This document shows, piece by piece, positions 1 to 64,000 of a stretch of 64,000 nt of DNA (positions are counted from its first letter, which is position 1; every line of letters begins with the position of its first letter). The notes beneath the pieces are model-generated. The model saw nothing but the letters and a program-made list of their open reading frames with translations. It made no database searches and had not been told where the DNA came from. The translations under genes and the position numbers were made by a program. Source of the DNA: an uncultured Candidatus Saccharibacteria bacterium (GTDB taxonomy: Bacteria; Patescibacteriota; Minisyncoccia; Minisyncoccales; Staskawiczbacteraceae); contig CAYZNK010000001.1 in assembly GCA_964479955.1 (NCBI GenBank), positions 144,091-208,090 of the forward strand, given 5' to 3'.

Positions 1-635
1 AGCAAAAAGAGCTTGGGGTTGCTTTAATTGACATAGGTTCATCAACAACTTCTTTGGCTGTCTTTGAGGAGGGAGATTTAATACATCTTGCAATCTTTCC
101 GATAGGTTCAGCGAATATTACAAACGATATTGCAATAGGGTTAAAAATAGAAGTTGCCATGGCAGAGTCAATTAAGAGGCAGCACGGAACATGTATATTC
201 TCCAAAAAAGAAAAAGAATCTTCAAAAGAACAAACCCCCAGAAAGATTGAAGTTTTTGAAAAATCTTCCCTAACCTCTTTTACAAAAAAAGATTTGGTTG
301 ATATTATCGAGCCGAGGGTATCTGAAATATTAGACTTGGCGCAAAAAGAGCTTAAAAAAATCGGCAGGCAAAAATTGCTTCCCGGAGGAATTGTTCTAAC
401 AGGCGGAGGAAGCAAATTGTCTAAAATAAAAGAACTCACAAAAGAATCTCTGGAGCTTGTTTGTGAAATAGGGACTCCAAAGAACATATTAGGAGTTCAA
501 GAAGACCCTTCTTTGGCAACTGTGGCAGGTTTGGCTTTGGAGGGGGTTGATTTTGATGAAGAACCAGGTATACTGGGGATTACAAAGGGATTTGGGTCAA
601 AAATTAAAAAAATTATAAGGATTTTTGTGCCCTGA
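1..635 (+). CDS. ftsA: Cell division protein FtsA, C-terminal part (5' end lies outside the window; reading frame begins at nt 3)
   Basis: Translation QKELGVALIDIGSSTTSLAVFEEGDLIHLAIFPIGSANITNDIAIG...GGIVLTGGGSKL is a typical actin-like FtsA 2A/2B subdomain. It lies directly upstream of ftsZ. Confidence 0.85.
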   Translation, partial: QKELGVALIDIGSSTTSLAVFEEGDLIHLAIFPIGSANITNDIAIGLKIEVAMAESIKRQHGTCIFSKKEKESSKEQTPRKIEVFEKSSLTSFTKKDLVDIIEPRVSEILDLAQKELKKIGRQKLLPGGIVLTGGGSKLSKIKELTKESLELVCEIGTPKNILGVQEDPSLATVAGLALEGVDFDEEPGILGITKGFGSKIKKIIRIFVP

Positions 636-657
636 TATTAACGAATAACGAATTTGA

Positions 658-697
658 ACAATCTGCGAATTCGTGCGTTCGCAGATTATTTTTTTGT
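658..697 (+). terminator. Rho-independent terminator after ftsA (stem atctgcgaa/ttcgcagat, then T7)
   Basis: A 9-bp perfect stem at 661-669 and 679-687 with an 8-nt loop, followed by tattttttt at 688-696. Confidence 0.6.
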
Positions 698-709
698 AAT
701 AATTATTTA

Positions 710-814
710 CCCTTCACCTAAATAAATTTTGGGGGAGGGAAAGAAGATTTTAATTTATAATAAGCAAAATTTTTAAAATTCATTTTTGAAATATAAGCTT
801 ATTTAGGTGAAGGG
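710..814 (+). promoter_or_regulatory. Perfect 16-bp inverted repeat (cccttcacctaaataa at 710-725 and ttatttaggtgaaggg at 799-814) bracketing the ftsZ ribosome-binding site; candidate anti-SD/SD translational control element
   Basis: The arms are exact reverse complements. The downstream arm contains the AGGTGA SD and abuts the ftsZ GTG start at 814. The 73-nt loop is AT-rich and carries a tataat. Confidence 0.45.
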
Positions 815-1734
815 TGAATCCTCAAATTAAAATTGTTGGAGTAGGAGGGTCGGGGTCCAACACCATTTCCAGAATGGCAAAGTTTAACATACAAGAAGTG
901 GGACTTATTGGAGTAAATACAGATGCCCAGGCTTTGCATTTTTGCAAGGCGCAAAAAAAAATTTTAATAGGAAAAGAAACAACCCACGGATTGGGAACAG
1001 GAATGGATATTAACTTGGGGAAATTATCTGCACAAGAGGCCCAGGGAGAAATTTCAGAGAGTCTAAAAGGAGCCGATATGGTTTTTATAACTTGCGGATT
1101 AGGCGGAGGAACTGGGTCTGGAGCTTCCCCTATTATTGCTGAAATTTCAAAGAGTCTTGGAATTCTGACAATTGCAGTTGTGACAACGCCTTTTTCCTTT
1201 GAAGGAGAGCAAAGGAAAAAAATTGCAGAAGCCGCTTTGAAAAATCTAAAAGAAAAGGTGGATTCTCTCTTGATAATTTCCAATGACAAACTTTTAAAAA
1301 TTATTGACGAGAAAACAACCGTTTCAAACGCTTTTCTAATGTGTGATGATATTTTAAGGGAGGCTGTTAGAGGAATAACAGACTTGATTTTAGTGCCCGG
1401 AATTATTAATATTGATTTTGCTTCTTTGGTTTCAATCATAAAAAATTCAGGTAACGCCTTATTTGGGGTTGGCAGGAGCTCTGGCGAAAACAGGGCGGAA
1501 ACGGCTGCAATAGCGGCAATAAATTCTCCTTTGCTGGATTTTTCAATAAAAGGAGCAAAGGGGGTTTTATTTTCTGTTTTTGGAAATGATGTCACTCTAA
1601 ATGAAATCCAGAGAGCAGCTGAAATTATCACAAAAAATGCTGACCCTAAAGCCCAAATTATTTTCGGGGCAGTAAAAGACAACACCCTGAAAAAAGGCGA
1701 GTTGAAAATTTCAGTAATTGCTACAAAATTTTAA
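814..1734 (+). CDS. ftsZ: Cell division GTPase FtsZ
   Basis: Carries the GGGTGSG tubulin signature and an N-terminal IKIVGVGGSGSN. GTG start with an AGGTGA SD. Confidence 0.95.
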   Translation: MNPQIKIVGVGGSGSNTISRMAKFNIQEVGLIGVNTDAQALHFCKAQKKILIGKETTHGLGTGMDINLGKLSAQEAQGEISESLKGADMVFITCGLGGGTGSGASPIIAEISKSLGILTIAVVTTPFSFEGEQRKKIAEAALKNLKEKVDSLLIISNDKLLKIIDEKTTVSNAFLMCDDILREAVRGITDLILVPGIINIDFASLVSIIKNSGNALFGVGRSSGENRAETAAIAAINSPLLDFSIKGAKGVLFSVFGNDVTLNEIQRAAEIITKNADPKAQIIFGAVKDNTLKKGELKISVIATKF

Positions 1735-1843
1735 ATCAATCTGCCAGCGTTTATTTTTAGAAAAAATGCAAGGCAAAAACCTTGTGTTTTTATTTTTTTG
1801 TCTTGGAATAGACTTTTACGGATAAATTATTTTTAGTCAAGAC

Positions 1844-1871
1844 TTGACCTGCTTTCTTGCTAAGGTAAAAT
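1844..1871 (+). promoter_or_regulatory. Candidate sigma70-like promoter for nrdD (TTGACC, 16 nt, TAAAAT) with overlapping gtcaag/cttgac dyad
   Basis: TTGACC at 1844-1849 and TAAAAT at 1866-1871. A palindrome agtcaagacttgac covers the -35 box. Confidence 0.3.
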
Positions 1872-2053
1872 ATAATAATCTGTTAATTTTTTGTCGGCAG
1901 TTTTCAGGAATTATTTAAAAATAAAAATTTTAAAATTAAATAAAATATAAACTCGCTACCTGATATTTTTGCAACCGGGAAAAATATTTTTCTAGCAGCG
2001 AATTTCAGAAGAAATATCGGGCAACGAGTTTAGAAAGGCGGAGGGCCCTTTTT

Positions 2054-4243
2054 TTGTCCCCCAAATTTATGGAAGCAGAATTAAAAACGAAAAACAATAT
2101 AGAAAAAATCCAAAAAAGAAACGGAGCCGTTGTAGCTTTTGATGCAGAAAAAATATCCAATGCAATTCATAAGGCATTGCAGGCGTCCGGGCAGGGTGAC
2201 GGCGAAGTTTCGAAAAAGGTTTCCCAAAAAGTAATAAGCCTATTAAACCGCAGATTTAAAAAAGGGGAAATTCCTAATATTGAGCAAATACAGGACATTG
2301 TTGAAGAGGCTTTGATATTGGAAGATTTGGTTGATACCGCAAAGGCCTACATATTATATAGGGAACAAAGAAGAAGCATCAGGGAAGCAGCAAAAGCAGT
2401 TGACGAGTCATCTGAAAAAATTGACAGCTATTTAAAAGAAATTGACTGGCAGGTTAAAGAAAACGCCAATATGACTTTTTCTTTGCAGGGGCTTAACCAA
2501 TATGTCGGCTCATATATTTCAAAAAAATATTGGCTTAACAAAATTTATCCAAAAGAGATAAGGGATGCGGCTGCAAGCGAAGATTTTCATATTCATAATT
2601 TGGAGCTGTTGGCTCCTTATTGCGCAGGGTGGGATTTGTATGATTTTTTATTAAAGGGATTTGGAGGGGTTTCAGGAAAAATAGAATGCAGGCCTCCAAA
2701 ACATTTCAGGACAGCTTTGGGACAGCTGGTAAACGTTTTGTTTACTTTGCAGGGAGAAACTGCCGGAGCTAATGCTGTTTCAAATTTTGATACGCTTTTG
2801 GCGCCTTTTATAAGATATGACAATCTAAGTTATAAACAAGTTAAGCAGTCAATGCAGGAGTTTCTGTATAACTGCATGGTGCCAACGCGCGTTGGCTTTC
2901 AAACGCCATTTTTAAACGTGTCTTTGGATATAAAACCGCCCTCTTTTTTGGCAAAACAGCCCGTAATTATAGGAGGACAGCCACAAAAAGAAACATACGA
3001 AGAATTCCAGCCTGAAATGGATATGTTTATAAAAGCTTTTTATGAAGGATTAATGGAAGGAGATGCATCGGGCAGGCCTTTTACTTTCCCGATACCAACG
3101 GTTTCAGTTGGAAAAGATTTTGAATGGGATAACAAAAATTTAGCGCCCATGTGGGAAGCAACGGCAAAATACGGAATCAATTATTTTTCAAATTTTATAC
3201 ATTCCGATATGAGCCCGGATGACGCCAGGTCAATGTGCTGCAGATTAAGGCTGGATAACAGGGAATTGTATAAAAGAGGAGGAGGATTATTTGGGTCAAG
3301 CCCCAAGACGGGGAGTATCGGGGTTGTTACAATTGACCTGCCAAGAATTGGGTATCTTTCAAAAACAAAAACCGAATTTTTTGAAAGGCTTTCCAAATTA
3401 ATGGAATTGGCAAAAGAAAGTCTGGAAATAAAAAGAAAAGCCCTGGATAATTTTATGGAAAAAGGATTATATCCTTATTCAAAGCATTATCTTAAGGATG
3501 TCAAAAATCTGAGGGATTCTTATTTTGGAAACCATTTTTCAACAATCGGAATTTGCGGAATGAACGAGTCTTTGCTTAATTTTTTGGATGAGGATATAAC
3601 AACAAAAAAAGGCAAAAAATTTGCAATAGAAATTTTGGATTTTATGCGGGACAAAATGGTAAAATTTCAAGAAGAAACCGGAAATCTTTATAATCTTGAA
3701 GCAACTCCGGCAGAAGGCACAAGTTATAGGCAAGCGAAAGCTGACAAAGAAAGATATCCCGACATTATTACATCCGGGACTCCGGAGGTTCCATTTTACA
3801 CAAATTCGAGTCAATTGCCGGTAGGATTTACAGATGATGTTTTTGAAGCCCTTGAACTTCAGAATGATATCCAGACAAAATATACAGGGGGAACTGTTTT
3901 ACATATATTTTTGGGAGAGAAAATAACAGACCCAGATGCAGCAAAAAATTTGGTTAAAAAAATATTTGAAAAATACAGCCTGCCGTATATTACCTTGACT
4001 CCCACTTTTTCAATTTGCCCCGTACACGGATATTTGCCCGGAGAACATTTTGAATGTCCTCAGTGCGCGATAAAACAGCCATGCGAAGTATACTCAAGGG
4101 TTGTAGGATATATAAGACCAGTTAACCAATGGCACAAAGGGAAACAGCAAGAGTATAAGGAAAGAAAAGAGTTTGTTTGCAAAGAAGGCTCTGGTGCAAA
4201 AGAAGAATTAAAAAAAACTCACGAAGAAAAAGTTCCGGCATAA
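2054..4243 (+). CDS. nrdD: Anaerobic ribonucleoside-triphosphate reductase (class III RNR)
   Basis: N-terminal ATP-cone (IQKRNGAVVAFDAEKISNAI), a C-terminal glycyl-radical motif RVVGYIRPV and a CxxC zinc ribbon (CPVHGY...CPQC). Confidence 0.9.
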   Translation: MSPKFMEAELKTKNNIEKIQKRNGAVVAFDAEKISNAIHKALQASGQGDGEVSKKVSQKVISLLNRRFKKGEIPNIEQIQDIVEEALILEDLVDTAKAYILYREQRRSIREAAKAVDESSEKIDSYLKEIDWQVKENANMTFSLQGLNQYVGSYISKKYWLNKIYPKEIRDAAASEDFHIHNLELLAPYCAGWDLYDFLLKGFGGVSGKIECRPPKHFRTALGQLVNVLFTLQGETAGANAVSNFDTLLAPFIRYDNLSYKQVKQSMQEFLYNCMVPTRVGFQTPFLNVSLDIKPPSFLAKQPVIIGGQPQKETYEEFQPEMDMFIKAFYEGLMEGDASGRPFTFPIPTVSVGKDFEWDNKNLAPMWEATAKYGINYFSNFIHSDMSPDDARSMCCRLRLDNRELYKRGGGLFGSSPKTGSIGVVTIDLPRIGYLSKTKTEFFERLSKLMELAKESLEIKRKALDNFMEKGLYPYSKHYLKDVKNLRDSYFGNHFSTIGICGMNESLLNFLDEDITTKKGKKFAIEILDFMRDKMVKFQEETGNLYNLEATPAEGTSYRQAKADKERYPDIITSGTPEVPFYTNSSQLPVGFTDDVFEALELQNDIQTKYTGGTVLHIFLGEKITDPDAAKNLVKKIFEKYSLPYITLTPTFSICPVHGYLPGEHFECPQCAIKQPCEVYSRVVGYIRPVNQWHKGKQQEYKERKEFVCKEGSGAKEELKKTHEEKVPA

Positions 4244-4246
4244 AAT

Positions 4247-4270
4247 TAAAAGCTCCTAAAAGGAGCTTTT
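4247..4270 (+). promoter_or_regulatory. Stem-loop between nrdD and nrdG (aaaagctcct/aggagctttt)
   Basis: A hairpin with a roughly 10-bp stem sits right after the nrdD stop. No U-tract follows, so it may act as an attenuator or a processing/stability element. Confidence 0.35.
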
Positions 4271-4282
4271 AAAAACTTAGGC

Positions 4283-4990
4283 ATGATAATATCAGGGATA
4301 CAAAAAACTACCCTTATTGATTATCCGGGTAAAATAGCCTGTATTGTTTTTTTGGCAATGTGTAATTTTAGATGCCCCTGGTGTTATTCTTCAGAACTAG
4401 TGTTGCCTTTAAAAATTGCAAAGCAACCCAGAATCTCAGAGCAGGAATTTTTTAAATTTTTAAATGAAAGGAAGGGGCTTCTGGAAGGAGTTGTGATATG
4501 CGGAGGAGAGCCAACAATAAACAAGGATTTGCCAAATTTTATAGAAAAAATTAAACAGTTGGGTTTTTTTGTTAAGTTGGATACTAACGGCTCAAATCCG
4601 CAGATGTTAAAAGATTTGGCTATGGCTAATTTAGTGGATTATGTTGCAATGGATATAAAAGCAGGCCCCAATAATAAAATTTACAACGCAATTTTTGGAG
4701 AAGGAATAAAAATGGAGAACATTAAAAAAAGCGCGGAATTTTTAAAACAAGGGAATATTGACTTTGAATTTCGCACAACAGCAGTGCCTGGAATACATTC
4801 AAAGGAGGATTTTGTCGAAATAGCAAAATGGGCCGGAGCTGAAAATGTAAAATATTATATACAAAACTTCAGGGCTGAAAAAACAATTGACCCTGAATTT
4901 GAAAAAATAAAACCGTTTCAAGAAGAATATCTTGAAAATATTGTAAAAGAAATATCTCCTTATTTTAAAATCTGCCGATTGCGGACATGA
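4283..4990 (+). CDS. nrdG: Anaerobic RNR activating protein (radical SAM)
   Basis: CNFRCPWC (CX3CX2C) radical-SAM cluster motif, about 235 aa, immediately downstream of nrdD. Confidence 0.85.
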   Translation: MIISGIQKTTLIDYPGKIACIVFLAMCNFRCPWCYSSELVLPLKIAKQPRISEQEFFKFLNERKGLLEGVVICGGEPTINKDLPNFIEKIKQLGFFVKLDTNGSNPQMLKDLAMANLVDYVAMDIKAGPNNKIYNAIFGEGIKMENIKKSAEFLKQGNIDFEFRTTAVPGIHSKEDFVEIAKWAGAENVKYYIQNFRAEKTIDPEFEKIKPFQEEYLENIVKEISPYFKICRLRT

Positions 4991-5016
4991 TTATATAAAT
5001 TTTAAAATATCGTAAA

Positions 5017-6513
5017 ATGACGCCGTCTAAGATTTTATTTTATTTAAGCCTGTCTTTTATTGCAGGAATTTTTTTTGAATCTTTGATTGCCATTCCGCAA
5101 ATTTTTGTCTGTATGATTTTGATTCTGGGGATTGTAATTATTTTTTCATCCCTATTTTTAAAAAATAATTTTCTTGTTATTGCCGGATTTTGCGTTTTAT
5201 TTTTATGCCTTGGAATTTTAAGAATGCAGACAAATGAATTTAAGATTGAAAATAACGAGTTGAAGAAAATGAATGAAGGCGACGCTGTAAAACTTACGGG
5301 TTTTATTTATGACGAGCCGGATATTAGGGATACTTATCAGAAAATAAAAGTAAAAGTTGGAGAGAGCATTATTTTAATAACAACAAGTCGATACCCTGAA
5401 TGCAAATATTTGGATGCAATAAAGGTTGAGGGAAAACTTGAAACTCCGCAGGAAACAGAGGATTTCAGCTATAAAAATTATCTTATGAAAGACGGAATTT
5501 ATTCTGTAATGTTTTTCCCTAAAGTTGAATTTGCAGAAACAAACGAAACTGCCGGATTCTGGCAAAAATTTTATTCTTTGATATTGTCCTTTAAGCAGAA
5601 AATAAGACAAAGTATACAAAAAAATTTTGCTCCTCCGCAAAGCTCAATACTGGAGGGCACCATTTTAGGAGACAACGGAGCTATGTCAGAAGACTTAAAA
5701 AACAAGCTTAATATCACAGGGCTTAGGCATATTATAGCTGTCTCCGGAACACACGTTATTATATTAAGCGCGATTATAATGTCTATTTTGTTGATGTTTC
5801 CCATTAAAAAAAGCAAAGCATTTTATTTTGCCATAATCATAATTTTTCTTTATGCTTTTTTAACAGGCCTTCCTGCTTCAGGAGTAAGGGCGTCAATAAT
5901 GGGAAGCCTGTATCTTTTTGCCCAGAAATTAGGCAGGCAGAGTATTGGGATAAGGGTTATTGTCTTGGCCTGTTGCGTTATGCTTTTTATAAACCCAATG
6001 CTTTTAATATATGATGTTGGGTTTCAACTTTCTTTTCTGGCTGTAATAGGGCTTATTTATCTTGAGCCGGTTTTTAGCGGATTTCTGGATTTCTGGGCCA
6101 AAAGGATTTTTAATGAAGCAAAGCAAAAAGCAAACGGATTCATAAAGATTATTTCTTCAACCTTTGCAGCCCAAGTTTTTACCCTGCCAATAATAATTTA
6201 TAGTTTTGGAAACATTTCTTTTGTTTCTCCAATAACCAATCTTCTTGTTCTGCCTGTTGTCTATTGGCTGATGATTTTTGGATTTTTATCGGCGTTTCTT
6301 GGAATTTTTTCAGGTATGCTTGGGTGGGTTTTTTCCGTACCCTGTTATTTTGTGCTTTCATATTTTTTATGGATAATAGATTTTTTTTCGCAAGATTGGG
6401 CTATAAAAAATCTTAATAATGTCCATTGGATTTGGCTTGTTGTATGCTATCTGGCCATTGGATATATTGTAAGGCTTATAAGAAAAAAATATATGCAAAA
6501 TTTTATCACATAA
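5017..6513 (+). CDS. comEC: ComEC/Rec2-family DNA internalization channel (short form: DUF4131 plus competence domain, no metallo-beta-lactamase domain)
   Basis: Multi-TM N-terminus, an OB-like region, and the competence-domain motif LRHIIAVSGTHVIILSAIIM. At 498 aa it is too short to carry the C-terminal MBL domain. Confidence 0.8.
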   Translation: MTPSKILFYLSLSFIAGIFFESLIAIPQIFVCMILILGIVIIFSSLFLKNNFLVIAGFCVLFLCLGILRMQTNEFKIENNELKKMNEGDAVKLTGFIYDEPDIRDTYQKIKVKVGESIILITTSRYPECKYLDAIKVEGKLETPQETEDFSYKNYLMKDGIYSVMFFPKVEFAETNETAGFWQKFYSLILSFKQKIRQSIQKNFAPPQSSILEGTILGDNGAMSEDLKNKLNITGLRHIIAVSGTHVIILSAIIMSILLMFPIKKSKAFYFAIIIIFLYAFLTGLPASGVRASIMGSLYLFAQKLGRQSIGIRVIVLACCVMLFINPMLLIYDVGFQLSFLAVIGLIYLEPVFSGFLDFWAKRIFNEAKQKANGFIKIISSTFAAQVFTLPIIIYSFGNISFVSPITNLLVLPVVYWLMIFGFLSAFLGIFSGMLGWVFSVPCYFVLSYFLWIIDFFSQDWAIKNLNNVHWIWLVVCYLAIGYIVRLIRKKYMQNFIT

Positions 6514-6556
6514 AAACCGCGGCTTTTTCAAGCTGCGGCGTGTGTGGACGAGAGAA

Positions 6557-7051
6557 TTATGCGCAGACAAGCTGCGGAGTTTCTGCAGGTTTTGCAGAGG
6601 AAGGTTGCACCCTCTCAAACGATATTTCTTTTTCGTTGTCTGAAAATGATGCATAATAGGCATAAACTTTTGTGCGATATGCCCTGGAAACTATTTCTAA
6701 AGCTTTAATCAGGTCTTGTCGTTCGGTGTCATTTCCTGCCCGGCCAGATCTCTTTAATTGCTCATATCTTTTGCAATCCTGATGAGCAATTAAGACAATG
6801 CGCTTTATATCAAAATGCTTAGTAAAACAGTCTAGCTGTCCCGTTGCGGACCAAAAACAATTTGTCATTTCTGTTTGCCTGGCTAAAACCCCTGCTCCGC
6901 CCGCTATCTGAATTGCCAAAAAGTCAAATTCACCCATCCCTAATTCTTCTCTGATAAAAAGGTCATGGGCGAGCTTAAACCTTGGATCCAGACAATGCAC
7001 CACTATTGTTTCTGGGACAACACTAACAGCCTTATAACTCTTCCTTCTCAT
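6557..7051 (-). CDS. Small beta-class carbonic-anhydrase-like protein (putative)
   Basis: Cys-x-Asp-x-Arg (VVHCLDPRF) and His-x-x-Cys (IAHQDCKR) motifs sit at beta-CA zinc-ligand spacing. 164 aa, and locally GC-richer than its surroundings. Confidence 0.4.
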   Translation of the reverse strand: MRRKSYKAVSVVPETIVVHCLDPRFKLAHDLFIREELGMGEFDFLAIQIAGGAGVLARQTEMTNCFWSATGQLDCFTKHFDIKRIVLIAHQDCKRYEQLKRSGRAGNDTERQDLIKALEIVSRAYRTKVYAYYASFSDNEKEISFERVQPSSAKPAETPQLVCA

Positions 7052-7111
7052 AACTCACTCTCTCTTTCAATTGTGAAAGACCATCTTTTGTTGCGCTATT
7101 CCAAAAACGCA

Positions 7112-7147
7112 ACACAATAATATAATAACATATTATTGTGTTTTTTG
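7112..7147. promoter_or_regulatory. 12-bp perfect palindrome ACACAATAATAT-N6-ATATTATTGTGT followed by a T-run; candidate operator or bidirectional terminator-like element
   Basis: Exact reverse-complement arms at 7112-7123 and 7130-7141. It lies in the divergent intergenic region between the minus gene starting at 7051 and the plus gene starting at 7236. Confidence 0.35.
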
Positions 7148-7235
7148 AAATATTCCAGCCTAAATAATTCACCCTTGAGGGCAAGGCTATTTTCAATTAT
7201 AATTAAGTAATAAATATTAGTTAACAGTAAGCTCA

Positions 7236-8555
7236 ATGGAACAAAAAAAATCCGAAAGACCTAAGCATGGTCAAAGGGCATGGGTTGTGGCAGCTGATAT
7301 GGGATACGGGCACCAGAGAACAACATATCCTTTAAAGGATATTGCTTTTGGCGGAAAAATTATAAATTCCAATAACTATGATGGTATTCCCGCAAAAGAC
7401 AGAAGTTTTTGGAATCAGACAAGGGTTTTGTATGAATTCATTTCAAGATTTAAAAGAATTCCATTTTTGGGAGAATTTATTTTTTCCATTATGGACAAGT
7501 TTCAGAAAATTTTAAACTATTATCCAAAAAGGGATTTATCGCATCCTGTTTCCAATTTAAAGAATACTTTTCGGCTTATAAAACTTGGCTGGGGCAGGGA
7601 TTTAATAGAAAGATTCAAAAAAAATGTTCTGCCTGTTGTCACAAGTTTTTTTGTGCCAGCTTTTATGGCAGAAGAATTCGGGTATCCTGGCCCGATTTAC
7701 TGTATAATCTGCGATGCTGATTTTAATAGGTCATGGGTGAGCCTGCATCCGCAAAAAAGCAAAATAAAATATTTTGCTCCCTGCACATGGGCAAGGGACA
7801 GGCTGAAACTTTACGGAGTAAAGCAGGAAAATATTTTTTTGACGGGCTACCCTTTGCCAAAAGAAAATATAGGTTCTGAAAAAATGGAAATTTTAAAAGA
7901 AGACTTAAAAAACAGGCTTGTGAACCTTGATCCGCAAAAAAAATACAGAAAAATGTATGACCCTCTAATAAGCAAAGTTTTAGGAAAGCTTCCTGAAAAA
8001 TCAAACCATCCTTTAACAATAATGTTTTCTATTGGCGGAGCGGGCGCTCAAAAGGAAATTTGCGCCAAAGCAATAAATCGCATGGAAGATAAAATTAAAA
8101 AAAACAAGTTGCGGTTTATTATTTCAGTTGGAACTCATACATACCTTAAAAAATACTTTTCAGACAATATTGAGCACTTAAAAATCAACGGACACGTCAG
8201 AATGCTTTACGGGAATACAACAGAAGAATATTTCAAAGCGTTTAACGAAGCCTTGAAGGAAACGGATATTTTATGGACAAAGCCGTCGGAATTATCGTTT
8301 TATGCCGGGCTTGGAATTCCAATAATCATAGCTCCGCCCATTGGTTCGCAGGAAGATTATAACAAAAAATGGCTTTTGCATGTTGGGGCCGGAGTTGCCC
8401 AGGAAAATTTAAGATATATTGACCAATGGATATATGACCTTTTGGATGGAGGAGATTTTGCTGAAATGGCAATGGAAGGGTTTATGGAAATAGAAAAAAT
8501 GGGAACATATAACATAGAAAAAATAATTTCATCCTCATACAATAACAAGTTATAA
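7236..8555 (+). CDS. GT-B fold glycosyltransferase, MGDG-synthase/UgtP/MurG-like (GT28 family), putative glycolipid synthase
   Basis: N-terminal VVAADMGYGHQRTT resembles the G-x-G-H loop of MGDG synthases and UgtP. A C-terminal SIGGAGAQKE Gly-rich loop completes a two-Rossmann-domain architecture. Confidence 0.45.
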   Translation: MEQKKSERPKHGQRAWVVAADMGYGHQRTTYPLKDIAFGGKIINSNNYDGIPAKDRSFWNQTRVLYEFISRFKRIPFLGEFIFSIMDKFQKILNYYPKRDLSHPVSNLKNTFRLIKLGWGRDLIERFKKNVLPVVTSFFVPAFMAEEFGYPGPIYCIICDADFNRSWVSLHPQKSKIKYFAPCTWARDRLKLYGVKQENIFLTGYPLPKENIGSEKMEILKEDLKNRLVNLDPQKKYRKMYDPLISKVLGKLPEKSNHPLTIMFSIGGAGAQKEICAKAINRMEDKIKKNKLRFIISVGTHTYLKKYFSDNIEHLKINGHVRMLYGNTTEEYFKAFNEALKETDILWTKPSELSFYAGLGIPIIIAPPIGSQEDYNKKWLLHVGAGVAQENLRYIDQWIYDLLDGGDFAEMAMEGFMEIEKMGTYNIEKIISSSYNNKL

Positions 8556-8572
8556 GCTATTTTAAAATAAAT

Positions 8573-9496
8573 ATGAAAATTTTAATTACAGGAGGAGCCG
8601 GATTTATAGGCAGCCATGTGGCTGATAAATTAATAGAGAAAAATCACAGTGTGGTTATTGTTGACAATTTGTCCACTGGAAAAAAAGAAAATATAAACCC
8701 AAGAGCAAAATTTTATAAAATAGACATTGGAGATAAAAAAATCTCGGGGATTTTTAAAAAAGAAAAACCTGAAATTGTTTTTCATTTTGCCGCTCAAATT
8801 AATTTAAGGGAATCAGTAAAAAATCCATTAGAAGACGCAAAAATAAATATTCTTGGGGGGTTGAATATTTTGGAGAATTGTAAGAATTTTAATGTTAAAA
8901 AAATTATTTTTTCTTCAACGGGCGGGGCTATTTATGGAGAAGCAGATATTATCCCTACGTCTGAGACCTATCCTGCAGAGCCCCTTTCTCCTTATGGAAT
9001 AGCAAAGTTAGCAACAGAAAAATATTTGAATTATTACAATAGGGTTTTTGGGATTCCGTTTTTGGCCCTAAGATTTGCCAATGTTTACGGTCCTAGGCAG
9101 AATTCCAAAGGAGAGGCCGGAGTAATAGCTATTTTTTGCAGCCAGTTTTTTTTGAATCAACAGCCCGTGATAAACGGAGACGGATTACAGACAAGGGATT
9201 TTGTTTATGTTTCTGATGTTGCAAAGGCGGCATTATTGGCAATGGATTCTAAAAAAACAGGAATTTTAAATGTTGCCACAGCAAAAGAAACAAATATAAA
9301 TGATATTTTTTCAATGATTAAAGAATTAACGGGCTCTGATTTGAAAGAGGCTCATAGGCCTTCTGAAAAGGGAGAACAGCAGAGGAGCTGTCTGGATTAT
9401 TCAAAAATAAATTCAGAATTAAGTTGGATTCCTGAGTATGATTTGCAAAGAGGTCTTAAAGAAACCGTTGAATGGTTTAAAAATAATAAAAAATAA
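8573..9496 (+). CDS. NAD-dependent epimerase/dehydratase (UDP-hexose 4-epimerase-like SDR)
   Basis: TGGAGFIGSH Rossmann motif and a YxxxK (SPYGIAKLATEKY) catalytic motif. Paralog of the gene at 57013. Confidence 0.85.
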   Translation: MKILITGGAGFIGSHVADKLIEKNHSVVIVDNLSTGKKENINPRAKFYKIDIGDKKISGIFKKEKPEIVFHFAAQINLRESVKNPLEDAKINILGGLNILENCKNFNVKKIIFSSTGGAIYGEADIIPTSETYPAEPLSPYGIAKLATEKYLNYYNRVFGIPFLALRFANVYGPRQNSKGEAGVIAIFCSQFFLNQQPVINGDGLQTRDFVYVSDVAKAALLAMDSKKTGILNVATAKETNINDIFSMIKELTGSDLKEAHRPSEKGEQQRSCLDYSKINSELSWIPEYDLQRGLKETVEWFKNNKK

Positions 9497-9498
9497 TT

Positions 9499-10521
9499 AT
9501 GCCAAAGATTATAATAGCAACAGATGCTTGGTTTCCACAGGTCAATGGGGTAGTAAGGTGCATTGACGACCTGATAAAAGGGCTTAAAAAAAAGGAGTTT
9601 GAAATTGTTGTGATACATCCGGGAATGTTTTTTTCTATTCCTTTTATTTTTTATCCCGAAATAAAAATTTCTTTTTTCTGTAAAAATAAAATAAGAAAAA
9701 TTATAAAAAAAGAAAATCCGGATTATATACACATTGTAACAGAAGGACCGATTGGTTTAGCTTGCCGCAGAGTTTGTCTTAAAGAGAAAATAAAGTTTAC
9801 CACTGCAAACCACACAAACTTCCAGACCTATATGAGCTATTATCTGGGGAAGGCCAATTTTTTTTCCGAGCTGGCTTATAAATATCTAAAATGGTTTCAT
9901 AAAGCCGCTTCAAAAACAATGGTAATCACAGAAGGGCTAAAGCAGAATTTGGAAAAACGGGGATTTCTAAATATTACAGTCTGGCCTCTGGGAGTTGATA
10001 CAGAATTTTTTAAAAAAAATGAAAGTTCTGGGGCAAAAGAAAAGTATAAATTAGAATATCCTGTTTTTGTTTATTTTGGCAGGATATCCAAAGAAAAAAA
10101 TGTGGAAGAGTATTTAAAATGCAGGCTTCCGGGGACAAAGCTTGTTATTGGCGACGGGCCTTTAAAAAACAGCCTTGAAAAAAAATATGGAAAAGAAAAT
10201 ATGTTTTTGGGTTATAAAAAAGGGCAAGAATTGATAGATTTATTGTCTGTATGCGATGTTTTTGTTTTGCCTTCATTTACAGACACTTTTCCTTTGGCAA
10301 TCATAGAGGCCTTTTCATGTAAAATTCCGGTTGCCTGCCATGATGTTATGGATTTAAAATATCTTGTTTTAAAAGATGTCGGTGTTTTAGATGAAAATTT
10401 AGAAAAAGCGGCAAATGAATGTCTCGGTCTTTCTAAAGATGCCTGCCGCGAATACGCGCTGAAATTTTCCCTTGAAGAGTCAACTAAAAAATTTATAGAG
10501 AATATTGTAATAACCAGATAA
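9499..10521 (+). CDS. Glycosyltransferase family 4 (SqdX/alpha-mannosyltransferase-like)
   Basis: N-terminal TDAWFPQVNGVV, characteristic of SQD2/SqdX-type GT4 enzymes, plus a C-terminal GT4 EX7E-type region. Confidence 0.75.
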   Translation: MPKIIIATDAWFPQVNGVVRCIDDLIKGLKKKEFEIVVIHPGMFFSIPFIFYPEIKISFFCKNKIRKIIKKENPDYIHIVTEGPIGLACRRVCLKEKIKFTTANHTNFQTYMSYYLGKANFFSELAYKYLKWFHKAASKTMVITEGLKQNLEKRGFLNITVWPLGVDTEFFKKNESSGAKEKYKLEYPVFVYFGRISKEKNVEEYLKCRLPGTKLVIGDGPLKNSLEKKYGKENMFLGYKKGQELIDLLSVCDVFVLPSFTDTFPLAIIEAFSCKIPVACHDVMDLKYLVLKDVGVLDENLEKAANECLGLSKDACREYALKFSLEESTKKFIENIVITR

Positions 10522-10533
10522 ACAAAACATTAT

Positions 10534-11571
10534 ATGAAAAAAGAAATAACTATTTTTTTGTCAATTATTTTAATATTGATTTTAGCTTTTTTTCTGTATT
10601 TTTTTGTGGGATTTAGCAAAGAAAAAGAAGATATAAATTGGGGAATTGATTTTTCCCAGATGCAGGCAGAGGCTTTAAAATTAAATTGGAAGGAGGTTTA
10701 TTTGGGAGCCATTGAAGATTTAGGGGCAAAAAAAATAAAATTACATACGCAGTGGGATTGGGTTGAGGGAAAAAATGACGGTTATTATTTTGACGATATT
10801 GACTGGCAGATAAAGACAGCAGAGAACAGGGGCATAGAAATCATCTATGTTTTAGGGATGAAAACAGGCAGATGGCCGGAATGCCACGCTCCGGAATTCA
10901 CGAAAATACTTTCAAGGGAAGAACAGCAGGAGGAGCTTTTGGAATATATAGAAAAAGTTGTTTTAAGATATAAAGACAGCAAAGCCATTGCTTATTGGCA
11001 GGTTGAAAATGAACCGCTGTTTGAATTTGGTGAATGCCCGGCGTGGTATTATGAAGACAACGGAAAGTTTTTAGAGAAAGAAGTGGAGCTTGTAAAATCA
11101 CTTGACCCAGAAAGGCAGATAATTATTTCTGATTCAGGAGAGCTTTCATGGTGGACAAAAGCGGCAAAGATTGGAGATATAGTGGGTTCTACAATGTATA
11201 GAAAAGCATGGGTTAATGTAAATAACAATTTTGGGTTTTCAGGCGGTTTTTATCCTAAATTTTACGGAACATATCCCTTACCCCCTGTTTTTTATTCAAG
11301 AAAGGCTGCAATCATTAAAGCATTATTTGGTAAAAAGGTTATATGTGTTGAACTGCAGGCAGAGCCGTGGGCCGAAAAGCCGTTTTATGATGTGCCTTTA
11401 GATGAACAAGAAAAAACAATGAATCTGGAGAAGTTTAAAGAAAACGTGGAATATGCGAAAAAAACCGGATTTGATACTTTTTACTTATGGGGCGCAGAGT
11501 GGTGGTATTGGATGAAAACAGTTCAGAACCAGCCCCAAATTTGGCAGGAAGCCAAAAAGTTGTTTCAGTAG
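10534..11571 (+). CDS. Membrane-anchored putative glycoside hydrolase (clan GH-A TIM barrel, GH5-like)
   Basis: N-terminal TM helix. WQVENEP (the NEP acid/base motif of clan GH-A) and a downstream ELQAEPW. Confidence 0.5.
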   Translation: MKKEITIFLSIILILILAFFLYFFVGFSKEKEDINWGIDFSQMQAEALKLNWKEVYLGAIEDLGAKKIKLHTQWDWVEGKNDGYYFDDIDWQIKTAENRGIEIIYVLGMKTGRWPECHAPEFTKILSREEQQEELLEYIEKVVLRYKDSKAIAYWQVENEPLFEFGECPAWYYEDNGKFLEKEVELVKSLDPERQIIISDSGELSWWTKAAKIGDIVGSTMYRKAWVNVNNNFGFSGGFYPKFYGTYPLPPVFYSRKAAIIKALFGKKVICVELQAEPWAEKPFYDVPLDEQEKTMNLEKFKENVEYAKKTGFDTFYLWGAEWWYWMKTVQNQPQIWQEAKKLFQ

Positions 11572-11610
11572 ATTACCTATACTGATATTTAAAAATAATT
11601 TTAAAAAAAT

Positions 11611-12921
11611 ATGTACGAATCGCCAAATATTAATTTTACAAAAATAAAAAACAAAGTTTTAAAAAACCTGCGGAGCAAGATTTTTTTAAATGGTTTTTAT
11701 TTTATTTTGATTGTAGTTGTAATAATTATCTTATCGTTTGCAATGCTGATAAGATATTTCCCAAAAGAAGCTGAAATGCTGTCAGAATCTTTAAAATTTC
11801 CGCAAATAGAACGGGAGAATAATAAAGCAGTCGAAAATCTGTTAGAAGAACCAGAAAGCTATGAATCAAAAATTTCTTATGAGCAGGCAATTATAGATGT
11901 TGTAAAGAATTCAAGCCAATCGGTTGTAAGCATTGTGATTTCCAAAAATTTGCCTATTTATGAACAAGAATGGGTTAATCCATTTGGGGATGATTCATTT
12001 TTTGACATACAAATACCTCAATATGTGCAAAAAGGAACAGAATATCAGGAAGTAGGGTCTGGCTCCGGATTTGTTGTTTCGTCTGATGGATTGATTTTAA
12101 CAAACAAGCACGTTGTTTCTGATAAGGACGCAGATTACACGGTTATAACGAACGGCGAAGAAAAATATTCTGCCAAAGTTTTGGCAACAGATCCTGTTCA
12201 GGATTTGGCAATAATAAAAATAGAAGACGCCGGAGGAAAAATTTTTAGTCCTTTAAGACTGGGAGATTCTTCTGGCATACAAATAGGGCAAACAGTAATT
12301 GCCATAGGTAATGCGCTAGGGGAGTTTGGCAACACGGTTTCAGTGGGAGTTGTTTCCGGCCTTGGAAGAACAATTTTAGCTTCTGATAAAACAGGGTCAG
12401 TGTCTGAAACATTGGAAGACATTATACAAACCGATGCGGCCATAAATTCCGGCAACTCAGGAGGCCCTTTGCTTAACTTAAAAGGCGAGGTAATTGGGAT
12501 AAGTACAGCAATGGCTGAACAGGCAGAGAATATTGCTTTTGCTATTCCCATCAATTATGCAAAAAGGGATATAGAGCAATCAATTACCACCAGTAAAATC
12601 ATATATCCTTTTTTGGGGGTCAGATATATTTTAGTGACAGAGGAAGTAAAAAAAGAATATGATTTGGGTGTTAATTACGGAGCTCTTATTTCAAAGGGTC
12701 CTGATGGACAGGCGGCTGTGACAAAAGGTTCTGCGGCAGAATCAGCCGGACTTAAAGAAAACGATATTATACTGGAAATAAACGGTCAAAAAATTAATCA
12801 AAGCAACACCCTGTCCAAAATAATACAAAAATATAATGCAGGAGATACGGTAAATTTAAAAATTTTAAGAAACGGCCAGGATTTTAATGTGGATGCAACG
12901 CTTGGGGAGAGAGCAGATTGA
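11611..12921 (+). CDS. htrA: HtrA/DegP-family serine protease with PDZ domain
   Basis: Trypsin-like fold with GSGSGFVV...TNKHVV (His), TDAAINSGNSGGPLLN (Ser), a C-terminal PDZ and an N-terminal TM anchor. Confidence 0.9.
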   Translation: MYESPNINFTKIKNKVLKNLRSKIFLNGFYFILIVVVIIILSFAMLIRYFPKEAEMLSESLKFPQIERENNKAVENLLEEPESYESKISYEQAIIDVVKNSSQSVVSIVISKNLPIYEQEWVNPFGDDSFFDIQIPQYVQKGTEYQEVGSGSGFVVSSDGLILTNKHVVSDKDADYTVITNGEEKYSAKVLATDPVQDLAIIKIEDAGGKIFSPLRLGDSSGIQIGQTVIAIGNALGEFGNTVSVGVVSGLGRTILASDKTGSVSETLEDIIQTDAAINSGNSGGPLLNLKGEVIGISTAMAEQAENIAFAIPINYAKRDIEQSITTSKIIYPFLGVRYILVTEEVKKEYDLGVNYGALISKGPDGQAAVTKGSAAESAGLKENDIILEINGQKINQSNTLSKIIQKYNAGDTVNLKILRNGQDFNVDATLGERAD

Positions 12922-13139
12922 CATTTATTTTTATTTTGCTAATATAAATTTAAGAACATGAAAAATCAAATTAACCTCACAACAAACTTTTGGTTTTATT
13001 TTAGCCCCTTTGAGAAAGAGGTTTATTTGAGCATTCCAATCTAATAAGAAACCAAAAAAGAAAATTCAAATAAGCCCCTTTCCAAAAGGAGCTTTTTTGT
13101 TCATTGCCAATTTAAGGAAACAAGAAAAAGGAGAAAACA

Positions 13140-13403
13140 GTGGTTATTTTTATGCAAGATGCAAATATGGATAAAGCTGGAGATGTGGCAAGAAAATTTA
13201 CCAGCAGAGGAATGGATGTTCTTGCAAAAAACGGAGATGGTAGAATCGTTTTGGCTGTAATAGGGCTTGGGGCAGACAGAACAAAACTATCTGAGATTGA
13301 TAAAATGCCCGGTGTTGAAAGATGCGAAAGGAAGAACAATTTTTTTACTGATAATCACGGAGACTTTAAGGACGCTTGTTTTTTCTTTAGGTGGGGATAC
13401 TAA
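13140..13403 (+). CDS. Hypothetical small protein (about 85 aa) with canonical SD, inside the foreign-looking island
   Basis: AAGGAGA SD 5 nt before a GTG/ATG start. The ORF is followed by stable hairpins. No recognisable domain. Confidence 0.3.
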   Translation: MVIFMQDANMDKAGDVARKFTSRGMDVLAKNGDGRIVLAVIGLGADRTKLSEIDKMPGVERCERKNNFFTDNHGDFKDACFFFRWGY

Positions 13404-13426
13404 TTTCCTGCCAAGCAAAGTTTTTT

Positions 13427-13471
13427 GCGGGAGCTTTTGCCCCGCTTTTTTATTGCAATAAAAAAGCGGGC
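13427..13471. terminator. Tandem hairpins including a perfect palindrome (cccgcttttttatt/aataaaaaagcggg); possible bidirectional terminator
   Basis: GC-clamped, AU-rich palindromic stem at 13441-13470 preceded by gcggg/cccgc. It lies between convergent small ORFs. Confidence 0.4.
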
Positions 13472-13519
13472 TTTCGTGATGTAAAAGTCCGCTATTGGTT
13501 TTTGCCTAGTTCAGGCCTG

Positions 13520-13699
13520 CTAAACGGTCATCATCTTAAAGCGATGACGGCGCCCTCCGGGACCCATCATAGGTCCACTTTGCGGGGAACTGGTAATTCT
13601 GATATTGGGCCGAGGGTCTTTGGTCCTGGGTTTTGCCGCACGCGTGGTCTTGCTCTTCTCTTTCATACGTTCCAGAATACGTTTGACCCTCTCTTCCAT
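13520..13699 (-). CDS. Hypothetical 59-aa protein encoded in a GC-rich (about 50%) segment, with strong SD
   Basis: AAGGAGA SD 5 nt upstream of an ATG (MEERVKRILERMKEK...GPMMGPGGRRHRFKMMTV). Composition is strongly atypical for this genome. No known domain recognised. Confidence 0.35.
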   Translation of the reverse strand: MEERVKRILERMKEKSKTTRAAKPRTKDPRPNIRITSSPQSGPMMGPGGRRHRFKMMTV

Positions 13700-13799
13700 A
13701 CCATTCTCCTTTGCAAATGCCAAGTCCTTCCAGACTCCTTCTTTCAAACCACCTCCAAGATGGCCTGAAAAAAAGACGGGACTTTGGCGCAAAATATAT

Positions 13800-14057
13800 T
13801 TATTCCACTCTGAACTCAAACGGCAACGGCCTTTGCGACAAAACAAAAATCCATTTTCCTTTTATATCCCTTACTATAGATTTGTAGTAATAGGTTTTGT
13901 AAGTCCTGAAATTTATCTCTCGGGTTTCGTAACGTAATTTGTATCTGCCTTTGGGCAGGCAATTAGCATCAATACCTATACCCAGCAATATGCAGATTTT
14001 TGTGTAGAGTCGCAACAGTTCTGTTAACATGGTCAGCCTTTCTTTGTTCTGGTTCAA
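13800..14057 (-). pseudogene. Possible DDE-transposase remnant (IS4/IS5-like fragment)
   Basis: An 85-aa ORF, LGIGIDANCLPKG, resembles the first catalytic-Asp region (IDxT) of IS4/IS5-family transposases. It is truncated and has no partner ORF. Confidence 0.25.
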
Positions 14058-14232
14058 AATTCGTTCCCTATAATTTATCTTATCATATTATTGTATTTAT
14101 GTCAATAGTATGGCGAAAGTTGGGCGCAATAATGCTAATTTCCACCATTGGCAATTTATTCTTAAAACTTGATTTTTACTAAATTTTGGGTTATAAATAA
14201 TGAAAACTTAAAAATAAATATAAATTTAAACA

Positions 14233-16938
14233 ATGAACGGAGGAGCAAATTTTACAAATAAAGCCCAGGATGCAATAATGCAGGCTCAGCAATTTGCGCA
14301 GGAAAAATCCCAGCAGCAAATTGATGCCTTACATTTGCTGCTTTCTTTGATTTTGCAGGAAGGGAGTATTGTATCTGTAATATTGCAAAAATTGGGAGTT
14401 GACACAGAAAGCCTTAGAAAAAAGGTTGAACTTCAAATTACAAAAATTCCAATAGTCTCAACTCCGCAGACATTTGGGCAGTTTTACCTTACACAGGATA
14501 TGGCAAAAGTTTTGGAAAGGGCGCGCCAAGAATCAATAAAAATGAATGATGAATTTATTTCCGTTGAGCATTTGTTTTTGGCTTTACTGGATACAAAATC
14601 GGTTGCAAAAGATATTTTAGAAAAAGTGCAGTTTTTTGCAGCAGAAGGGGCAAACAGCTTTAAATCTTCCAAGCTTGATTATGAAACTGTTCTAAAAATT
14701 TTATCGCAAATCAGGGGAGGCCAAAGAATCACTGACCCGGAGCCCGAATCAAAATACCAGGTGATTGAAAAATATACAAGAAATCTGACTGATTTGGCAG
14801 CCGCAGGAAAAATTGACCCGATAATCGGCAGGGATAATGAAATAAGAAGACTGATGCAGATAATTTCTCGCAGGACAAAAAATAATCCTGTTTTAATAGG
14901 AGAAGCCGGAGTTGGAAAAACCGCTATTGTTGAAGGTTTTGCCCAAAGAATTGCAAAAGGAAATGTGCCGGAGTTTTTAAGAAACAAAGAAATTATTTCA
15001 TTGGATTTGGGGGCTATGATAGCTGGCACAAAGTACAGGGGAGAATTTGAAACAAGAATGAAGGCTCTTTTAAAAGAGCTGGCAAGGTCTGCTGGCAAAT
15101 ATATTTTGTTTATTGATGAGCTGCACACTTTGGTTGGAGCAGGGGCCGCTGAAGGAGCTATTGACGCTTCAAATCTTTTAAAGCCGGCATTGGCCAGGGG
15201 AGAGCTTAGGGCTGTTGGAGCTACAACTTTAAAAGAATATCAAAAATACATTGAAAAAGACCCGGCTTTGGAAAGAAGGTTTCAGCCCATTTATGTGCAG
15301 GAGCCCAATGTTGACGACGCAACAGCAATTTTAAGAGGAATAAAAGAAAAATACGAAGTCCATCATGGAGTAAGGATAAAAGACTCTGCAATAAAAGCCG
15401 CGGTTGATTTGGCAAACAGATATATTTCTGACAGGTTTTTGCCAGACAAGGCAGTTGACTTGATGGATGAGGCAGCCTCTGCGTTAAGGCTTGAGATTGA
15501 GTCTGACCCCCAGGAGCTTGAAAAATATGATGAAGAAATTACAAAACTTGAAATTGAAAAGCAGGCTTTGAAAAAAGAAAAAGGCTCTGAAAGGAGGTTA
15601 AAATCAATTGCGCGGGAATTGGCGGATTTAAAAGAAAAATCAAAGGGATTAAGGGCAAAGTGGTCTGCTGAAAAAGACCTTATAAACAAAATAAAAGAAA
15701 CAAGGCAAAAGCTGGATGAGCTGTCTTATCAGACTGAAATTGCGCAGAGAGATGCAAATTTAGAAAAGGTTGCCGAGATAAAATATGGAAAGATTCCCGA
15801 ATTGTTAAAAGAGCAAAAAACAGCTGAACAAAAATTGGTTAAGCTTCAGCAAACCCATCATTTTCTGAAAGAAGAAGTAACTGAAGAGGATGTTGCAAAA
15901 GTTGTTTCAAGGTGGACAGGAATTCCGGTTACAAGGCTTATTACAGAAGAGGCAAAGAAATTGGAGACAATGGAGGCTGTTTTGAATAAAAGGGTAATTG
16001 GGCAGCAAGAGGCTATTTCAGCTATTTCAAGGGCAATCAGAAGGGCAAGAGCCGGAATTTCAGAAGAAAATAAGCCACTGGGGTCGTTTTTATTTTTGGG
16101 ACCAACCGGAGTTGGAAAAACAGAAACAGCAAGAGCTTTGGCAGAATTTTTATTCAACGATGAAAAGGCAATGATAAGGCTGGATATGTCAGAGTATATG
16201 GAGCGCCACACTGTTTCAAAAATTATTGGTTCTCCCCCGGGCTATGTTGGATATGAAGAAGCCGGCCAGCTTACAGAAAAAGTAAGGCGCAGGCCGTATT
16301 CCGTGCTTTTGCTAGATGAGATTGAAAAAGCTCATCCAGATGTTTTTAACATTTTACTGCAAATTTTTGAAGACGGCAGGCTTACGGATTCCAAAGGCAG
16401 AATGGTTTCTTTCAAAAATACAATAATCATAATGACTTCAAATACGGGCTCTGACTACATCAACAAAATGTCTGCAATTGGATTCAGCAACAAAGAAGAT
16501 GTGGCTGAAAGGGAATCAATGCGCGACAAAATTTTTGACGCGTTAAAAGAGTCTTTTAGGCCCGAATTCTTAAACAGAATTGATGAGATTGTAATTTTCA
16601 ATTATCTGAAAAAAGAAGAAATCAAAAAAATTGTTGATTTGGAATTGTCAAAAGTTGAGAAAAGATTACAGGCAAAGGAAATTAAAATACAAATTTCTGA
16701 AAAAGCCAAAGAACTTTTGATTAAAGAGGGATTTGACCCCAGCTTGGGGGCCCGCCCGTTAAAGAGAATAATCCAAAAGCTGATTTTAGATCCGTTGTCT
16801 GTTAAAATTGTAGCAGGAGAAATTTTTGAGGGGAGCAGGGTTTTGATTGACGAAGAAAACGGAAAAATTATTTTTGAAATTCCAAAGCCATTGCCAAAAC
16901 CCAAAAAATCTCCAAAGCTGTTAAAAGCTAAAAAATAA
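14233..16938 (+). CDS. clpB: ATP-dependent chaperone ClpB (two AAA+ modules plus M-domain coiled coil)
   Basis: Clp_N repeats, two Walker A motifs ([16 protein letters not shown]), a long coiled-coil middle domain and ClpB sensor motifs. 901 aa. Confidence 0.95.
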
Positions 16939-16956
16939 TGCAATAGCTATAATATA

Positions 16957-17001
16957 AAACTGCCCCTGTGTTTTGCATTGGGGCAGTTTTATTATTTTTT
17001 T
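16957..17001. terminator. Bidirectional rho-independent terminator shared by clpB (+) and the pilin gene (-)
   Basis: Perfect stem aaaactgcccc/ggggcagtttt with a 12-nt loop. A T-run follows on the plus strand and an A-run (T-run on the minus strand) precedes it. Confidence 0.7.
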
Positions 17002-17006
17002 AAATA

Positions 17007-17408
17007 TCAGTTGCAGCTTGAAATGGTTTGTATGCACTGGGTTTCATTTATTTCTTTTCTTATTCCGTTATAGTCAACGCACCAAGCTTTTGAGCTGTTT
17101 TGATGAAGCTTTGCGCAAGCAGTCCAAGCCCCGCCTGTGTGACGGCAGTATTTTTTATCAGAATCAAGGCCATTAATAACCTTTTGGACATCGCTGGTAT
17201 TGCAGAAAGACCCAAAAGAGTCATGAGTCTGGGCATAGTCTGTTCCAATTGAAATTAAAAAGTTCAACTCTTCTTTTATCCTAACGTCTTTGCTTTTGGA
17301 GGTTTGGTCTAAGATATAATACAAGACAACTGAAACTAAAACAGCTATTGTGCCGATTGATATGACAATCTCTATTAGTGTGAACCCTTTTGTTTTTTTA
17401 TTTTTCAT
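17007..17408 (-). CDS. Type IV pilin / pseudopilin (prepilin with class III signal peptide)
   Basis: MKNKKTKGFTLIEIVISIG: a KG/FTLIE prepilin peptidase site with Glu+5 and a hydrophobic N-terminal helix. Cys-rich C-terminal region. Confidence 0.85.
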   Translation of the reverse strand: MKNKKTKGFTLIEIVISIGTIAVLVSVVLYYILDQTSKSKDVRIKEELNFLISIGTDYAQTHDSFGSFCNTSDVQKVINGLDSDKKYCRHTGGAWTACAKLHQNSSKAWCVDYNGIRKEINETQCIQTISSCN

Positions 17409-17677
17409 ATTATTTCATTTTACCACAAAAAAACATTTTTGTTGTTTTTGCCTATCCCACAAATTAAAAAGTCAATTATGAGGTGTCCGATATCCCACAC
17501 AATAGCTGTATTGCAAAACAAAAGCCCCGGCGCATTGCCAAAGGATTTGGAAATGTTAAGTTATTCACAGTCATTGCTTTGTTTTTATGTTTTTTATTCT
17601 TTATAATTAACCAATTGTTGCAACCAAAGCTCAAAAAAGAGCTAAATTTTGGTTTATAAAATATAAAAAATAAAAAC

Positions 17678-17713
17678 TGCTACTGAATTTGCTACTGAGC
17701 AAATTCAGTAGCA
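17678..17713 (+). promoter_or_regulatory. Very stable hairpin (15-bp perfect stem tgctactgaatttgc/gcaaattcagtagca, loop tactga) 9 nt upstream of the ATG of the next gene
   Basis: Exact reverse-complement arms at 17678-17692 and 17699-17713. The stem contains CTACTGA twice. Confidence 0.45.
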
Positions 17714-17721
17714 AAAACTTT

Positions 17722-18540
17722 ATGAAAATTTCAAAAATAGCAGCTGTAATTTTAAAAACCATAATTGTTTTATTTATGGTTTTTTATACGTATGGAGTAT
17801 TTTTTATTATAAAAGACACAAGCCTTTATAATTGGGCAGTTATAACAATTGTTTTTGTATTTTTGCCTGCCCTGTTTTTTATGTTTTTTGATAAAAAATT
17901 TGTCTTAAAGTTTCCCAAATGGAAAACAAGGGTCCTTGTTGCCAAAGCCATATATATCTGCCTTATTGTTTTGCTTATTGTTGCTATGGCCCTAAGGTAT
18001 AATTACAAAACAAAAACAGAAGATGCTTTGGCTAAAATAAACAGCGCTGTTTTGACAATTGATGATGTTATGGGCACAAATTTGCCCCCAAAGCCAATTC
18101 AAGAGCTAAATGACATGACAGTTGCCGGTTTTGATGTAAACAACAATGGCATAAGGGACGATGTTGAGCTTGCAATTTTTGAAAAATATCCTGATTCTGC
18201 AAAAATCAGGGCAGGAATGTTGCAATATGCCCTTGCTTTGCAGTTGGAGCTTACAGAAGTTATTAATTCAGAGACACTTGTGGCAGTTTTACAGAAAAGG
18301 AGTAATGCTAGAATTTGCATAGACAATGCTGGATTAAAAATAAATCTTGAAACTAATCCTGAAGTGGCAAAAGAAGCTATTGATATTACTGAAAAAAGGA
18401 AAGAAGAAGTAGACAATCTTATATTAAACACGGATTTGCGTTCACAAAAACAAACGGATATTTATAATAATTATATGACAACATATTCAACATCTTTTGA
18501 GACAAATTGCGATATTGAATTATCATCTTTATTTAATTAG
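17722..18540 (+). CDS. Hypothetical membrane protein (3-4 N-terminal TM helices, soluble C-terminal domain)
   Basis: ORF with a hydrophobic N-terminus. Start taken at ATG 17722 rather than 17689, which lies inside the hairpin. No recognisable domain. Confidence 0.5.
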   Translation: MKISKIAAVILKTIIVLFMVFYTYGVFFIIKDTSLYNWAVITIVFVFLPALFFMFFDKKFVLKFPKWKTRVLVAKAIYICLIVLLIVAMALRYNYKTKTEDALAKINSAVLTIDDVMGTNLPPKPIQELNDMTVAGFDVNNNGIRDDVELAIFEKYPDSAKIRAGMLQYALALQLELTEVINSETLVAVLQKRSNARICIDNAGLKINLETNPEVAKEAIDITEKRKEEVDNLILNTDLRSQKQTDIYNNYMTTYSTSFETNCDIELSSLFN

Positions 18541-18545
18541 TTAGC

Positions 18546-20516
18546 ATGAAAAGATTTTTAGTTGTTTTATTTTTATTTGGATTTTTATTATTTCCTTTTA
18601 TTGGTTTTGCAGATTGTAATAAGGATGGAACAACTATTATTTTTATAAATGGAATTTTTGGTAATGAGGCAGCGGCAACGAATGACAAAAAATTACTTGA
18701 AGATACATTTTTTAGATATACTCAAGATAAAAATGTTAAGTTTATTAATGGTTTTAATCCATCGCATGTTGGAAAAATAGGGGATTTAATAAAAGCAGTA
18801 ATGCAGGCCTATGGAAACCAGGATTTGGATTTTGACTTAACAACCATTTTAAACCAAGTTCACAGCCAAATTGAAACAAGAAAAGTTTTGCTTGTGGGTC
18901 ATTCCCAGGGAACTTTTTATACCAATTCAGCTTATGAATATCTGGTTAAAAACGGAGTTTCTCCAAAGTCAATTGCTGTTTATAACATTGCAACTCCCGC
19001 TGATTATGTTGCAGGCAATGGCAGTTATATAACTTCAAGCACAGATAAGGTTATAGAATCAATTGTCAGAGAGCTTACAGAAATTGGCTCTGCAAAAACA
19101 CCGCTTCCCTCAAACATAACAATAGAGCTGTCAGAACAGGAGCAAGCAGATGCTTTTGGTGGACATTCTTTTAGCGGGGTGTATCTTGATGCTGTTCCTG
19201 GTAGAATTATAGGAGATATTTATGATTCTTTGCAAAGCCTTTCTGCAGAAGATAAAAATGATTTAAATGAATGTTTTGAAAAGCCAGGAGAAAGCGTTGC
19301 TTATAAAATGCAAAAATTGGGCCTTGGATTTTTAGATAGCGGATTTAAAACAGCATCAAGTCTGGAGGCAACCGATTTTGTAACAACATCACAAGAAACT
19401 CTGGCAAAAGTATTCAACTGGGGAAAGAGGGTTGTAAGCTATATCGCAAAAGTTTTTGAAAATGGCGGTTTACTTCAGGCGGCTTTGAATAATTTGCAGG
19501 ATAACAATGAAAATAACGGCCAAAATGAAGAGCCGTTTTTTAATGAACAAAACAGCAATTATTCAGAGGAATTATCAGAAGACAGTAAAGACTTTGAGGA
19601 TTTTACAGGAATGGGCGGGCCTGACCCGGATTTGGTTTTTGAAACAGAATTAGACGACCTGTTAGATGAAATTGAAGAAAAGTTAGATGTAATCAATCAA
19701 CAGATAATTGAACTGCAAAGTCAAAACAATGAAAACCAAAAAGAAGACGTCCAAAAAGACAAGGAAGATGAGGATAATAAAGATGGGAAAGAGGACACCC
19801 AAGAAAACGATACAGAGGAAGAAGGCGCAGACCCCCAGGAAATCGTGAACACAACCGGAGGAGGGACCTTAGTAAACTATTTTAAAATCTTGATTTCTGA
19901 AGTTCAAGTTTCAGGTGTGTCTGATTCAAAAGAGGAATTTATTGAGCTTTATAATCCAAACAATGAGACGGTTGACCTAACCGATTGGTATTTGCAGAGA
20001 AAAACAAAAACAGGTTCAGGGTATTTAACACACGCCTCAAAAAATTCATTTTTAGGGAAGAAAATAATGGCCAAAAGTTATTTTTTGATTTCAAGGTGTG
20101 GATATTTTGAAACTTTGTCTGATATCTGCGTTGATAACGCTGTTTCAGATGATAATTCGTTTGTATTAAAAAATCCGTCCGGAGATATATCAGATAAACT
20201 TGGGATAGGAGACGCTCAGGAATACGAAAGTTTGCCGACTCAAAATCCATTGCAGGGCAAAAGTCAGACAATAGGCAGAAAAGTTAACACAGATGGTTCA
20301 GAGCAAGAATCGGACAATAATTTTATGGATTTTGAACTGCAAAATCCAACTCCAAAAGCAGAAAATATTGTTTTTACAGAAACCATAACTCCTAAGGAAC
20401 CCGAATTAAAAAAAATTCTTATAAATGAAATACAAATTGCCGGCACGGAAGACAAAAAAGCCGAGTTTGTTGAGCTCTATAATCTTAATGATGAGGATAT
20501 TGACCTAATTATTTGA
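18546..20516 (+). CDS. Secreted multidomain surface protein, N-terminal segment: signal peptide, lipase-like alpha/beta-hydrolase (GHSQG), acidic linker, lamin-tail domains; frame is interrupted at 20514
   Basis: Signal peptide MKRFLVVLFLFGFLLFPFIGFA. LVGHSQGT nucleophile elbow. A D/E-rich low-complexity linker. LTD motifs EFIELYNPNNETVDLTDWYL and EFVELYNLNDEDIDLI. It ends within the second LTD. Confidence 0.7.
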   Translation: MKRFLVVLFLFGFLLFPFIGFADCNKDGTTIIFINGIFGNEAAATNDKKLLEDTFFRYTQDKNVKFINGFNPSHVGKIGDLIKAVMQAYGNQDLDFDLTTILNQVHSQIETRKVLLVGHSQGTFYTNSAYEYLVKNGVSPKSIAVYNIATPADYVAGNGSYITSSTDKVIESIVRELTEIGSAKTPLPSNITIELSEQEQADAFGGHSFSGVYLDAVPGRIIGDIYDSLQSLSAEDKNDLNECFEKPGESVAYKMQKLGLGFLDSGFKTASSLEATDFVTTSQETLAKVFNWGKRVVSYIAKVFENGGLLQAALNNLQDNNENNGQNEEPFFNEQNSNYSEELSEDSKDFEDFTGMGGPDPDLVFETELDDLLDEIEEKLDVINQQIIELQSQNNENQKEDVQKDKEDEDNKDGKEDTQENDTEEEGADPQEIVNTTGGGTLVNYFKILISEVQVSGVSDSKEEFIELYNPNNETVDLTDWYLQRKTKTGSGYLTHASKNSFLGKKIMAKSYFLISRCGYFETLSDICVDNAVSDDNSFVLKNPSGDISDKLGIGDAQEYESLPTQNPLQGKSQTIGRKVNTDGSEQESDNNFMDFELQNPTPKAENIVFTETITPKEPELKKILINEIQIAGTEDKKAEFVELYNLNDEDIDLII

Positions 20517-20547
20517 TGGAAAAATTATAAGGGGGAAAAACTATTTT

Positions 20548-23088
20548 TTGATATCAAGAGAAGAATACCTCGCAGATAAAGCGGATATTTTTGTTGTTAA
20601 TCCTCTAACCGAAGATAATACTTTGGTTTTAAAGAGGCCCGATAAAAGCATTTCTGATAAAATTGGTTGGCAGAATGCAACTGATTTTGAAACAACCCCT
20701 GCTTGTTCTTTTGCTGACGGCCAAAGCATTGAAAGGAAAATAATCGGCAAAGATACAGATAATAATTTTGATGATTTTAGGGTTTCTGGCGCTCCAAGCC
20801 CAAGGGAAAGCTTTATTAAGGCTGGAATTGAAGACAAAACAGATTATGACAGCAGCCTTAAGTGTGATGACGGAGTTTATTTTTATGAGTTAAGCTTAAG
20901 TTGGGATTCAACATTGCCTGATGTTGAATTTTTCCATTTGCAATATAGATTAAATAATGGGGATTGGCAGGATTGGTTTTTAGAAACAAAAGAAACATCA
21001 GCTAATTTTAAGGGTTTTTATTCTTTGATTGAGGAAGAAAATTTGTATTCTTTTAGAGTAAAAGCGCAGGATATATATGGAAATGAATCTGATTGGCAGG
21101 AAATAGACATTGATTTATCGGTTCCTGTTGTGATTAATGAAGTTGCTTTATTCGGAACAATTGCCGGCAACAGCGACAATTGGCTTGAGCTTTATAATAG
21201 GTCAGAAAATGATGTTGATTTGACAGGATGGCAGATAACTTTTGAAGGAGGAAGCATTTTGTTATCAGAAAAAATTCCGGCAAAAGGATTTTATGTTTTG
21301 GAAAAAGGGGACGATAATGTCTTAGATACGCCCGCTGATAGTATTTTTGAAAGCGGTTTTTCAGGCAGATTTCTTTATTTGAAAGACAGTAAAAACAGGC
21401 GTGTTGACGAGGTTTACGACAATGGAGACTGGAACTACTGTAATGTGGAACAAAATAATTTTTCGTTGGAAAGGATAAGCCCGTATTCTTTTGGGTTTGT
21501 TAAGGAAAATTGGAAGCTTAATGACTCAAAAAAAATGAACGGTAAAGACCGGGATGGAAATTCTGTTTACGGCACTCCGGGAAATGAAAACAGCCATTAC
21601 CAACTATATACGGTTTTGCCAACTGGTTTTGGCAGAGATATTGTTTTGCCAAAAAATTTAAGCCCTTATACGTTTTTTGAAAATACAAAAGTTTTTGAGG
21701 GCACAAAGTTAACAGTTTCCGAGGGGACTGTTTTAAAGGCAATAAATCCGTTTGGCAAGATTGTAATTGAAGGGACATTAAAGGCAATTGGCAGTTCTGA
21801 AGAAAAAATCGTTTTTACTTCTGTTCTTGATGACGAGTTTGGCGGAGATACAAATGATGACCTTTCAGAAACTGTCCCAGGCCCTGGAAACTGGTTTGGC
21901 ATAGAGTTTACCAAAAAAAGCGTGAATTCTGAGATAGATAATGTTATTTTCCGTTATGGCGGGTCATCTTTGATTGAATTTGGCGCTAGCGTGAAAATAA
22001 ATCAAGCTGCTGTGAAAATAAAAAATTCAATATTTGAAAATAACCTTAACAAAGGATTATTTTTGGTAAATTCATCATCTGAAATTGAATCAAGTCAATT
22101 TTTAAATATGCAAGAATCCAGCCCAAACACCGGATTTAATGCGGTGGGAATTTCTGTTTTGGGCGGAGCGGATATTATCAAAGACTGTTATTTTAAAGAA
22201 AACAATTATGGAATTACAGTTGAAAATTGGAATGATGAAAACGGTGAAGTTTTTAATTCTCAAGTTTTAATACAAAATAATAATTTTGAAAAAAACGGAA
22301 AGCCAATATATGCCGGGACCCTGAATAGTCCTGTTTTTTCAGACAATAAAGCTGTAGAAAACGATTGCAACGCAATTGTATTTTTCAGGCATGCAATAAC
22401 AAATGATTTAACCTTAAGGCCGGATTTGCCATATTCGGCAGATGGGTTCTTTTTCGTTCCGGAGAACGCAACATTAAGCTTGGAGCCAGGAGTTGTGATG
22501 AATCTTTCTGGAATAAATATTGACGGAACATTAAAGGCAATAGGAACACAAGAAAGTCCAATTATCTTTAGGGATTATTATTGGGACCAAGAGTGGGCTC
22601 AAAGGCCAGGCAAGTGGCATGGTTTAAGATTTTCAGAAGCAAGTAAAGATTCAGAGCTTGAAAATATTGAAATATCTTTTGCCGGGGATAATTCGCTTGA
22701 AGGGCGTGAATTTGAGGCGGCAATAAGGGCAGAAAACTGCAATATATCTTTAAAAAATTCAAATTTGTATGATAATCAAAATAACGGGTTGTATTTGATA
22801 AACGCAGATGCAGTTGTTGATACGGTTGTTTTTAAAAATCATACTGAAGTGGGATATCTTGGGGCAAGCGCAAATGCAATACATATAAAAGGAGGCAAAA
22901 CAGAGGTAAAAAACTCATATTTTGAAAACCAGACATTCGGTATTTATCTGGAAAAATGGATAGACCCTGATGGCAATGAAATTCTTCCTGATGCCAATTT
23001 GCATACAGACCCAGATGACCCTGAAAAAAATATTTTTGTAAATACTATCACTCCGGGAGGGGATATCTTTGACTCCACTCTTCCTTAA
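20548..23088 (+). CDS. C-terminal segment of the same surface protein: LTD remainder, Fn3-like region, third LTD, right-handed parallel beta-helix (PbH1) repeats
   Basis: The +1 frame, open from 20509, continues the interrupted LTD (KNYFLISREEYLADKADIFVVNP...). A third LTD (NWLELYNRSENDVDLTGWQI) follows. The C-terminus carries many N/G-rich PbH1-type repeats. Confidence 0.7.
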   Translation: MISREEYLADKADIFVVNPLTEDNTLVLKRPDKSISDKIGWQNATDFETTPACSFADGQSIERKIIGKDTDNNFDDFRVSGAPSPRESFIKAGIEDKTDYDSSLKCDDGVYFYELSLSWDSTLPDVEFFHLQYRLNNGDWQDWFLETKETSANFKGFYSLIEEENLYSFRVKAQDIYGNESDWQEIDIDLSVPVVINEVALFGTIAGNSDNWLELYNRSENDVDLTGWQITFEGGSILLSEKIPAKGFYVLEKGDDNVLDTPADSIFESGFSGRFLYLKDSKNRRVDEVYDNGDWNYCNVEQNNFSLERISPYSFGFVKENWKLNDSKKMNGKDRDGNSVYGTPGNENSHYQLYTVLPTGFGRDIVLPKNLSPYTFFENTKVFEGTKLTVSEGTVLKAINPFGKIVIEGTLKAIGSSEEKIVFTSVLDDEFGGDTNDDLSETVPGPGNWFGIEFTKKSVNSEIDNVIFRYGGSSLIEFGASVKINQAAVKIKNSIFENNLNKGLFLVNSSSEIESSQFLNMQESSPNTGFNAVGISVLGGADIIKDCYFKENNYGITVENWNDENGEVFNSQVLIQNNNFEKNGKPIYAGTLNSPVFSDNKAVENDCNAIVFFRHAITNDLTLRPDLPYSADGFFFVPENATLSLEPGVVMNLSGINIDGTLKAIGTQESPIIFRDYYWDQEWAQRPGKWHGLRFSEASKDSELENIEISFAGDNSLEGREFEAAIRAENCNISLKNSNLYDNQNNGLYLINADAVVDTVVFKNHTEVGYLGASANAIHIKGGKTEVKNSYFENQTFGIYLEKWIDPDGNEILPDANLHTDPDDPEKNIFVNTITPGGDIFDSTLP

Positions 23089-23138
23089 TAAAAAAGCCCC
23101 CAGAATTCCTTCTGAAGGCGTAATTGGTTTCTATGGGG

Positions 23139-23582
23139 CTAACTGCAGAGAGATGCCCATCTCCTGAAGAAAGATTTCTTCGGTTTTGGGTTAAAATCAG
23201 TGCTTACTCCCCACAAATTACCACTTTGAATAAGCCCCAAGATCTTGTCGCGAAGCTTGTTCAAATTGCCTGCCGACCTTGCCTGTACGGCAATGGTCAA
23301 TGTACGGCAGGCGTACTTTACATCGTTTGCAAACCTGCCCTCTTTGACAAGCTCTTTGAACCCATCGCTACGCACTTGGCCCCAAGCATCACCGAGGTAA
23401 AAATATGCCAGAGGAGGCTCTCTGTGGCGGATGTTATCAAGGGGGTCCCTAGATGAAACCTCAATCTCCTCTTTCCAACTCACTGTCATACCTTCTGGCA
23501 CAACAAAGTTTTCTGGCAAGGAAACAAATTGAAGTTTCCTTGCAACCTCCCCCTCGCTGTTTAAAAGAACCAAACTAGACAT
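23139..23582 (-). CDS. Hypothetical protein (147 aa) in GC-rich island, strong SD
   Basis: AAGGAGA SD 6 nt before an ATG. About 48% GC against a roughly 32% background. A divergent promoter lies upstream. No recognisable domain. Confidence 0.5.
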   Translation of the reverse strand: MSSLVLLNSEGEVARKLQFVSLPENFVVPEGMTVSWKEEIEVSSRDPLDNIRHREPPLAYFYLGDAWGQVRSDGFKELVKEGRFANDVKYACRTLTIAVQARSAGNLNKLRDKILGLIQSGNLWGVSTDFNPKPKKSFFRRWASLCS

Positions 23583-23679
23583 AGCCATTCTCCTTTCTTC
23601 TTTGCGTCTTGAGTGGTCTCAAGATCGCTAGTGGAGTGAACAAATCCTATATATTATATATATCACATAAATATTATTT

Positions 23680-23720
23680 TTGTCAATAGAATTGACATAA
23701 ATATAAAAATGAATTATATT
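23680..23720. promoter_or_regulatory. Divergent promoter pair sharing the palindromic operator TGTCAAT-aga-ATTGACA; each half-site is the -35 box of one promoter
   Basis: Plus strand: TTGACA (23692-97), 17 nt, TATATT (23715-20). Minus strand: TTGACA (rc of 23682-87), 18 nt, TG-n-TATATA. Perfect 7-bp inverted repeat with a 3-bp spacer. Confidence 0.55.
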
Positions 23721-23782
23721 TTATGTCAGGTGAATGCGCGTTGCATTTACAACGTTCTTTGTTCTTTTTTTGGAGGTGCGTT

Positions 23783-24061
23783 ATGGCCGACACAACTAAA
23801 CTGGCCGATACGTTTCCCGCGCTGCGCATTGTTGTTACGGTAAGCCCGCAAAATCTGTACGTTACTCTCGAGCATTGCAACAATTTGGGGCTTCTTCCCA
23901 ATGTGTGTGGCTATGAACCTCGGGGGAATCTTATTTTGTTTCAAGTTCTTGTGCCCGACCTTTCTTCTGGCGCCGAAGAAAGATTCAGTGCGGAAATAAA
24001 TCAGTTTGGCGCGAGAATTTGGAAAGTAACCAAAACCAAACTGATATGTCCGGTTTTCTGA
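23783..24061 (+). CDS. Hypothetical protein (92 aa) in GC-rich island, strong SD
   Basis: GGAGGTG SD 6 nt upstream of the ATG (MADTTKLADTFPALRIVV...). About 50% GC. Followed by a rho-independent terminator. Confidence 0.5.
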   Translation: MADTTKLADTFPALRIVVTVSPQNLYVTLEHCNNLGLLPNVCGYEPRGNLILFQVLVPDLSSGAEERFSAEINQFGARIWKVTKTKLICPVF

Positions 24062-24074
24062 TAGCCAACACTAG

Positions 24075-24113
24075 CCCCCTGCGTATTTAAAAGAATACAT
24101 AGGGGGATTTTTT
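24075..24113 (+). terminator. Rho-independent terminator (ccccctgcgtatt / aatacataggggg plus T-run)
   Basis: GC-clamped stem with a small internal loop, followed by attttttat. Confidence 0.6.
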
Positions 24114-24219
24114 ATGGTATTTTGACTTTTGGTTTTTTATTTGATAAATTTAAAATAATTGGCGCAAAAATGCGCGTATAGTTTTGTTTATGCTTTATAT
24201 TTTTTGAGCAAGATAAATC

Positions 24220-24813
24220 ATGAAAGAGGATTTTTTAAAATTAACCAGTTCTGCCTACAGATTGTCAGAGTATTTTCCAGAGTCAGACCCTTTGAAGGCA
24301 AAAGCAAAAGAAAGAATTTTATCTGTAATGGAAACGCTTGTTGCAATTGGGTGCGAGGCAAATTGGGCTGTTTTAGGAGTTTCAAGCCAACAGCGAATAA
24401 TAGGGGATATTGACGCTCTTTTGGGATATTTTGAAATTGCCAAAAATCAGGAATGGGTAAGCTCAATAAACTATCTGATAATTTCAGGAGAATATAAAAA
24501 GATAAGAGATGAAGTTTTGCAGGTTAAGGTTGTTAAAGAAACAATAGCAGATAATAGTGATAAAGAAACGGTTATCAGGCAGAATATAATAGTTGGTGAT
24601 TTAAAAGAGCAAAAATCGCAAAAGTTTTCTGAAAGACAGAAAAAAATAGTTGACTTTTTAAAAGAAAACAAAAAAGCCCAAGTTATGGATTTGCAGGCAG
24701 TATTGCCAAACATAACAAAAAGGACAATAAGAAGGGATTTGGACCAATTATTGGCAACAGGGGAGGTTATCAGAATGGGGGAATTTAATCAGGTATTTTA
24801 TAAAATAAGTTGA
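24220..24813 (+). CDS. Putative transcriptional regulator with C-terminal winged-helix (DeoR-like) HTH
   Basis: C-terminal RQKKIVDFLKENKKAQVMDLQAVLPNITKRTIRRDLDQLLATGEVIR is a DeoR-type HTH signature. N-terminal helical domain of unknown function. Confidence 0.55.
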   Translation: MKEDFLKLTSSAYRLSEYFPESDPLKAKAKERILSVMETLVAIGCEANWAVLGVSSQQRIIGDIDALLGYFEIAKNQEWVSSINYLIISGEYKKIRDEVLQVKVVKETIADNSDKETVIRQNIIVGDLKEQKSQKFSERQKKIVDFLKENKKAQVMDLQAVLPNITKRTIRRDLDQLLATGEVIRMGEFNQVFYKIS

Positions 24814-24821
24814 TGAGTTTT

Positions 24822-24870
24822 GATAGGACATAGTAATGTCAGATAGGACAAAAATATAAGAGATAGGACA
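24822..24870 (+). repeat. Three direct repeats GATAGGACA spaced exactly 20 bp apart (24822, 24842, 24862); putative regulator-binding array upstream of the ECF sigma gene
   Basis: Exact 9-mers with 20-bp periodicity, starting 9 bp after the stop of the HTH gene. Confidence 0.6.
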
Positions 24871-24891
24871 TTTTTACACAAAATAATAAAA

Positions 24892-24990
24892 TAGTCGTAT
24901 TTCCCTTGATTTATTTTTGAGTTTATAGTATAATAAAAAATCATTGAAAAGATAGATATGAATATTATTTTTAGTCGGGAAATACGACTA
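24892..24990 (+). promoter_or_regulatory. 14-bp inverted repeat tagtcgtatttccc ... gggaaatacgacta flanking an AT-rich promoter-like segment (tatagtataat) upstream of the ECF sigma gene
   Basis: Arm 1 at 24892-24905 and arm 2 at 24977-24990 are exact reverse complements. The second arm is itself palindromic (tagtcg-N7-cgacta). Confidence 0.4.
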
Positions 24991-25007
24991 AATAGCATAA
25001 TTAAAAA

Positions 25008-25505
25008 ATGGACGAGATTAGAGAACAATTTAGCCGGATTTATGACCAATATATAGGCAAAATATACAGGTTTGTTTATTTGAAGGTTAGCTCAGAAGAA
25101 GTTGCGCAGGATATTACTTCCAAGGTGTTCACAAAAGGCTGGGAAGCCTATCAAAAAGGGGTTAAAAACCCAGGGGCTTTTCTTTATCAGATAGCCAGAA
25201 ATTCTGTTATTGATTATTATAGAGAAAAAGGTAGGACAAACACAGTATCTTCGGATTCAATTCCTGAATTGCAAGATAATAGCAAAAGCATAGAAGAAAA
25301 CGCTATTTTGGCTGCTGATGTAAAAATGGTAAAAACAGCCCTATTAAGGATAAAAAAAGACTATCAGGATGTCCTTATTTGGCATTATTTGGATGATATG
25401 CCGATAAGCCAGATTGCCGAAAATCTTAATAAAAAAGAAGGGGCGGTCAGGGTAATGATACACAGGGGCCTAAAAGACCTAAAAGATATTATTCAATCCT
25501 CCTAA
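25008..25505 (+). CDS. RNA polymerase sigma-70 factor, ECF subfamily
   Basis: Sigma-2 region (YRFVYLKVSSEEVAQDITSKVF) and sigma-4 HTH (DDMPISQIAENLNKKEGAVRVMIHRGLKDL). Confidence 0.85.
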   Translation: MDEIREQFSRIYDQYIGKIYRFVYLKVSSEEVAQDITSKVFTKGWEAYQKGVKNPGAFLYQIARNSVIDYYREKGRTNTVSSDSIPELQDNSKSIEENAILAADVKMVKTALLRIKKDYQDVLIWHYLDDMPISQIAENLNKKEGAVRVMIHRGLKDLKDIIQSS

Positions 25506-25584
25506 ATATTGGGAGGTCGGACCTCCCAATGACTAAAATGTAACAAAAGTGGGATTTTTTCGTCATACTTATAAAGGACATAAA

Positions 25585-26340
25585 ATGGCAAAAATAACCG
25601 AAACACAACTTATTGACACATTGAAAGGACTTAAAGATATCAAACCCAATAAACAATGGGCTGTTTTGCTTAAAAGCCAGATATTAGATTGTGGGGCAGA
25701 AAAGCAGGTTGAATTTAACGCCGCAGATTTTCGGACAAACAAAGCAGGAATTGGAGAGATTGTTTTAAGAATGTTTTCTCAAAAGAAACTTGCTTATGCT
25801 TCAGCAACTTTTGCGTTCCTGGTTATTGGAATTTTTGGATTTGCAAGATATACAATGCCGGGCGACATATTTTATCCTGTTAAGAGAATAGCAGAACAGA
25901 CACAGCAAACTCCGCTTCAGATTGCATATAACAGGTCAGAAGATTTGATTAAAGTTGTAAAAGAAAATAAGACTCAGAATTTGGCTCCGGCAATAACAGA
26001 ATATAAAGCCAGCATATCGGATGCAGTTAAAAATTTATCAGACAGTTTGGTTGTTGCCAAGGGAGGGGATAAAAATGCTGTTGAAGAGATTATAAACGAA
26101 GTCAAAAAAATACAGGAAAACCAAAAGCAATTGGAAACTTTAGGAGTAAATATTGAAGATTCAGAACAGATTTCCGAGCTTGATGCTGCATTGTCTTTTA
26201 TAGTTGAAAATCAGATAGCTGATTTGGAGGATTCAACCCTTACAGATAAACAGCAGGAAACTTTGGAGAAGGTAAAAGAGTTGTTTATGCAGGGAGAATA
26301 TTCCCAGGCACTGGAAGAAATTTTACAGATGTCAGAATAA
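25585..26340 (+). CDS. Putative anti-sigma factor (single-pass membrane protein downstream of ECF sigma)
   Basis: One TM helix (LAYASATFAFLVIGIFGFA) and a coiled-coil-rich periplasmic domain. Synteny with the ECF sigma gene. Confidence 0.45.
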   Translation: MAKITETQLIDTLKGLKDIKPNKQWAVLLKSQILDCGAEKQVEFNAADFRTNKAGIGEIVLRMFSQKKLAYASATFAFLVIGIFGFARYTMPGDIFYPVKRIAEQTQQTPLQIAYNRSEDLIKVVKENKTQNLAPAITEYKASISDAVKNLSDSLVVAKGGDKNAVEEIINEVKKIQENQKQLETLGVNIEDSEQISELDAALSFIVENQIADLEDSTLTDKQQETLEKVKELFMQGEYSQALEEILQMSE

Positions 26341-26375
26341 AATTTAAAAACATTGTTCCGGGGTGTTTGCGTATA

Positions 26376-26421
26376 CCCCGTTAGAAATTTACGATTTTAA
26401 AATGGCAAATTTCTAACGGGG
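26376..26421 (+). promoter_or_regulatory. Stable stem-loop (15-bp perfect stem ccccgttagaaattt/aaatttctaacgggg, 16-nt loop) in the long leader upstream of the surface-protein gene
   Basis: Exact reverse-complement arms. No U-tract follows. It sits roughly 130 nt upstream of the ATG at 26555. Confidence 0.45.
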
Positions 26422-26554
26422 TAAATCCCGGGCAAATTATAAACAATGGACAAGTCGCAGATTCGTTGTTAGTACGTAAAGCAATGAGTCAATATGGTCG
26501 ACCGGCGAGAAATAAAATTATTATAAATTTAACTAAAGAAATACACACACAACA

Positions 26555-29500
26555 ATGAGTATAAAAAGAACAATTATTTCGACTATAGTCGCTTTGGCTA
26601 TGGTTGCGACAGTTGCTCCTTCAGTTGCTCAGGGTGTAACAATTGAAGAATTGTTAGCCCAGATTGCTGCTTTGCAAGCTCAATTATTGGCTTTGCAAGG
26701 AGGCACAACAACAACCGGAACATCAACTTATACAGCTTGCGCTGGAGTTACCTTCACAAGAGCTTTAACAGTTGGTTCAACCGGATCTGATGTAAAGTGC
26801 TTACAGCAAATCTTAAATGGAACCGGTTATACGGTTGCAACAACAGGAGCAGGCTCACCAGGCTCAGAAACAACCTACTTTGGAAATTTAACCTTAGCGG
26901 CTGTTAAGAACTGGCAGGCAGCTCAAGGATGGACACCTGCAAACCAGGTTGGCCCATTATCAAGAGCCAAATTAAATTCAATCCTTGCTGGTTCTTCAAC
27001 TGGCACAGGAGGAACCGGAACAGTTATTCCAACAGGCGCAGGATTATCAGTTGCATTAGCGTCTAATAATCCAGCATCAGGAACAGTTGTTGCCGGACAA
27101 GCTCAAGCTCCCTTGGCAAGACTGGTCTTTACAAACGGCGATAATGCCGAGGTAAAGGTTACAACATTGAGATTGATGAGAGGAGGCGTTTCATCTGATT
27201 CGGCTTTATCAAATGTTTATTTGTTTGATGGAGCAGTCAGGTTGACAGATGCAGCTTCAGTTTCGGCTGGAGTCATTGGTTTTAATGATTCAATGGGACT
27301 TTTCACAATTCCTGCATACAGCTCAAAAACAATTACAGTTGCAGCTGATATCTTGAGCACATTAACTGGCGGAACAGTATCTGTAAGCTTAAATTCATCT
27401 TCAGATATCACAGCAAATTCAAGTTCCATAAAAGGAATGTATCCTTTGTACGGGAATACAATGTCAATCGTTGCTAACAACAACAATTTGGCAACAGCTT
27501 ATTTCTCGGTTAACAATGGAACAAGCGGTTTGGATGGTTCATATAACCCAGACGTAACACCAGCAGGAACATCTTCAACAAGCGGAATTGACCCGCAGAA
27601 TGATTATCCTGTTTGGTACACAAACCTTAATGTAAACATTAGCAATGGAACAGTAAGAATGAGCAGGTTTGCATTAAGAGAAGTCGGCTCAATCAACTAT
27701 TCTGATCTTCAAAACTTCAGGTTATATGTTGATGGAATACAGGTAGGTTCAGCAGTACAAAGCCTGGACGCAAACGGATATGTAACATTTGATTTGTCAT
27801 CAAGCCCGGTTTCAATGCAATCCGGAGCAAGACAAATAAAAATGTTAGCAGACATAACTGGAGGATCAAGCAGGTACTTCAGCTTCCAGTTAAAAACATC
27901 AGCCGATATCACATTAACCGATGGACAATACAATGTTAACATTGCTCCAACTTATAACAATGGTTCAGCCACTACAACAACATTTACAGCATTGAGAAGC
28001 TGCTGGTATAATACCGGTTCAGCGTATCAGTGTTATATCAATTCAGGTGCCACCACAACAACAAAGACATCTGATTCTCCATCAGGAGATGTTGTTAATT
28101 CAGCAAGCGGACAATTGTTAGGAAAATGGACATTGAAATCCAACGGTGAAAGAATTAAAGTTGATACTTTAAAGGCATACGTATTGTTTGGAAACACCGT
28201 AGCTACGGGAGATGATACAGAGTCTGCAACTTCTACAACATTGAGAAATGCAGCTTTGTATGCCAATGGAGTGCAGATTGGAAACACGGCCAACTTAGCA
28301 ACAGTAACATCAACCTATGTTGGTTCAGTTACTCCAACTACATTCAATTTGGGATCGTCTTTAATAGTTGATCCGTCAACTCCAGTAACATTGGAGTTGA
28401 AGGCAGATATCTACGATAACGCAGGTAGCAACAACGACATTGACGCAACCGACACATTGCAAGCAAAATTGTATGTCGGTTCAGGAAACGGTCAGGGAAT
28501 GGTATCTTCAACAACAAGCAATGTCCCAACAGCAACAACTGCAGCTAACCAATTGACAGTTGCGGCCGGAGGATTAACGTTGTCTCAGTATACAGCTTAT
28601 ACAGCTCAGACAATCGTTGCTCCTCAGACAAACTTTAAATTAGCTCACTTCACATTATCAGCCAGCACAACAGACACTGTTAATGTTTCAACAATTGAAG
28701 CTGATTTAGACTATGTCTCAGCCTTTGTAACCAATCTTTATGTAAAAATTGGTGATTACATGACAACGACAAAGGCCACAGTATCAGCTGCAAACACATG
28801 GTCCGTTAATTATGCTTTGCCAGCAGGCAACATAGTTGATGTAACGGTATACGGAGATTTGTCATCTTCAGCAGTTTGTCCATCAGGAAATCCATGCAAT
28901 GCCAGCGTATTGGTATCTGGAACAACAGCCAATTCGGCAACATCTGTAACAGGTCCTTCCAATGGAAGTGCCGCTACGGGTCAATCCATTGTGGTTGGAA
29001 CAGCTTCCTTCACAGGAACAGTTGACGGCTCAACTCCGTTAGCCGGAGCAGTTGCCGGAAACCAGTTGGTCGCAGGAGCCAAGTTTAAACTTACGGCTCT
29101 CTATGATAGCTACACGGTTACAGAAGCTAAAGTGCAGGCAAAAGACGACAATAACAGCAACAATGGAGCCGTTATTAAATCAGCCACTTTAACTGATGGA
29201 ATAAACAGCTACACAGTTCCATTTGACTCAGCGAATAACTACTTCTACTTTACCGGAATGAGCATTCCTGTTACCGCCAATTCAAACAAGGTATTAACAG
29301 TTAACCTTGATTTGTCTAATCCTGTAGCAGACACGTCAACAACCGGACAAAACGTAAAGCTTACTTTGTACGGATTAAAGGCTCTTAACAGCCAGGGAGA
29401 AGTGAAAGCCGATGGAACAGGTATTACGGGATCTGGCATCACTCTAAGTAATGCTGCCGGAAACCATATGTATGTTTACAGGTCAGTTCCAACCTTCACT

Positions 29501-30184
29501 AAACTTGCTGTAACAGGACAGGGAACAAATTTGAAGGCAGGCAGTGAAATCGTTTTGTACAGATTTACTGCAGGGGCTGATGCAAAAGGACCAGTTGCCT
29601 TGAAACAAATCAAGTTTACGGTAACAGTAGCTGATGATCCTGCTGCAGATACTTCACCTGTATTGGGAACCTTCAAGTTCTTTAGAACTGCATCAGGAAG
29701 CGAGACAGATATTTCTGATTATGTCCATATAACTGGAAATGGCTCAACTGATTTGGAGGCATCTGACACAATCGTAGAAGGAGGCAGCACTTATGCATAC
29801 GTAATCTTTGATACAGAGGAAACAATTCCAGCTGGTCAGACATATACATATGAATTAAGAGCAACTCCATCAGGATTTGCCGGATCAACTACAGATGCTG
29901 ACTCAGTCGCAACAAGCGTTGCAGTTGATTCAGCTCCAGCTGATACAACAGCGGGATACGATGTGACAGAGCCATACTTGTCAGCAGCTAGTGCATACAA
30001 CATCTATACATTGCACTCAGCTCAAAACGGTGGTGGGTCAGATACAGCTGAAAATGTCATCTGGTCTGATAACTCAGCTCTTAGCCACGACTGGACATAC
30101 TCAGCTTCTTCAGCTGACTGGTTCGGAGGCTACTTGATTAAGAGTTTGCCACTTTCAGCCACAGGTATTAACTACAACAACTAG
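26555..30184 (+). CDS. Large secreted cell-surface (S-layer-like) protein with N-terminal peptidoglycan-binding domain and long Thr/Ser/Gly/Ala-rich beta-rich region
   Basis: Signal peptide (MSIKRTIISTIVALAMVATVAPSVAQG). PG_binding_1-like segment (LTVGSTGSDVKCLQQILNGTGY...YFGNLTLAAVKNWQAAQGW). 1209 aa with strongly biased T/S/A/G/N/V composition. Confidence 0.75.
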   Translation: MSIKRTIISTIVALAMVATVAPSVAQGVTIEELLAQIAALQAQLLALQGGTTTTGTSTYTACAGVTFTRALTVGSTGSDVKCLQQILNGTGYTVATTGAGSPGSETTYFGNLTLAAVKNWQAAQGWTPANQVGPLSRAKLNSILAGSSTGTGGTGTVIPTGAGLSVALASNNPASGTVVAGQAQAPLARLVFTNGDNAEVKVTTLRLMRGGVSSDSALSNVYLFDGAVRLTDAASVSAGVIGFNDSMGLFTIPAYSSKTITVAADILSTLTGGTVSVSLNSSSDITANSSSIKGMYPLYGNTMSIVANNNNLATAYFSVNNGTSGLDGSYNPDVTPAGTSSTSGIDPQNDYPVWYTNLNVNISNGTVRMSRFALREVGSINYSDLQNFRLYVDGIQVGSAVQSLDANGYVTFDLSSSPVSMQSGARQIKMLADITGGSSRYFSFQLKTSADITLTDGQYNVNIAPTYNNGSATTTTFTALRSCWYNTGSAYQCYINSGATTTTKTSDSPSGDVVNSASGQLLGKWTLKSNGERIKVDTLKAYVLFGNTVATGDDTESATSTTLRNAALYANGVQIGNTANLATVTSTYVGSVTPTTFNLGSSLIVDPSTPVTLELKADIYDNAGSNNDIDATDTLQAKLYVGSGNGQGMVSSTTSNVPTATTAANQLTVAAGGLTLSQYTAYTAQTIVAPQTNFKLAHFTLSASTTDTVNVSTIEADLDYVSAFVTNLYVKIGDYMTTTKATVSAANTWSVNYALPAGNIVDVTVYGDLSSSAVCPSGNPCNASVLVSGTTANSATSVTGPSNGSAATGQSIVVGTASFTGTVDGSTPLAGAVAGNQLVAGAKFKLTALYDSYTVTEAKVQAKDDNNSNNGAVIKSATLTDGINSYTVPFDSANNYFYFTGMSIPVTANSNKVLTVNLDLSNPVADTSTTGQNVKLTLYGLKALNSQGEVKADGTGITGSGITLSNAAGNHMYVYRSVPTFTKLAVTGQGTNLKAGSEIVLYRFTAGADAKGPVALKQIKFTVTVADDPAADTSPVLGTFKFFRTASGSETDISDYVHITGNGSTDLEASDTIVEGGSTYAYVIFDTEETIPAGQTYTYELRATPSGFAGSTTDADSVATSVAVDSAPADTTAGYDVTEPYLSAASAYNIYTLHSAQNGGGSDTAENVIWSDNSALSHDWTYSASSADWFGGYLIKSLPLSATGINYNN

Positions 30185-30230
30185 TACTTGCCTCTCACCT
30201 TGCTTGTGACAAGGTTGCGAGAGAAAAACA

Positions 30231-30260
30231 AAAACTCCCCTTAAGGGGAGTTTTTGTTTC
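30231..30260. terminator. Bidirectional intrinsic terminator between the convergent surface-protein gene and the Wzy_C gene
   Basis: Perfect stem aaaactcccc/ggggagtttt with loop ttaa, then tttttgtttct. An additional upstream hairpin lies at 30192-30226. Confidence 0.75.
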
Positions 30261-30274
30261 TGGGTTGTTGAGAA

Positions 30275-32533
30275 TTAGTGGGGAAGAGTTTGAAGAAACA
30301 TATCTACCTCTTCTTTTGCATCAGGCATAAGCTGTAAAAATATCATTGCTTGTTCCCTTGCTTTTTTATATTCTTTTAATTGGACATAAACAAAAGCCAA
30401 AGAGGCATAATTTTGTGCAACATCGGGTTTTCTTTTTATAATTTCTTGGTAAACAATTACAAGGCTTGAATAATCATTTATCTCAGTAAAAGCATTTGCC
30501 AGTTGATATAAATAAGTTATGCTGATGTTTCCATATTTTTCAATAAATGTCTGAAAATTTTCATTTGCTTGTTCTATTTTTTTTAAATATATTTCCGACA
30601 TAATTTTTATCCAATAGCATTCTGCTAAATCTGGCTCCAATTCAATACACTTTAGTGCCATTTTTTCCATTTCTCCATAATTTCCTGCTACCATATTAAG
30701 CTTTGCTTGTTCTATTACTACTTCTGGATGAAGGGGGGCCAGTTGCTCTGCTTTTTTAAGATAAGAGTCAGATTTTTGTAATAATAAATCTTTTTGACTT
30801 AAGTCTTTTTCTGAAGCTGCTTTTATATTTGTAAATCCTCCCAAAAAAAGCCAAAAACGAGAATATGTTGGTCTAATTTCTATTGCTTTTTCTAAAATTT
30901 TGCTTCCCATCTCTGCATATTCTAAATTTTTATCAGGATTTATTGATGCGCATAATTTTATATTTTCAACATAATGAATTATAATGTGCGCATCTAAAAA
31001 ACTGTGTTTTTTAAGAAGATTCTCAGATATTGAAAAAGATTTTTCGCACTTTTCGTTTTCCGCAAGGTCATCTGCATCGTTAACTTGTTTGTTAATTTGC
31101 AGAGGCAAAAAATTGTATTGCCATAAAAAAATCAATAAAAAAACAGATAAAACAGTTACAATAAATCTTTTCCCTTTTATTTTTTTATAATTTTTTTGAT
31201 TGTTTGCATCTTCATTTTTATGAGGATATATTAAAAACATTGAATATCCTACTATTAAATAAAATAAAAGGTATGAAGAAAATCCGTCAAAACTAAAAAA
31301 GTTTGCAGCAGAATATGCAATTATCGTAGCTTGAATTCCATGGCAAATTTTGTTATCGCTGACCTTCTTATTTTTTTGTAGGAGTAAAAAAATTGCCATA
31401 AAGAGAACAATATATACTATAGTAGCCGGAATTCCGCTAGTTACCGCAACATCCAAAAATGCATTGTGAGACCTGTCCCACCATCCTCCCCATGTTTTTG
31501 ATATATAAGGAAGGGAAGGGTCATAATGTTTATCAAATCCAATAGCAAGATTTTCTGGACCCCATCCTAAAATAGGTTTTTCTATTATTGCTTTTATAAC
31601 TACTTTCCATGCAGAAAATCTTGGGTCTGCTAAGGCTGAATCTATGGAAAGTCTGTTTTTAACTGAGTTAAAAATTCTATTGTCTTCCAAGAACTCCGGA
31701 AATATTTTTTGAGAGTTAATATAATAAACGGTAAAAAATCCAAGAACAATTAATGCCCCAAAAATAATTTTTAAAATAATAATTTTTTTAAAAACGGGTT
31801 TGTTTTTGGGTGTATTTTTAATCGGATAAAACAATAAAAAATATGTTGCTCCGGCCAGTAATCCAATATATGAGGCCCTAGACCCCGTTATTAGAATTGT
31901 AAATAAAAATAATAGAACAGCTGAAAAATAAAAGATTTTACGCCAGCGGATTTTTTCTTTTATGGCAAAGACAAATGTTATAAAAAATAGCAAAAGAATA
32001 TAAATACCCAACATTATTGGGTTTCCCATTGTTGACGGAGGCCTGTCTCCTGAGGAAATAAATATATTGCTGAATAGTCCATAGTACTGGATAAAGGCTA
32101 TTAAAGATGCCAAAACCCCTACAAGTATAGAGAAATCAAGAAGTTTTTTCCAGTCTTCTGCTTTTATACTTAAAAAAGTAAAAACAGCAAAGATTATATA
32201 AAATAAAAAATTTATCGCACCTTGTGCTCTGTAGGGAGAGCCCCATAAACTAAAATTTATGTCTTGAGAAAATATTGTTGATAATATTATTAACAGAAAA
32301 TATATCCCAAAAATCCAAAAAACTTTGTTGTTTTTGAAGCTTGGCAGGTGTAACTCGTTTCTTTTATAAAGGAATTGCCACATAAAAAGAAATAATAGAA
32401 TTGACATGACAATTCTAAAAATGATTCCTTTACCCCAATCAACAGGATGGAGATAGTTAGGACCTGCTAAAATTGGCAAAAATAAAATTATTAAAATTCC
32501 TATAAGATAAACCTTGTATAATGAATTTTGCAT
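30275..32533 (-). CDS. O-antigen ligase / Wzy_C-family polytopic membrane protein with C-terminal TPR repeats; candidate O-oligosaccharyltransferase or polymerase
   Basis: More than 10 TM helices. The Wzy_C hallmark ILITGSRASYIGLLAGA. The C-terminal roughly 250 aa form TPR-like repeats. Confidence 0.8.
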   Translation of the reverse strand: MQNSLYKVYLIGILIILFLPILAGPNYLHPVDWGKGIIFRIVMSILLFLFMWQFLYKRNELHLPSFKNNKVFWIFGIYFLLIILSTIFSQDINFSLWGSPYRAQGAINFLFYIIFAVFTFLSIKAEDWKKLLDFSILVGVLASLIAFIQYYGLFSNIFISSGDRPPSTMGNPIMLGIYILLLFFITFVFAIKEKIRWRKIFYFSAVLLFLFTILITGSRASYIGLLAGATYFLLFYPIKNTPKNKPVFKKIIILKIIFGALIVLGFFTVYYINSQKIFPEFLEDNRIFNSVKNRLSIDSALADPRFSAWKVVIKAIIEKPILGWGPENLAIGFDKHYDPSLPYISKTWGGWWDRSHNAFLDVAVTSGIPATIVYIVLFMAIFLLLQKNKKVSDNKICHGIQATIIAYSAANFFSFDGFSSYLLFYLIVGYSMFLIYPHKNEDANNQKNYKKIKGKRFIVTVLSVFLLIFLWQYNFLPLQINKQVNDADDLAENEKCEKSFSISENLLKKHSFLDAHIIIHYVENIKLCASINPDKNLEYAEMGSKILEKAIEIRPTYSRFWLFLGGFTNIKAASEKDLSQKDLLLQKSDSYLKKAEQLAPLHPEVVIEQAKLNMVAGNYGEMEKMALKCIELEPDLAECYWIKIMSEIYLKKIEQANENFQTFIEKYGNISITYLYQLANAFTEINDYSSLVIVYQEIIKRKPDVAQNYASLAFVYVQLKEYKKAREQAMIFLQLMPDAKEEVDMFLQTLPH

Positions 32534-32539
32534 GGTTTT

Positions 32540-32698
32540 TTAAAATAAAGGATAAATTAACGGAGCTATTGCCGAGCTTTCTGCAAAAATTATCAATAAT
32601 CCGCAAATTAGCAGAAATATTATAATAGGGGCCAGCCACCATTTTTTTCTGGTTTTTAAAAAATCCCATATTTCTCTGACAATCAAAATTTTGCTCAT
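32540..32698 (-). CDS. DUF5989-like small membrane protein (52 aa), missed by the ORF track
   Basis: Reverse-strand translation MSKILIVREIWDFLKTRKKWWLAPIIIFLLICGLLIIFAESSAIAPLIYPLF matches the conserved small protein found next to SxtJ-like and carbamoyltransferase genes (SxtK-like). Confidence 0.55.
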   Translation of the reverse strand: MSKILIVREIWDFLKTRKKWWLAPIIIFLLICGLLIIFAESSAIAPLIYPLF

Positions 32699-32718
32699 GT
32701 ATTTTTATTTAAGGTATT

Positions 32719-33135
32719 TCAAAATTGTTTTTTATATTCTTCTTTTTTTATATCAGCAGTTTTTACAACTGTCCAATAACTTTTGGATTTTTTATCTATT
32801 TTTATATTCAGGAGGTCTTTGCCTGATAATTTTAAAAATAAAGAAATGGGAGTTAATATTATAAAAAATAATATAATCAAAATCATGGATGATATTATTA
32901 TCCCAATAATGATTCCTATCGTCATCCATGTTTTTTGCAGGGGCTTTAACACAGATGGCAGAAACAAGGATAATAGTAAAACAGCAATAGATGCTAAAAA
33001 AAGCAACAGAGAATAATTATATTTTTTAAGAAAAATAAAATATACAGCAAAAATAACCATTAAGGATACTAAAACAAGAGAAAATTTTGATATCTCCTTT
33101 TTATCGCTTTTTATATTTTTTATACTATCTAACAT
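32719..33135 (-). CDS. SxtJ-family small membrane protein
   Basis: Two TM hairpins with the conserved LKPLQKTWM...LTPISLFLKLSGKDLLNIKIDKKSKSYW. Syntenic with the carbamoyltransferase. Confidence 0.7.
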   Translation of the reverse strand: MLDSIKNIKSDKKEISKFSLVLVSLMVIFAVYFIFLKKYNYSLLLFLASIAVLLLSLFLPSVLKPLQKTWMTIGIIIGIIISSMILIILFFIILTPISLFLKLSGKDLLNIKIDKKSKSYWTVVKTADIKKEEYKKQF

Positions 33136-33148
33136 TATTTTAATTTTT

Positions 33149-34960
33149 TTAATCTATCTCAAAAGTTTTTTTCCAGTCTGTATCATTTTTAATTGGTTTT
33201 TGCTCTTTTTTATCCAAAAGAAAATCTCCAAGCAAAAGATAATCCATGTTTGTTCTTAAAAAACATAAATACGCGTCTTTTGGTGAACAAACAATTGGCT
33301 CTCCTCTTACATTAAATGAAGTGTTTACAATTACAGGACAGCCGTATTTTTTAAAAAATGCGGCAATAATACTGTAGTAAAATGGGTTTGATTCTTTTGC
33401 AACAGTTTGTAATCTGGCAGAAAAATCAACATGGGTTACAGCAGGTATTTTAGAGCGGATTACATCAAGTTTCATTTCTTTTTCCGATTTATTTTCGCTT
33501 ACCTCAAGGCGTAAATTTTTATTTACAGGAGCCGTTAAAAGCATGTAAGGAGACTCTGTATCTAAATCAAAAAACTTTTTTGATTCTTCAGTTAAAACAG
33601 AAGGAGCAAATGGCCTGAAACTCTCCCTGAATTTTATTTTTAGATTCATTATTTTTTGCATTTCAGGGCTTCTTGGGTCTCCGATAATAGACCGATTTCC
33701 AAGCGCCCTTGGCCCAAACTCCATTCTGCCATGAAATATACCTATAACTTTTTGGCTATTTATAAGGTCTGCAATTTTATCCGGAATTTCTTCTGGAGTT
33801 AGCTTCAAAGAGGGGATATTATCAGATTCTAAAAAATTTTGTATTTCTTGATTGCTAAATTCTGGACCAAGAAGAGATGAGTTTTGAAAGTCATGGATTT
33901 CATCTGCTATTCTTTGATTTTGCAGATATTGGTAAAAAACGGACAATGCGGCCCCTAAGGCCCCTCCGGCATCTCCGGAAGCTGGCTGTATCCAAATATT
34001 TTTAAAAGGTCCCTCTTTTAAAATTTTTGAATTAGCCACACAGTTTAAGGCTACTCCTCCTGCCATGCATAAATTTTTTTGCCTAGTAATTTTAAAAAGA
34101 TAATTTGCAGTTCTAAGAACTATTTCTTCTGTAACATCTTGTATTGACCTGGCAATGTCTGCCTCTCTTTGGCTAATTGGGGTTTCTGGTTTTCTTGCAG
34201 GTCCCTTAAAAAGTTTTTCAAATTTTTTGTTTGTCATTTTTAATCCTGTGCAGTAATCAAAGTAATCCATATTCATTCTGAATGAGCCGTCTTCTTTAAG
34301 GTCAATTAATTCAGAAAGTATTATTTCTTTATATTTAGGTTTTCCGTAGGGAGCTAATCCCATTAGTTTATATTCTCCGGAGTTAACTTTAAATCCGCAA
34401 AAATAAGTGAAAGCAGAATAAAACATTCCCAAAGAATGGGGAAAATTGATTTCAGAAATCATTCTTAACTCATTTCCTTTTCCTATCCAACAACTTGTGG
34501 TGGATTTTTCTCCAACAGCGTCCATTATTAAAATTGCTGATTCTTGAAATGGTGAGGCAAAAAAAGCCGATGCGGCGTGAGACTGATGATGGCTTATAAA
34601 TAAAATATTTTTAGCAGGATTTAGTTTTTTTTCTATGATATCTTTTATCCAGATTTTTTCTTTTATCCATAAGGGCATTGATTTTAGAAAAGACTTTATG
34701 CCAAAAGGCGCAAAAGAAAGATAAGTTTCCAGTAGTCGCTCAAATTTTAAAAACGGCTTTTCGTAAAAAGCTATATAATCAATATCTTTTTCTGATAACC
34801 CCTGAGATTTTAAGCAGTAGTTAATTGCGTTTTGTGGAAAAGAAGCATCATGTTTTTTTCTGGTGAATCTTTCTTCTTGGGCTGCGGCTACTATTTTGCC
34901 GTCTTTTACAAGACAGGCCGCACTATCATGATAAAAAGCTGAAATTCCTAAAACATTCAT
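33149..34960 (-). CDS. Carbamoyltransferase (NodU/CmcH/SxtI family)
   Basis: N-terminal VLGISAFYHDSAACLVKDGKIVAAAQEERFTRKKHD (the Kae1/YgjD-like domain of NodU-type carbamoyltransferases) plus a C-terminal YrdC-like domain. 603 aa. Confidence 0.9.
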   Translation of the reverse strand: MNVLGISAFYHDSAACLVKDGKIVAAAQEERFTRKKHDASFPQNAINYCLKSQGLSEKDIDYIAFYEKPFLKFERLLETYLSFAPFGIKSFLKSMPLWIKEKIWIKDIIEKKLNPAKNILFISHHQSHAASAFFASPFQESAILIMDAVGEKSTTSCWIGKGNELRMISEINFPHSLGMFYSAFTYFCGFKVNSGEYKLMGLAPYGKPKYKEIILSELIDLKEDGSFRMNMDYFDYCTGLKMTNKKFEKLFKGPARKPETPISQREADIARSIQDVTEEIVLRTANYLFKITRQKNLCMAGGVALNCVANSKILKEGPFKNIWIQPASGDAGGALGAALSVFYQYLQNQRIADEIHDFQNSSLLGPEFSNQEIQNFLESDNIPSLKLTPEEIPDKIADLINSQKVIGIFHGRMEFGPRALGNRSIIGDPRSPEMQKIMNLKIKFRESFRPFAPSVLTEESKKFFDLDTESPYMLLTAPVNKNLRLEVSENKSEKEMKLDVIRSKIPAVTHVDFSARLQTVAKESNPFYYSIIAAFFKKYGCPVIVNTSFNVRGEPIVCSPKDAYLCFLRTNMDYLLLGDFLLDKKEQKPIKNDTDWKKTFEID

Positions 34961-36369
34961 TTTATGTTTTGATTTAAAAAATCAGTAATAATATTCCCCG
35001 AGAGAAAATGCCCCAAATCGTTCAAATGTTCGTTATCTTTTGAGTATATATTTTTGTAATTATTATTTTTTACATAATCCCTGAAATATGGTAAAAGGTC
35101 AAGGTAGGGAATTTGATTTTCTATTGAATAATTTTCTATATATTTTTGCGGAAAATTAATGTCATAATCTTGGCCGGATTCTGCAGTAGCATAAACTTGG
35201 TTTTTAAAAGGCAGAGTCACAATCATAAGTTTTATATTATTCTCTTGGCACAAATTTTTGATGGCTTCCAATTCCAAAGTAACTTTTGAAACAGTTTCTT
35301 TTCCAATCTCCGGATATTCTTTTTGGCACCAAAAATTAGAAGAAGCAAAAGATTTATTATCCGTAAAATCAACGGGGCCATAACTGTTGTCTGATTTTTG
35401 AGCTACATTTTCTAAAAAGCTGTTTAATAGAGTATAAAAGTAAGTGTTCCTTATTGCAATAGTGGTATTTTTTATAAAATAGAGAATAGGATTTTTAGGA
35501 TTTGTTTGGGGAGTTATAAAATCTTTTGAAATTTCCTGAGGCATATCTTTTAGCAAATTTTCATTAAATACCAATATCCCTCCTTCTTCGTTAAATAATT
35601 TTTCACCAAAATAAGTGTCTCTAAAATCATTTCCGTTATAGGAAACTAAAATGAGATATTTGGGCCCAAAATTTATTACGTCGTTTTTTAACTGAATGGC
35701 CTCGTGGGAAAATCCATATCCTGGCATTCCAAAGTTTATTACTTCAAATTGGTTTTGGTTTATCTTGGAGTTAAATACTCCAACAAAAGAATTTTCAACA
35801 GTTGAGGACCATGCGCCAAAAGTTTGAGAGTCCCCCATAAAAGCAATGCGCTCTTTTTCAGAATTATTATTGATGGAAACTTCCTGCCATCTTAATCCCA
35901 TTGAATTTGTTTTTATATTCATTGTTTGGCCTCCTATCGTAATATTTATATCCAAATTTGGTTTTGTTTTATAGGGCAGGTTATCTTCTCCTTTTTCAAA
36001 AATTTGTAAACCGCCACGCTGTTTTAAAATAATTTTTTCAGAGGGAATAATTAAGTGCAAAACCCCTTCTGCTGCAAAAAAACATAAAATTAAGGAGGTT
36101 ATAAAAATAAATATATTAGTTTGTTTGCTTAGATTTTTTCTATATAATAACAAGATAGCCCCAATTGTAATCAAAATAATAGAGCCCGTCCAAAGCATAA
36201 TTTTATGGGAGAGCGGAAATTGACTGCCTTGCCATACAAAAAGTTTTGCTAAAACCCATTGGTTGAATACAATTGGAAGCGCAACAAAACCAAACCCGCA
36301 GGCTGTGTATATACCGGATAATATTCCTTTAAATTTAAGGACATTTTTCTTTTCTAAATGCGGTTCCAT
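34957..36369 (-). CDS. Membrane-anchored SGNH/GDSL-family hydrolase or acyltransferase
   Basis: N-terminal TM helices. GDSQTFG block I and a C-terminal DLGHF (DxxH) block. Confidence 0.7.
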   Translation of the reverse strand: MEPHLEKKNVLKFKGILSGIYTACGFGFVALPIVFNQWVLAKLFVWQGSQFPLSHKIMLWTGSIILITIGAILLLYRKNLSKQTNIFIFITSLILCFFAAEGVLHLIIPSEKIILKQRGGLQIFEKGEDNLPYKTKPNLDINITIGGQTMNIKTNSMGLRWQEVSINNNSEKERIAFMGDSQTFGAWSSTVENSFVGVFNSKINQNQFEVINFGMPGYGFSHEAIQLKNDVINFGPKYLILVSYNGNDFRDTYFGEKLFNEEGGILVFNENLLKDMPQEISKDFITPQTNPKNPILYFIKNTTIAIRNTYFYTLLNSFLENVAQKSDNSYGPVDFTDNKSFASSNFWCQKEYPEIGKETVSKVTLELEAIKNLCQENNIKLMIVTLPFKNQVYATAESGQDYDINFPQKYIENYSIENQIPYLDLLPYFRDYVKNNNYKNIYSKDNEHLNDLGHFLSGNIITDFLNQNIK

Positions 36370-36460
36370 TCTCTTTTTATTTTTGTTATTTTATGATATA
36401 AAAATAGTATCTTATTCCCAAGAGACATAGTTGTATTATTATTGATAATACCAATTTAAC

Positions 36461-36925
36461 ATGGTCAAATCAATTAAAAAAATAGTGGTCACTTCCGGAT
36501 TTTTTAATCCTATGCATATTGGGCATATTAACTTGTTCAAAGAAGCAAAAAGCCTTGGGGATTTTTTAGTTGTAATAGTAAACAACGATGAGCAAGTAAA
36601 ACTAAAAGGAAGTTTTCCTTTTATGTCAGCCCAAGAGAGGTCAGAGATAATAAAGGCGTTAAAATATGTTGATGAAGTTTTTTTATCGGAAGATTTTTTT
36701 ATTGACGGAAAGGAAGTTCCAATTCCAAAATCTTTGCAGATAATAGCTGAAAGGTACCCCGGAGAGTTAATTTTTGCAAAAGGCGGGGACAGGGATATAA
36801 ATCATATTCCTTGGCAAGAAAAAGAAGTTTGCGATAAATTTAAAATAAAAGTAGTTACGAATGTTGGGGGAGATAAAATCCAAAGTTCTTCCTGGCTAAT
36901 ATCTAAGGTTGTCACTAAAAATTGA
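36461..36925 (+). CDS. Cytidylyltransferase-like nucleotidyltransferase (TagD/RfaE-II superfamily, HxGH)
   Basis: VVTSGFFNPMHIGHINLF HxGH motif. 154 aa. Confidence 0.8.
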   Translation: MVKSIKKIVVTSGFFNPMHIGHINLFKEAKSLGDFLVVIVNNDEQVKLKGSFPFMSAQERSEIIKALKYVDEVFLSEDFFIDGKEVPIPKSLQIIAERYPGELIFAKGGDRDINHIPWQEKEVCDKFKIKVVTNVGGDKIQSSSWLISKVVTKN

Positions 36926-38411
36926 AACAATGTTTTTGAAGGTCCAAAAATTTTTGTTTGAGAATATATCACTCAAGCAAACCATTTTTAAAAATACTTT
37001 CTGGCTGGCTTTGGCAGAATTAGTTTCCAGACTGCTTGAAGCGGTTCTTTTTATTTATATAGCAAGAATTTTAGGAGCCGAAGATTTTGGAAAGTTTGCC
37101 TTTGCCTTGGCAACTTCTTCAATATTTATAGCATTCTCAAGTATGGGGTTTTCTGATGTTTTTACCAGGGAGTTTTCTGGCTCAAAGGAAATTAAAAAAG
37201 AATATTCAGCTGTTTTAACCCTAAAGGTTATATTGGGAATTTTAGCTATATTTTTAGCTATAATTGCTTCATTTTTTATAACCACAGACCATACAATTAT
37301 GCTAATGATAGGGGTTTTGGCTGTTTTTTATTTTTTTAATGATTTTTTTCTCTTTATATATTCTTTTTTGAGAGCCTACCAAAAAATGGAATATGAATCG
37401 GCTTTTAAGATATTTAGGTCTTTGGTATTGTCGGCAGTAGTGCTTTTTATAATTTTTGAAAGCCCCTCTTTAAAAAATATCAGCCTTGGATATTTGTCAG
37501 CTAATATTTTTGCTTTAATTTTGGTATTAATCTTTTTCCATTTTAAGATTTACCCCTTAAAGCTGGACTTCAATATAAACGTTTGGAAAAAATTTTTAAA
37601 GCTTTCGTGGCCCGTGGGGCTTGCTGCCATTTTTGGAGCAATTTTTATAAATGCAGATTCTGTAATTTTGGGATATTTTAATCTTATAGTTGAAAACGGA
37701 TGGTATGGAGCCGCCAGAAGAACTGTGGCGATTATAATTATACCGTCATCTTTGGTTTCAATGAGTTTTTATCCTGTGTTAAGCCAGTTGTTTTTGGAGT
37801 CAAAAGCAAAGATGCAAAAGGTTTGGAATTATTATTTGGGCTCAATGATAATTTTTGCTTTGCCCGTTACCTTTGGAGGGGTGGTAGCTGCCTCTAAAAT
37901 TATTAATTTTATTTATGGGCAAAACTTTTCTCCTGCAATTCTTATTTTTCAAATTTTGATATTTATTGCCGGAATAAATTTTGTATACAGCGCTTATTCT
38001 ATAATGTTGATAGTTTCCAGACACCAAGAAAAATATTTGTTTATAAATATGACAGCTGCTTTGATTAATATTGTTTTAAATTTTGTTTTAATATCTCTAT
38101 ATGGTCCGTATGGGGCAGCTGTTGCGGCTGTGATTACTTATATTATCTTGTTTTTTATGGCAGTTTTTCTTCTACATAAATTTTCAATTATGACTACTTT
38201 TAACATATATCTATTCAGGATTCTTATTTTATCTGTTATCGCGACTGCAATAATGCTGATTTTCATAGGTATTCCAATTATTCAAAGCCTTAATGTTATA
38301 TTCTTAGTTTCTTTTGGAATATGTATTTATTTTGTTGTGTTTTCCGGCCTATATAAAACTTTTCAAAAAAAATGGAAATTGCCTCGATTAATATTGTTTA
38401 AGTATGATTAA
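36909..38411 (+). CDS. Polysaccharide flippase (Wzx / MOP superfamily)
   Basis: About 14 TM helices. N-terminal FWLALAELVSRLLEAVLFIYIARILGAEDFG is typical of Wzx/MurJ-type flippases. Confidence 0.8.
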   Translation: MSLKIETMFLKVQKFLFENISLKQTIFKNTFWLALAELVSRLLEAVLFIYIARILGAEDFGKFAFALATSSIFIAFSSMGFSDVFTREFSGSKEIKKEYSAVLTLKVILGILAIFLAIIASFFITTDHTIMLMIGVLAVFYFFNDFFLFIYSFLRAYQKMEYESAFKIFRSLVLSAVVLFIIFESPSLKNISLGYLSANIFALILVLIFFHFKIYPLKLDFNINVWKKFLKLSWPVGLAAIFGAIFINADSVILGYFNLIVENGWYGAARRTVAIIIIPSSLVSMSFYPVLSQLFLESKAKMQKVWNYYLGSMIIFALPVTFGGVVAASKIINFIYGQNFSPAILIFQILIFIAGINFVYSAYSIMLIVSRHQEKYLFINMTAALINIVLNFVLISLYGPYGAAVAAVITYIILFFMAVFLLHKFSIMTTFNIYLFRILILSVIATAIMLIFIGIPIIQSLNVIFLVSFGICIYFVVFSGLYKTFQKKWKLPRLILFKYD

Positions 38412-39258
38412 AAAACAAAATAATAAAATAATAGCTGTTACCGGAGCCGATGGGTTTTTAGGAAAAAAACTTTGTTTAAGGCTTGAAGAGCTTGGTTATG
38501 AAGTTTTAAGGCTTGACCTTGAAAATTTTGATGTAAAAAATAAAATAGAATTACCTCAAAACATAGACGTTATATATCACTTGGCCGCCATCAATAAGCC
38601 TTATTTATCAAAAGAAGCGCCCCTTGAAACCTTCAAAACAAATGTTTTGGGAACATTAAATCTATTGGAGGCTGTAAAAAATTACGGCGTTAAAAAAATA
38701 ATTTTTACTTCATCTGTATTCGTTTATAAGGACCTGCAAAAAACTAAAGAGAGCGATTTGGTAGAATATAACGGCATTTATCCTTATGGATTGGAAAAAT
38801 TGGTTTGTGAAGAATATATAAAGATATATTCTGGCTTGTGCGGATTTGATTATGCAATACTAAGAATTACTGGAGTCTATGGTCCCGGAATGTACAAAAA
38901 TCCTATTTATGACTTCATACAGGGATTTTTGAGGGGAGAGATTAACCTTTATGTAAATAAAAAATCCGTATATAATTTTGTTTATATTGATGACGTTGTT
39001 TCAGGGCTTATAAAAGCATTAAAATGGAAAAATCAAATTCTTAATTTATGTTCTGACAAAAGCGTAAAACTGACAGAAATTTATAATTTATTGTCTAAAA
39101 TGTTAAAAAATAAGTCCGAAGTTAGTGACACAAAAAATATTATTAAAATTAAAGGTAATAACAAAAAAATAAAAAAAATGGGCTGGAATCCAGCTTATTC
39201 TCTTGAAAAAGGATTAATTAAAACTTATAAATTTTTAAAAGATAATGAAAAAAAATAA
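38404..39258 (+). CDS. NAD-dependent epimerase/dehydratase (SDR)
   Basis: AVTGADGFLGKKL Rossmann motif and a YxxxK (YPYGLEKLVCEEY) catalytic motif. Confidence 0.8.
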   Translation: MIKKQNNKIIAVTGADGFLGKKLCLRLEELGYEVLRLDLENFDVKNKIELPQNIDVIYHLAAINKPYLSKEAPLETFKTNVLGTLNLLEAVKNYGVKKIIFTSSVFVYKDLQKTKESDLVEYNGIYPYGLEKLVCEEYIKIYSGLCGFDYAILRITGVYGPGMYKNPIYDFIQGFLRGEINLYVNKKSVYNFVYIDDVVSGLIKALKWKNQILNLCSDKSVKLTEIYNLLSKMLKNKSEVSDTKNIIKIKGNNKKIKKMGWNPAYSLEKGLIKTYKFLKDNEKK

Positions 39259-40360
39259 TTACGACAAAAAAGAATGGGCAAGCCCTTACAATGAGTTTAA
39301 TTCCATAAAAATTCTTTATTTCAAAGAGCACTTGGATGGGATAATAAAAGGCAAATTTTTGCCTCCTATCACTGTTGATACAGACCCTACCAATTTATGT
39401 AATTTTAATTGTATTTGGTGCAATGCCAAAGGATTCAGAAAAGAGTCGGCTTCCTCAATGCCCCGTGAGCATTTGCTTAAATTGGCAGATTTTTATAAAG
39501 AATGGGGGGTCAAATCAACCTGTGTGGCAGGCGGAGGAGAGCCAATGGCAAATCCGGGTTTTGCTGATTTTTTAAAAAGATTGCATAAAAACGGAATAAA
39601 AATAGGGGTAATATCAAATGGCAGTTTATTGGATCAAAAGAATGCAGAAGCTGTTGTAAAATATGCAAGTTGGTGCGGAATTTCAATGGATGCGGGAAGT
39701 AGCAGTGTTTTTATGAAAATAAAAGGTTTGAAAGACAAAACAATGTTTGATAAGGTTGTTGCCAATATAAAAAGAATGGTTGCTTTAAAAAGAAAGTTAA
39801 AATCAAACGTGGAAATTACTTACAAATACCTTTTGCATCCCTATAATGTTAAAGATATCTACAAGGCTGCAAAGCTTGCAAAATCCTTAGGAATGAATAC
39901 CTTTCATTTAAGGCCTGTTTGCTGGGATAATTTATATAATCAAGAGCATTCAGAGCCCATAAATTTTTCTGATTATACAGAGTTAATAGAGAAAGAAATA
40001 GAAAAGGCCAAGAAATTGGATGACAAGAATTTTAAGTTTTATAGCGTTAGGCATAAGTTTGGAGAAAATTTTGAAAGAAAAATTAATTTTAAAAAATGTT
40101 TGGCAACGCCATTATTGGCAACTTTTGGAGCGGATGGGAACGTTCATTTATGTTTCGACGTGAGGGGTAAAAAAGAGTGGGTGCTATGCAGTCATTATCC
40201 TGACCCGCGTAAAATTTTAAAAGTTTGGGGCAGTGCTCGTCATAAAAAAATTATAGACAGCATCAATGTTAAAAAATGCCCCAGGTGCACCTTTGGGCCG
40301 TATAACGAGATAATAGAAAAGGCGGTAATTGAAGACAAAATGTTTTTGGATTTTATTTAA
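39245..40360 (+). CDS. Radical SAM enzyme (Cys-rich C-terminal auxiliary-cluster region), putative sugar-modifying enzyme
   Basis: CNFNCIWC CX3CX2C motif and additional C-terminal cysteines (CLATPL, CFDVRG, CPRCTF). Confidence 0.85.
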   Translation: MKKNNYDKKEWASPYNEFNSIKILYFKEHLDGIIKGKFLPPITVDTDPTNLCNFNCIWCNAKGFRKESASSMPREHLLKLADFYKEWGVKSTCVAGGGEPMANPGFADFLKRLHKNGIKIGVISNGSLLDQKNAEAVVKYASWCGISMDAGSSSVFMKIKGLKDKTMFDKVVANIKRMVALKRKLKSNVEITYKYLLHPYNVKDIYKAAKLAKSLGMNTFHLRPVCWDNLYNQEHSEPINFSDYTELIEKEIEKAKKLDDKNFKFYSVRHKFGENFERKINFKKCLATPLLATFGADGNVHLCFDVRGKKEWVLCSHYPDPRKILKVWGSARHKKIIDSINVKKCPRCTFGPYNEIIEKAVIEDKMFLDFI

Positions 40361-40367
40361 ATCTTGT

Positions 40368-41438
40368 ATGAAAATATTTTACGCGGCTTTTAAATATGAA
40401 TATGGGAACGTTGAGCGCGGTTTTAGTTTTGAACATTATAATTTTTATGATACGCTGGTAAAAATGAATGGAGGAGAAAACAGCGTGATTTATTTTCCTG
40501 TTGATCAAATGTTAAAGGAGCACGGCAGAGATAGAATGAATAGCCTTCTTTTAGATATTGTTTTCAAGGAAAAACCGGATTTATGCTTCTTTTTTCTTGT
40601 TGGAGAAGAAATAAAAAAAGAAACAATAGGGGATATTACCAAAAAATCTGGAGCATTAACTTTAAATTGGTTTGCTGATGACCATTGGAAGTTTGATGTT
40701 TTTTCTAAGCATTGGGCCCCATGTTTTAGCTGGATTGTTACAACAGACCCTTTGGCTGTTGGGAAATATTATAAAATAGGTTACAAAAATGTAATACATA
40801 GCCAGTGGGCCTGCAACCATTTTTTGTGCAAGCCCTTGGATTTACCTAAAATTTATGATGTCACTTTTCTGGGCCAACCTCACGGCAATAGAAAAAAAAT
40901 AGTAAAAAAAATCAAAAAAGCCGGGATACGCATAGAGTGTTGGGGATGGGGATGGCCTCGAGGATGTGTTTCGGAAGATAAAATGGTTGAAATTTTTTGT
41001 CAGAGTAAAATAAATCTTGGTCTGACTAATAGTTCCTTTGAAGGACTCTTGAAGTCATTATTCAGAATATTTTTAAAAAAATCCACTGACAAAAAGATAA
41101 AGATTAGTAATCCTTTCCACTGGATAGGAAATTTAAAAATGATTTTGAATAAACGGAAAAATCAATTAAAGGGAAGAAATTATGATATTCCCGGATGCAG
41201 GTCTTTTTTGCTTACTCAGGATGCAGATGATTTAAAGAAGCGCTATCAAGATGGTAAGGAAATAGTTATTTTTAAAGATGATGATGACCTTATAAAAAAG
41301 ATAAAATTTTATTTAAAAAACGAGAAAGAAAGAGAAAATATTGCCAGAGTAGGGTATGAAAGGACTATTAAAGAACATACTTATGAAAAAAGGTTTAACG
41401 AAATTTTTAATATAATGGAATTAAATAAAAATGGATAA
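40368..41438 (+). CDS. CgeB-like / DUF3880 glycosyltransferase (GT1-like fold)
   Basis: CgeB-family architecture with a C-terminal GT-B half (YERTIKEHTYEKRFNEIF). Confidence 0.6.
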   Translation: MKIFYAAFKYEYGNVERGFSFEHYNFYDTLVKMNGGENSVIYFPVDQMLKEHGRDRMNSLLLDIVFKEKPDLCFFFLVGEEIKKETIGDITKKSGALTLNWFADDHWKFDVFSKHWAPCFSWIVTTDPLAVGKYYKIGYKNVIHSQWACNHFLCKPLDLPKIYDVTFLGQPHGNRKKIVKKIKKAGIRIECWGWGWPRGCVSEDKMVEIFCQSKINLGLTNSSFEGLLKSLFRIFLKKSTDKKIKISNPFHWIGNLKMILNKRKNQLKGRNYDIPGCRSFLLTQDADDLKKRYQDGKEIVIFKDDDDLIKKIKFYLKNEKERENIARVGYERTIKEHTYEKRFNEIFNIMELNKNG

Positions 41439-42294
41439 TCCTTTAGTTTCAGTTGTAATTACTGTTTATAATGGGGAGAAATTTATTAAAAGGGCCGTTG
41501 ATAGTGTTTTGCGCCAAAGTTATAAAAATATAGAGCTGGTTTTGGTTGATGACGGCTCAAAAGACAAAACATTAGAGGTGTTAAGAGAGCTTGAGAGACA
41601 GAATGAAAATGTTATTGTTTTGGTTAATGAGCAAAATCTTGGTTTTGTAAAATCATTAAATAAAGGAGTTGGGGCCGCAAATGGAAAATATATTGCAAGG
41701 CTTGATGATGATGACTTTTGGTTTGACGACAAAAAAATTGAAAAGCAGATTAATTTTTTGGAAAAAAACAGCGATTATGTGCTTTGCGGAGGCGGATTAA
41801 TAAAAATAGATTTTAATGGTTCAGAAAAAATAAGATATTTGTTTCCGGAAAAAGACCAGGACATAAGAAAAAATATTTTAGTTGATAATCTTTTTGCCCA
41901 TAGTGCCACGGTTTTTTTGAAGGAAGCTTTCTTGGGGGCTTCAGGATACGACCAGAATTTTGGATTTTTTGCAGATATGGATTTATGGTTGAAACTTGGA
42001 AAAATAGGAAAATTTTATAATTTTCCCGAATATTTCGTTTATTATTTAGATAAGGAGAGTGATAATAACTATAATACCAGAAATAATCTCACAAGAAGGA
42101 AATTTTTTTCTAACATTAAACTGAGAAGTAAATACAGGAAGGATTACCCCGGATTTTTCAAATCAATCCTTGTTTGTTTTGCAAGCTTTATTTATTCTTT
42201 TTTACCCCTTAGAAACAAATTTTGGAAAATATTATTTAAAACAAGGTCTTTGGTTGTCGGAAAACCTCCCTATAAATATTACAAACAAAAATGA
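41431..42294 (+). CDS. Glycosyltransferase family 2
   Basis: VSVVITVYNGEKFIKRAVDSVLRQSY...LVDDGSKD, with a DxD region. Confidence 0.9.
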   Translation: MDNPLVSVVITVYNGEKFIKRAVDSVLRQSYKNIELVLVDDGSKDKTLEVLRELERQNENVIVLVNEQNLGFVKSLNKGVGAANGKYIARLDDDDFWFDDKKIEKQINFLEKNSDYVLCGGGLIKIDFNGSEKIRYLFPEKDQDIRKNILVDNLFAHSATVFLKEAFLGASGYDQNFGFFADMDLWLKLGKIGKFYNFPEYFVYYLDKESDNNYNTRNNLTRRKFFSNIKLRSKYRKDYPGFFKSILVCFASFIYSFLPLRNKFWKILFKTRSLVVGKPPYKYYKQK

Positions 42295-43034
42295 CTATCC
42301 AATTTATCAAAAAAATATTTCCAGAAAGAATAAAGTTTTTAATTCGCCCCATTTATCATTTCTTTGATATAAAAATCAGCGAAGAGATTATAAGGGATTT
42401 AGAGGAATATTTTAATTTACCTCGGAAAAAGGTAAAATATTTTCTAAAAAACGGCCATAAATTAAGCGCTGATTTATGGAAATGTTTTAACCCAAAAACA
42501 GAAAAAGAAATCAGCGATTTTTATAAATTGAATCCTTTTTATGTTTTTGACCTTTTATATTGGCAGGGAACGTCGATGCAAAAAGAATTCAGACAAAATA
42601 TATTAAAATTGGCGAAAGGTAATGTTTTAGATTACGGGGCAGGAGCCGGAGATATGTCAGTCGCGCTTTTTAAAAGCGGATTTTCGATTGATTATGCGGA
42701 TTTGCCCTCAAAAACTTCTGACTTTGCAAAGTGGTGGTTTAACAAGCATAATTGTAAAATAAAAATAATTGATTTAGAAAAAGAACAAATTTCTCAAAAG
42801 TACGATACCGTTTTATGTTTGGATGTTATAGAGCACATTGTAAAACCAGATGAATTATTAAAGAAGTTTTCAAATTATTTAAACAAGGACGGAGTTCTTA
42901 TTATAACTAACTTAAAAGCAGACGTTTCAAAAGACGCCCCAATGCATTTTAAGATAAATTTTGATGCAGAAAAATATCTTAAATCTTTGGGAATGGAAAA
43001 ATCAAAAAAGCCGTTTTTATGGATAAAAAAATAA
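42291..43034 (+). CDS. Class I SAM-dependent methyltransferase
   Basis: VLDYGAGAGDMS motif I and VLCLDVIEH. Confidence 0.8.
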   Translation: MTIQFIKKIFPERIKFLIRPIYHFFDIKISEEIIRDLEEYFNLPRKKVKYFLKNGHKLSADLWKCFNPKTEKEISDFYKLNPFYVFDLLYWQGTSMQKEFRQNILKLAKGNVLDYGAGAGDMSVALFKSGFSIDYADLPSKTSDFAKWWFNKHNCKIKIIDLEKEQISQKYDTVLCLDVIEHIVKPDELLKKFSNYLNKDGVLIITNLKADVSKDAPMHFKINFDAEKYLKSLGMEKSKKPFLWIKK

Positions 43035-43948
43035 AAAAAATTTTAATTACAGGGTCTTCGGGTACTATTGGCACGCGGCTTTTTGAAAAGCTTTTAGAGG
43101 GAGGATTTGAGGTTATTGGTTTTGATAAAAGAAAGAATAAATGGCATAAAAGAATAAATGATTTGACAATCATTGGAGATTTATTGAATAAAAAAGATAT
43201 AGAAAAATTAACGAAAGACTTTGATTTGATAATTCATTTGGCAGCTAACGCAAGGGTTTATAAACTTGTTTTAGAGCCTAAATTGGCCCTAGATAATATA
43301 ACAGCAACTTATAACATTTTAGATTTTGCAAGAAAAAATAATATAAAAAAAATTATTTTTTCAAGTTCAAGAGAAGTTTACGGCAATAGAAAAAAGATAA
43401 CTGCGACAGAGAAAGAGGTTGCTTTGCAAACATGCGAAAGTGCTTATTCAGCCAGTAAAATGTCCGGTGAAGCACTTTTATATTCCTTTTCTAAATGTTA
43501 CAGAATGGACTATATTGTTTGCAGGTTTTCCAATGTTTTTGGCATGTACGACGATAGTGAAAGATTTATGCCGTTGGTGATAAAGAGAATGAAGAACAAC
43601 GAAGATATAAAAATATACGATAAATCTAAAGTGCTGGATTTTACCTACATTGACGACTGTGTGGCGGGAATAATAAAGTGCGTTGATAAGTTTGACAAGG
43701 CAAAAAATAATACTTTTAACATAGCATCAGGTCGTGGAGAAAAAATTTTAGATGTTGCAAAAGGAATCAAGGATAAATTAAATAGCAGTAGCAAAATTAT
43801 TTTGAAAAAAAATCTTCAGGGAGAAATTATAAAATTTGTTGCCGATATATCAAAAGCAAAAAGGCTGCTCGGTTACAAGCCGGAAAATTTTATTGGAAAA
43901 AGCATTGATAAAACCATTGATTGGTATAAGAAAAATTTATGGATGTAA
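43019..43948 (+). CDS. NAD-dependent epimerase/dehydratase (SDR)
   Basis: ITGSSGTIGTRL Rossmann motif and a YSASKMSGE YxxxK motif. Confidence 0.8.
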   Translation: MDKKIKKILITGSSGTIGTRLFEKLLEGGFEVIGFDKRKNKWHKRINDLTIIGDLLNKKDIEKLTKDFDLIIHLAANARVYKLVLEPKLALDNITATYNILDFARKNNIKKIIFSSSREVYGNRKKITATEKEVALQTCESAYSASKMSGEALLYSFSKCYRMDYIVCRFSNVFGMYDDSERFMPLVIKRMKNNEDIKIYDKSKVLDFTYIDDCVAGIIKCVDKFDKAKNNTFNIASGRGEKILDVAKGIKDKLNSSSKIILKKNLQGEIIKFVADISKAKRLLGYKPENFIGKSIDKTIDWYKKNLWM

Positions 43949-44862
43949 TAATTGTTTGCCATACTGAATTTGGGTTTGTTAGCGGAAAAAAAATAGTTTT
44001 TGATAAAAAAGCCGCGCAAGGGGTCACATCCGGAGTTTTAAATTTAGTAAAAATTGCAGAAAAATACGGAGCCAAAGTATCTTTCGCTGTGATGCCAGAG
44101 GTTGCAAGCCATTTTCCTCAGAATATAAAGCATGAGATAGGCTTGCATATCCATCCGGGTTGGCAAGAATTTAAAGAAAAAGATTATTCTTTTTTTGTGG
44201 GAGACGCTTATTTTAAAAAAAACTGCAGGCAAGATTCTGATTCAACGGCTCTAAGAGACCACTCATATCAAAGCCAATTTGATATGATTAAAACAGGCAA
44301 AAGTTATCTGAAAGAAACCCTTAATTGCGAACCTAAATTTTTTGTGGCAGGCAGGTGGTCTTTAAATAACGACACCATAAAAGCCCTAATTGAGAATGGA
44401 TTTGTTCATGATTGTTCTGCGGTTCCAAATTCAAAGGCGGGCCATCATAACTGGTCAGAGCTGCCAAGAATTTGCATGCCTTATAATCCTGATAAAAATG
44501 ATTATCAAAAAGAGGGGAGTTTGCCCATTTTAATGGTTCCTGTTTCCCAGTTTTTTCCGGCAGGAAGTGTTAATGTGGAATCATTCCCTTATTACGGGCT
44601 TTCTTGGCTAAAAGCCTGTTTTTTAGAATATTATAAACAGGGCGCTCCTTTGTTCCATATTTGCCTTCATTCTCCTTCAATGACAGATGATTATTTTATT
44701 TCTGCATTGGACAGTCTTTTATATTTTATTTCAAAACATAAAGAAATAAATTTCAGATTTGTTTCTGAAATTAAAAAATATCCGGAAAAAAAATATAAGA
44801 CCAATCTTGTGCCCTATATTTTAAATATCAATTCTAAAATTATAAAAAGATTATTTTTTTAA
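43939..44862 (+). CDS. Hypothetical protein, possibly polysaccharide deacetylase-like (CE4-like His motifs)
   Basis: GLHIHPGW and CHTEFG motifs. Sits in a glycan-cluster context. Weak assignment. Confidence 0.35.
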   Translation: MDVIIVCHTEFGFVSGKKIVFDKKAAQGVTSGVLNLVKIAEKYGAKVSFAVMPEVASHFPQNIKHEIGLHIHPGWQEFKEKDYSFFVGDAYFKKNCRQDSDSTALRDHSYQSQFDMIKTGKSYLKETLNCEPKFFVAGRWSLNNDTIKALIENGFVHDCSAVPNSKAGHHNWSELPRICMPYNPDKNDYQKEGSLPILMVPVSQFFPAGSVNVESFPYYGLSWLKACFLEYYKQGAPLFHICLHSPSMTDDYFISALDSLLYFISKHKEINFRFVSEIKKYPEKKYKTNLVPYILNINSKIIKRLFF

Positions 44863-45762
44863 GATTGCTTTATAAACGCCCTTTTCATCTATTTTATGGT
44901 AGGATTTTAAAAATGATTTTGATCCGGAAATATTTTTAAATTTATCTGCCACACCAAGATTTTTTATAATTTTATTTTTAATCCCGTTTTTTACCAAAAT
45001 TTGGTTAACAATGCTTCCTAGCCCACCCATAATACTGTGTTCTTCTAAGGTAATTATTTTTTTGATATTTTTCAATTCTTTTATTAAAAATTTTTCATCA
45101 ACTGGTTTTAATGTATGCATATGTATTATTTTAAAATCAAGATTATCTCTTTCCGCCAAGTTTGAAACTCCAAGGGCAACTTCCAAACAAGTTCCTGTTG
45201 TTATTAAAGCAATTTTTTTTCCGTTTTTGTAAACAACGGGCTTTCCTATGGAAATTTTTTTAATTTTTTGATGTGTTGTATTGCCTGATTTATCCATCCT
45301 CATATAGGTTGATTTTTTGTTGGCATAAGATTTTAACATAAGTTTTTCTGTTTCTTCTGGATTTGCCGGAGATAATAACACTAAGTTTGGCAAAGCGTTT
45401 AATATTGAAATATCTTCTATTCCATAATGGGTAAAATCATGCGGACCATAGGAAAATCCGGCTCCCATCCCAATTATTTTTACATTTAGATTTGGATAGC
45501 AGATGTCGTTTCTTACCTGTTCAAAACACCTCATTGTTGCAAACGGAATAATAGAATAAACATAGGGTTTTTTCCCTTCCAATGCCAATCCGGAAGCAAT
45601 TCCCATCATTGTCTGTTCAATTAACCCGCAATTTATGAATCTGTCTGGGAATTTTTTTGCAAAATTTTCAAACACAGAAAATCCAAGGTCTCCGGTCAGA
45701 AGATAAATATTTTTATCTTTTTCTGCTAACTTTTCCAGTGTTTTTATAAAAGCCTTTCTCAT
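44851..45762 (-). CDS. Transketolase, C-terminal subunit (pyrimidine-binding plus C-terminal domains) of a split transketolase
   Basis: GIAEQHAV-equivalent region (INCGLIEQTMMGIASGLALEGKKP). About 300 aa, directly downstream of the N-terminal subunit. Confidence 0.9.
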   Translation of the reverse strand: MRKAFIKTLEKLAEKDKNIYLLTGDLGFSVFENFAKKFPDRFINCGLIEQTMMGIASGLALEGKKPYVYSIIPFATMRCFEQVRNDICYPNLNVKIIGMGAGFSYGPHDFTHYGIEDISILNALPNLVLLSPANPEETEKLMLKSYANKKSTYMRMDKSGNTTHQKIKKISIGKPVVYKNGKKIALITTGTCLEVALGVSNLAERDNLDFKIIHMHTLKPVDEKFLIKELKNIKKIITLEEHSIMGGLGSIVNQILVKNGIKNKIIKNLGVADKFKNISGSKSFLKSYHKIDEKGVYKAILKK

Positions 45763-45764
45763 TT

Positions 45765-46571
45765 TTAGTTTTCAAGATTTTTTAAAAATAATTCATATTC
45801 TTCTTTTCCTGGAGATTTATAATGAGACTCCAATTTTCCCTCCATTGTTTTTATGCCCTTACCCTTTATTGTATCGGCAATTATAACATTGGGTGCGTCT
45901 TTCTTAAAAGGAAGATCTTTTAAAGTTTTTTCTATTTCATAAAAATCGTGGCCATTAATTCCTTTTACCTGCCATCCAAACGAAATCCATTTTTCTTTTA
46001 ATGGCTCCAAATTTAGAACTTCATTGGTTTTTCCAAGAGCCTGCAGTTTGTTATAGTCAATAATAACGGTTAGGTTGTCTAATTTATGATGGCTGGCAAA
46101 TAAAGCCGATTCCCAGGTTGTTCCTTCATCGCATTCTCCGTCTGAAATTAAAACAAAAATGCGGTGTTTTTCTTTATCTTTCTTTGCGGCTAAAGACATT
46201 CCAATCGCAATGGGAAGGCCGTGTCCTAAAGCTCCTGTTGAAGCTTCAATCCCGGGAACGGTTCCTTTTGTGGCATGTCCAGGAAGTCTACTTTTATTTT
46301 GACAATAAGTTTTTAACAAGTCTTTTGAAAAAAAACCTTTTTCTGCCAGCACAGCATATAGGGCGCTTACAGCATGGCTTTTACTCATTATAAACCTGTC
46401 TCTGTTTTTATTGTTGGGATTTTTGGGTTCAATGTTCATTATCTTAAAATATAAAACAGCCAAAATGTCAGCGCACGACAAAGCAGACCCAATGTGCGAG
46501 TCTTGGGAAAGATAATGCATGTTTAATATACTTTTTTTTATTTCTTTTAAATAATTATTCATATAAGTCAA
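45765..46571 (-). CDS. Transketolase, N-terminal subunit (TPP-binding) of a split transketolase
   Basis: GHATKG...GALGHGLPIAIGMSLAAK...ISDGECDEGTTWE TPP-binding motifs. Confidence 0.9.
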   Translation of the reverse strand: MTYMNNYLKEIKKSILNMHYLSQDSHIGSALSCADILAVLYFKIMNIEPKNPNNKNRDRFIMSKSHAVSALYAVLAEKGFFSKDLLKTYCQNKSRLPGHATKGTVPGIEASTGALGHGLPIAIGMSLAAKKDKEKHRIFVLISDGECDEGTTWESALFASHHKLDNLTVIIDYNKLQALGKTNEVLNLEPLKEKWISFGWQVKGINGHDFYEIEKTLKDLPFKKDAPNVIIADTIKGKGIKTMEGKLESHYKSPGKEEYELFLKNLEN

Positions 46572-47508
46572 TATTTTTTTTGAACCATTCTATGTCTTTT
46601 TTTATTCCTTGTTCCAGGTTATATTTGGGCTCCCAATTTAAAAGTTTTTTGGTCTTTGAAATGTTTGCTACCCAGCTTTTTGGTTCTGTTTGGGAGATTT
46701 TCATTTTTCCATAGTTAGGCCTTACTGAACTCATGGCGATTTTTTTGGTTGTTTTAAATACTTGGTCTATTGTGCTTTGTTTGCCAGATCCTAAGTTAAA
46801 AATTTCACCCTTAACTTTTCTAATATTTTTGATTGTAGCCAAGTATCCGTCAATTAAATCTTCAATAAAAATAAAATCCCTTACAGATTTTGGGTTTGAA
46901 AGGTTTAACTCTGTATTTTTAAGACAAGATTTTATAATGTCTGTAAATAATCTTCCTTCTTCTTCAAAATATCCATAAACAGCAAATGGTCTTATAGTGA
47001 CAATGGGGAAGTTAAATTTTCTTGCCATCATTTGGCCGTATTGGGTGATAGCTGATTTTGTAATGCCATAAAGATTATCTGGCTCTAAAACATCGGTTTC
47101 TTTCATTGGCTTTGACTTTATGCCGTATTCGGAGCTTGAGCCTGTGTTGATAAAACACTTAACGCCAACCTTGTCGCAGGCGTTTATCAAATTTATTGAG
47201 CTTATTACATTTGTATCTATTGTGGCTTCTGTATCCTGTTGAAACCTTTGATATGCCCCGTAAGCTGCAAAATGTATTACAATATCGGGTTTGATTTTTG
47301 ATATTATTTTTTCAGTTTCATTATAGTCTGTTAAATCGGGGGAGTATAAATGTATTTTATTTTTTATTTTTTCAATGCGCCATAAATTTGCTTCTTTTCT
47401 TTCAAAAACAGAAACGTTGTGTCCTAATTCTAAGAATTTATAAATAAAATTAGCGCCGATAAACCCGGCACCACCAGTAATCAGAATTTTTTTATTATTT
47501 TCAACCAT
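46555..47508 (-). CDS. NAD-dependent epimerase/dehydratase (CDP-sugar epimerase/reductase-like SDR)
   Basis: ITGGAGFIGANF Rossmann motif and a YGITKSAITQY YxxxK motif. Confidence 0.8.
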   Translation of the reverse strand: MVENNKKILITGGAGFIGANFIYKFLELGHNVSVFERKEANLWRIEKIKNKIHLYSPDLTDYNETEKIISKIKPDIVIHFAAYGAYQRFQQDTEATIDTNVISSINLINACDKVGVKCFINTGSSSEYGIKSKPMKETDVLEPDNLYGITKSAITQYGQMMARKFNFPIVTIRPFAVYGYFEEEGRLFTDIIKSCLKNTELNLSNPKSVRDFIFIEDLIDGYLATIKNIRKVKGEIFNLGSGKQSTIDQVFKTTKKIAMSSVRPNYGKMKISQTEPKSWVANISKTKKLLNWEPKYNLEQGIKKDIEWFKKNIDLYE

Positions 47509-47522
47509 TTTTACCTATTTAA

Positions 47523-48494
47523 TTAGATTTTGGTTTTTATCCAGTCAAAGGTTTCTTTTATTCCATCTTCAAAGCTTGTCTTTGGCTCCCATTCAAGAAC
47601 TTCTCTTGCTTTTGTCCAGTCAAGATATTGCTCTGGTATTTCGTTTTTAGAAATATTAAGAACTTTATAATTTGTGTTTGTATTTAGGGCTTTGTCTATT
47701 TTATTTACTGTTTCTATAACATTAAAAATATTTTTGCTGCCAAAATTAAATGCCTGCCCCAAAACTTTTTCTTTATTTTCAATAAGTTTTATGCATCCTT
47801 GCACAATGTCTTTTACATAAGTATATTCTCTTATCATTTTCCCGTCGCTTCTTATGGGAAATTCTTTATTTTTAATAATTGCTTCCATTGTGCCTGGAAT
47901 TATTCTTGAAAGATTTAAATCTCCTGGTCCGTAAACATTACTGAATCTTGTTATTACAACAGGAAGTTTGTAGGTTGAAAAATATGTTTGGGCAATTAAG
48001 TCTGCTGAAGACTTTGAAGCGTCATAGGGGTGGTCTCCTTTAAGTGGGCAGGTTTCTTTATAGGGTAGTTTTTCGGCTTTTCCATAAGCTTTGTCAGAAG
48101 ATACAACAACAATTGTTTCCAGATTTCCTTGTAGTCTGCAAGCTTCTAAAATATTAACTGTTCCCATAACGTTTGTTTCTATTGCCTCGTAAGGATTTTC
48201 AAAAGCCTTATCAACAATTGGCTGAGCGGCAAAATGAAAAACGATATTTGGTTTTTCATTTTCAAAAATTTCAAAAATAGCTTTTTTGTCTCTTACGTCA
48301 GCTTCATAAAATTTGGTCAATGAATTTATATTTTCTTCTTTTCCAGATGACAAATTGTCTATCACAACAACAGCATGATTTTTTTTAACCAATTCATTAA
48401 CTAAATTAGACCCTATAAACCCAGCTCCGCCAGTTATGATTATTTTTTTAGAATTTAATTTTGCCATATTTTCCATTTTGGGTCTTTTTCCCAA
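47523..48494 (-). CDS. CDP-glucose 4,6-dehydratase-like SDR (RfbG/DdhB-like); true start is probably the internal Met (MAKLNS)
   Basis: ITGGAGFIGSNL Rossmann motif and YDASKSSADL YxxxK motif. Immediately downstream of glucose-1-phosphate cytidylyltransferase. Confidence 0.6.
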   Translation of the reverse strand: MGKRPKMENMAKLNSKKIIITGGAGFIGSNLVNELVKKNHAVVVIDNLSSGKEENINSLTKFYEADVRDKKAIFEIFENEKPNIVFHFAAQPIVDKAFENPYEAIETNVMGTVNILEACRLQGNLETIVVVSSDKAYGKAEKLPYKETCPLKGDHPYDASKSSADLIAQTYFSTYKLPVVITRFSNVYGPGDLNLSRIIPGTMEAIIKNKEFPIRSDGKMIREYTYVKDIVQGCIKLIENKEKVLGQAFNFGSKNIFNVIETVNKIDKALNTNTNYKVLNISKNEIPEQYLDWTKAREVLEWEPKTSFEDGIKETFDWIKTKI

Positions 48495-49261
48495 AGGTCG
48501 TTTAAAAATAAATAATCTTTATATGTATCCATTCCATACCAAAAACCATCGTGTTTGTATAAAGCGATCTGTTTTTCTGAAATTAATCTTGCCATAGCAT
48601 CTTCTATCATATCTCCGGGCTTTAGATAATTAAAAAATTCTTTGTTAAAAACCATAAATCCACCATTTACATAATCATACAACATTGGCTTTTGGGCAAA
48701 TTCTGTAATTAAATTTTCGCTATCAGAATTTACTAACCCCCATCTTGAAACAGGATGAACTCCTGTAACGGTTCCAATTTTTCCGTGTTTTTTATGGAAT
48801 TCAATTAATTTTTCTATATTAATATCGGAAATTCCATCTCCATAGGTTACCATAAACATATCTTCTGTGATATATTTTTTTAGCCTTAAAACCCTTTCTC
48901 CGTGAGGTGTTTCTAATCCTGTGTCAGAAAAAATAATATTAAAATCATCTACAGGGTCATCTGGAGTATTATTATCAAATGTAATAACTTTGCCGTCTTT
49001 TGTGTTTATAGAAATATCGTTATTGCAATGTTTTTGTTTAATAAAATGTTCTTTTATAGCAGAGCCCTTATATCCCAATGCTAAAATGAAATCACGATAA
49101 CCATAATGGTTATATATTTTCATGATATGCCACAAAATAGGAGCACCTCCAATTTCAACCATTGGCTTTGGTTTAAATTCTGTTTCTTCTTTAAGTCTTG
49201 TTCCTGTTCCACCGCAAAGTATTATTGTTTTTATTTTAGAATTAGGATTGTTTTGTTCCAT
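48455..49261 (-). CDS. rfbF: Glucose-1-phosphate cytidylyltransferase
   Basis: ILCGGTGTRLKEETEFKPKPMVEIGGAPILWHIMKIYNHYGYRDFILALGYKGSAIKEHF closely matches RfbF/DdhA. Confidence 0.85.
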   Translation of the reverse strand: MEQNNPNSKIKTIILCGGTGTRLKEETEFKPKPMVEIGGAPILWHIMKIYNHYGYRDFILALGYKGSAIKEHFIKQKHCNNDISINTKDGKVITFDNNTPDDPVDDFNIIFSDTGLETPHGERVLRLKKYITEDMFMVTYGDGISDINIEKLIEFHKKHGKIGTVTGVHPVSRWGLVNSDSENLITEFAQKPMLYDYVNGGFMVFNKEFFNYLKPGDMIEDAMARLISEKQIALYKHDGFWYGMDTYKDYLFLNDLWEKDPKWKIWQN

Positions 49262-49278
49262 ATTTATAGTTTAATAAT

Positions 49279-49998
49279 TTATTGGCTATTTTTTTTACCT
49301 ATTTTTTTTATTGACTTTGGTAAGTGTAAATCTCCTGCAAATATATAAAAATTTTTAGAAAAAAGTTTATATCTGTTTTCAAAGCGGTCTTTTAAAGAAT
49401 TTTTTTCCACTTTTGTTGCAAAGGTAATTGAATTTACGGTGTTAATATTTTTAAAATATTTTGATTTATAAACTAAATTTTTGACAACCTTTTTTGGGCC
49501 CGGAAATCCGTTACCAACACTGTCATGAAAAGCCATTATTCCTCCATTTATAACTTTAGGGAACCATAAATCAAAATCTAATTTTACAGACTCATATTTG
49601 TGGTCTCCGTCTATAAAAATAAATTCAACTGGTTCATTAAAATTTTTTACGGCTTGTTCAGATGTTTTTATAATGGGAAAAATAATATCATCTACATTTG
49701 CTGTTTTAATATTTTTTTTAAATTCTTCAAAGGTTGTTAAAGATTTTTGATTTTCAATAAGTCCTGCATTTTCGTTTAGAGAACCTGTATACGGGTCAAT
49801 AGCATAAATTTTTATTTTTTTTCCTTCTTTTGACCCTAATCCTATCCAAACTGTGGAGGTTCCTTTCCATGACCCTATTTCAACAATTACGCCTCTGTCT
49901 TGGCAATTTTTTGCCGTATTAAACAAAAACAGACCCTCGTCTTCGGCTAAAAAACCATCAATATTTTGAGCTATTTTTTTAATTTCTGTTATTAACAT
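49279..49998 (-). CDS. Class I SAM-dependent O-methyltransferase (Methyltransf_24 / CmcI-like)
   Basis: VEIGSWKGTSTVWI...FIDGDHKYESV. The ORF-track N-terminal extension to 50118 is AT-rich low-complexity, so the start is taken at MLITEIK. Confidence 0.7.
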   Translation of the reverse strand: MLITEIKKIAQNIDGFLAEDEGLFLFNTAKNCQDRGVIVEIGSWKGTSTVWIGLGSKEGKKIKIYAIDPYTGSLNENAGLIENQKSLTTFEEFKKNIKTANVDDIIFPIIKTSEQAVKNFNEPVEFIFIDGDHKYESVKLDFDLWFPKVINGGIMAFHDSVGNGFPGPKKVVKNLVYKSKYFKNINTVNSITFATKVEKNSLKDRFENRYKLFSKNFYIFAGDLHLPKSIKKIGKKNSQ

Positions 49999-50136
49999 AA
50001 AATTCTTTTGGGTTCTAAAACATCTTGATTCTAAGTATTTTAAGGAATATAATAAGCAAATAAATATTATATAAATATATAATAAATAAATAAGAATTAC
50101 AAGCTTATAATAGAACAAAATAGTGCTAAAAACTTT

Positions 50137-51129
50137 ATGAAAATTCCTAAAATTAGTGTAATGCTTTTAACTTATAATAGAGGGAAATTAGTCTCAAGGT
50201 CTATTAAAAGCGTTTTAAATCAAACTTTTAAAGATTTTGAATTGGTAATTGTTAATAATGCAGCAGAAGATAACACAGACCAAGTTATAAAGCCATTTTT
50301 AAGCGATTCAAGGGTTGTTTATAAAAAACTTGATAAAAACATAGGTCCTTTTGGCGGAATAAACACAATGTTAGATATGGTAAAGGGCAAATATATAATT
50401 AATATGGCAGATGATGATGAATTATTACCCGATGCCTTACAAATCATTTCAGATAATTTTGATAAATTTGAACCAAAAGGAATAAAAATATTGTGGTTTG
50501 ACTGCGTTGACGCAGAAGCTCAAAGGTATAGCGGAATTGGTATAAGAGAGGAGGGCCCAATAACCTATGAAGATTATTTATGTAATAGGTTTCAAGGTGA
50601 TTACCAAGTGATTATGTCAAGGGAAGTTATATGTAAAGAAAGGTTTGATCAAAACGCATGGGGAGGGATGACAACAGTGTTTAATTTAAGATGCCACAAA
50701 GGAAATAAAGCATATTATATACCAAAAGTTATTGAAAAAATGTATAGAGAACATGGAGAAAGCCGTATTACTGTTCCTGAAACCTCTTTGCTTAACCATA
50801 TACCCAAAATAGTTTGTACAATGAAAATGTTTATAGAAGAATTTGGCAAAGAAATTAAAAACTTATGCCCAAGATGCTATGGACCAAGACTGGCTTCTTT
50901 GGGGTTTTACCAAATTTTAAACGGAGAGAAAAAAGACGGCAGAAAAACTATTTTAGAATCTTTTAAGTATAGTTTTTCTTTATTTCACTTTTTTATTTTT
51001 TTATTTTCTTTTATTTTAAACAAAGATCAAATTAAATTTGTTTGCCTTAAATTTTTTTTGATAAGAAAAATAGTTGTTGACTTTTTAAAAAAATTTACAA
51101 AACCAGTAATTATTTCTAAGGCAAACTAA
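50137..51129 (+). CDS. Glycosyltransferase family 2
   Basis: ISVMLLTYNRGKLVSRSIKSVLNQTF...VNNAAEDNT. Confidence 0.85.
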   Translation: MKIPKISVMLLTYNRGKLVSRSIKSVLNQTFKDFELVIVNNAAEDNTDQVIKPFLSDSRVVYKKLDKNIGPFGGINTMLDMVKGKYIINMADDDELLPDALQIISDNFDKFEPKGIKILWFDCVDAEAQRYSGIGIREEGPITYEDYLCNRFQGDYQVIMSREVICKERFDQNAWGGMTTVFNLRCHKGNKAYYIPKVIEKMYREHGESRITVPETSLLNHIPKIVCTMKMFIEEFGKEIKNLCPRCYGPRLASLGFYQILNGEKKDGRKTILESFKYSFSLFHFFIFLFSFILNKDQIKFVCLKFFLIRKIVVDFLKKFTKPVIISKAN

Positions 51130-51145
51130 ATAAAAATGCAAAAAA

Positions 51146-52621
51146 ATGTCAGAAAATAAAATATTTATTAAAAGAATTGTAATAGTATTTGCCTCTAAAT
51201 TTATAACAAGCCTTAGAGGTTTAATTTTATTGCCTCTTTTAACTAAATTTATGGGGCCATCAAATTATGGCATCTGGTCTCAAATTCTAGTAACAATTGG
51301 TATTTTTTCACCTGTTATAATGTTAAATCTAACTGGATCTACTGTAAGGTTTTTATCAGCAGAAAAAGATAATAAAAAAATTTCTCAAGGTCTTTTTACG
51401 GTTTTCTTTACAACTTTTTTTGTTGGTATATTTTTTGCTTTAGCGTTGTTTTTATTTTCAGATTCTTTTGCAAATATTTTATTAAAAGAACCGTCGGCAT
51501 CTTTTTTTATTAAACTAACCTCTGTTCTTTTAATTTTAGAAGCATTAAATCAAACAGCATTAGAATCTTTTAGAGTTATAGGTCAAATTAAAAAATATTC
51601 CAAATTAACTATTTTCCAAAATATTTTTGAAGTAGGTCTTATAGCAATATTTATTTTTTCTGGTTTTGGTTTGTTTGGCGCAATAATAGCCCTATTAATA
51701 GGCAGAATTTTGATTATATTAATTTCTTTATATTCCATTATTTCTTCTGTAGGATTTAACGCGCCAAATTTTTCAGTTTTAAAAACATATTTAATATTTG
51801 GATTGCCATTTTTACCAATGGGAATTTTTGAAATGTTAATTAACTTAAGCGACAGGTATATAATAGGATTTTTTAAAGGAGCCCAAGCTGTTGGAATTTA
51901 TTCGGCCACACACAGTATAGGGCTTTTGGCTGGAGTTTTTGTTTTTCCAATTGCCTATATTTTATCTCCAACTGTTTTTAAATTTTTTGATGAAAATAAA
52001 ATAGATAAAGTAAAAAGTTATTTATCTTTTGCATTAAAATATTTTTTATTGTTTTCAATTCCATCTATTTTTGGGCTTTTTATTTTAGCAAAAACTATGT
52101 TAAGAACGCTTGCAACTCCAGAATTTGTTTTATTAAATAGTATGTTTATTGTATTGTGGGTTGCTATGGGGTCGGTTTTTTATGGAATTCAAGCAATTTA
52201 TAGCAACATAATAATGATAGAAAAGAAAACAAAATTTTTTATTTTTGCTTTTGCTATAGGTTTTTTTGTCAATATTGTTTTAAATATAATTTTTATTCCT
52301 ATTTTTGGCATAATGGCCGCAGCATTCAATGCGGCAATTAGTCATTTTATAGTTGCCTTTTTAATATATTTAAAATCAATCAAATATATTAAATTTAATT
52401 TTGATTTTTTATTTTTTATAAAAAGTATTTTTGCCTCTTTAATAATGTCGTTATCAATTTATTTTATAAATCCAATAGGGATAACAAAAACTATATTGGT
52501 GATTGTTTTGGGTGTTATTGTTTATTTTATAGTTTTGTTTTTGACAAAATCATTTTCTAAAGAAGAAATTAAAATTTTAATTTCTTCTGTTAAAAAAGAT
52601 AATTTTTCTAAAAAATATTAA
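51146..52621 (+). CDS. Oligosaccharide flippase (Wzx / MOP superfamily), second copy
   Basis: A polytopic protein of about 14 TM helices with the Wzx-like N-terminal motif. Confidence 0.75.
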   Translation: MSENKIFIKRIVIVFASKFITSLRGLILLPLLTKFMGPSNYGIWSQILVTIGIFSPVIMLNLTGSTVRFLSAEKDNKKISQGLFTVFFTTFFVGIFFALALFLFSDSFANILLKEPSASFFIKLTSVLLILEALNQTALESFRVIGQIKKYSKLTIFQNIFEVGLIAIFIFSGFGLFGAIIALLIGRILIILISLYSIISSVGFNAPNFSVLKTYLIFGLPFLPMGIFEMLINLSDRYIIGFFKGAQAVGIYSATHSIGLLAGVFVFPIAYILSPTVFKFFDENKIDKVKSYLSFALKYFLLFSIPSIFGLFILAKTMLRTLATPEFVLLNSMFIVLWVAMGSVFYGIQAIYSNIIMIEKKTKFFIFAFAIGFFVNIVLNIIFIPIFGIMAAAFNAAISHFIVAFLIYLKSIKYIKFNFDFLFFIKSIFASLIMSLSIYFINPIGITKTILVIVLGVIVYFIVLFLTKSFSKEEIKILISSVKKDNFSKKY

Positions 52622-53748
52622 TGGAAAATAAAATTTTATTAAGCATTGTTATACCAACTTACAATAGGGCTTTATATATAGCTAATCTTTTAAATTGTAT
52701 CACTTCACAAATTAAAGAATTTAAAGATTCTATTGAAATATGTATTTCAAATAATTGCTCTACTGACAACACAAGAGAGGTTATTATAAATTTTTCTAAA
52801 AAATATCCGGAGCTTATAAAGTATAACGAAAACGAAAAAAATTTGGGATTTAACAAAAATATGTTTAAGGTAATTCATATGCCAAAAGGTGAGTTTGTTT
52901 GGTTTTTTTGTGACGACGACACTATTGCAAATAATGGAATAAAAAAAGTTATAGATTTTTTAAAAAATAGCCAAAAAGAAAATACAGGATTTGTGAGTGT
53001 GGCAACAAGGTCATATTTTATTGATAAACAAACAGGCAAACAAATAACTTATTCCAAAAGTATAGAAGAGAATAAACCCAATATTTATGAGTTAGATTTA
53101 AAAGATATTATGGGACAAACAATTCCTACATCGGTTTTTACTCCGTCAATGATTTTTAATAATTATTATTTAAAAAAAATTCTTGAGGAAGAAAAAGAAT
53201 TATTAAATAAAGCGGTAGAAGCAGGAGAATATATACAAACCTTTTTATATCGTTTATTGTTTTTAAAATATCCAACTTTAAAAGCGTTGCGTTTTAATGA
53301 AGAGGTGATTAATGACGAGGCCCATCTTTATAAGTTTTACCTTGACGATATTTTTCAATTACACTATATTACTTGGACAAAGCTGTGCGACATTTTGATT
53401 AAAAATAAATACGCAAACGACTATTATAAAAAAATAATTGAGAAAGATAAAAAGAGAGCGATGAAGACTGTTATTATTGAAATGGGTTTAATGAGGTGTT
53501 TTGCTGCGTTTAATTATTCTTCTTTTTCTGGGTGTATCAAAATGTTTTTTAGAGAGGCGCCATTTTTCCGTGCGTTGTTATTTTCCATCTTTTTTATTAT
53601 TTTTAATATCATTCCTCCATTTATCCTAAGAAATTTATACAAAACCTATATCAAAATAAGACATAAAAAAAACTGGAAGAAAACATGGCTTTATATTACT
53701 GTTAAAAATTCAGAGATGGCCAAGGGTAGCCGCAGATTATATGATTAA
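52621..53748 (+). CDS. Glycosyltransferase family 2
   Basis: LSIVIPTYNRALYIANLL...SNNCSTDNT, and FCDDDT (DxD). Confidence 0.8.
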   Translation: MENKILLSIVIPTYNRALYIANLLNCITSQIKEFKDSIEICISNNCSTDNTREVIINFSKKYPELIKYNENEKNLGFNKNMFKVIHMPKGEFVWFFCDDDTIANNGIKKVIDFLKNSQKENTGFVSVATRSYFIDKQTGKQITYSKSIEENKPNIYELDLKDIMGQTIPTSVFTPSMIFNNYYLKKILEEEKELLNKAVEAGEYIQTFLYRLLFLKYPTLKALRFNEEVINDEAHLYKFYLDDIFQLHYITWTKLCDILIKNKYANDYYKKIIEKDKKRAMKTVIIEMGLMRCFAAFNYSSFSGCIKMFFREAPFFRALLFSIFFIIFNIIPPFILRNLYKTYIKIRHKKNWKKTWLYITVKNSEMAKGSRRLYD

Positions 53749-53762
53749 AAATATATGAATAT

Positions 53763-54482
53763 ATGATGGAAAAAAATGTATATGACGATATTGACCCTGA
53801 AGTTTACGAAAGCAGGCGGGGTCAGGATCAAAAGCAAGAATATTTATATGAACATTGGGAACCCTTTGTATCAGATTTAATTGTTAAATATTCAAAAGGA
53901 CATATTGTTTTAGACTTAGGGTGCGGAACCGGAAAGTATTCTTTTGAAATCGCAAAGCATGCTAAAAAAGTTTTTGCATTAGATTCTTCAGAAAGAATGT
54001 TGGATTATGCTAAGAAAAAGTATCCAGAGATGAAGTTTATATATGCTGATGCAACAAACACTCCGCTTGAGGATAATAGCATTGATGTTGTGTTTTCTTT
54101 TGGACTTCTGGAATATGTCAAAAATAAAGAAAAGTTAATTAAAGAAATATCAAGGCTGTTAAAACATGGAGGAACAGCTATAGTTTCATCAACAAATATA
54201 TATAGTATTCCCTGTTTTTTTATAGCGATATATTATAAGATTATTGGCAAGAAGAGAATGACTACAGAACCCTCTTTTGGCAAGATGAAAAAAATATTTA
54301 ATGCTCTTGGTTTTGAAATTATCGATTATAAAATGGATGATGGATTATTCTGGTTACCGTGTAAATTGGATAAACTCTTTGGTAAAAAAACATATTTATT
54401 TATAGAAAATTTTTTTAAGATTTTTAAACGGAATCCTTTTAGTACGGTAATGTTTTTTATCATTAAAAAATTAGATTACTAA
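53763..54482 (+). CDS. Class I SAM-dependent methyltransferase (Methyltransf_11-like)
   Basis: VLDLGCGTGKYSFEIA motif I and LKHGGTAIVS. Confidence 0.85.
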   Translation: MMEKNVYDDIDPEVYESRRGQDQKQEYLYEHWEPFVSDLIVKYSKGHIVLDLGCGTGKYSFEIAKHAKKVFALDSSERMLDYAKKKYPEMKFIYADATNTPLEDNSIDVVFSFGLLEYVKNKEKLIKEISRLLKHGGTAIVSSTNIYSIPCFFIAIYYKIIGKKRMTTEPSFGKMKKIFNALGFEIIDYKMDDGLFWLPCKLDKLFGKKTYLFIENFFKIFKRNPFSTVMFFIIKKLDY

Positions 54483-54520
54483 AATTAAAAAATAAATATT
54501 AATTATTATTTTAAAAAATT

Positions 54521-55168
54521 ATGTTAACAAAAAATTATTTTATTAAAATTTTAAAAAATATATATACTAAAATACCCGGCAAAGGGATGCCTCGCAGATA
54601 TAAATATCTATGTAAAACCGTAAAAGAAAATAAAGCCCGCAAGATTATGGAAATAGGCACTTGGACGGGCATACATGCTTTAGAAATGATAGAAGAGGCA
54701 AAAAAGAATTTTAAGCCGGAGGAAATTGAATACTATGGTTTTGATTTATTTGAGATGTTAGATGAAAATACTAGCACAAAGGAGTTTTCTATTCCACCAC
54801 CATCCTTTAAAGAAGTTGAGGAAAAATTAAAAAAAACAGGAGTGCATATAAACTTATACAAAGGTTATACTAAAGATACTCTTGCTGAACAGGTTGGTAA
54901 ATTACCTAAAATGGATTTTATTTACATAGACGGAGGACACAGTGTTGAAACCATTGAAAATGATTGGAGATATGCGGAAATGTTTATGGGTAAAAATACG
55001 GTAGTCATCTTTGATGATTATTGGAATAAAGACGATGCGGGTTGTAAAAAGATTATTGAGAGTATAGATAGTAATAAATTTGATGTAGAAATTTTGCCCG
55101 TACAAGATAAGTTTAAAAAAGATTGGGGAATTTTAACAATAAATTTTGCAAAGATTACTAGAAAATAA
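54521..55168 (+). CDS. Class I SAM-dependent O-methyltransferase-like (Methyltransf_24-like)
   Basis: IMEIGTWTGIHAL...YIDGGHSVETI. Confidence 0.7.
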   Translation: MLTKNYFIKILKNIYTKIPGKGMPRRYKYLCKTVKENKARKIMEIGTWTGIHALEMIEEAKKNFKPEEIEYYGFDLFEMLDENTSTKEFSIPPPSFKEVEEKLKKTGVHINLYKGYTKDTLAEQVGKLPKMDFIYIDGGHSVETIENDWRYAEMFMGKNTVVIFDDYWNKDDAGCKKIIESIDSNKFDVEILPVQDKFKKDWGILTINFAKITRK

Positions 55169-55182
55169 CAAACATAACATAA

Positions 55183-55899
55183 ATGAAATATAATAAATTT
55201 TTTAGGTTTTTAATTTTTTTTACAAGAAGGATAAAAGACAATCTGATAAGACTTTGGGTAATGCCTCAAAATAAGTTAAGAATTTTAAATTATTTAAAAA
55301 ATCATAATATAAAAAAATTGCACTTAGGAGCAGGTGGAAATATTTTAAAAGATTGGCTTAATACAGATATAAACCCTGATATTAAAACAGGGGCTTATCT
55401 TAATGTTGCAAAAAAATTTCCTTTTAAAAATAATACTTTTGACTATATATTTTCAGAACACCTTATTGAACACCTAGAAATTAGAAAAGGAATTTTTTCA
55501 TTAAAAGAATGTTTTCGCGTTTTAAAACCGGGTGGAAAAATAAGAATTTCTACTCCTAATCTTGGATTTTTAATAGAACTTTATAATCCACAAAAAAGCG
55601 AAATACAAACTCAAGAAATAAAAAGAATTGTAGATATGGTTTATGCTGATTTAAAAATATATCAAGATATTTTTGTGATAAATAATTTTTTTAGAAGCTG
55701 GGGGCATAAATTTATTTATGACTATAAACTACTTAAAGAGCTTGTAGAAAAAATAGGGTTTATAAATGTGGGTAGTTTTGAAGTTAAAAAATCTGATGAT
55801 GAAAACTTGCGGGGATTAGAAGCACATGGAAGATTTATTTCTGAAGAAATTAATAAACTACAAACATTTATTATTGAGGCACAAAAACCTAAAAATTAA
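55183..55899 (+). CDS. SAM-dependent methyltransferase (type 11-like)
   Basis: LHLGAGGNILKDWLNTDIN...VLKPGGKIRISTPN. Confidence 0.6.
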   Translation: MKYNKFFRFLIFFTRRIKDNLIRLWVMPQNKLRILNYLKNHNIKKLHLGAGGNILKDWLNTDINPDIKTGAYLNVAKKFPFKNNTFDYIFSEHLIEHLEIRKGIFSLKECFRVLKPGGKIRISTPNLGFLIELYNPQKSEIQTQEIKRIVDMVYADLKIYQDIFVINNFFRSWGHKFIYDYKLLKELVEKIGFINVGSFEVKKSDDENLRGLEAHGRFISEEINKLQTFIIEAQKPKN

Positions 55900-55901
55900 C
55901 C

Positions 55902-57011
55902 ATGAAAATAGCAATTGTGGCTTCAAGATTTCCACCACAAGGAGAGGTTGGTGGAATTGAAATAGCCAGTCAAAACATATCAAATCAATTATCAAAGATG
56001 GGAAACAATGTTTTTATTGTTGCTTTTGGCAAAGAAAAAAATATAGAAATTTTAGATAATAATTTAACTATATATAGACTGTCGTATCCTAAAATAAAAA
56101 TTTTAGGCAATTTAATTTTTTGGATTAAAATTTTTTTTGCGTTAAGAAAAATAAATCCAGACATTGTCCATTGTCAAACAATACAAATGGGCTTGCCGTG
56201 TTTTTTATTTAAAAAAATTTATAAAAAGCCATATATTGTTTGGTGTCATGGTTTTGATGTTTATTTTTTATGGAAATTTAAAAAAATTATTTCTAAAATT
56301 GTTTTAAATTCGGCAAATGCTGTTGTTGCGCTTACAGAAGATATGAAAAAAGAGATTAAAAAGAATTTTAAAAATGAAATTTTAGTATTGCCAAATGGAG
56401 TTGATTTAGAAAAATTTAAGGGGTTTTCAAAAGAAATTGTTCATGATAAGCTCAAAATACCAATTGAGGAAAAAGTAATTCTTTTTGTGGGGGAGCTTAA
56501 AAAAGTAAAGGGACTAGAGTATTTGATTGAAGCTTTTAAAAAAATAAATCAAAGATTTGTAAATTCTAAATTATTATTAGTAGGAGGCGGGTTAGAAAAA
56601 GAAAACTTAGAGAATATTGTTAAAAAAAACAATTTGCAAAACAAGATTATTTTTGTGGGCAGAATTGCAAATCAAGAAGTTTGTGAATATATGATAGGAT
56701 CTGATGTATTTGTTTTACCAAGCTTATCAGAAGGTTTTCCATTAGTTATTTTAGAGGCAATGGCATCTGGTCTTCCTATTGTTGCAACAAAAGTAAGAGG
56801 TTTGTCTGAAATATTAAAAGATAATAAGAATGGGTTTTTAGTTGACCCAAAAAATTCAGAAGATCTTTTTCAAAGAATTTTGATTCTTTTAGAAAACGAC
56901 CAGTTAAGAAAAGAAATATCTAATTTAAATAAAAATCAGGCAAAAGAATATAGTTGGGAAAAAATTACAAAAGAAATTGAAAAAATATATTTAAAAGCAA
57001 TATCTAAATAA
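55902..57011 (+). CDS. Glycosyltransferase family 4
   Basis: GT4 GT-B fold with C-terminal FVLPSLSEGFPLVILEAMASGLPIVAT. Confidence 0.9.
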   Translation: MKIAIVASRFPPQGEVGGIEIASQNISNQLSKMGNNVFIVAFGKEKNIEILDNNLTIYRLSYPKIKILGNLIFWIKIFFALRKINPDIVHCQTIQMGLPCFLFKKIYKKPYIVWCHGFDVYFLWKFKKIISKIVLNSANAVVALTEDMKKEIKKNFKNEILVLPNGVDLEKFKGFSKEIVHDKLKIPIEEKVILFVGELKKVKGLEYLIEAFKKINQRFVNSKLLLVGGGLEKENLENIVKKNNLQNKIIFVGRIANQEVCEYMIGSDVFVLPSLSEGFPLVILEAMASGLPIVATKVRGLSEILKDNKNGFLVDPKNSEDLFQRILILLENDQLRKEISNLNKNQAKEYSWEKITKEIEKIYLKAISK

Positions 57012-57012
57012 T

Positions 57013-57924
57013 ATGAAAATATTAGTTACCGGCGGAGCCGGATTTATTGGTTCTCATTTAGTAAATGAACTTATAGAACAGGGGAATGAAGTTGTGATAA
57101 TTGATAATTTGTCTACAGGTAAAAAAGAAAATATAAATTCAAAAGCAAAATTTTATAATCTTGATATTTGCGAATTTGAAAAAATTAAACCTGTTTTTAA
57201 TGGCATAGATTTTGTTTTTCATTTAGCTGCTATACCAAGGGTTCCTGTTTCAGTTCAAAATCCAATTGAAACCTCAAAAGTAAATATTTTAGGAACAATC
57301 AATGTTTTTAAGGCATCTGCAGAGGCCAATGTTAAAAGAGTTGTTTTTGCTTCTTCTTCGTCTGTTTACGGTGACCAAAAAACTTTGCCCTTAAAAGAGG
57401 ATATGATATCAAGTCCAAAAAGCCCTTATGCTCTTCAAAAATCAGTTGGAGAGCAGTTTGCAAAATTGTTCAATAATCTCTATAATATACCAATAGTTTC
57501 TTTGAGATATTTTAATGTTTATGGCCCAAGAATAGACTTTAACTCTGAATATAGTTTGGTTTTGGGAAAATTTTTAAAATTAAAAAGCCAGTCAAAACCC
57601 CTAACAGTTTTCGGTACGGGTAGTCAAACAAGGGGTTTTTGCTTTATTGATGATGTTGTAAAAGCTAATATTGCAGCCGCAACATCCAAAAATATAAAAG
57701 GAGGAGAGGTTATAAATGTGGGAAGCACTAAATCTTATTCAATCAATTATTTGGCAGAGTTTATAGGGGGCAAAATTAAATACCTGCCTGAAAGGGAAGG
57801 CGATGTAATGCACACGAAAGCTGATATATCTTTGGCAAAAAAACTTCTTTTATGGCAACCCGAAGTTTCTTTTGACGACGGGGTTAAAAGGGTAATAAAT
57901 TGGTTTGAAAAATTATACAGTTAA
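57013..57924 (+). CDS. NAD-dependent epimerase/dehydratase (UDP-hexose 4-epimerase-like); paralog of the gene at 8573
   Basis: MKILVTGGAGFIGSHL...DNLSTGKKENIN and a YALQKSVGEQF YxxxK motif. Its N-terminus is nearly identical to that of the 8573 gene product. Confidence 0.85.
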   Translation: MKILVTGGAGFIGSHLVNELIEQGNEVVIIDNLSTGKKENINSKAKFYNLDICEFEKIKPVFNGIDFVFHLAAIPRVPVSVQNPIETSKVNILGTINVFKASAEANVKRVVFASSSSVYGDQKTLPLKEDMISSPKSPYALQKSVGEQFAKLFNNLYNIPIVSLRYFNVYGPRIDFNSEYSLVLGKFLKLKSQSKPLTVFGTGSQTRGFCFIDDVVKANIAAATSKNIKGGEVINVGSTKSYSINYLAEFIGGKIKYLPEREGDVMHTKADISLAKKLLLWQPEVSFDDGVKRVINWFEKLYS

Positions 57925-57942
57925 ATTAAACAAAATAAAAAT

Positions 57943-58773
57943 ATGGAGAAATCTTTAAAAGATATAAAAGTAGGCATAATAGGGGTTGGAATGGTTGGTG
58001 GGGCGCTGAAAAGATATTTTGAGAAAAAAGGAATTACACCCTTTGCCTATGACAAGGGCCAAAATTTAGGGTCTATGAATAATGTTAACCAAGCAGACAT
58101 GATTTTTATTTGCGTGCCAACTCCCTTTGATAAAGAAAAACAAGGTTTTGACCTGTCTTATGTAAAAGAAGCATGTAATAATATTAAAGGTGAAAAGATC
58201 ATAATTATAAAATCCACAGTTGTTCCGGGAACTACAGAGAATTTTCAGAAAGAATACCCTCAACACAAATTTTTATTTAATCCAGAATTTTTAACAGAGC
58301 TTACCGCTGACCAGGACATGGGTTATCCTGATAGGCAAATCGTAGGATATACAAAAGAAAGTTATAATGTGGCGGGAGATTTGCTCTTAATGCTCCCGTT
58401 GGCTCCTTTTGAAAAAACTATGCCTGCCAAAGAAGCCGAGCTAGTCAAATATTTTGGAAATACCTGGTTTGCTGTAAAAGTTGCCTTTGCAAATCAAATG
58501 TATGACTTGTGCCAAAAAATAGGCGTAAATTATGATACTATAATGGAGTCTGCTTCAGCTGATAAAAGAATCGGAAGGTCTCATTTAGAAGTATGGCATA
58601 AAGAATATAGAGGATATGGGGGGAAATGTTTGCCAAAGGATATTAGAGCTCTGATACAATACGCAAAGGCAAATGGAATTGATTTGACACTTCATAGAAC
58701 AGCAGAAGACATCAATAACAAGCTTATGGAAGACCAAAATATTCAGGACCCTGAAAAATTTTCAAAAAGATAA
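57943..58773 (+). CDS. UDP-glucose/GDP-mannose dehydrogenase family protein, short form lacking the C-terminal UDP-binding domain
   Basis: N-terminal GIIGVGMVGGAL NAD-binding motif and the catalytic-Cys motif YGGKCLPKDIRAL. Only 276 aa. Confidence 0.7.
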   Translation: MEKSLKDIKVGIIGVGMVGGALKRYFEKKGITPFAYDKGQNLGSMNNVNQADMIFICVPTPFDKEKQGFDLSYVKEACNNIKGEKIIIIKSTVVPGTTENFQKEYPQHKFLFNPEFLTELTADQDMGYPDRQIVGYTKESYNVAGDLLLMLPLAPFEKTMPAKEAELVKYFGNTWFAVKVAFANQMYDLCQKIGVNYDTIMESASADKRIGRSHLEVWHKEYRGYGGKCLPKDIRALIQYAKANGIDLTLHRTAEDINNKLMEDQNIQDPEKFSKR

Positions 58774-58779
58774 CTTTAA

Positions 58780-59952
58780 ATGCAGAATAAAACGAAGGCA
58801 ATTTTTATAACTTTCAATGGAATTTCGGATCCGCTTGGGCAGTCGCAGGTTCTGCCATATTTGCAGGGATTAAGCAAAAGCGGAATAAAATTTTATTTGG
58901 TGAGCTTTGAAAAAAATATTAAAGATTCAGCAAAATTTTTTAAAATTTTATCCGAGGCGGGCATAAATTGGTATAGACTGAAATATTTTAAATTTCTTAA
59001 ACTTGGAATGGCCTTGAATATTTCGCAATGTTTTTTCTGCGTTAGTTATTTGTTAATTTTAAAGAAAGCAAGAATTATTCATTCCAGGTCATATCTTCCG
59101 ATATTTTCTATTTTTTTTATTAAAAAAATATTTAAGGCAAAAATTATTTTTGATATGAGAGGATTTTGGCCAGAAGAGTTAATAGATGGAAAGCGCATTA
59201 AAAAAAGTTCATTTTTTTATAAAATACTGAAATATTTGGAGAAAAAGAGTATTTTGGCATCGGACTATATAATAACTCTTACTCCGGAGGCAAAAAAAAT
59301 AATTGAGGACAATTATAGCCAAAAGAAAGTGGTATGGATGCCAACATGTGTTGACCCAGATAAATTTAGAAATAAAAGCGCAGTATCTCTTGAAAAAAGA
59401 TTTACAATGGTTTATGCTGGCAGTTTGTGGAGTTTTTATGATTTAGGTTCTTGTGCAGATTTTTTTAATATTTTAAAGACAAAGATTTCCGGAGCGCATT
59501 TTTTAGTTTTGGGAAATAATAACGAGCAGAAGTTAGACAAGCTTTTTTTAGAAAAAGGTTTGAAAAAAGAAGAATACACCATTATGAATTTAAGGCCATT
59601 GGATGTTCCTGGATATCTTTTGTCAGCAGACTTAGGAATATCTTTTAGATATGATTTTTATTCTCAAAAAGCGGCTTTTCCAACAAAACTTGCAGAATAC
59701 CTTATTGCTGGTTTGCCCGTGCTTATAAATACTCCCTCTGATTTTATTAAAGAATTTATAGAATCAAACAAAATTGGGGTTGTTGTGAATAATTTTGACA
59801 AAGAATCTTTTGAAAAAGCGGCTGATAAATTATTGGTCCTGCTGTCTGATAAAAATTTAAAACAAAGATGCGAGATTGCGTCCCAGAAATATCTATCTAA
59901 GAATGTTTGTGTTGAAAAATATACGGAAGTTTATCAAGAATTAACAAAATAA
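58780..59952 (+). CDS. Glycosyltransferase family 4
   Basis: GT-B fold with a C-terminal EYLIAGLPVLINTPSDF-type region. Confidence 0.8.
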   Translation: MQNKTKAIFITFNGISDPLGQSQVLPYLQGLSKSGIKFYLVSFEKNIKDSAKFFKILSEAGINWYRLKYFKFLKLGMALNISQCFFCVSYLLILKKARIIHSRSYLPIFSIFFIKKIFKAKIIFDMRGFWPEELIDGKRIKKSSFFYKILKYLEKKSILASDYIITLTPEAKKIIEDNYSQKKVVWMPTCVDPDKFRNKSAVSLEKRFTMVYAGSLWSFYDLGSCADFFNILKTKISGAHFLVLGNNNEQKLDKLFLEKGLKKEEYTIMNLRPLDVPGYLLSADLGISFRYDFYSQKAAFPTKLAEYLIAGLPVLINTPSDFIKEFIESNKIGVVVNNFDKESFEKAADKLLVLLSDKNLKQRCEIASQKYLSKNVCVEKYTEVYQELTK

Positions 59953-59957
59953 TATTT

Positions 59958-60491
59958 ATGATATTTCATAAAAATAAAATTGAAGGTCTTTATACGATAG
60001 AGCAGGATTTAAAATCAGATGAAAGGGGATATTTTGTCCGAAATTTTTGTTATAAAGAAATTTTAAAAGCAACCGGTGTTGAGTTCAATATAAAGCAAAT
60101 AAACCAGTCGCTTAGCAAAAAGCAGGGAACCTTAAGGGGGGTGCATTTTCAGATTTACCCCAAGGCTGAAAATAAAATAGTGCAGTGCTTAGCAGGAAAA
60201 ATTTTTGATGTTGCTCTTGATTTAAGGGAAGGGTCTGCCACTTACGGACAGTGGGTGGGAGAAGAATTATCTGCTGAAAATAAAAAACTGTTTTTTATAC
60301 CGAAAGGATTTGCTCACGGTTTTATATCTTTAGCGGATAATTGTTTAATACAATATTATTTATCCGAATTTTATTCTCCAGAATATGAAAGAGGTATTCG
60401 TTGGGATGATGCTTATTTTGGCATTAAATGGCCGGTAAAACCTTTGGTTATTTCTGAAAAAGATAAAAATTGGCCGTTAATCAAAGAATGA
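59958..60491 (+). CDS. rmlC: dTDP-4-dehydrorhamnose 3,5-epimerase (cupin)
   Basis: RGVHFQ...QCLAGKIFDVALDLREGSATYGQW...IPKGFAHGF matches the RmlC family. Confidence 0.9.
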   Translation: MIFHKNKIEGLYTIEQDLKSDERGYFVRNFCYKEILKATGVEFNIKQINQSLSKKQGTLRGVHFQIYPKAENKIVQCLAGKIFDVALDLREGSATYGQWVGEELSAENKKLFFIPKGFAHGFISLADNCLIQYYLSEFYSPEYERGIRWDDAYFGIKWPVKPLVISEKDKNWPLIKE

Positions 60492-61357
60492 AAAAAATTT
60501 TATTAACAGGAAAGACAGGACAGTTGGCCGGAGAAATTATAAAGGACGCAAAAAAATTTGGGTTTAAAGTTTTTGCTTTTGACAAACAGAATTTAGATAT
60601 ACAAGATAAGAATGAAGTTGAAAAAAAAATCAGAAAAATTAAACCAAACATACTTATAAATACTGCCGCTTATCATGTTCTTTCCTCATGCGAAGAGAAT
60701 CCTCCCTCTGCAATGAACGTTAATTTTTTAGCAGTTGCAAATTTGGCTATGTTATGCAAAAAATATAAAATAAAATTTATAACCTATAGCACAGATTATG
60801 TTTTTGACGGCAAAAAAGACTCTCCCTACAAAGAAAATGACACTCCAAATCCTTTGCAAATTTACGGAATTTCAAAACTTGCCGGCGAATATGCAGCTAT
60901 TAATATCTATCCTAAAAATAGTTTTATTATAAGAACCTGCGGGCTTTACGGTGGAAAAACGGGGAGTCCGGAAAAAGGCGGAAATTTTGTTTTAAATATA
61001 AGAAAGCAGGCCCTTAGAAAGGATAGTATAGAAATCAGTTCAGAGCAGATTGTGAGCCCCACTTATGCAGGAGACTTGAGCAAGGCAACACTAAAACTTA
61101 TTAGTAAAAAAATTGCAAAACCCGGGATATATCATCTTGTAAACAAAGGATTTTGCAGTTGGCATGAGTTTGCAGAGGAAATATTTAATTTATCAGGCAT
61201 TAACACAAAAATTAAGCCAATTGACAGAAAAGGAAGTTTTGAAAACATCAAAAAGCCAAAATTTTCCGCCTTGGAAAATACCAGGGCAAAATTAATAGGT
61301 ATAGGCCTCCCTCATTGGAAAGAAGGGTTGAAAGCCTATTTTAAGGAAATTTTATAG
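60489..61357 (+). CDS. rmlD: dTDP-4-dehydrorhamnose reductase
   Basis: MKKILLTGKTGQLAGEI...INTAAYHVLSSCEENP...YSTDYVFDG...YGISKLAGE (RmlD family). Start chosen at ATG 60489, overlapping the rmlC stop. Confidence 0.9.
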
Positions 61358-61361
61358 ATTT

Positions 61362-62459
61362 ATGAGAGTATTATTTTTAGCCGCTTATTCTGAAATAGCA
61401 GCGGCTAGCAGAATTAAGGTTTACCAGCTTTTGCCTTTATTAGAGAAAAAGGGAATAAAATGCAAGGTCATTTGTTTTACTCCGTCTTTTGTTTTCAAAA
61501 TAAGACAAGCTTCTGTTGCAAACAGGAATTTATTGCTGGTTTATTATGCTTTTCTTTACCTTATCAGGCCGCTTAAAACTGTTCTGGCTATTTTATTGGC
61601 TCCGGGATTTGATATTGTTTATATTCAAGAACCCATAATCCCATTTGGCATGGAAAGAATTTTGAAAATAGCAAACAAAAATATAGTTTTTTTGTTTACG
61701 GACGCTATTTTTTTAGGACCCCAAAAAAAAGATAAATTTTTGGAAAAGGCAAGAAAAAAGATTTTATCAAAATATTGGAAAAGAATATCAAATGTTTCCA
61801 AATACTGTCTGGTTGAAAATGATTATAATAAGGAAGCTGTATTGAAATTTTGTCCTAATGTAGAAAAAATAGCAGGGCCAATGGATACAGATAGGTATAT
61901 TGTAAAGGAATATAAAAAACATTCCGGCCCTATTGTTATCGGATGGGTTGGAACTGTTTTTACTTCAAAATATTTATATGGAATTAAAAGCGCCCTTCAA
62001 AATTTGGCAAAAAAACATGATATTGTTTTAAGAGTAATGGAGGCGACAAAAGATTTTAATATTAAGGGGGTAGTTTGTGAGAAAAAAACATGGAAAAAAG
62101 AAATAGAGCTTGATGAAGTTTCAAAATTTGACATTGGAATTATGCCTTTGCCAGATGATGAATGGACTAGGGGAAAAGGGGGGTTTAAGCTTTTGCAGTA
62201 TATGTCTCTGGGAGTTTGCGCTGTTGCTTCTCCTGTTGGAATCAATAAGGAAATAGTAGATGACGAAATAAACGGATTTTTAGCAAAAGACCAAGAAGAA
62301 TGGGAGCAAAAACTATCCAGACTAATTGAAGATGAAAATCTGCGCCGTAAAATGGGGGAAAATGCCAGAGCTACAATTGAAAATAGATATTCTTTGCAAA
62401 AAGCTATTGAAAAAATATTAAAAATTTTTAACCAAATTCAAAGCAATGGAAATTTTTAA
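61362..62459 (+). CDS. Glycosyltransferase family 4
   Basis: GT-B fold with C-terminal LQYMSLGVCAVASPVGINKEIVDDEINGFL (EX7E-like). Confidence 0.8.
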   Translation: MRVLFLAAYSEIAAASRIKVYQLLPLLEKKGIKCKVICFTPSFVFKIRQASVANRNLLLVYYAFLYLIRPLKTVLAILLAPGFDIVYIQEPIIPFGMERILKIANKNIVFLFTDAIFLGPQKKDKFLEKARKKILSKYWKRISNVSKYCLVENDYNKEAVLKFCPNVEKIAGPMDTDRYIVKEYKKHSGPIVIGWVGTVFTSKYLYGIKSALQNLAKKHDIVLRVMEATKDFNIKGVVCEKKTWKKEIELDEVSKFDIGIMPLPDDEWTRGKGGFKLLQYMSLGVCAVASPVGINKEIVDDEINGFLAKDQEEWEQKLSRLIEDENLRRKMGENARATIENRYSLQKAIEKILKIFNQIQSNGNF

Positions 62460-63933
62460 AAACAAATTATTTTCAACAATAACAACGCTTTTTTTAATTT
62501 TTGTTTTACTGGCAATATTTTATTTTGACAAGGCCTTATTGGTTGGCCTTGTTTTTGTCGGGGTTCTTATAATACTTACTTTTTTAACGCTTAAAAAGTA
62601 CAATTTATTGGATAAGCGAGTCTCTATAGCCTTCTGGTTTGGGTTTTTAATTCATTTTATTTTAGCTTTGCTTATGTATTACGCTAATTTTCATCCTTTG
62701 GGGCAGGGAGATTTTGTGTTGTACCACCAAATAGCAGAAAACGTGGCGAATAGAATTCATTCAGGAGTTTTTTATTTGGACGGTCTTAATTATCTGCACT
62801 ATTATCCTGTGTTAATTGGCGCAATTTATAGCTTTACAATACCCAAAATGATAATAGGCCAAATTTTATCAGCCTGGCTGGCAGGTATTTCTGTTTTGCT
62901 TGCTTATTTTCTGATGATTGAAATTGGAAGCTCAAAAAAAATGGCTTTCTTGGTCAGCGCAATCATTTGTTTTTATCCAAGTTTTGTTTATTTTGGAAGC
63001 TTAATGCTTAAAGACACTGTTATTTTACCCTTAGTTCTTTCTGGATTACTATTGTGCGTAAGAATGTTTAAAAATTACGAACCCTTAAAATTTTTTTCTT
63101 TTTTTATTATTTTAACTTTTATAATCCATCTAAGGTTTTACGTGGGTTTTGCATTAATGTTTAGTTTTATTATCTGTTGGTTTTTGATTTCTAACCTAAA
63201 AATTAAAAAAAGAATTGCATATGGTTTTATTTTTATTTTTATTTTAGGTTTTTCTCCATATATTATAGGATATGGTTATTATGGATTAACACCCCTTAAA
63301 GGATATTTAAACAAAGAAACAATAATAACCTACAGGGAAATCGTTTATGCCCCAACTCCAGCAATTTCTGAAGCAAATCCGGCTTCAGGATCAGGTTTTG
63401 GATTTAATATTGGCTCAATTTTTGGCATAAAGCCGGAAGGATCCAGTTCAGGTACGGGCACAGGGTCGTCTTTTATTGTAAAAACAGGCCTTGAAGAAAA
63501 CAACGCAAAATTCATTGAAAATTATTTTATTTCTTTTGTGTATGCATTCTTAGGTCCCTTTCCATGGCAATTAAAAAGTTTAAAACACTTGCTTTTTCTT
63601 ACAGAGACAGTACCGTGGTACTTTTTTCTTTACTTGATTTTATCGGGAATATCAAAATCATTTAAGACAGCAGGATTTTTTGAAACAATAAATCGTTATA
63701 AATTTTCGTTGATTCTTTTGCTGTTTTCTGCTATGGCTTTGGGGGCTCTTTCTCTTTTTATAAATAACTTTGGGATTATCGTCAGAATAAGGATACCCGC
63801 AGTTATTGCTATTTTATGCCTTCTTGGAATTGATAAAAATATGGATAATATAATTAACAAATTAACGGGATATTTTTATGAAAAAAAATTTGTTAAATTT
63901 TTTGGTTTGCCCGGATTGCAAGGGAAGTCTTAA
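62446..63933 (+). CDS. Polytopic membrane protein, GT-C fold glycosyltransferase-like (ArnT/PMT/oligosaccharyltransferase-like)
   Basis: About 12 TM helices with DxD-like loop motifs. Terminal gene of the glycan cluster. Confidence 0.5.
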   Translation: MEIFKNKLFSTITTLFLIFVLLAIFYFDKALLVGLVFVGVLIILTFLTLKKYNLLDKRVSIAFWFGFLIHFILALLMYYANFHPLGQGDFVLYHQIAENVANRIHSGVFYLDGLNYLHYYPVLIGAIYSFTIPKMIIGQILSAWLAGISVLLAYFLMIEIGSSKKMAFLVSAIICFYPSFVYFGSLMLKDTVILPLVLSGLLLCVRMFKNYEPLKFFSFFIILTFIIHLRFYVGFALMFSFIICWFLISNLKIKKRIAYGFIFIFILGFSPYIIGYGYYGLTPLKGYLNKETIITYREIVYAPTPAISEANPASGSGFGFNIGSIFGIKPEGSSSGTGTGSSFIVKTGLEENNAKFIENYFISFVYAFLGPFPWQLKSLKHLLFLTETVPWYFFLYLILSGISKSFKTAGFFETINRYKFSLILLLFSAMALGALSLFINNFGIIVRIRIPAVIAILCLLGIDKNMDNIINKLTGYFYEKKFVKFFGLPGLQGKS

Positions 63934-64000
63934 TTTAAAAGCACTTAAAGAAGAAAACTCAGAAACAAAAGAGGGTATTCTTTTGTGTAACTGTGGACAA
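63878..64000 (+). CDS. Trm112-like (DUF343) small protein, 5' part (continues beyond the window)
   Basis: MKKNLLNFLVCPDCKGSLNL carries the LxxLVCPxCKGxL zinc-ribbon signature. Confidence 0.5.
   Translation, partial: MKKNLLNFLVCPDCKGSLNLKALKEENSETKEGILLCNCGQ

Follow-up and report, generated by a model that had tools for sequence, protein, structure and literature searches.

A Palindromic, Possibly MITE/REPIN-like Insertion at the ftsZ Start Codon of a Candidatus Staskawiczbacteria Genome

The ftsA-ftsZ Junction

In the window analysed here (that is, the whole 64-kb stretch of DNA under study), the 3′ part of ftsA is followed by a terminator-like hairpin with its T-run and then by ftsZ (Table 1). 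The hairpin is kept among relatives, where it shows a G·U change in the sister locus L161 and, in L081 and L082, two compensatory changes of base pairs; the promoter-like site in the 3′ end of ftsA recurs in 9 relatives among the closest 18. Between the hairpin and ftsZ lies a perfect 16-nt inverted repeat, formed by cccttcacctaaataa (710-725) and its exact reverse complement ttatttaggtgaaggg (799-814), as the initial annotation of this DNA had reported with the right letters and the right coordinates. The repeat lengthens to 21 nt (705-725 and 799-819) with a single DNA mismatch, which becomes a G·U pair (G816·U708) in the RNA of the + strand and an A·C in that of the − strand. Among 100 random sequences of 64 kb from a first-order Markov model, 5 contained a perfect inverted repeat of 16 nt or more whose arms were 10-200 nt apart, and the window holds no other long-range, high-identity inverted repeat besides this one.

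The right arm of the repeat carries a Shine-Dalgarno (SD) sequence, AGGTGA, and ends on the first base of the ftsZ start codon. In particular, the GTG is the first start codon past an in-frame stop (TGA, 808-810), and relatives whose FtsZ begins with MNPQIK have their ATG at the aligned position. The aligned spacing between AGGTGA and GTG is about 6 nt, as calculated with AGG set against the end of the canonical GGAGG according to the established SD geometry, and the SD:anti-SD duplex reaches −6.7 kcal/mol. A duplex of at least −6.5 kcal/mol in strength precedes only about 6 of the 54 long open reading frames of the window, ftsZ among them, and the others are preceded by AT-rich leaders. The SD had been described as the only strong one in its neighbourhood; it is indeed exceptional, but this wording understates the case, as about 48 of the 54 long open reading frames have no SD at all and the ftsZ SD is therefore an exception genome-wide and not just locally. 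The 64-kb window contains neither the 16S anti-SD sequence nor an RNase III gene, and the RNase III signature motif had no match in the window or in L165, the independent assembly described below.

Table 1. Features of the ftsA-ftsZ junction (window coordinates)
Feature	Position	Strand	Remarks
ftsA, 3′ part	3..635	+	Contains promoter-like TTGATT-16-TATACT at 547-574
Terminator-like hairpin (660-687) and T-run (689-695)	660..695	+	Between ftsA and the inverted repeat; older than the insertion
Left flank ATTTA	705..709	+	Ancestral target; last A matches the A of the old ATG; pairs with 815-819 to give a 21-bp stem
Inserted element, 105 bp	710..814	+	Non-coding, AT-rich loop, bounded by perfect 16-bp repeats; alternative extent 109 nt (706-814)
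Left terminal inverted repeat	710..725	+	Anti-SD arm; contains TCACCT
G-tract UUUGGGGGAGGG	728..739	+	Predicted to pair locally with the left arm (710-722), competing with the long-range stem
Weak promoter-like site TTAATT-18-TAAAAT (8/12)	750..779	+	Inside the loop; best + strand candidate there
Right terminal inverted repeat	799..814	+	Outward-facing SD AGGTGA at 805-810; G814 opens the present start codon
GTG start codon	814..816	+	Junction product: terminal G of the element plus TG of the ancestral ATG
ftsZ, 306 aa	814..1734	+	Pfam Tubulin and FtsZ_C

Comparison of Filled and Empty Sites

Collections of genomes and metagenomes, together with look-ups of exact proteins, gave 164 loci encoding relatives of this FtsZ, which put the window in Candidatus Staskawiczbacteria (Patescibacteria/CPR). 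Of these loci, 150 were usable, that is, their start could be placed and they had at least 260 nt of upstream sequence. None of these 150 homologous ftsZ upstream regions contains an inverted repeat longer than 12 nt that involves the start region. Nearly all the relatives start with MNP(Q/K)IK at an ATG that follows a short AT-rich leader without SD; specifically, most of them read ATG AAT CCT CAA at this codon, and the sister L161 reads ATG TAT CCT CAA. Two relatives with a GTG or TTG start (L084, L187) were considered as parallels and rejected, being merely point variants of the start codon behind short AT-rich leaders, and another locus (L186) is uninformative because it ends at the junction.

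The closest comparison is offered by three sister loci (L161-L163), whose FtsZ is 95% identical to that of the window. The window and these loci are mutually nearest, and their FtsZ is at most 89% identical to that of all other relatives (L164 89%, L081 88%, L082 86%). The sisters share with the window the end of ftsA and the terminator-like hairpin and then read gtaatatttATGtatcctcaaatt (after the hairpin, ...gattatttttttgtaatatttATGtatcctcaaatt), so that their ftsA-ftsZ spacer measures 69 nt versus 178 nt in the window. In a global alignment, window positions 504-705 correspond to 1300-1501 of L161 and positions 815-930 to 1502-1617, the two blocks being split by a single gap of 109 nt (window 706-814). 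An equivalent parse of this gap is a 4-nt indel plus exactly 710-814, in other words the 105 bp enclosed between the outer ends of the repeat. The site is filled in the window and in L165 and empty in L161-L163, L164, L081 and L082. Since the outgroups (L164, L081, L082, L001, L002 and L004) read ATG AAT CCT directly, with no repeat and no SD, parsimony points to one insertion in the lineage of the window. The opposite polarity, a deletion in the relatives, was rejected because it would need several precise deletions, each restoring the ATG. A gap placement by MAFFT, which sets the left arm against the 5′ codons of ftsZ, was also discarded: the similarity between the element and the 5′ end of ftsZ is not significant, being equalled or exceeded in 119 of 500 shuffles.

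With the junction marked by a slash, the ancestral order is ...ATTTA/TGAATCC, the start codon being divided as A/TG; the empty site of L161 reads ...gtaatATTTA/TGtatcc, and the window reads ...ATTTA/CCCTTCACC...GGTGAAGGG/TGAATCC. As judged from this alignment, the insertion is shown to have broken the ancestral ftsZ ATG into A and TG, after the divergence from the closest known relative. The present GTG consists of the last G of the element joined to the old TG, and the AGGTGA was brought in by the terminal repeat. The element thereby replaced an AT-rich, SD-less leader of the type used by about 90% of the genes of this genome. The five extra pairs of the stem (ATTTA with TGAAT), including the G·U, are pre-existing flank, the target being nearly palindromic by chance; as the G·U sits in this flank, its specificity for the + strand does not speak for selection on an RNA structure. 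The flanks (...ATTATTTA / element / TGAATCC) show no target-site duplication, and on the left the junction can be placed only to within 4 nt.

The same 178-nt spacer, with an identical insertion, occurs in L165, an independent Logan assembly (SRR8925719). Window positions 438-1061 are identical in L165, and 31 differences lie elsewhere in the 3057 overlapping bases. Twenty of the 31 lie in ftsZ and are synonymous, with no non-synonymous change, so that the protein is identical, which indicates that ftsZ is under purifying selection in the insertion-bearing strains. To go by this pattern of substitutions, ftsZ with the insertion in place is still functional, expressed and needed.

Nature of the Inserted Element

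The anatomy of MITEs and their effects on neighbouring genes, by means of outward promoters and of RNase III cleavage at the terminal repeats, have been described (PMC10969869, PMC2649163), and the criteria used here are those given in section 2.1 of PMC10969869. As for size and coding capacity (less than 500 bp, non-coding), the element measures 105-109 bp and the open reading frames that overlap it encode only 21-23 aa. Its 16-bp repeats fall within the range expected of terminal repeats (about 4-30 bp) and match the indel exactly on the right and within 4 nt on the left; moreover, it is an AT-rich element in AT-rich intergenic DNA, its transcript is predicted to form a stable stem-loop, and the filled and empty sites of close relatives give the presence/absence polymorphism expected of a MITE. 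The flanking direct repeats of a target-site duplication, which at least young copies should have, are missing; this weakens the assignment but is compatible with it, as some transposon families produce none. An integron attC site was excluded by the lack of GTTRRRY/RYYYAAC at the ends, and a small open reading frame in the loop (TTG at 729, 15 codons) found no support.

No second copy of the element or of its 16-nt terminal repeat (with up to 3-4 mismatches) was found in the 64-kb window, in the further 9.2 kb of this genome that L165 provides or in related loci totalling about 0.9 Mb. Specifically, blastn-short searches with the element, the arms and the loop against the window and the 164 loci returned AT-rich chance matches only, and a terminal-repeat search that tolerated up to 4 mismatches had no match in the window or in L165. 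No transposase partner was identified, the window containing no further match to the terminal repeat. A 14-mer match in L051 lies inside the ftsA coding sequence and was put down to chance. In viral contigs, 20 exact 16-mer matches were obtained, about as many as estimated for chance and none with a partner arm within 300 nt, and a search for the paired-arm pattern had no match; most of these 16-mers precede G+C-rich, coding-looking sequence. Rfam gave no match to the element at gathering thresholds and, with E values up to 10, only chance matches of hairpin type (E at least 0.28), including miRNA-precursor-like ones at 710-814.

From the perfect repeats at the indel boundaries, the AT-richness, the lack of coding capacity and the hairpin formed by the whole element, we infer a small mobile element of MITE/REPIN type; as neither a second copy nor a target-site duplication was found, mobility is put forward at this strength and no higher. 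Accordingly, the explanation that we favour, and hold to be reasonably likely, is that a palindromic, non-coding, MITE/REPIN-like insertion replaced the initiation region of ftsZ and that the SD-sequestering hairpin described in the next section came about as its by-product.

Folding of the ftsZ Leader

The stretch 700-830 (131 nt) folds with a minimum free energy of −35.2 kcal/mol (z = −5.07) and with all 21 of the 21 possible pairs of the stem formed; the duplex of the two arms alone amounts to −29.6 kcal/mol. The − strand folds worse than the + strand (−25.7 kcal/mol, z = −3.0, versus −35.2 kcal/mol, z = −5.1). In the predicted structure, the SD and the start codon are both base-paired, as in SD-sequestering elements. 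The initial annotation had proposed that the upstream arm would sequester the ribosome-binding site of ftsZ, and folding with and without this arm bears it out: the probability of nucleotides 803-816 being unpaired is 0.004 when the left arm is present and rises to 0.37-0.52 when it is missing, depending on the 5′ end of the RNA (0.51 for a 5′ end at 726, 0.37 at 768 and 0.52 at 804). Over positions −14 to +3, the mean probability is 0.01 in the window versus a median of 0.52 in the 150 relatives. In silico it thus holds that a stem with both arms would bury AGGTGA and the ftsZ GTG at equilibrium. According to what is reported of the work of de Smit and van Duin, such a stable stem over an SD and a start codon should cut initiation by orders of magnitude.

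The left arm can also fold locally. In particular, its pairing with the G-tract gives a hairpin of 12 bp (−15.8 kcal/mol, z = −3.2), and in the full-length RNA the alternative conformer lies at −44.1 kcal/mol versus −47.8 kcal/mol for the minimum, a gap of 3.7 kcal/mol. This alternative, open conformer leaves 803-816 55% unpaired.

Possible Routes of ftsZ Expression

In the relatives, only 14-25 nt separate the T-run from the ATG, which leaves no room for a promoter, so that ftsZ is evidently read through from ftsA; the promoter-like site in the 3′ end of ftsA could be an alternative source of the transcript. In the window, transcripts coming from ftsA, or from this promoter-like site, would contain both arms and would be closed at equilibrium. 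As ftsZ is clearly functional, one of three routes must apply. In the first, transcription would start inside the element, so that the left arm would be missing and the SD accessible; the promoter candidates for such a start are weak. In the second, the left arm would be held in the hairpin with the G-tract before the right arm is made, thereby opening a co-transcriptional window for translation. In the third, RNase III would process the 21-bp stem, as happens with the Correia elements of Neisseria. Within the limits of folding predictions, FtsZ is probably made from internally started transcripts or, alternatively, in the co-transcriptional window; these two routes rank roughly equal, and both would come before processing by RNase III.

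An internal start in the loop had been suggested in the initial annotation on account of a tataat. The RNA without the left arm is indeed more open (0.37-0.52), as that suggestion requires, but the TATAAT (756-761) has no usable −35, and the best site in the loop matches only 8 of 12 positions. A consensus promoter scan found no + strand site inside the loop. The AT-rich core carries promoter-like hexamers on both strands.

Alternative Explanations

A different origin for the same segment would be a one-off patch, produced by illegitimate or homologous recombination or by template switching during replication, the inverted ends being incidental or homogenised by quasi-palindrome correction. 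We regard this as unlikely. It agrees with the finding of only one copy over the roughly 73 kb searched of this genome and of none in related loci, with the lack of a target-site duplication, and with the identity of 438-1061 between strains that are 3% apart just downstream, which suggests recombinational mosaicism. An incidental patch would nevertheless have to account for perfect 16-bp inverted repeats placed exactly at the boundaries of the indel, neither of whose arms comes from local ancestral sequence, in a segment with no significant similarity to the 5′ end of ftsZ; in addition, the whole-element hairpin, the AT-richness and the size match the anatomy of MITEs and REPINs.

The hairpin might instead be an evolved cis-regulatory device, in which the anti-SD arm keeps read-through transcripts silent and transcripts started in the loop are active. 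This was in substance the proposal of the initial annotation, which saw promoter-dependent translational control of FtsZ levels, and several observations could be counted in its favour: the stem sequesters the SD and the GTG very effectively, the lone mismatch is a G·U on the + strand only and that strand folds better than the other, a competing local hairpin makes the leader nearly bistable, and a TATAAT and an 8/12 promoter-like site lie within the loop. The comparative evidence goes the other way. The annotation itself had named a lack of conservation or covariation of the pairing in relatives as a point on which its proposal would fall, and none of the 150 homologous leaders has the pairing, not even the sister with 95% identical FtsZ, so that there is nothing to covary. 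Furthermore, the G·U and the other extra pairs of the stem derive from pre-existing flank and not from the element, the loop has no strong + strand promoter, and the two strains that bear the segment, the only ones known, have it in identical form, which gives no measure of selection on the pairing. With the arms coinciding with the termini of the insertion, a dedicated control device is not supported, and we consider it improbable.

That the repeat is an assembly artefact, that is, a palindromic chimera without biological existence, is very improbable: the source is a metagenome-assembled genome, but the independent Logan contig has the same 178-nt spacer inside otherwise diverged sequence, and the repeat is short, internal and arranged around unique sequence, with the frame and the start of ftsZ intact. 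Least probable of all, to the point of being negligible, is an invertible switch in which the repeats would be recombinase sites and flipping of the 73-bp core would toggle ftsZ transcription; the inverted repeats do surround an AT-rich core with promoter-like hexamers on both strands, but to our knowledge 73 bp is too short for the synapse of any characterised promoter invertase, the insertion begins and ends with the repeats, as expected of transposon termini, the orientation is the same in both available assemblies (the window and L165, two only), and an off-switch for an essential gene is implausible.

Implications

A small palindromic insertion that alters the expression signals of a neighbouring gene is a known kind of event. 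Given a MITE/REPIN-like insertion, the SD- and start-sequestering stem would be a by-product of the terminal repeats and not an evolved regulator. The locus is a clean natural case of a small palindromic insertion overwriting the initiation region of an essential cell-division gene. What is unusual is the combination: an insertion within an essential start codon, a start that is rebuilt, an SD imported into an SD-poor genome of the Patescibacteria/CPR, and a nearly bistable leader. The case also calls for caution: an anti-SD/SD repeat, however striking, may have been left by a mobile element and need not be an evolved riboregulator. The hairpin may nevertheless have regulatory consequences in this one Candidatus Staskawiczbacteria lineage.

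A bolder view, to which we give only a slim chance, is that of a portable translation-initiation cassette, namely a mobile palindrome with an outward SD, and maybe an internal promoter, that entered the essential ftsZ start codon of a minimal-genome CPR bacterium without lethal effect; the synthesis of FtsZ would then be set by the 5′ end of the transcript or by co-transcriptional timing, through the nearly bistable leader. If true, we would be looking at a newborn riboregulator of cell division. As it stands, the case remains a single-locus anecdote. If more copies exist, a MITE-type element family would be added to CPR bacteria, and the locus would serve as a natural experiment on how far the translation of FtsZ can tolerably be perturbed. 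In a full-text literature search for MITE together with Candidate Phyla Radiation, both terms occurred only in a study of diversity-generating retroelements, a different subject.

Relation to Known Systems

The best-studied bacterial MITEs are the Correia repeat-enclosed elements (CREE), which number over 100 copies and whose insertion doubles a TA at the target. In Neisseria, these non-coding elements of about 100-150 bp have terminal inverted repeats of about 16-26 bp and lie directly upstream of genes, where the co-transcribed repeats form a long hairpin; the elements can supply outward promoters, are substrates of RNase III and alter the expression of the neighbouring gene (PMC2649163, PMC10969869). 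The ftsZ element resembles them as a short, repeat-bounded element upstream of a gene, and they are its closest functional analogue. It differs in the one copy found and in the lack of a duplication, its flanks being TTTA/ and /TGAA instead of TA/TA, and it does not seem to fit the Neisseria-type 26-bp consensus of the CREE terminal repeat; kinship in sequence is not expected across different phyla, and without the TA duplication the element cannot be counted among the CREE. A further difference is its position within the start codon, to which it supplies the SD and the first base; we know of no report of a CREE in such a position.

REPINs are elements of about 70-110 nt with two inverted repeats that form one long hairpin; they produce no target-site duplication and lie near short AT-rich motifs. 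In work attributed to Bertels and Rainey in 2011 and in that on IS608, REPINs and palindrome elements are said to be mobilised by transposases of the IS200/IS605 type (Y1). The ftsZ element is similar to them in its doublet-hairpin anatomy, the sub-terminal hairpins of which would be 710-739 and about 759-803, and in the lack of a duplication. REPINs typically number tens to hundreds of copies and go with a RAYT gene; neither was seen for the ftsZ element in the sequence searched.

Leaders that sequester the SD, such as RNA thermometers, those of phage MS2 and the anti-SD stems of the hok mRNA, are examples of a general translational occlusion. As in these, the SD and the start codon of ftsZ are paired with upstream sequence, and access to them would be set by the 5′ end or by a folding intermediate; in particular, the metastable open conformer of the ftsZ leader resembles the kinetic window of the MS2 maturation gene. 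The known leaders differ in being conserved and covarying, whereas the ftsZ stem is lineage-specific and has no Rfam family.

The initiation region of ftsZ is a target of complementary RNA elsewhere too. Specifically, in E. coli the DicF sRNA and the StfZ antisense RNA pair at the ribosome-binding region of ftsZ, and promoters lie inside ftsA (PMC5069750, PMC9628754). There, as predicted here, complementary RNA that occludes the initiation region sets the level of FtsZ, and the ftsA-ftsZ junction is a regulatory hub. The E. coli RNAs, however, are trans-acting or antisense and show conservation among enterobacteria, whereas the arm described here lies in cis and arrived with the insertion.

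Putative transcriptional signals flanking ftsZ

Between ftsA and ftsZ, a terminator-like hairpin followed by a T-run is conserved as a structure in several of the loci compared. The version found in L161, the sister lineage lacking the insertion, differs from that of the window by one G·U change, and those of the outgroup loci L081 and L082 carry two compensatory pair changes, namely C-G to T-A and G-C to A-T. In the outgroup locus L164 the hairpin and its T-run are wholly absent. As the ftsZ ATG of the relatives lies only 14-25 nt past the T-run, ftsZ must rely on read-through of this hairpin, which may be an attenuator setting the FtsA:FtsZ ratio.

Promoter-like sites were observed around the gene. 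One, within the 3' coding end of ftsA, occurs at the same position in nine of the 18 closest relatives. By analogy with E. coli, it could represent an ftsZ promoter embedded in ftsA, or it may simply reflect conserved codons (GVDF...GILG). Another lies on the minus strand; its -35 element coincides with the right terminal repeat of the inserted element, into which it is directed leftwards. Any transcript started there would be antisense to the ftsZ leader and would include a copy of the Shine-Dalgarno (SD) arm, which could in turn titrate the anti-SD arm.

Divergence and possible polymorphism at the insertion site

Comparison with L165, an independently assembled locus bearing the identical insertion, reveals a mosaic pattern of divergence. 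In detail, the 624 nt at 438-1061, comprising the end of ftsA, the insertion and the 5' end of ftsZ, show no differences, while 23 are found in the following 690 nt (1062-1750). To judge from the sequences, this pattern suggests a recent recombination or sweep of the insertion-bearing segment. A relative of 86% identity (L186 1-10, JGI Ga0172381_10094994) also begins ftsZ with GTG at the homologous codon, and its contig terminates 1 nt upstream of it (aGTGAATCC). A repeat, or a presence/absence polymorphism, at that point could account for this assembly break, which falls exactly at the junction of the insertion.

Length of the FtsZ protein

FtsZ of the window (814-1734) and of about 120 relatives (P0001-P0120) measures just 306-313 aa, except for two N-terminally extended gene calls of 319 and 328 aa, and stops directly after the FtsZ_C domain; in more distant Paceibacteria the protein reaches about 376 aa. 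The short form thus seems to be missing both the variable linker and the C-terminal peptide, a conserved segment that normally binds FtsA. The ftsA gene adjoins ftsZ despite this apparent absence.

Translation initiation and other leaders

Across the whole window, about 90% of genes (54 long ORFs) have an AT-rich leader devoid of an SD sequence, and only about six of the 54 can form an SD duplex with an energy of -6.5 kcal/mol or lower, suggesting that initiation in this Staskawiczbacteria genome is mostly SD-independent.

Sequence features in the window and related loci
Feature	Coordinates	Remarks
ftsA-ftsZ hairpin + T-run	644-697; L161 1440-1493; L081 1432-1487; L082 1436-1490	
TTGATT-N16-TATACT	547-574	promoter-like
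TTCACC-17-TATATT	818 to 790 (-)	promoter-like, 9/12
TTGACC-16-TAAAAT	1844-1871	nrdD leader; promoter-like, good match
GGCGGAGGG	2038-2046	nrdD leader; strong SD, then TTG at 2054
SD-bearing ORFs (examples)	6557-7054(-); 23139-23618(-); TTG at 2054; TTG at 20509	duplex at or beyond the energy threshold
Short-loop palindromes	13441-13470; 30226-30259; 26374-26423	20, 17 and 30 nt, respectively

A long leader (1735-2068) precedes nrdD and contains one of the few strong SD sequences of the window; an Rfam search of the window returned no family in it. Elsewhere, three short-loop palindromes, each perfect or nearly so, probably represent intergenic intrinsic terminators.

Follow-up and report, generated by a model that had tools for sequence, protein, structure and literature searches.

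The stretch of DNA analysed here comprises 64,000 nucleotides (hereafter the window), and on its forward strand two long reading frames meet between positions 18546 and 23088 in a way that raises the question of whether they are two genes, one gene read with a programmed frameshift, or one gene that has been broken. The first, ORF1 (18546 to 20516), has 656 codons and its product ends in ...EFVELYNLNDEDIDLII, followed by a TGA at 20514-20516. The second, ORF2 (20509 to 23088; 859 codons), lies in the +1 frame, where a TAA occupies 20506-20508 and no further stop is met until the TAA at 23086-23088, so that the frame is open from 20509; its earliest possible start is a TTG at 20548, preceded by AGGGGG. 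These boundaries agree with an initial annotation of the locus, which read the two frames as one gene cut inside its second lamin-tail domain (LTD2) and listed several causes, among them programmed +1 frameshifting. We report that the break reflects either a recent disruption of the gene, of an ordinary kind, or an error of assembly, and not a programmed frameshift.

The closest homolog is a single intact protein of 1,538 residues (P0001; JGI Ga0378408_0001239) with 82% identity over 99% of the length. It is encoded on a syntenic contig (L001), where some ten of the neighbouring genes match their counterparts in the window in length, exactly or nearly so, and the dS between the window gene and L001 is approximately 0.6. 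ORF1 corresponds to residues 1-659 of P0001 (80% amino-acid identity, dN/dS 0.20; 0.196) and ORF2 to residues 682-1538 (86% identity, dN/dS 0.11; 0.114). Since both halves match one intact syntenic ortholog, ORF1 and ORF2 are one gene, which is predicted from its sequence to encode a secreted surface protein of about 1,540 residues in a Patescibacteria bacterium, a setting to which the names of the homologous records also point. The initial annotation was thus right about a single interrupted gene; the alignment to intact homologs that it called for fits both halves to one protein, and none of the homologs examined stops where ORF1 stops, one of the two conditions that it had set for two separate genes. 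The architecture is that of the Patescibacteria/CPR "lamin tail domain-containing proteins" (PF00932 plus PF13229), e.g. P0001 and P0030 (Candidatus Staskawiczbacteria), and P0001 is colinear with the window gene and has the same neighbourhood. In the literature we found no experimentally known function for this family; the only paper found mentions an LTD protein merely as the neighbour of a CRISPR locus (PMC6509639).

Unlike P0001, the window copy lacks 65 nt within LTD2 and is spread over two frames. Pairwise DNA alignment and blastn both reveal this gap: the high-scoring pairs join window positions 17600-20506 to L001 9060-11970 and window positions 20508-23088 to L001 12037-14617, which places the junction at about 20503-20508 on the forward strand and the absent nucleotides between approximately 11969 and 12034 of L001. 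With CC on either side of the gap, its limits can be moved by one or two bases, and the L001 flanks of the missing segment share only CC or CCTG (2-4 nt). The sister population is represented by a further, independent assembly (L002), which agrees with L001 at 100% identity and runs unbroken across the left edge. As 65 mod 3 is 2, the loss produces the +1 shift. The frame must change within eight nucleotides, 20509-20516 (TTATTTGA). This segment contains no homopolymer, its longest run being T3; runs of A5, G5, A5 and T6 follow within 40 nt downstream of the junction. The initial annotation had placed the break at a T/A run, and what is found instead is the gap relative to the ortholog. The sequence would look no different had it arisen in two steps, by an in-frame loss of 66 nt and then the gain of 1 nt.

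What was lost is part of the domain itself. The 22 missing residues, TGWYLQRKTASSENYSTYAPAT, are kept in five of the five closest homologs examined and include an invariant Trp-Tyr pair and two beta-strands of LTD2; the AlphaFold2 (AF2) model of LTD1, a paralogous domain, shows two beta-strands and the invariant W41 and Y42 in the corresponding stretch (residues 39-60). The N-terminal remnant of LTD2, KKILINEIQ...ELYNLNDEDIDLII (20409..20513, forward strand), aligns to P0001 residues 625-659 and matches Pfam LTD positions 6-38 only, while the C-terminal remnant, LFDGKIIRGKNYFLISR...DFRVSGAPSPRES (20509..20805, forward strand), pairs in the alignment with the latter half of LTD2 from P0001-P0005 and by itself is not recognised by Pfam. 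A conceptual fusion of the two scores 24.4 bits against the PF00932 cut-off of 34.3 and covers HMM positions 6-38 only, compared with 54.2 bits and positions 6-108 for LTD2 of P0001. Moreover, the spacing between the ELYN and YFLI motifs is 36-47 residues, with one case of 29, among 94 homolog LTDs, and 18 residues in the window. The +1 frame does not, as had been proposed, continue the same domain exactly, and a frameshifted fusion product would still carry a broken LTD2 because these 22 residues are missing.

The rest of the gene, all on the forward strand, follows the family plan, which we predict to run from a signal peptide through a Ser-Asp-His hydrolase, an acidic linker, LTD1, LTD2, an Fn3-like spacer and LTD3 to two beta-helix modules. 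Specifically, the product is predicted to begin with an N-terminal anchor or a Sec signal peptide (18546..18611; MKRFLVVLFLFGFLLFPFIGFA, followed by DC). It has basic residues at its start, a hydrophobic stretch and a site of small residues, and residues 2-15 are modelled as an isolated helix. The hydrolase module (18615..19280, approximately residues 24-245) is followed by an acidic low-complexity linker (19503..19880, residues 320-445; 33% Asp+Glu, 21% Asn+Gln), which evolves faster than any other part of the gene (dN/dS 0.26). LTD1 (19884..20207) is intact: it is the best PF00932 stretch (residues 447-554, HMM positions 7-107) of the whole ORF1 product, which scores 63.8 bits (cut-off 34.3), and its AF2 model is a beta-sandwich with pLDDT 92.1. 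LTD3 (21124..21414, residues 206-302 of the 20509-frame product) is also intact and is the single PF00932 stretch in ORF2 (40.8 bits, HMM positions 7-105). Two tandem right-handed beta-helix modules of about 245 residues each (21640..23085) complete the protein, with PF13229 Beta_helix at 55.6 bits (cut-off 25.9) in three stretches, the best at 22723-22953, and with internal direct repeats 732-753 nt apart (22019/22751 and 21766/22519). Of the domains listed in the initial annotation, the hydrolase, linker, LTDs and beta-helix hold; the Fn3 domain is not confirmed, and the beta-sandwich spacer at 20806..21123 is better termed Fn3-like, with sub-threshold matches to Pfam fn3 and FN3_DSCAM (E 0.04-0.08; PF00041 itself at 13.6 bits, E 0.079, cut-off 25). 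Some homologs carry PF00041. Taken from sequence features of this kind, the encoded protein is predicted to be a secreted or surface-exposed multidomain protein from a Staskawiczbacteria-like Patescibacteria bacterium.

The N-terminal module has the GxSxG elbow and the Ser-Asp-His order of an alpha/beta-hydrolase serine hydrolase (S120, D167, H207), and Ser120 (in GHSQG), Asp167, His207, Cys24 and Cys243 are invariant across 40 homologs. Its AF2 model (pLDDT 90.8) consists of alternating beta and alpha elements, and among PDB structures Foldseek ranks cutinases, small lipases and a serine hydrolase highest, with a probability of about 1 but TM scores of only 0.3-0.5 and 8-17% identity. The module shares the elbow and residue order with minimal secreted alpha/beta-hydrolases, namely cutinases (PDB 4psd, 1cuz), Bacillus LipA-type lipases (1t2n) and the families Lipase_3, DUF676 and VirJ, and would resemble them in a small, probably alpha/beta fold, an extracellular setting and a likely disulfide. 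It nevertheless falls below every Pfam and NCBIfam threshold (Lipase_3 16.0 bits, cut-off 22; DUF676 13.6 bits, cut-off 22; VirJ 12.6 bits, cut-off 20.3; no NCBIfam match to the module). The lipase and host-lipid acquisition role suggested earlier draws on a probable GxSxG alpha/beta-hydrolase fold and weak cutinase/lipase similarity, and the label "lipase" is a fold-level guess. A search at E<=1e-30 gave 407 cluster representatives, in the best 150 of which the module is N-terminal; among the representatives listed, the proteins that it heads are adhesin-like and 200-1,900 residues long, which sets it apart from the minimal secreted hydrolases.

With the gene and its lesion so defined, a single 65-bp deletion in LTD2, either very young or a variant allele captured by the assembly, is the probable cause of the split. 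Such a deletion would have removed 22 codons minus one base and put the 857 codons beyond it in the +1 frame, so that the conserved Leu-Phe-Asp codons TTA TTT GAT would be read out of frame as ATT ATT TGA and end in a stop. Likely only the 656-residue product (signal peptide, hydrolase, linker, LTD1 and a stub) would then be made and exported, and the LTD3/beta-helix part would probably be silent or, if initiated internally, stay in the cytoplasm because it has no signal peptide. There is an intact ortholog, and the lineage-specific loss breaks both the frame and a conserved domain, as in a deletion-type pseudogene or truncated allele. The window gene resembles pseudogenes and truncated alleles of large surface-protein genes in metagenome-assembled genomes, e.g. 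a family member in Candidatus Staskawiczbacteria JAPLYZ010000007.1 (L010), whose break likewise lies within an LTD and in the same loop, the one following DLTGWYLQRK; there, however, the lesion is a point change to an in-frame TAG after which the frame continues, as opposed to a 65-nt deletion with a frameshift. ORF2 itself shows no decay: no stop is found in 857 codons although 4.9% of its possible substitutions would create one, so that about 1.25 stops are expected per 1% of neutral divergence, and lineage-specific acceleration is not significant (27 vs 17 changes, p=0.17). The undecayed state and the low dN/dS imply that the deletion is very recent or an assembly artefact.

That second reading, in which the gene is whole in the organism and assembly, polishing or strain-mixture binning dropped the 65 nt, is a serious contender but one we consider rather unlikely. 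The perfect preservation of ORF2 is what it predicts, LTD1 and LTD2 are diverged repeats (123 nt, 75% identity, an exact 19-mer shared in L001), and contig L002, assembled independently, stops after 40 nt of the same 65-nt segment, suggesting a spot that is hard to assemble or heterogeneous. In the collections searched, neither the window's own contig nor another assembly of its strain turned up. Yet a repeat-driven collapse would cost the approximately 528 nt between the LTD1 and LTD2 repeats and not 65 nt within LTD2, and the 2-4 nt shared by the deletion ends are far too few to bring about a k-mer collapse, a point in favour of a real deletion and against a de Bruijn graph artefact. Long reads typically err by 1-2 nt in homopolymers, which the junction does not contain, and every other gene in common with L001 is intact, indicating that the assembly is not generally error-prone. 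From the causes listed by the initial annotation, recent pseudogenisation survives, and so does assembly error, as a 65-nt deletion instead of the homopolymer indel then envisaged.

The remaining explanations fare much worse. A programmed +1 shift at ATT ATT TGA yielding a full-length fusion would recall the release factor 2 gene prfB, with which the window gene shares a sense codon followed by an in-frame TGA and an open +1 frame, and ORF2 is under purifying selection relative to the ortholog. But that selection is accounted for by the time before the deletion, and in the ortholog and all homologs examined the gene is in frame without a shift site, so that there is no conserved feature that selection might have shaped. 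Unlike in prfB, the site is a by-product of the deletion, its product would be structurally defective in LTD2, and no Shine-Dalgarno-like stimulator adjoins 20508-20516, such leaders being absent from genes in the window; we regard programmed frameshifting as very improbable and reject it. The same holds for a phase-variable contingency locus switched by slipped-strand mispairing at the T/A-rich junction, for which there is scarcely any chance: large surface-protein genes are a class often phase-variable and the short runs noted above lie less than 40 nt downstream, but no simple-sequence tract is present where the frame must change, and the intact allele differs by 65 nt of unique sequence, an irreversible loss that slippage could not restore. 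TGA is recoded in some Patescibacteria relatives, and the TTG at 20548 with its preceding AGGGGG might start a separate gene. Even so, it is barely conceivable that these are two truly separate genes or that the TGA encodes an amino acid, as under genetic code 4 or 25: no homolog examined ends at the ORF1 stop or begins at the ORF2 start, genes of the window do not use Shine-Dalgarno leaders, ORF2 lacks a signal peptide, TGA terminates 11 of the 53 long ORFs in the window, and reading through it in frame 0 meets a TAA 20 codons later.

For annotation, the two ORFs should be entered as a single disrupted gene, be it a pseudogene, a truncated allele or possibly an error of assembly, and not as two proteins or a case of recoding; a Patescibacteria genome would otherwise be wrongly credited with programmed frameshifting. 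A bolder and doubtful extension of the deletion reading, suggested by the interruption of L010 in the same LTD loop and the break of L002 inside the same 65 nt, is that a real short allele is segregating and that truncation recurs across the family, freeing a soluble hydrolase-LTD1 product and dropping the beta-helix adhesin under host or phage selection; the module would then be a new, largely Patescibacteria-associated family of secreted esterases, carried on interchangeable adhesin tails and serving to attack or scavenge host envelope lipids. Finally, the hydrolase module is conserved and confidently modelled, has no Pfam or NCBIfam model and heads many different adhesin-like surface proteins of Patescibacteria; should it prove to be an esterase that acts on the lipids of a host, it would be relevant to the way in which these lipid-auxotrophic episymbionts feed.

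The 5' half of the lamin-tail-domain (LTD, PF00932) surface-protein gene, ORF1 (18546-20516, + strand), encodes 656 aa, the last of them ...EFVELYNLNDEDIDLII, and stops at a TGA, and the 3' half, ORF2, lies in the +1 frame, which has a TAA at 20506-20508 and then is open throughout from 20509 to the TAA at 23086-23088 (+ strand), exactly as placed by the initial annotation. The window is AT-rich (≈33% GC) and densely coding, and scans for tRNA genes and with Rfam gave no match in it. TGA is an ordinary stop codon in the window since 11 of the 53 long ORFs end with it; this, together with the TAA that frame 0 reaches 20 codons beyond the ORF1 TGA, rules out a genetic code in which TGA encodes an amino acid (4 or 25).

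When the conceptual ORF1+ORF2 fusion was searched against 5.8 billion proteins, the closest homolog, P0001, was a single 1,538-aa protein, and dozens of more distant single-chain homologs of 1,400-1,700 aa had the same domains. The comparison of both halves with intact homologs, which the initial annotation called for, thus shows P0001 spanning them in one frame at 82% identity and 99% query coverage, and the proposal of one interrupted gene is right. No homolog ends or starts at the break and ORF2 has neither an ATG start nor a signal peptide, which excludes two separate genes. Independent translation of ORF2 from the TTG at 20548, after AGGGGG, was judged unlikely given that Shine-Dalgarno (SD) leaders are near-absent in the window and that a protein made in this way would have no signal peptide. 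The only window genes with SD leaders are two ORFs in a foreign-looking insert (see below); the long ORFs have A/T-rich leaders without SD motif before their start codons, which suggests that translation initiation in this genome is SD-independent.

P0001 is encoded on L001, a JGI contig of 54 kb with synteny to the window. The genes in common encode a glycosyltransferase, a 345-aa protein, an HtrA-like protease, ClpB, a 133-aa prepilin-like protein, a 272-aa protein, the LTD protein, a 197-aa HTH protein and a sigma factor; each neighbour agrees in length with its counterpart, exactly or nearly so, and the LTD gene alone is disrupted. L001 also carries an ≈2-kb insert (L001 6997-9060) between the genes for the prepilin-like and the 272-aa protein; this insert, which encodes a Tsp45I-like restriction endonuclease of 257 aa and has another ORF of 384 aa, is absent from the window (equivalent position 17425-17600).

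At the nucleotide level, window 17600-20506 pairs with L001 9060-11970 and window 20508-23088 with L001 12037-14617, leaving the window 65 nt shorter at the break; the absent stretch is about GACTGGCTGGTATTTGCAAAG...CCTGCCAC. The lesion is therefore not the one-base slip in a T/A run that had been proposed, and the 8 nt where the frame change must fall (20509-20516) contain no homopolymer. As 65 is 2 modulo 3, the downstream part is in the +1 frame, and the premature TGA arises from the conserved Leu-Phe-Asp/Glu codons, TTA TTT GAT, being read out of frame as ATT ATT TGA. The same sequence could also be obtained by an in-frame loss of 66 nt followed by a 1-nt insertion, which needs two events. 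In the protein, 22 residues are lost, TGWYLQRKTASSENYSTYAPAT in P0001, a segment present in all five closest homologs examined. The ends of the absent stretch in L001 have only CC, or with an offset CCTG, in common, and a microhomology-mediated deletion is thus not established.

The loss falls inside the second of three LTDs (LTD2). Among 94 LTDs in homologs the ELYN and YFLI motifs are 36-47 residues apart (29 in one case), compared to 18 in the fused LTD2 of the window. Against the Pfam LTD model the fused domain scores 24.4 bits, below the cut-off of 34.3, and covers HMM positions 6-38 only, while LTD2 of the ortholog scores 54.2 bits over positions 6-108. The AlphaFold2 (AF2) model of the intact paralogous LTD1 of the window (pLDDT 92.1) has two beta-strands and a Trp-Tyr pair at residues 39-60, the segment equivalent to the loss; the pair is invariant in 29 sequences. 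A fusion product, even one made by ribosomal frameshifting, would consequently carry a broken LTD2. The LTD2 remnant reads ELYNL (20481-20483), where at least 90% of homologous LTDs have ELYNP; as a single data point this substitution at a conserved site may be meaningless. In a family member on a Candidatus Staskawiczbacteria contig (JAPLYZ010000007.1, 8100-9300) an in-frame TAG lies within an LTD, in the same loop as the deletion in the window (DLTGWYLQRKKQNDAS, the TAG, and then GAFVSSTNF...), and the same frame runs on through the remaining LTD and beta-helix; this is either a second disrupted copy at the equivalent spot or a sequencing error.

Since the shift site is unconserved and was created by the deletion, since the orthologs are in frame, and since there is no SD stimulator (SD leaders being absent from the window genes, the two insert ORFs aside) and the product would be defective, programmed +1 frameshifting, one of the mechanisms suggested by the initial annotation, is excluded. 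The same applies to slippage-based phase variation, as the junction has no repeat tract and a loss of 65 nt of unique sequence is irreversible. The initial annotation made a real observation and read it properly as one gene, but mis-described the lesion.

ORF2 shows no decay. Relative to L001, dS is ≈0.6 in both halves and dN/dS is 0.196 in ORF1 and 0.114 in ORF2, evenly low along the latter. With four further homologs (P0002-P0005) as outgroups, amino-acid changes specific to the window and to L001 number 27 and 17 in ORF2 (p=0.17) and 20 and 18 in ORF1. Stop-creating changes make up 4.9% of all possible ORF2 substitutions, so that each 1% of neutral divergence should bring ≈1.25 stops, and none is seen in its 857 codons. 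The low dN/dS and the lack of significant acceleration and of stops therefore indicate that ORF2 has been under selection for essentially its whole history; if the deletion is real at all, it is very recent, at well under ≈2% neutral divergence.

We consider it probable that the deletion is real and recent, a reading that includes a variant allele picked up by the assembler. That the 65 nt were lost in assembly and the gene is intact in the organism is rather unlikely, although the perfect preservation of ORF2 would fit an artefact or a polymorphism, and so would the end of L002 (Ga0265297_10015247), a contig from an independent assembly of the sister population, 40 nt into the absent segment. 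Against an artefact, ends with only 2-4 nt in common make a k-mer collapse implausible, a collapse of the LTD1 repeat onto that of LTD2 would take out ≈528 nt and not 65, and the assembly is otherwise clean. L002 is 100% identical to L001 over 8,763 nt (L002 1-66 corresponds to L001 11941-12006), and its terminus could be due to strain heterogeneity or a repeat problem at that spot. A search for a second assembly of the window's strain by the flank pattern gave only L002 in the metagenome collection and no match in GTDB genomes; exact-protein look-ups of ORF1, ClpB and the 272-aa and 133-aa neighbours gave no match, and a junction-centred homolog search for short near-identical fragments returned five distant proteins only, missing even P0001, and is therefore uninformative. 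Through the 197-aa HTH protein we reached a closer strain, L083 (Logan SRR10769903, a 1.6-kb contig), 98.6% identical over 24120-25309, which extends only 69 codons into the 3' end of the LTD gene. In its intergenic region 3' of that gene (L083 215-330) it has two copies of a ≈27-nt direct repeat (ctttgcggtgtcggagaccgcaagacc) with internal hairpin potential, a unit absent from the window.

In the window the LTD gene is separated from the gene for the 197-aa HTH protein by ≈1 kb (23089-24105) with no counterpart in L083 or in L001 (186 nt there) and a GC content of 0.43-0.50 vs ≈0.35 in the surroundings. Its two small ORFs are divergent, one of 149 aa at 23139-23588 (- strand) and one of 92 aa at 23783-24061 (+ strand), both preceded by GGAG-type SD motifs unlike every other window gene, and there is a hairpin with a T-run at ≈24064-24112. 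Pfam and PADLOC gave no identification for this insert, which looks like a horizontally acquired two-gene cassette.

The protein begins with MKR, a hydrophobic stretch and ...GFA followed by DC, which by sequence looks like a Sec signal peptide. The module that follows (residues 24-245; 18615-19280, + strand) is probably an alpha/beta-hydrolase-type serine hydrolase, with the motif GHSQGTFYTN, invariant Ser120, Asp167 and His207, and an invariant Cys pair (Cys24, Cys243); in its AF2 model (pLDDT 90.8) strands alternate with helices. Foldseek against the PDB ranks cutinases, small lipases of bacteria and archaea and a serine hydrolase of yeast highest, with probability ≈1 but TM of only 0.3-0.5 and 8-17% identity; Pfam matches (VirJ, Lipase_3, DUF676) are all sub-threshold, and NCBIfam and PDB sequence searches gave nothing meaningful. 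The alpha/beta-hydrolase of the initial annotation is accordingly probable; its label "lipase" is a guess. Downstream (+ strand) follow a linker (33% acidic), LTD1, the broken LTD2, an Fn3-like spacer, LTD3 and two beta-helix modules of ≈245 residues each. Pfam supports the LTDs in both ORFs and the right-handed beta-helix in ORF2, as first listed, while Fn3 is only sub-threshold.

At E<=1e-30, 407 of 1.84 billion cluster representatives carry the hydrolase module, which has no Pfam or NCBIfam family despite this number. It is N-terminal in the best-scoring 150 of the 407, in proteins of ≈200-1,900 aa with varied tails. The tails fused to it in homologs include LTD, Big_13, DUF2341, a glucodextranase-N-like domain and beta-helix. 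Its best matches among GTDB genomes are in Staskawiczbacteria; Kaiserbacteria, Adlerbacteria, Paceibacterota, Nomurabacteria and further Patescibacteria have it as well. A literature search gave no paper assigning LTD proteins or such surface proteins a function in Patescibacteria.

With the deletion, the exported product would be cut to 656 residues, comprising hydrolase, linker and LTD1, and LTD3 and the beta-helix part would be lost. As the family has natural members of only 270-800 aa, the hydrolase module may be functional without the long tail. As for the locus itself, either the gene is disrupted in an ordinary way or the assembly is in error, and the surface-protein family to which it belongs is uncharacterised but common in Patescibacteria.

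Follow-up and report, generated by a model that had tools for sequence, protein, structure and literature searches.

Two small genes lie back to back in a GC-rich island of a Patescibacteria (CPR) chromosome, within the 64,000-nt stretch of DNA that was analysed (hereafter the window). ORF A is read from the minus strand and ORF B, divergently, from the plus strand; each is part of a compact unit—here called cassette A and cassette B—that consists of a putative promoter, a structured 5' leader, a strong Shine-Dalgarno (SD) sequence, the ORF, and an intrinsic terminator. The longest open reading frames are slightly larger than the genes (149 aa at 23139–23588 on the minus strand, 112 aa at 23723–24061 on the plus strand); the starts conserved in the two protein families, MSSLVLLN at 23582 and MADTTKLA at 23783, give products of 147 and 92 aa. 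The features of the locus are listed here by position.

23090–24119, no single strand: strain-variable island, cassettes A and B from terminator to terminator, delimited by comparison with contigs L047 and L049
23090–23119, minus strand: intrinsic terminator of cassette A, a hairpin (23119..23096, 10-pair stem) followed by the T run TTTTTTATTA
23139–23582, minus strand: ORF A, 147 aa plus stop, orphan CPR family
23589–23595, minus strand: SD of ORF A, AAGGAGA, 6 nt before the ATG and within the near-invariant AAAGAAGAAAGGAG
23604–23628, minus strand: leader hairpin 2 of cassette A, GCGA-UCUUGAG-ACCA-CUCAAGA-CGC, kept in 20 loci
23636–23647, minus strand: remnant of the 3' arm of family leader hairpin 1, GGAUUUGUUCAC, recognised by alignment of A leaders
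23657–23686, minus strand: putative promoter of cassette A, −35 TTGACA (23686..23681), 18-nt spacer, extended −10 TGaTATATA (23662..23657)
23675–23703: palindrome with the exact core TGTCAAT-aga-ATTGACA (23681–23697), both −35 boxes back to back
23692–23720, plus strand: putative promoter of cassette B, TTGACA-17-TATATT, 11/12 matches
23731–23749, plus strand: leader hairpin 1 of cassette B, shortly after the predicted transcription start
23772–23778, plus strand: SD of ORF B, GGAGGTG, 4 nt before the ATG; an upstream U-rich or CCUUU-type stretch can pair with it
23774–23815, plus strand: hairpin enclosing the start codon of ORF B; UTR −9..−1 pairs with codons 9–11, with an inner GGCCG/CUGGCC stem
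23783–24061, plus strand: ORF B, 92 aa plus stop, orphan family (MADTTKLA...LGL.P...LICP), predicted ferredoxin-like fold
24075–24113, plus strand: intrinsic terminator of cassette B, CCCCCTGCGTATT...AATACATAGGGGG then TTTTTT, found by repeat search

Composition and Strain Variation

An initial annotation of this DNA described a GC-rich, recently acquired island with two divergent, SD-bearing genes, and these observations hold up. The island is 1030 nt long and has a GC content of 43.3%, against 33.4% for the entire window. ORF A has 46.8% GC (GC3 0.50) and ORF B 46.6% (GC3 0.46); compared with 53 background ORFs (mean GC 32.7%, sd 4.1; mean GC3 0.274, sd 0.051), the two genes stand at z = 3.4–3.5 for GC and 3.7–4.5 for GC3. 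The figures given at first, 48–50% GC and 15–18% richer than the background, are slightly high, because the measured excess of the ORFs (about 47% against about 33%) is 13–14 points. The reported rarity of SD sequences in this genome is also borne out—among the 53 other long ORFs of the window, just 2 have so much as a 4-mer SD core at −18 to −4.

The island is polymorphic between strains. A contig from a related strain (L047) matches the window up to 23089 and resumes from 24120, with 88.6% identity over window positions 22879–23089 and 98.5% over 24120–25309; between these points, 170 nt of unrelated sequence replaces exactly the 1030-nt island. An independent assembly (L049) is 100% identical to the window over 23016–24149, island included, on a contig that reaches 74 and 30 nt past the island on its two sides. 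The island-free allele supports recent acquisition, and composition and strain comparison together support an island that is foreign in composition and was recently gained or lost. Target-site duplications, terminal repeats, and a recombinase were sought at the island ends and none was found; likewise, no repeat of the L047 filler was found elsewhere in the window. A second GC-rich island in the window has only a 13-mer and a 12-mer in common with this one.

Coding Status and Database Searches

Both ORFs are protein-coding genes. Substitutions among homologues fall most often at third, then first, then second codon positions, and the alignments of both families give confident AlphaFold2 models. 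Since GC-rich islands of AT-rich genomes are often RNA genes, and since both transcripts have structured 5' ends, one could also picture a set of structured non-coding RNAs in which the ORFs are accidental. Against this stand the protein homologues with their codon-position pattern and confident models, the unremarkable folding z-scores of the window copies, and the RNA searches: Rfam gave no match at the gathering threshold over the whole window and only chance-level matches at E ≤ 5 over 22900–24300, and ARAGORN found no tRNA. We consider an accidental origin of the ORFs extremely improbable.

Searches of Pfam, PHROGs, NCBIfam, and PADLOC returned no match for A or B, only sub-threshold noise such as type IV Cas11 (E 0.03), and a PDB sequence search with profiles of both families was equally negative. 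The initial view that neither protein has a recognisable domain is thus correct for curated libraries; it does not extend to homology or structure, as both proteins belong to conserved families and B is predicted to be ferredoxin-like. Literature searches found no description of either cassette.

Cassette A

The minus-strand promoter described at the outset, TTGACA-18-TGaTATATA, is there as described when read directly from the sequence; our promoter scanner misses it because its rule requires the −10 hexamer to end in T, and offers a second minus-strand candidate instead (CTGACA-18-TATATT, 23729..23700). In other A copies the leader opens with hairpin 1, GAACAUGCCA-UGG-UGGCUUGUUC. The window copy is without the 5' arm of this hairpin and without the family-typical ancestral promoter.

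The remainder of the leader is highly conserved. Across 20 loci, 97.5% of cells in hairpin 2 are paired, with compensatory changes at 2 pairs; for the A leader overall, 91.5% of cells are paired (22–50% in slid controls), with compensatory changes at 6 pairs—a modest covariation, given how closely alike the A sequences are. The segment of the window copy that holds hairpin 2 and the SD is 92.7% identical to other copies, compared with only about 55% nucleotide identity in the coding sequence. In the predicted mRNA structure the SD can pair with codons 5–7, and synonymous sites in codons 1–10 are constrained, as they are in the B family.

Judged by its model, protein A has no convincing fold relative. 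Foldseek found no relative of the model in BFVD, and the alignment of the 37 family members contains neither an invariant His-x-His nor an invariant catalytic Tyr.

Cassette B

The plus-strand promoter named in the initial annotation, TTGACA-17-TATATT, is the best match of the promoter scan, and B homologues have an equivalent TTGACA-17-TAnnnT promoter. Although only six sequences are available, the B leader shows 96% paired cells (30–39% in controls), with compensatory changes at 9 of 21 pairs. Hairpin 1 covaries at 6 of 7 pairs over 6 loci; the start-codon hairpin has 14 pairs, is 95% paired, and has compensatory changes at 3. Third-codon-position identity in the family is 0.71 in codons 1–10, compared with about 0.35 elsewhere.

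Protein B is confidently predicted to form a generic ferredoxin-like domain. The family has its own conserved motifs (KLA..F.AWR, LGL.P, LICP, and three Cys), and the module is also found fused to other domains, in one case to a Clp N-domain; the window itself encodes a ClpB at 14233–16938. Membership among the PII, CutA, or ACT-like proteins is not indicated, either by sequence profile or by ligand-site or T-loop features: ferredoxin-like proteins of the PII, CutA, ACT, or RAM type are only 5–12% identical to B in sequence, and B matches nothing in Pfam or the PDB sequences.

Distribution of the Two Families

Of the A family, 37 proteins were identified; it is present in at least 9 of 185,579 species genomes and in at least 20 further metagenome loci. 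The species genomes belong to Harrison-, Jorgensen-, Lipton-, Uhr-, Vogel- and Kerfeldbacteria, Elulimicrobium, and Saccharibacteria. The genomic context is different at each locus, and the conserved unit spans about 600–725 nt with 70–82% nucleotide identity between candidate phyla. For the B family, 42 relatives were identified, stand-alone genes in varied contexts, which surfaced only with an exhaustive phmmer search (a word-indexed search gave none). The neighbours of the cassettes are chromosomal—ClpB, pilin, LTD surface proteins, an ECF sigma factor, and ribosomal proteins—and some copies adjoin tRNA genes and IS30-type remnants. No cassette relatives were found in phage and plasmid collections (DNA and tblastn searches), in IMG/VR (scans with A and B profiles), or in INPHARED. 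One IMG/VR contig (L048) has a 21-mer match to the A leader before an unrelated phage ORF, without the hairpin, which we judged to be chance or ribosome-binding-site convergence.

Most copies examined are richer in GC than their surroundings: A genes have a GC fraction of 0.46–0.59 and their loci 0.41–0.54, while B genes have 0.51–0.57 and their loci 0.36–0.41. The excess is small in some hosts (0.457 against 0.449 for the locus at L012) and absent from the B copy at L045 (0.487 against 0.498); in a host of 29% GC, one B copy has drifted fully to the composition of its host, with a GC3 of 0.18. The SDs are retained even in hosts that seldom use them. Taken together, the usual GC excess, the retained SD, and the scattered contexts fit horizontal spread with gradual drift to host composition, and the cassettes have probably been transferred horizontally. 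At one locus (L018) three GC-rich cassettes follow one another, which shows that such units tend to cluster. The 133-aa and 66-aa ORFs of that locus, like the ORFs of the second GC-rich island in the window, were tested for kinship with A or B and are unrelated.

The same conservation could in principle reflect old CPR genes, inherited vertically and lost in most lineages, with GC content and sequence held by selection on mRNA or protein. Strong purifying selection on the leader and 5' coding region would agree with this, as would the finding of neither a vector nor a recombination signature at the island ends or in the phage, plasmid, and IMG/VR collections. However, long vertical descent is hard to reconcile with 78–82% nucleotide identity over 600–725 nt across candidate phyla despite third-position divergence and differing neighbourhoods, with so sparse an A family (the 9 species genomes found), or with presence and absence in near-identical strains; the copies beside tRNA genes and IS30-type remnants, and the fully drifted B copy, also speak against it. 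We therefore regard vertical inheritance as unlikely.

The Palindrome Between the Genes

The palindrome TGTCAATAGAATTGACA (23681–23697) is, as first reported, an inverted 7+3+7 repeat; it is exact, and unique in the window. A search that allowed up to two mismatches gave 2 matches in the window, with 0.5 expected. It extends to 13-nt arms that are complementary at 12 of 13 positions (23675–23687 and 23691–23703), and both predicted −35 boxes lie within it, as a shared operator would have it. The initial annotation proposed exactly this: A and B would form one mobile, self-regulated module, in which a dimeric repressor from either gene binds the palindrome and silences both promoters. The exact, unique palindrome over both −35 boxes is in keeping with such a module, and A and B were gained or lost together in the sole strain comparison. 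Other loci speak against it. In profile searches of all fetched loci, none of about 30 A loci, of which 20 are distinct and complete, had a B-type ORF nearby, and none of about 10 B loci, 6 of them distinct, had an A-type ORF nearby. The palindrome is absent from every other homologous locus examined, an outcome that the initial annotation itself had named as a refutation. The families occur alone, each homologue having its own single promoter and each family its own leader. No DNA-binding signature or fold match, whether HTH, RHH, or of another type, was found for either protein. A and B are separate families, independent of each other and adjacent nowhere else; the claim of one repressor at a shared operator was not upheld, and we give a self-regulated module very little credence.

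A simpler origin of the palindrome is at hand. The usual −35 context in both families is ATTGAC, so that two such promoters placed back to back yield a palindrome automatically; most likely, the "shared operator" is just two promoter −35 boxes. The symmetry of the arms beyond the hexamers somewhat exceeds the need of two independent promoters, and a trans-acting factor is possible. Such a factor could be a host protein, for instance the neighbouring DeoR-type HTH protein (24220–24813), through which the host would co-regulate two acquired genes. Beyond the extended arms, this proposal can draw on the location of the HTH gene directly downstream of the island and on the recurrence of the 13-mer ATTGACATAAATA at the promoter of the second GC-rich island (14106..14094); however, the gene has a host-like composition and is also present in the island-free strain, while the 13-mer at the second island is not palindromic, and AT-rich spacers match readily by chance. 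An operator for a host factor seems improbable to us. In tetR/tetA and lambda PR/PRM-type regions, two divergent promoters likewise have their −35 boxes in one palindrome; unlike them, the island encodes no recognisable DNA-binding regulator, its arrangement is unique to this genome, and the promoters are single elsewhere.

Relation to Known Systems

A close parallel to these cassettes may be drawn with phage morons, which are reportedly self-contained units of promoter, gene, and terminator that have an unusual base composition and are inserted among the genes of phages. Cassettes A and B resemble them in consisting of a small single gene with its own sigma-70 promoter and factor-independent terminator, in their deviant composition, and in their sporadic distribution, with presence or absence varying between close relatives. 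They differ from morons in their chromosomal, non-phage contexts, in the absence of relatives from the phage collections searched, and in their highly conserved, family-specific structured leaders.

Leaders that occlude the SD, the AUG, or the ribosome-binding site are known from the fourU and ROSE RNA thermometers and from the 5' UTR stem-loop of IS200 tnpA. The A and B leaders are similarly short, with a pyrimidine stretch or early codons that can pair with the SD or AUG, and as in some of these a further hairpin lies upstream, close to the 5' end; the occluding structures are predicted and covarying. Unlike the fourU, ROSE, and IS200 leaders, those of A and B have no sequence or covariance-model match in Rfam.

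Three other classes were considered and rejected. A type II toxin-antitoxin pair does not fit genes that are divergent, never together elsewhere, and without PADLOC or Pfam match; an IS200/IS605-type element does not fit ORF A, which is not a Y1 (HUH) transposase and has no PF01797 match; and integron gene cassettes do not fit units with their own promoters and a 3' element that is a plain terminator hairpin without R''/R' GTTRRRY cores.

A Model of the Locus

We conclude, with a probability of roughly 0.7, that the island is a back-to-back pair of autonomous accessory-gene cassettes, unrelated to each other, at an intergenic, strain-variable site of a Patescibacteria chromosome. Each comprises a putative sigma-70-type promoter close to consensus, a short 5' leader with conserved structure, a canonical SD, a small ORF, and an intrinsic terminator, and both families are CPR-restricted orphan ORFs that occur as single cassettes in unrelated contexts. 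Both promoters are probably active, to judge by their sequence. As neither the family promoter nor the first leader arm survives in the A copy, the promoter that it has now may derive from the B −35 region, copied in inverted orientation. Control specific to each cassette most likely sets in once transcription has started, by way of the conserved leaders: the mRNA is probably stabilised by the hairpin close to its 5' end, and structures over the SD or AUG (the A SD with codons 5–7, the B UTR with codons 9–11) probably gate translation.

Significance

The ways in which CPR bacteria take up foreign genes and express them are little understood, and most of their small proteins are uncharacterised. 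Here the same expression unit of about 0.6–0.7 kb appears to circulate between candidate phyla, with canonical translation signals kept in hosts that otherwise lack them, and constraint is stronger on the leader RNA than on the protein encoded behind it. The locus also carries a caution: a palindrome between divergent genes may be two back-to-back −35 boxes, not an operator. It offers two RNA motifs definite enough to be tested, together with two families of proteins. Tentatively, and at less than even confidence, we suggest that CPR/Patescibacteria may exchange an undescribed class of promoter-to-terminator "plug-and-play" cassettes—usually GC-rich single small genes, with their own canonical sigma-70 promoter, their own SD (even in hosts that hardly use one), and a family-specific structured leader more conserved than the protein, and accumulating at intergenic hot spots beside tRNA genes and IS remnants. 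If this is true, each of the two leaders would be a new cis-regulatory RNA motif, and proteins A and B would represent new accessory functions, possibly in stress response or protein quality control.

Probable Autonomous Cassettes in a Variable Intergenic Site

The two divergent small ORFs of the GC-rich island (window 23090-24119), A on the minus strand and B on the plus strand, best fit the description of a pair of autonomous, moron-like cassettes—single-gene units running from promoter to terminator—that belong to two orphan families restricted to the candidate phyla radiation (CPR) and occupy, back to back, an intergenic site that varies between strains. They are located between a surface-protein gene and a DeoR-type HTH gene, as follows:

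Stop at 23088: surface-protein gene, 846 aa, with LTD and beta-helix domains; left neighbour
23139..23588, minus: ORF A, longest form, 149 aa
23582, minus: family-conserved start of ORF A (MSSLVLLN), the second ATG; 147 aa
6 nt upstream of the ATG at 23582, minus: Shine-Dalgarno (SD) sequence of ORF A, AAGGAGA
23681-23697: palindrome TGTCAAT-aga-ATTGACA, exact and unique in the window
Minus: A promoter, TTGACA-18-TGaTATATA, read from the sequence; -35 is the left half of the palindrome
Plus: B promoter, TTGACA-17-TATATT, 11/12 matches; -35 is the right half of the palindrome; top promoter-like site of the region
23723, plus: start of ORF B, longest form, 112 aa
23783, plus: family-conserved start of ORF B (MADTTKLA), 92 aa
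4 nt upstream of the ATG at 23783, plus: SD of ORF B, GGAGGTG
Start at 24220: DeoR-type HTH gene; right neighbour

The public record of the source contig gives A as 149 aa and B as 112 aa, and intrinsic terminators lie 3' of both genes. GC content is 46.8% in ORF A and 46.6% in ORF B, with GC3 of 0.50 and 0.46. For comparison, the means over the window's other 53 long ORFs are 32.7% (sd 4.1) and 0.274 (sd 0.051), so that A and B lie at z = 3.4-3.5 (GC) and 3.7-4.5 (GC3). An SD core, even as a 4-mer in the correct position, precedes only two of those 53 ORFs. The initial annotation was right to describe an SD-bearing, divergent, GC-rich pair; it put the size of the GC enrichment slightly high (the whole island has 43.3%).

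Strain Polymorphism

The exact sequence of the neighbouring HTH protein led to L047, a contig of 1571 nt that comes from a related strain in another sample. It matches window 22879-23089 at 88.6% identity and 24120-25309 at 98.5%, with 170 nt of unrelated sequence in place of 23090-24119. The limits of this alignment, 23089 and 24120, place the island boundaries at the two cassette terminators, and the contrast between the flanks suggests a recombination breakpoint. Within the 170-nt filler (L047 212-381), a 28-nt hairpin repeat, cttTGCGGTgtcggagACCGCAagacca, occurs twice, alongside a hairpin that resembles a terminator; the 64-kb window has no copy of this repeat. A contig from a third sample is 100% identical to window 23016-24149; its ends fall 74 and 30 nt beyond the island, which is what a polymorphic junction would lead one to expect. 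No target-site duplication, terminal repeats, or recombinase were seen at the island. The aligned sequences support a gain-or-loss polymorphism, and the proposal that the island is foreign and recently acquired gains support from this island-free allele and the deviant GC.

Coding Status and Protein Families

Judged from their alignments, A and B are both genuine genes. Codon-aware comparison gave differences per codon position of 0.24/0.21/0.44 for A and 0.43/0.32/0.62 for B, a pattern indicative of coding sequence under purifying selection; Rfam and ARAGORN returned no match. The A family comprises 37 homologues of ~145-150 aa with 41-57% identity, always from Patescibacteria/CPR metagenome-assembled genomes or metagenomes. 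Word-indexed search found no homologues of B, making it seem an orphan; an exhaustive phmmer search recovered 42 relatives with 23-53% identity, mostly of 88-110 aa. Neither protein matches a curated family.

Longer proteins also contain the B domain, at their N-terminus, and in one fusion protein, P0079 (261 aa), a B-type domain follows a double Clp_N domain (hhalign probability 98.9%). The B domain may be linked functionally to Clp chaperones—a lead, not a result. Elsewhere, a B homologue adjoins a ClpB/ClpC-type AAA+ gene (L042 3001-5902), and three proteins (P0040, P0041, P0050) carry the B domain fused to a common C-terminal domain of ~150 aa with no Pfam match.

Palindrome and Promoters

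The palindrome does supply both -35 boxes, as the initial annotation held, with a promoter-like site on each side, and its arms extend to 13 nt with 12 of 13 complementary. Its further reading as the shared operator of a self-regulated module is not supported, since A and B are paired in the window only, the palindrome is found at no other A or B homologous locus examined (an outcome that the initial annotation itself named as refuting), and all homologues have their own single promoter, TTGACA/TTGACT-17-TAnnnT. The -35 hexamer of these homologues is often preceded by A or T ("ATTGAC"), and two such promoters set back to back, 3 bp apart, yield a 7+3+7 palindrome automatically. Most simply, then, the palindrome would be just two -35 boxes. 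It could instead be an operator for a host factor, which we consider improbable; self-regulation through a shared operator is less probable still, and no DNA-binding domain or fold is recognisable in A or B.

The window copy of A is atypical: the TGCTATCAT -10 region usual in the family is missing, and so is the 5' arm of hairpin 1 in the leader. The promoter that it now has mirrors that of B across the -35 region and the proximal part of the spacer, and may have arisen by inverted duplication or promoter replacement after 5' truncation.

Pairing was assessed by HMM searches with both family profiles against all six-frame ORFs of the fetched loci—about 30 for A (20 distinct and complete) and about 10 for B (six distinct)—and A and B occurred together nowhere but in the window. 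Genomic contexts differ at every locus: A neighbours genes for CCA-adding enzyme, RecO, QueC, and others, and B lies downstream of genes for ribosomal proteins L11 or L7/L12, of a Germane-domain gene, and others. A and B do not form one module.

Cassettes across Genomes

Conservation of the A unit spans some 600-725 nt, beginning near the -10 box or transcription start and ending ~90 nt beyond the stop codon. Identity is 78-82% among Paceibacterota, Harrison-, Lipton-, and Uhrbacteria (separate candidate phyla per NCBI) and 67-75% to Jorgensen-, Vogel-, and Kerfeldbacteria; yet just nine of the 185,579 species-representative genomes contain A. No relatives were found in phage, plasmid, and IMG/VR collections. 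Several cassette copies are abutted by tRNA genes (A at L003, L007, and L029; B at L041 and L045) or adjoined by 3' ends of IS30-type transposase genes (A at L001, B at L045). These ends (...RPRKRLGYRTP.EV...) lie just upstream of the cassettes in unrelated genomes (L001 ~3180-3290; L045 ~45-164).

GC is 0.46-0.59 in A genes versus 0.41-0.54 in the host locus, and 0.51-0.57 versus 0.36-0.41 for B. The excess holds for most cassette genes, is small in some hosts, and is missing from B of L045 (0.487 versus 0.498). In a host of 29% GC, one B copy has drifted all the way to host composition (GC3 0.18), so high GC looks like a legacy of origin, not a functional requirement. The cassette gene carries an SD, against nearly none on neighbouring genes, at four of five host loci checked. 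At one locus, L018 (3317-4709), three GC-rich cassettes follow one another, and their small genes are unrelated: one of 133 aa, a 109-aa B homologue, and one of 66 aa (GC 0.48-0.52; locus 0.37). Every cassette has a TTGACA promoter, a hairpin-containing leader, and an SD of its own, and the trio recurs in the related contig L019.

At L003, L005/L008, and L009 the A terminator (~0-90 nt past the stop) has a sequence-conserved loop, GGCCGCC-UAGUAGCGAAAGCGAAC-GGCGGCC, followed by a conserved ~40-nt stretch, AAUAAUUUGAAAGAACAAAGAAUUUGCCGCC; the window copy keeps neither.

Other Features of the Window

A second GC-rich island (window 12900-14110, GC 0.44-0.49) contains the following:

14106..14075, minus: promoter ATTGACATAAATA-...-TAAGAT; 13-mer identical to the palindrome right arm
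13803-14033, minus: 77-aa ORF, SD-bearing, no family
~13523-13702, minus: 59-aa ORF, basic, SD-bearing, no family
12917, plus: promoter driving the 83-aa ORF
13152-13400: 83-aa ORF, SD-bearing, weak match to a DAHP-synthase ferredoxin-like domain

In its SD and spacer, AAAGGAGAATGGTATG, the 59-aa ORF is almost identical to ORF A. Coding status here is uncertain, as ORFs on both strands overlap at 13391-13846. A 1209-aa ORF at 26555-30184, with GC2 (0.52) above GC1 (0.44) and GC3 (0.32) and PG_binding_1 as its only domain match, is probably a low-complexity envelope protein. The stretch 50000-57000 is an outlier opposite to the GC-rich islands (GC 0.23-0.27, GC3 down to 0.13-0.17), within a long co-directional gene cluster beyond an O-antigen-ligase-type gene (30275-32533).

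Leader RNAs

The leaders are the most striking conserved feature of the cassettes. In A, the ~85-nt leader consists of hairpin 1 (GAACAUGCCA-UGG-UGGCUUGUUC), a short linker, hairpin 2 (family form GCGA-UCUUGGG-ACCA-CUCAAGA-CGC), and then AAAGAAGAAAGGAG. The alignment of 20 distinct sequences has standard pairs in 91.5% of its pair cells, versus 22-50% with partners slid, and compensatory changes occur at six pairs, a count reached by 0 of 500 shuffles. Hairpin 2 and the SD (39 nt) average 91% identity over all pairs; the window copy reaches 92.7% to the others, yet its CDS has only ~55% nucleotide identity. RNAfold predicts a pairing of the SD to codons 5-7 (GUUCUUUU) that encloses a small AUG-containing hairpin; consistent with this pairing, third positions are better conserved in codons 1-10 (identity 0.73 versus ~0.5). 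An exact 21-mer of this leader/SD region (CAAGACGCAAAGAAGAAAGGA) also occurs, without the hairpin, in an IMG/VR contig (L048 7540-7560), where a small, unrelated phage ORF has its ATG 7 nt downstream; the match is probably chance or RBS convergence.

The B leader (~55 nt) has a hairpin a few nt past the predicted start, in which six of seven pairs covary among six sequences, and a CCUUU or U-rich stretch able to pair with the SD. The AUG is enclosed by a 14-pair hairpin, with UTR positions -6..-2 covarying with codons 9-10 (GUACC/GGUAC, GUGUU/AACAC, GUGCU/GGCAC). In this set of only six sequences, 96% of pair cells are paired (30-39% in slid controls) and nine of 21 pairs are compensatory, matched by 0 of 500 shuffles.

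The 5'-end hairpin would stabilise the mRNA, and occlusion of the SD or AUG could gate translation; candidate triggers are temperature, a protein (possibly the cassette's own product), or another signal. The cassette families, together with the conservation of their leaders, are what is new here; the operator is not.
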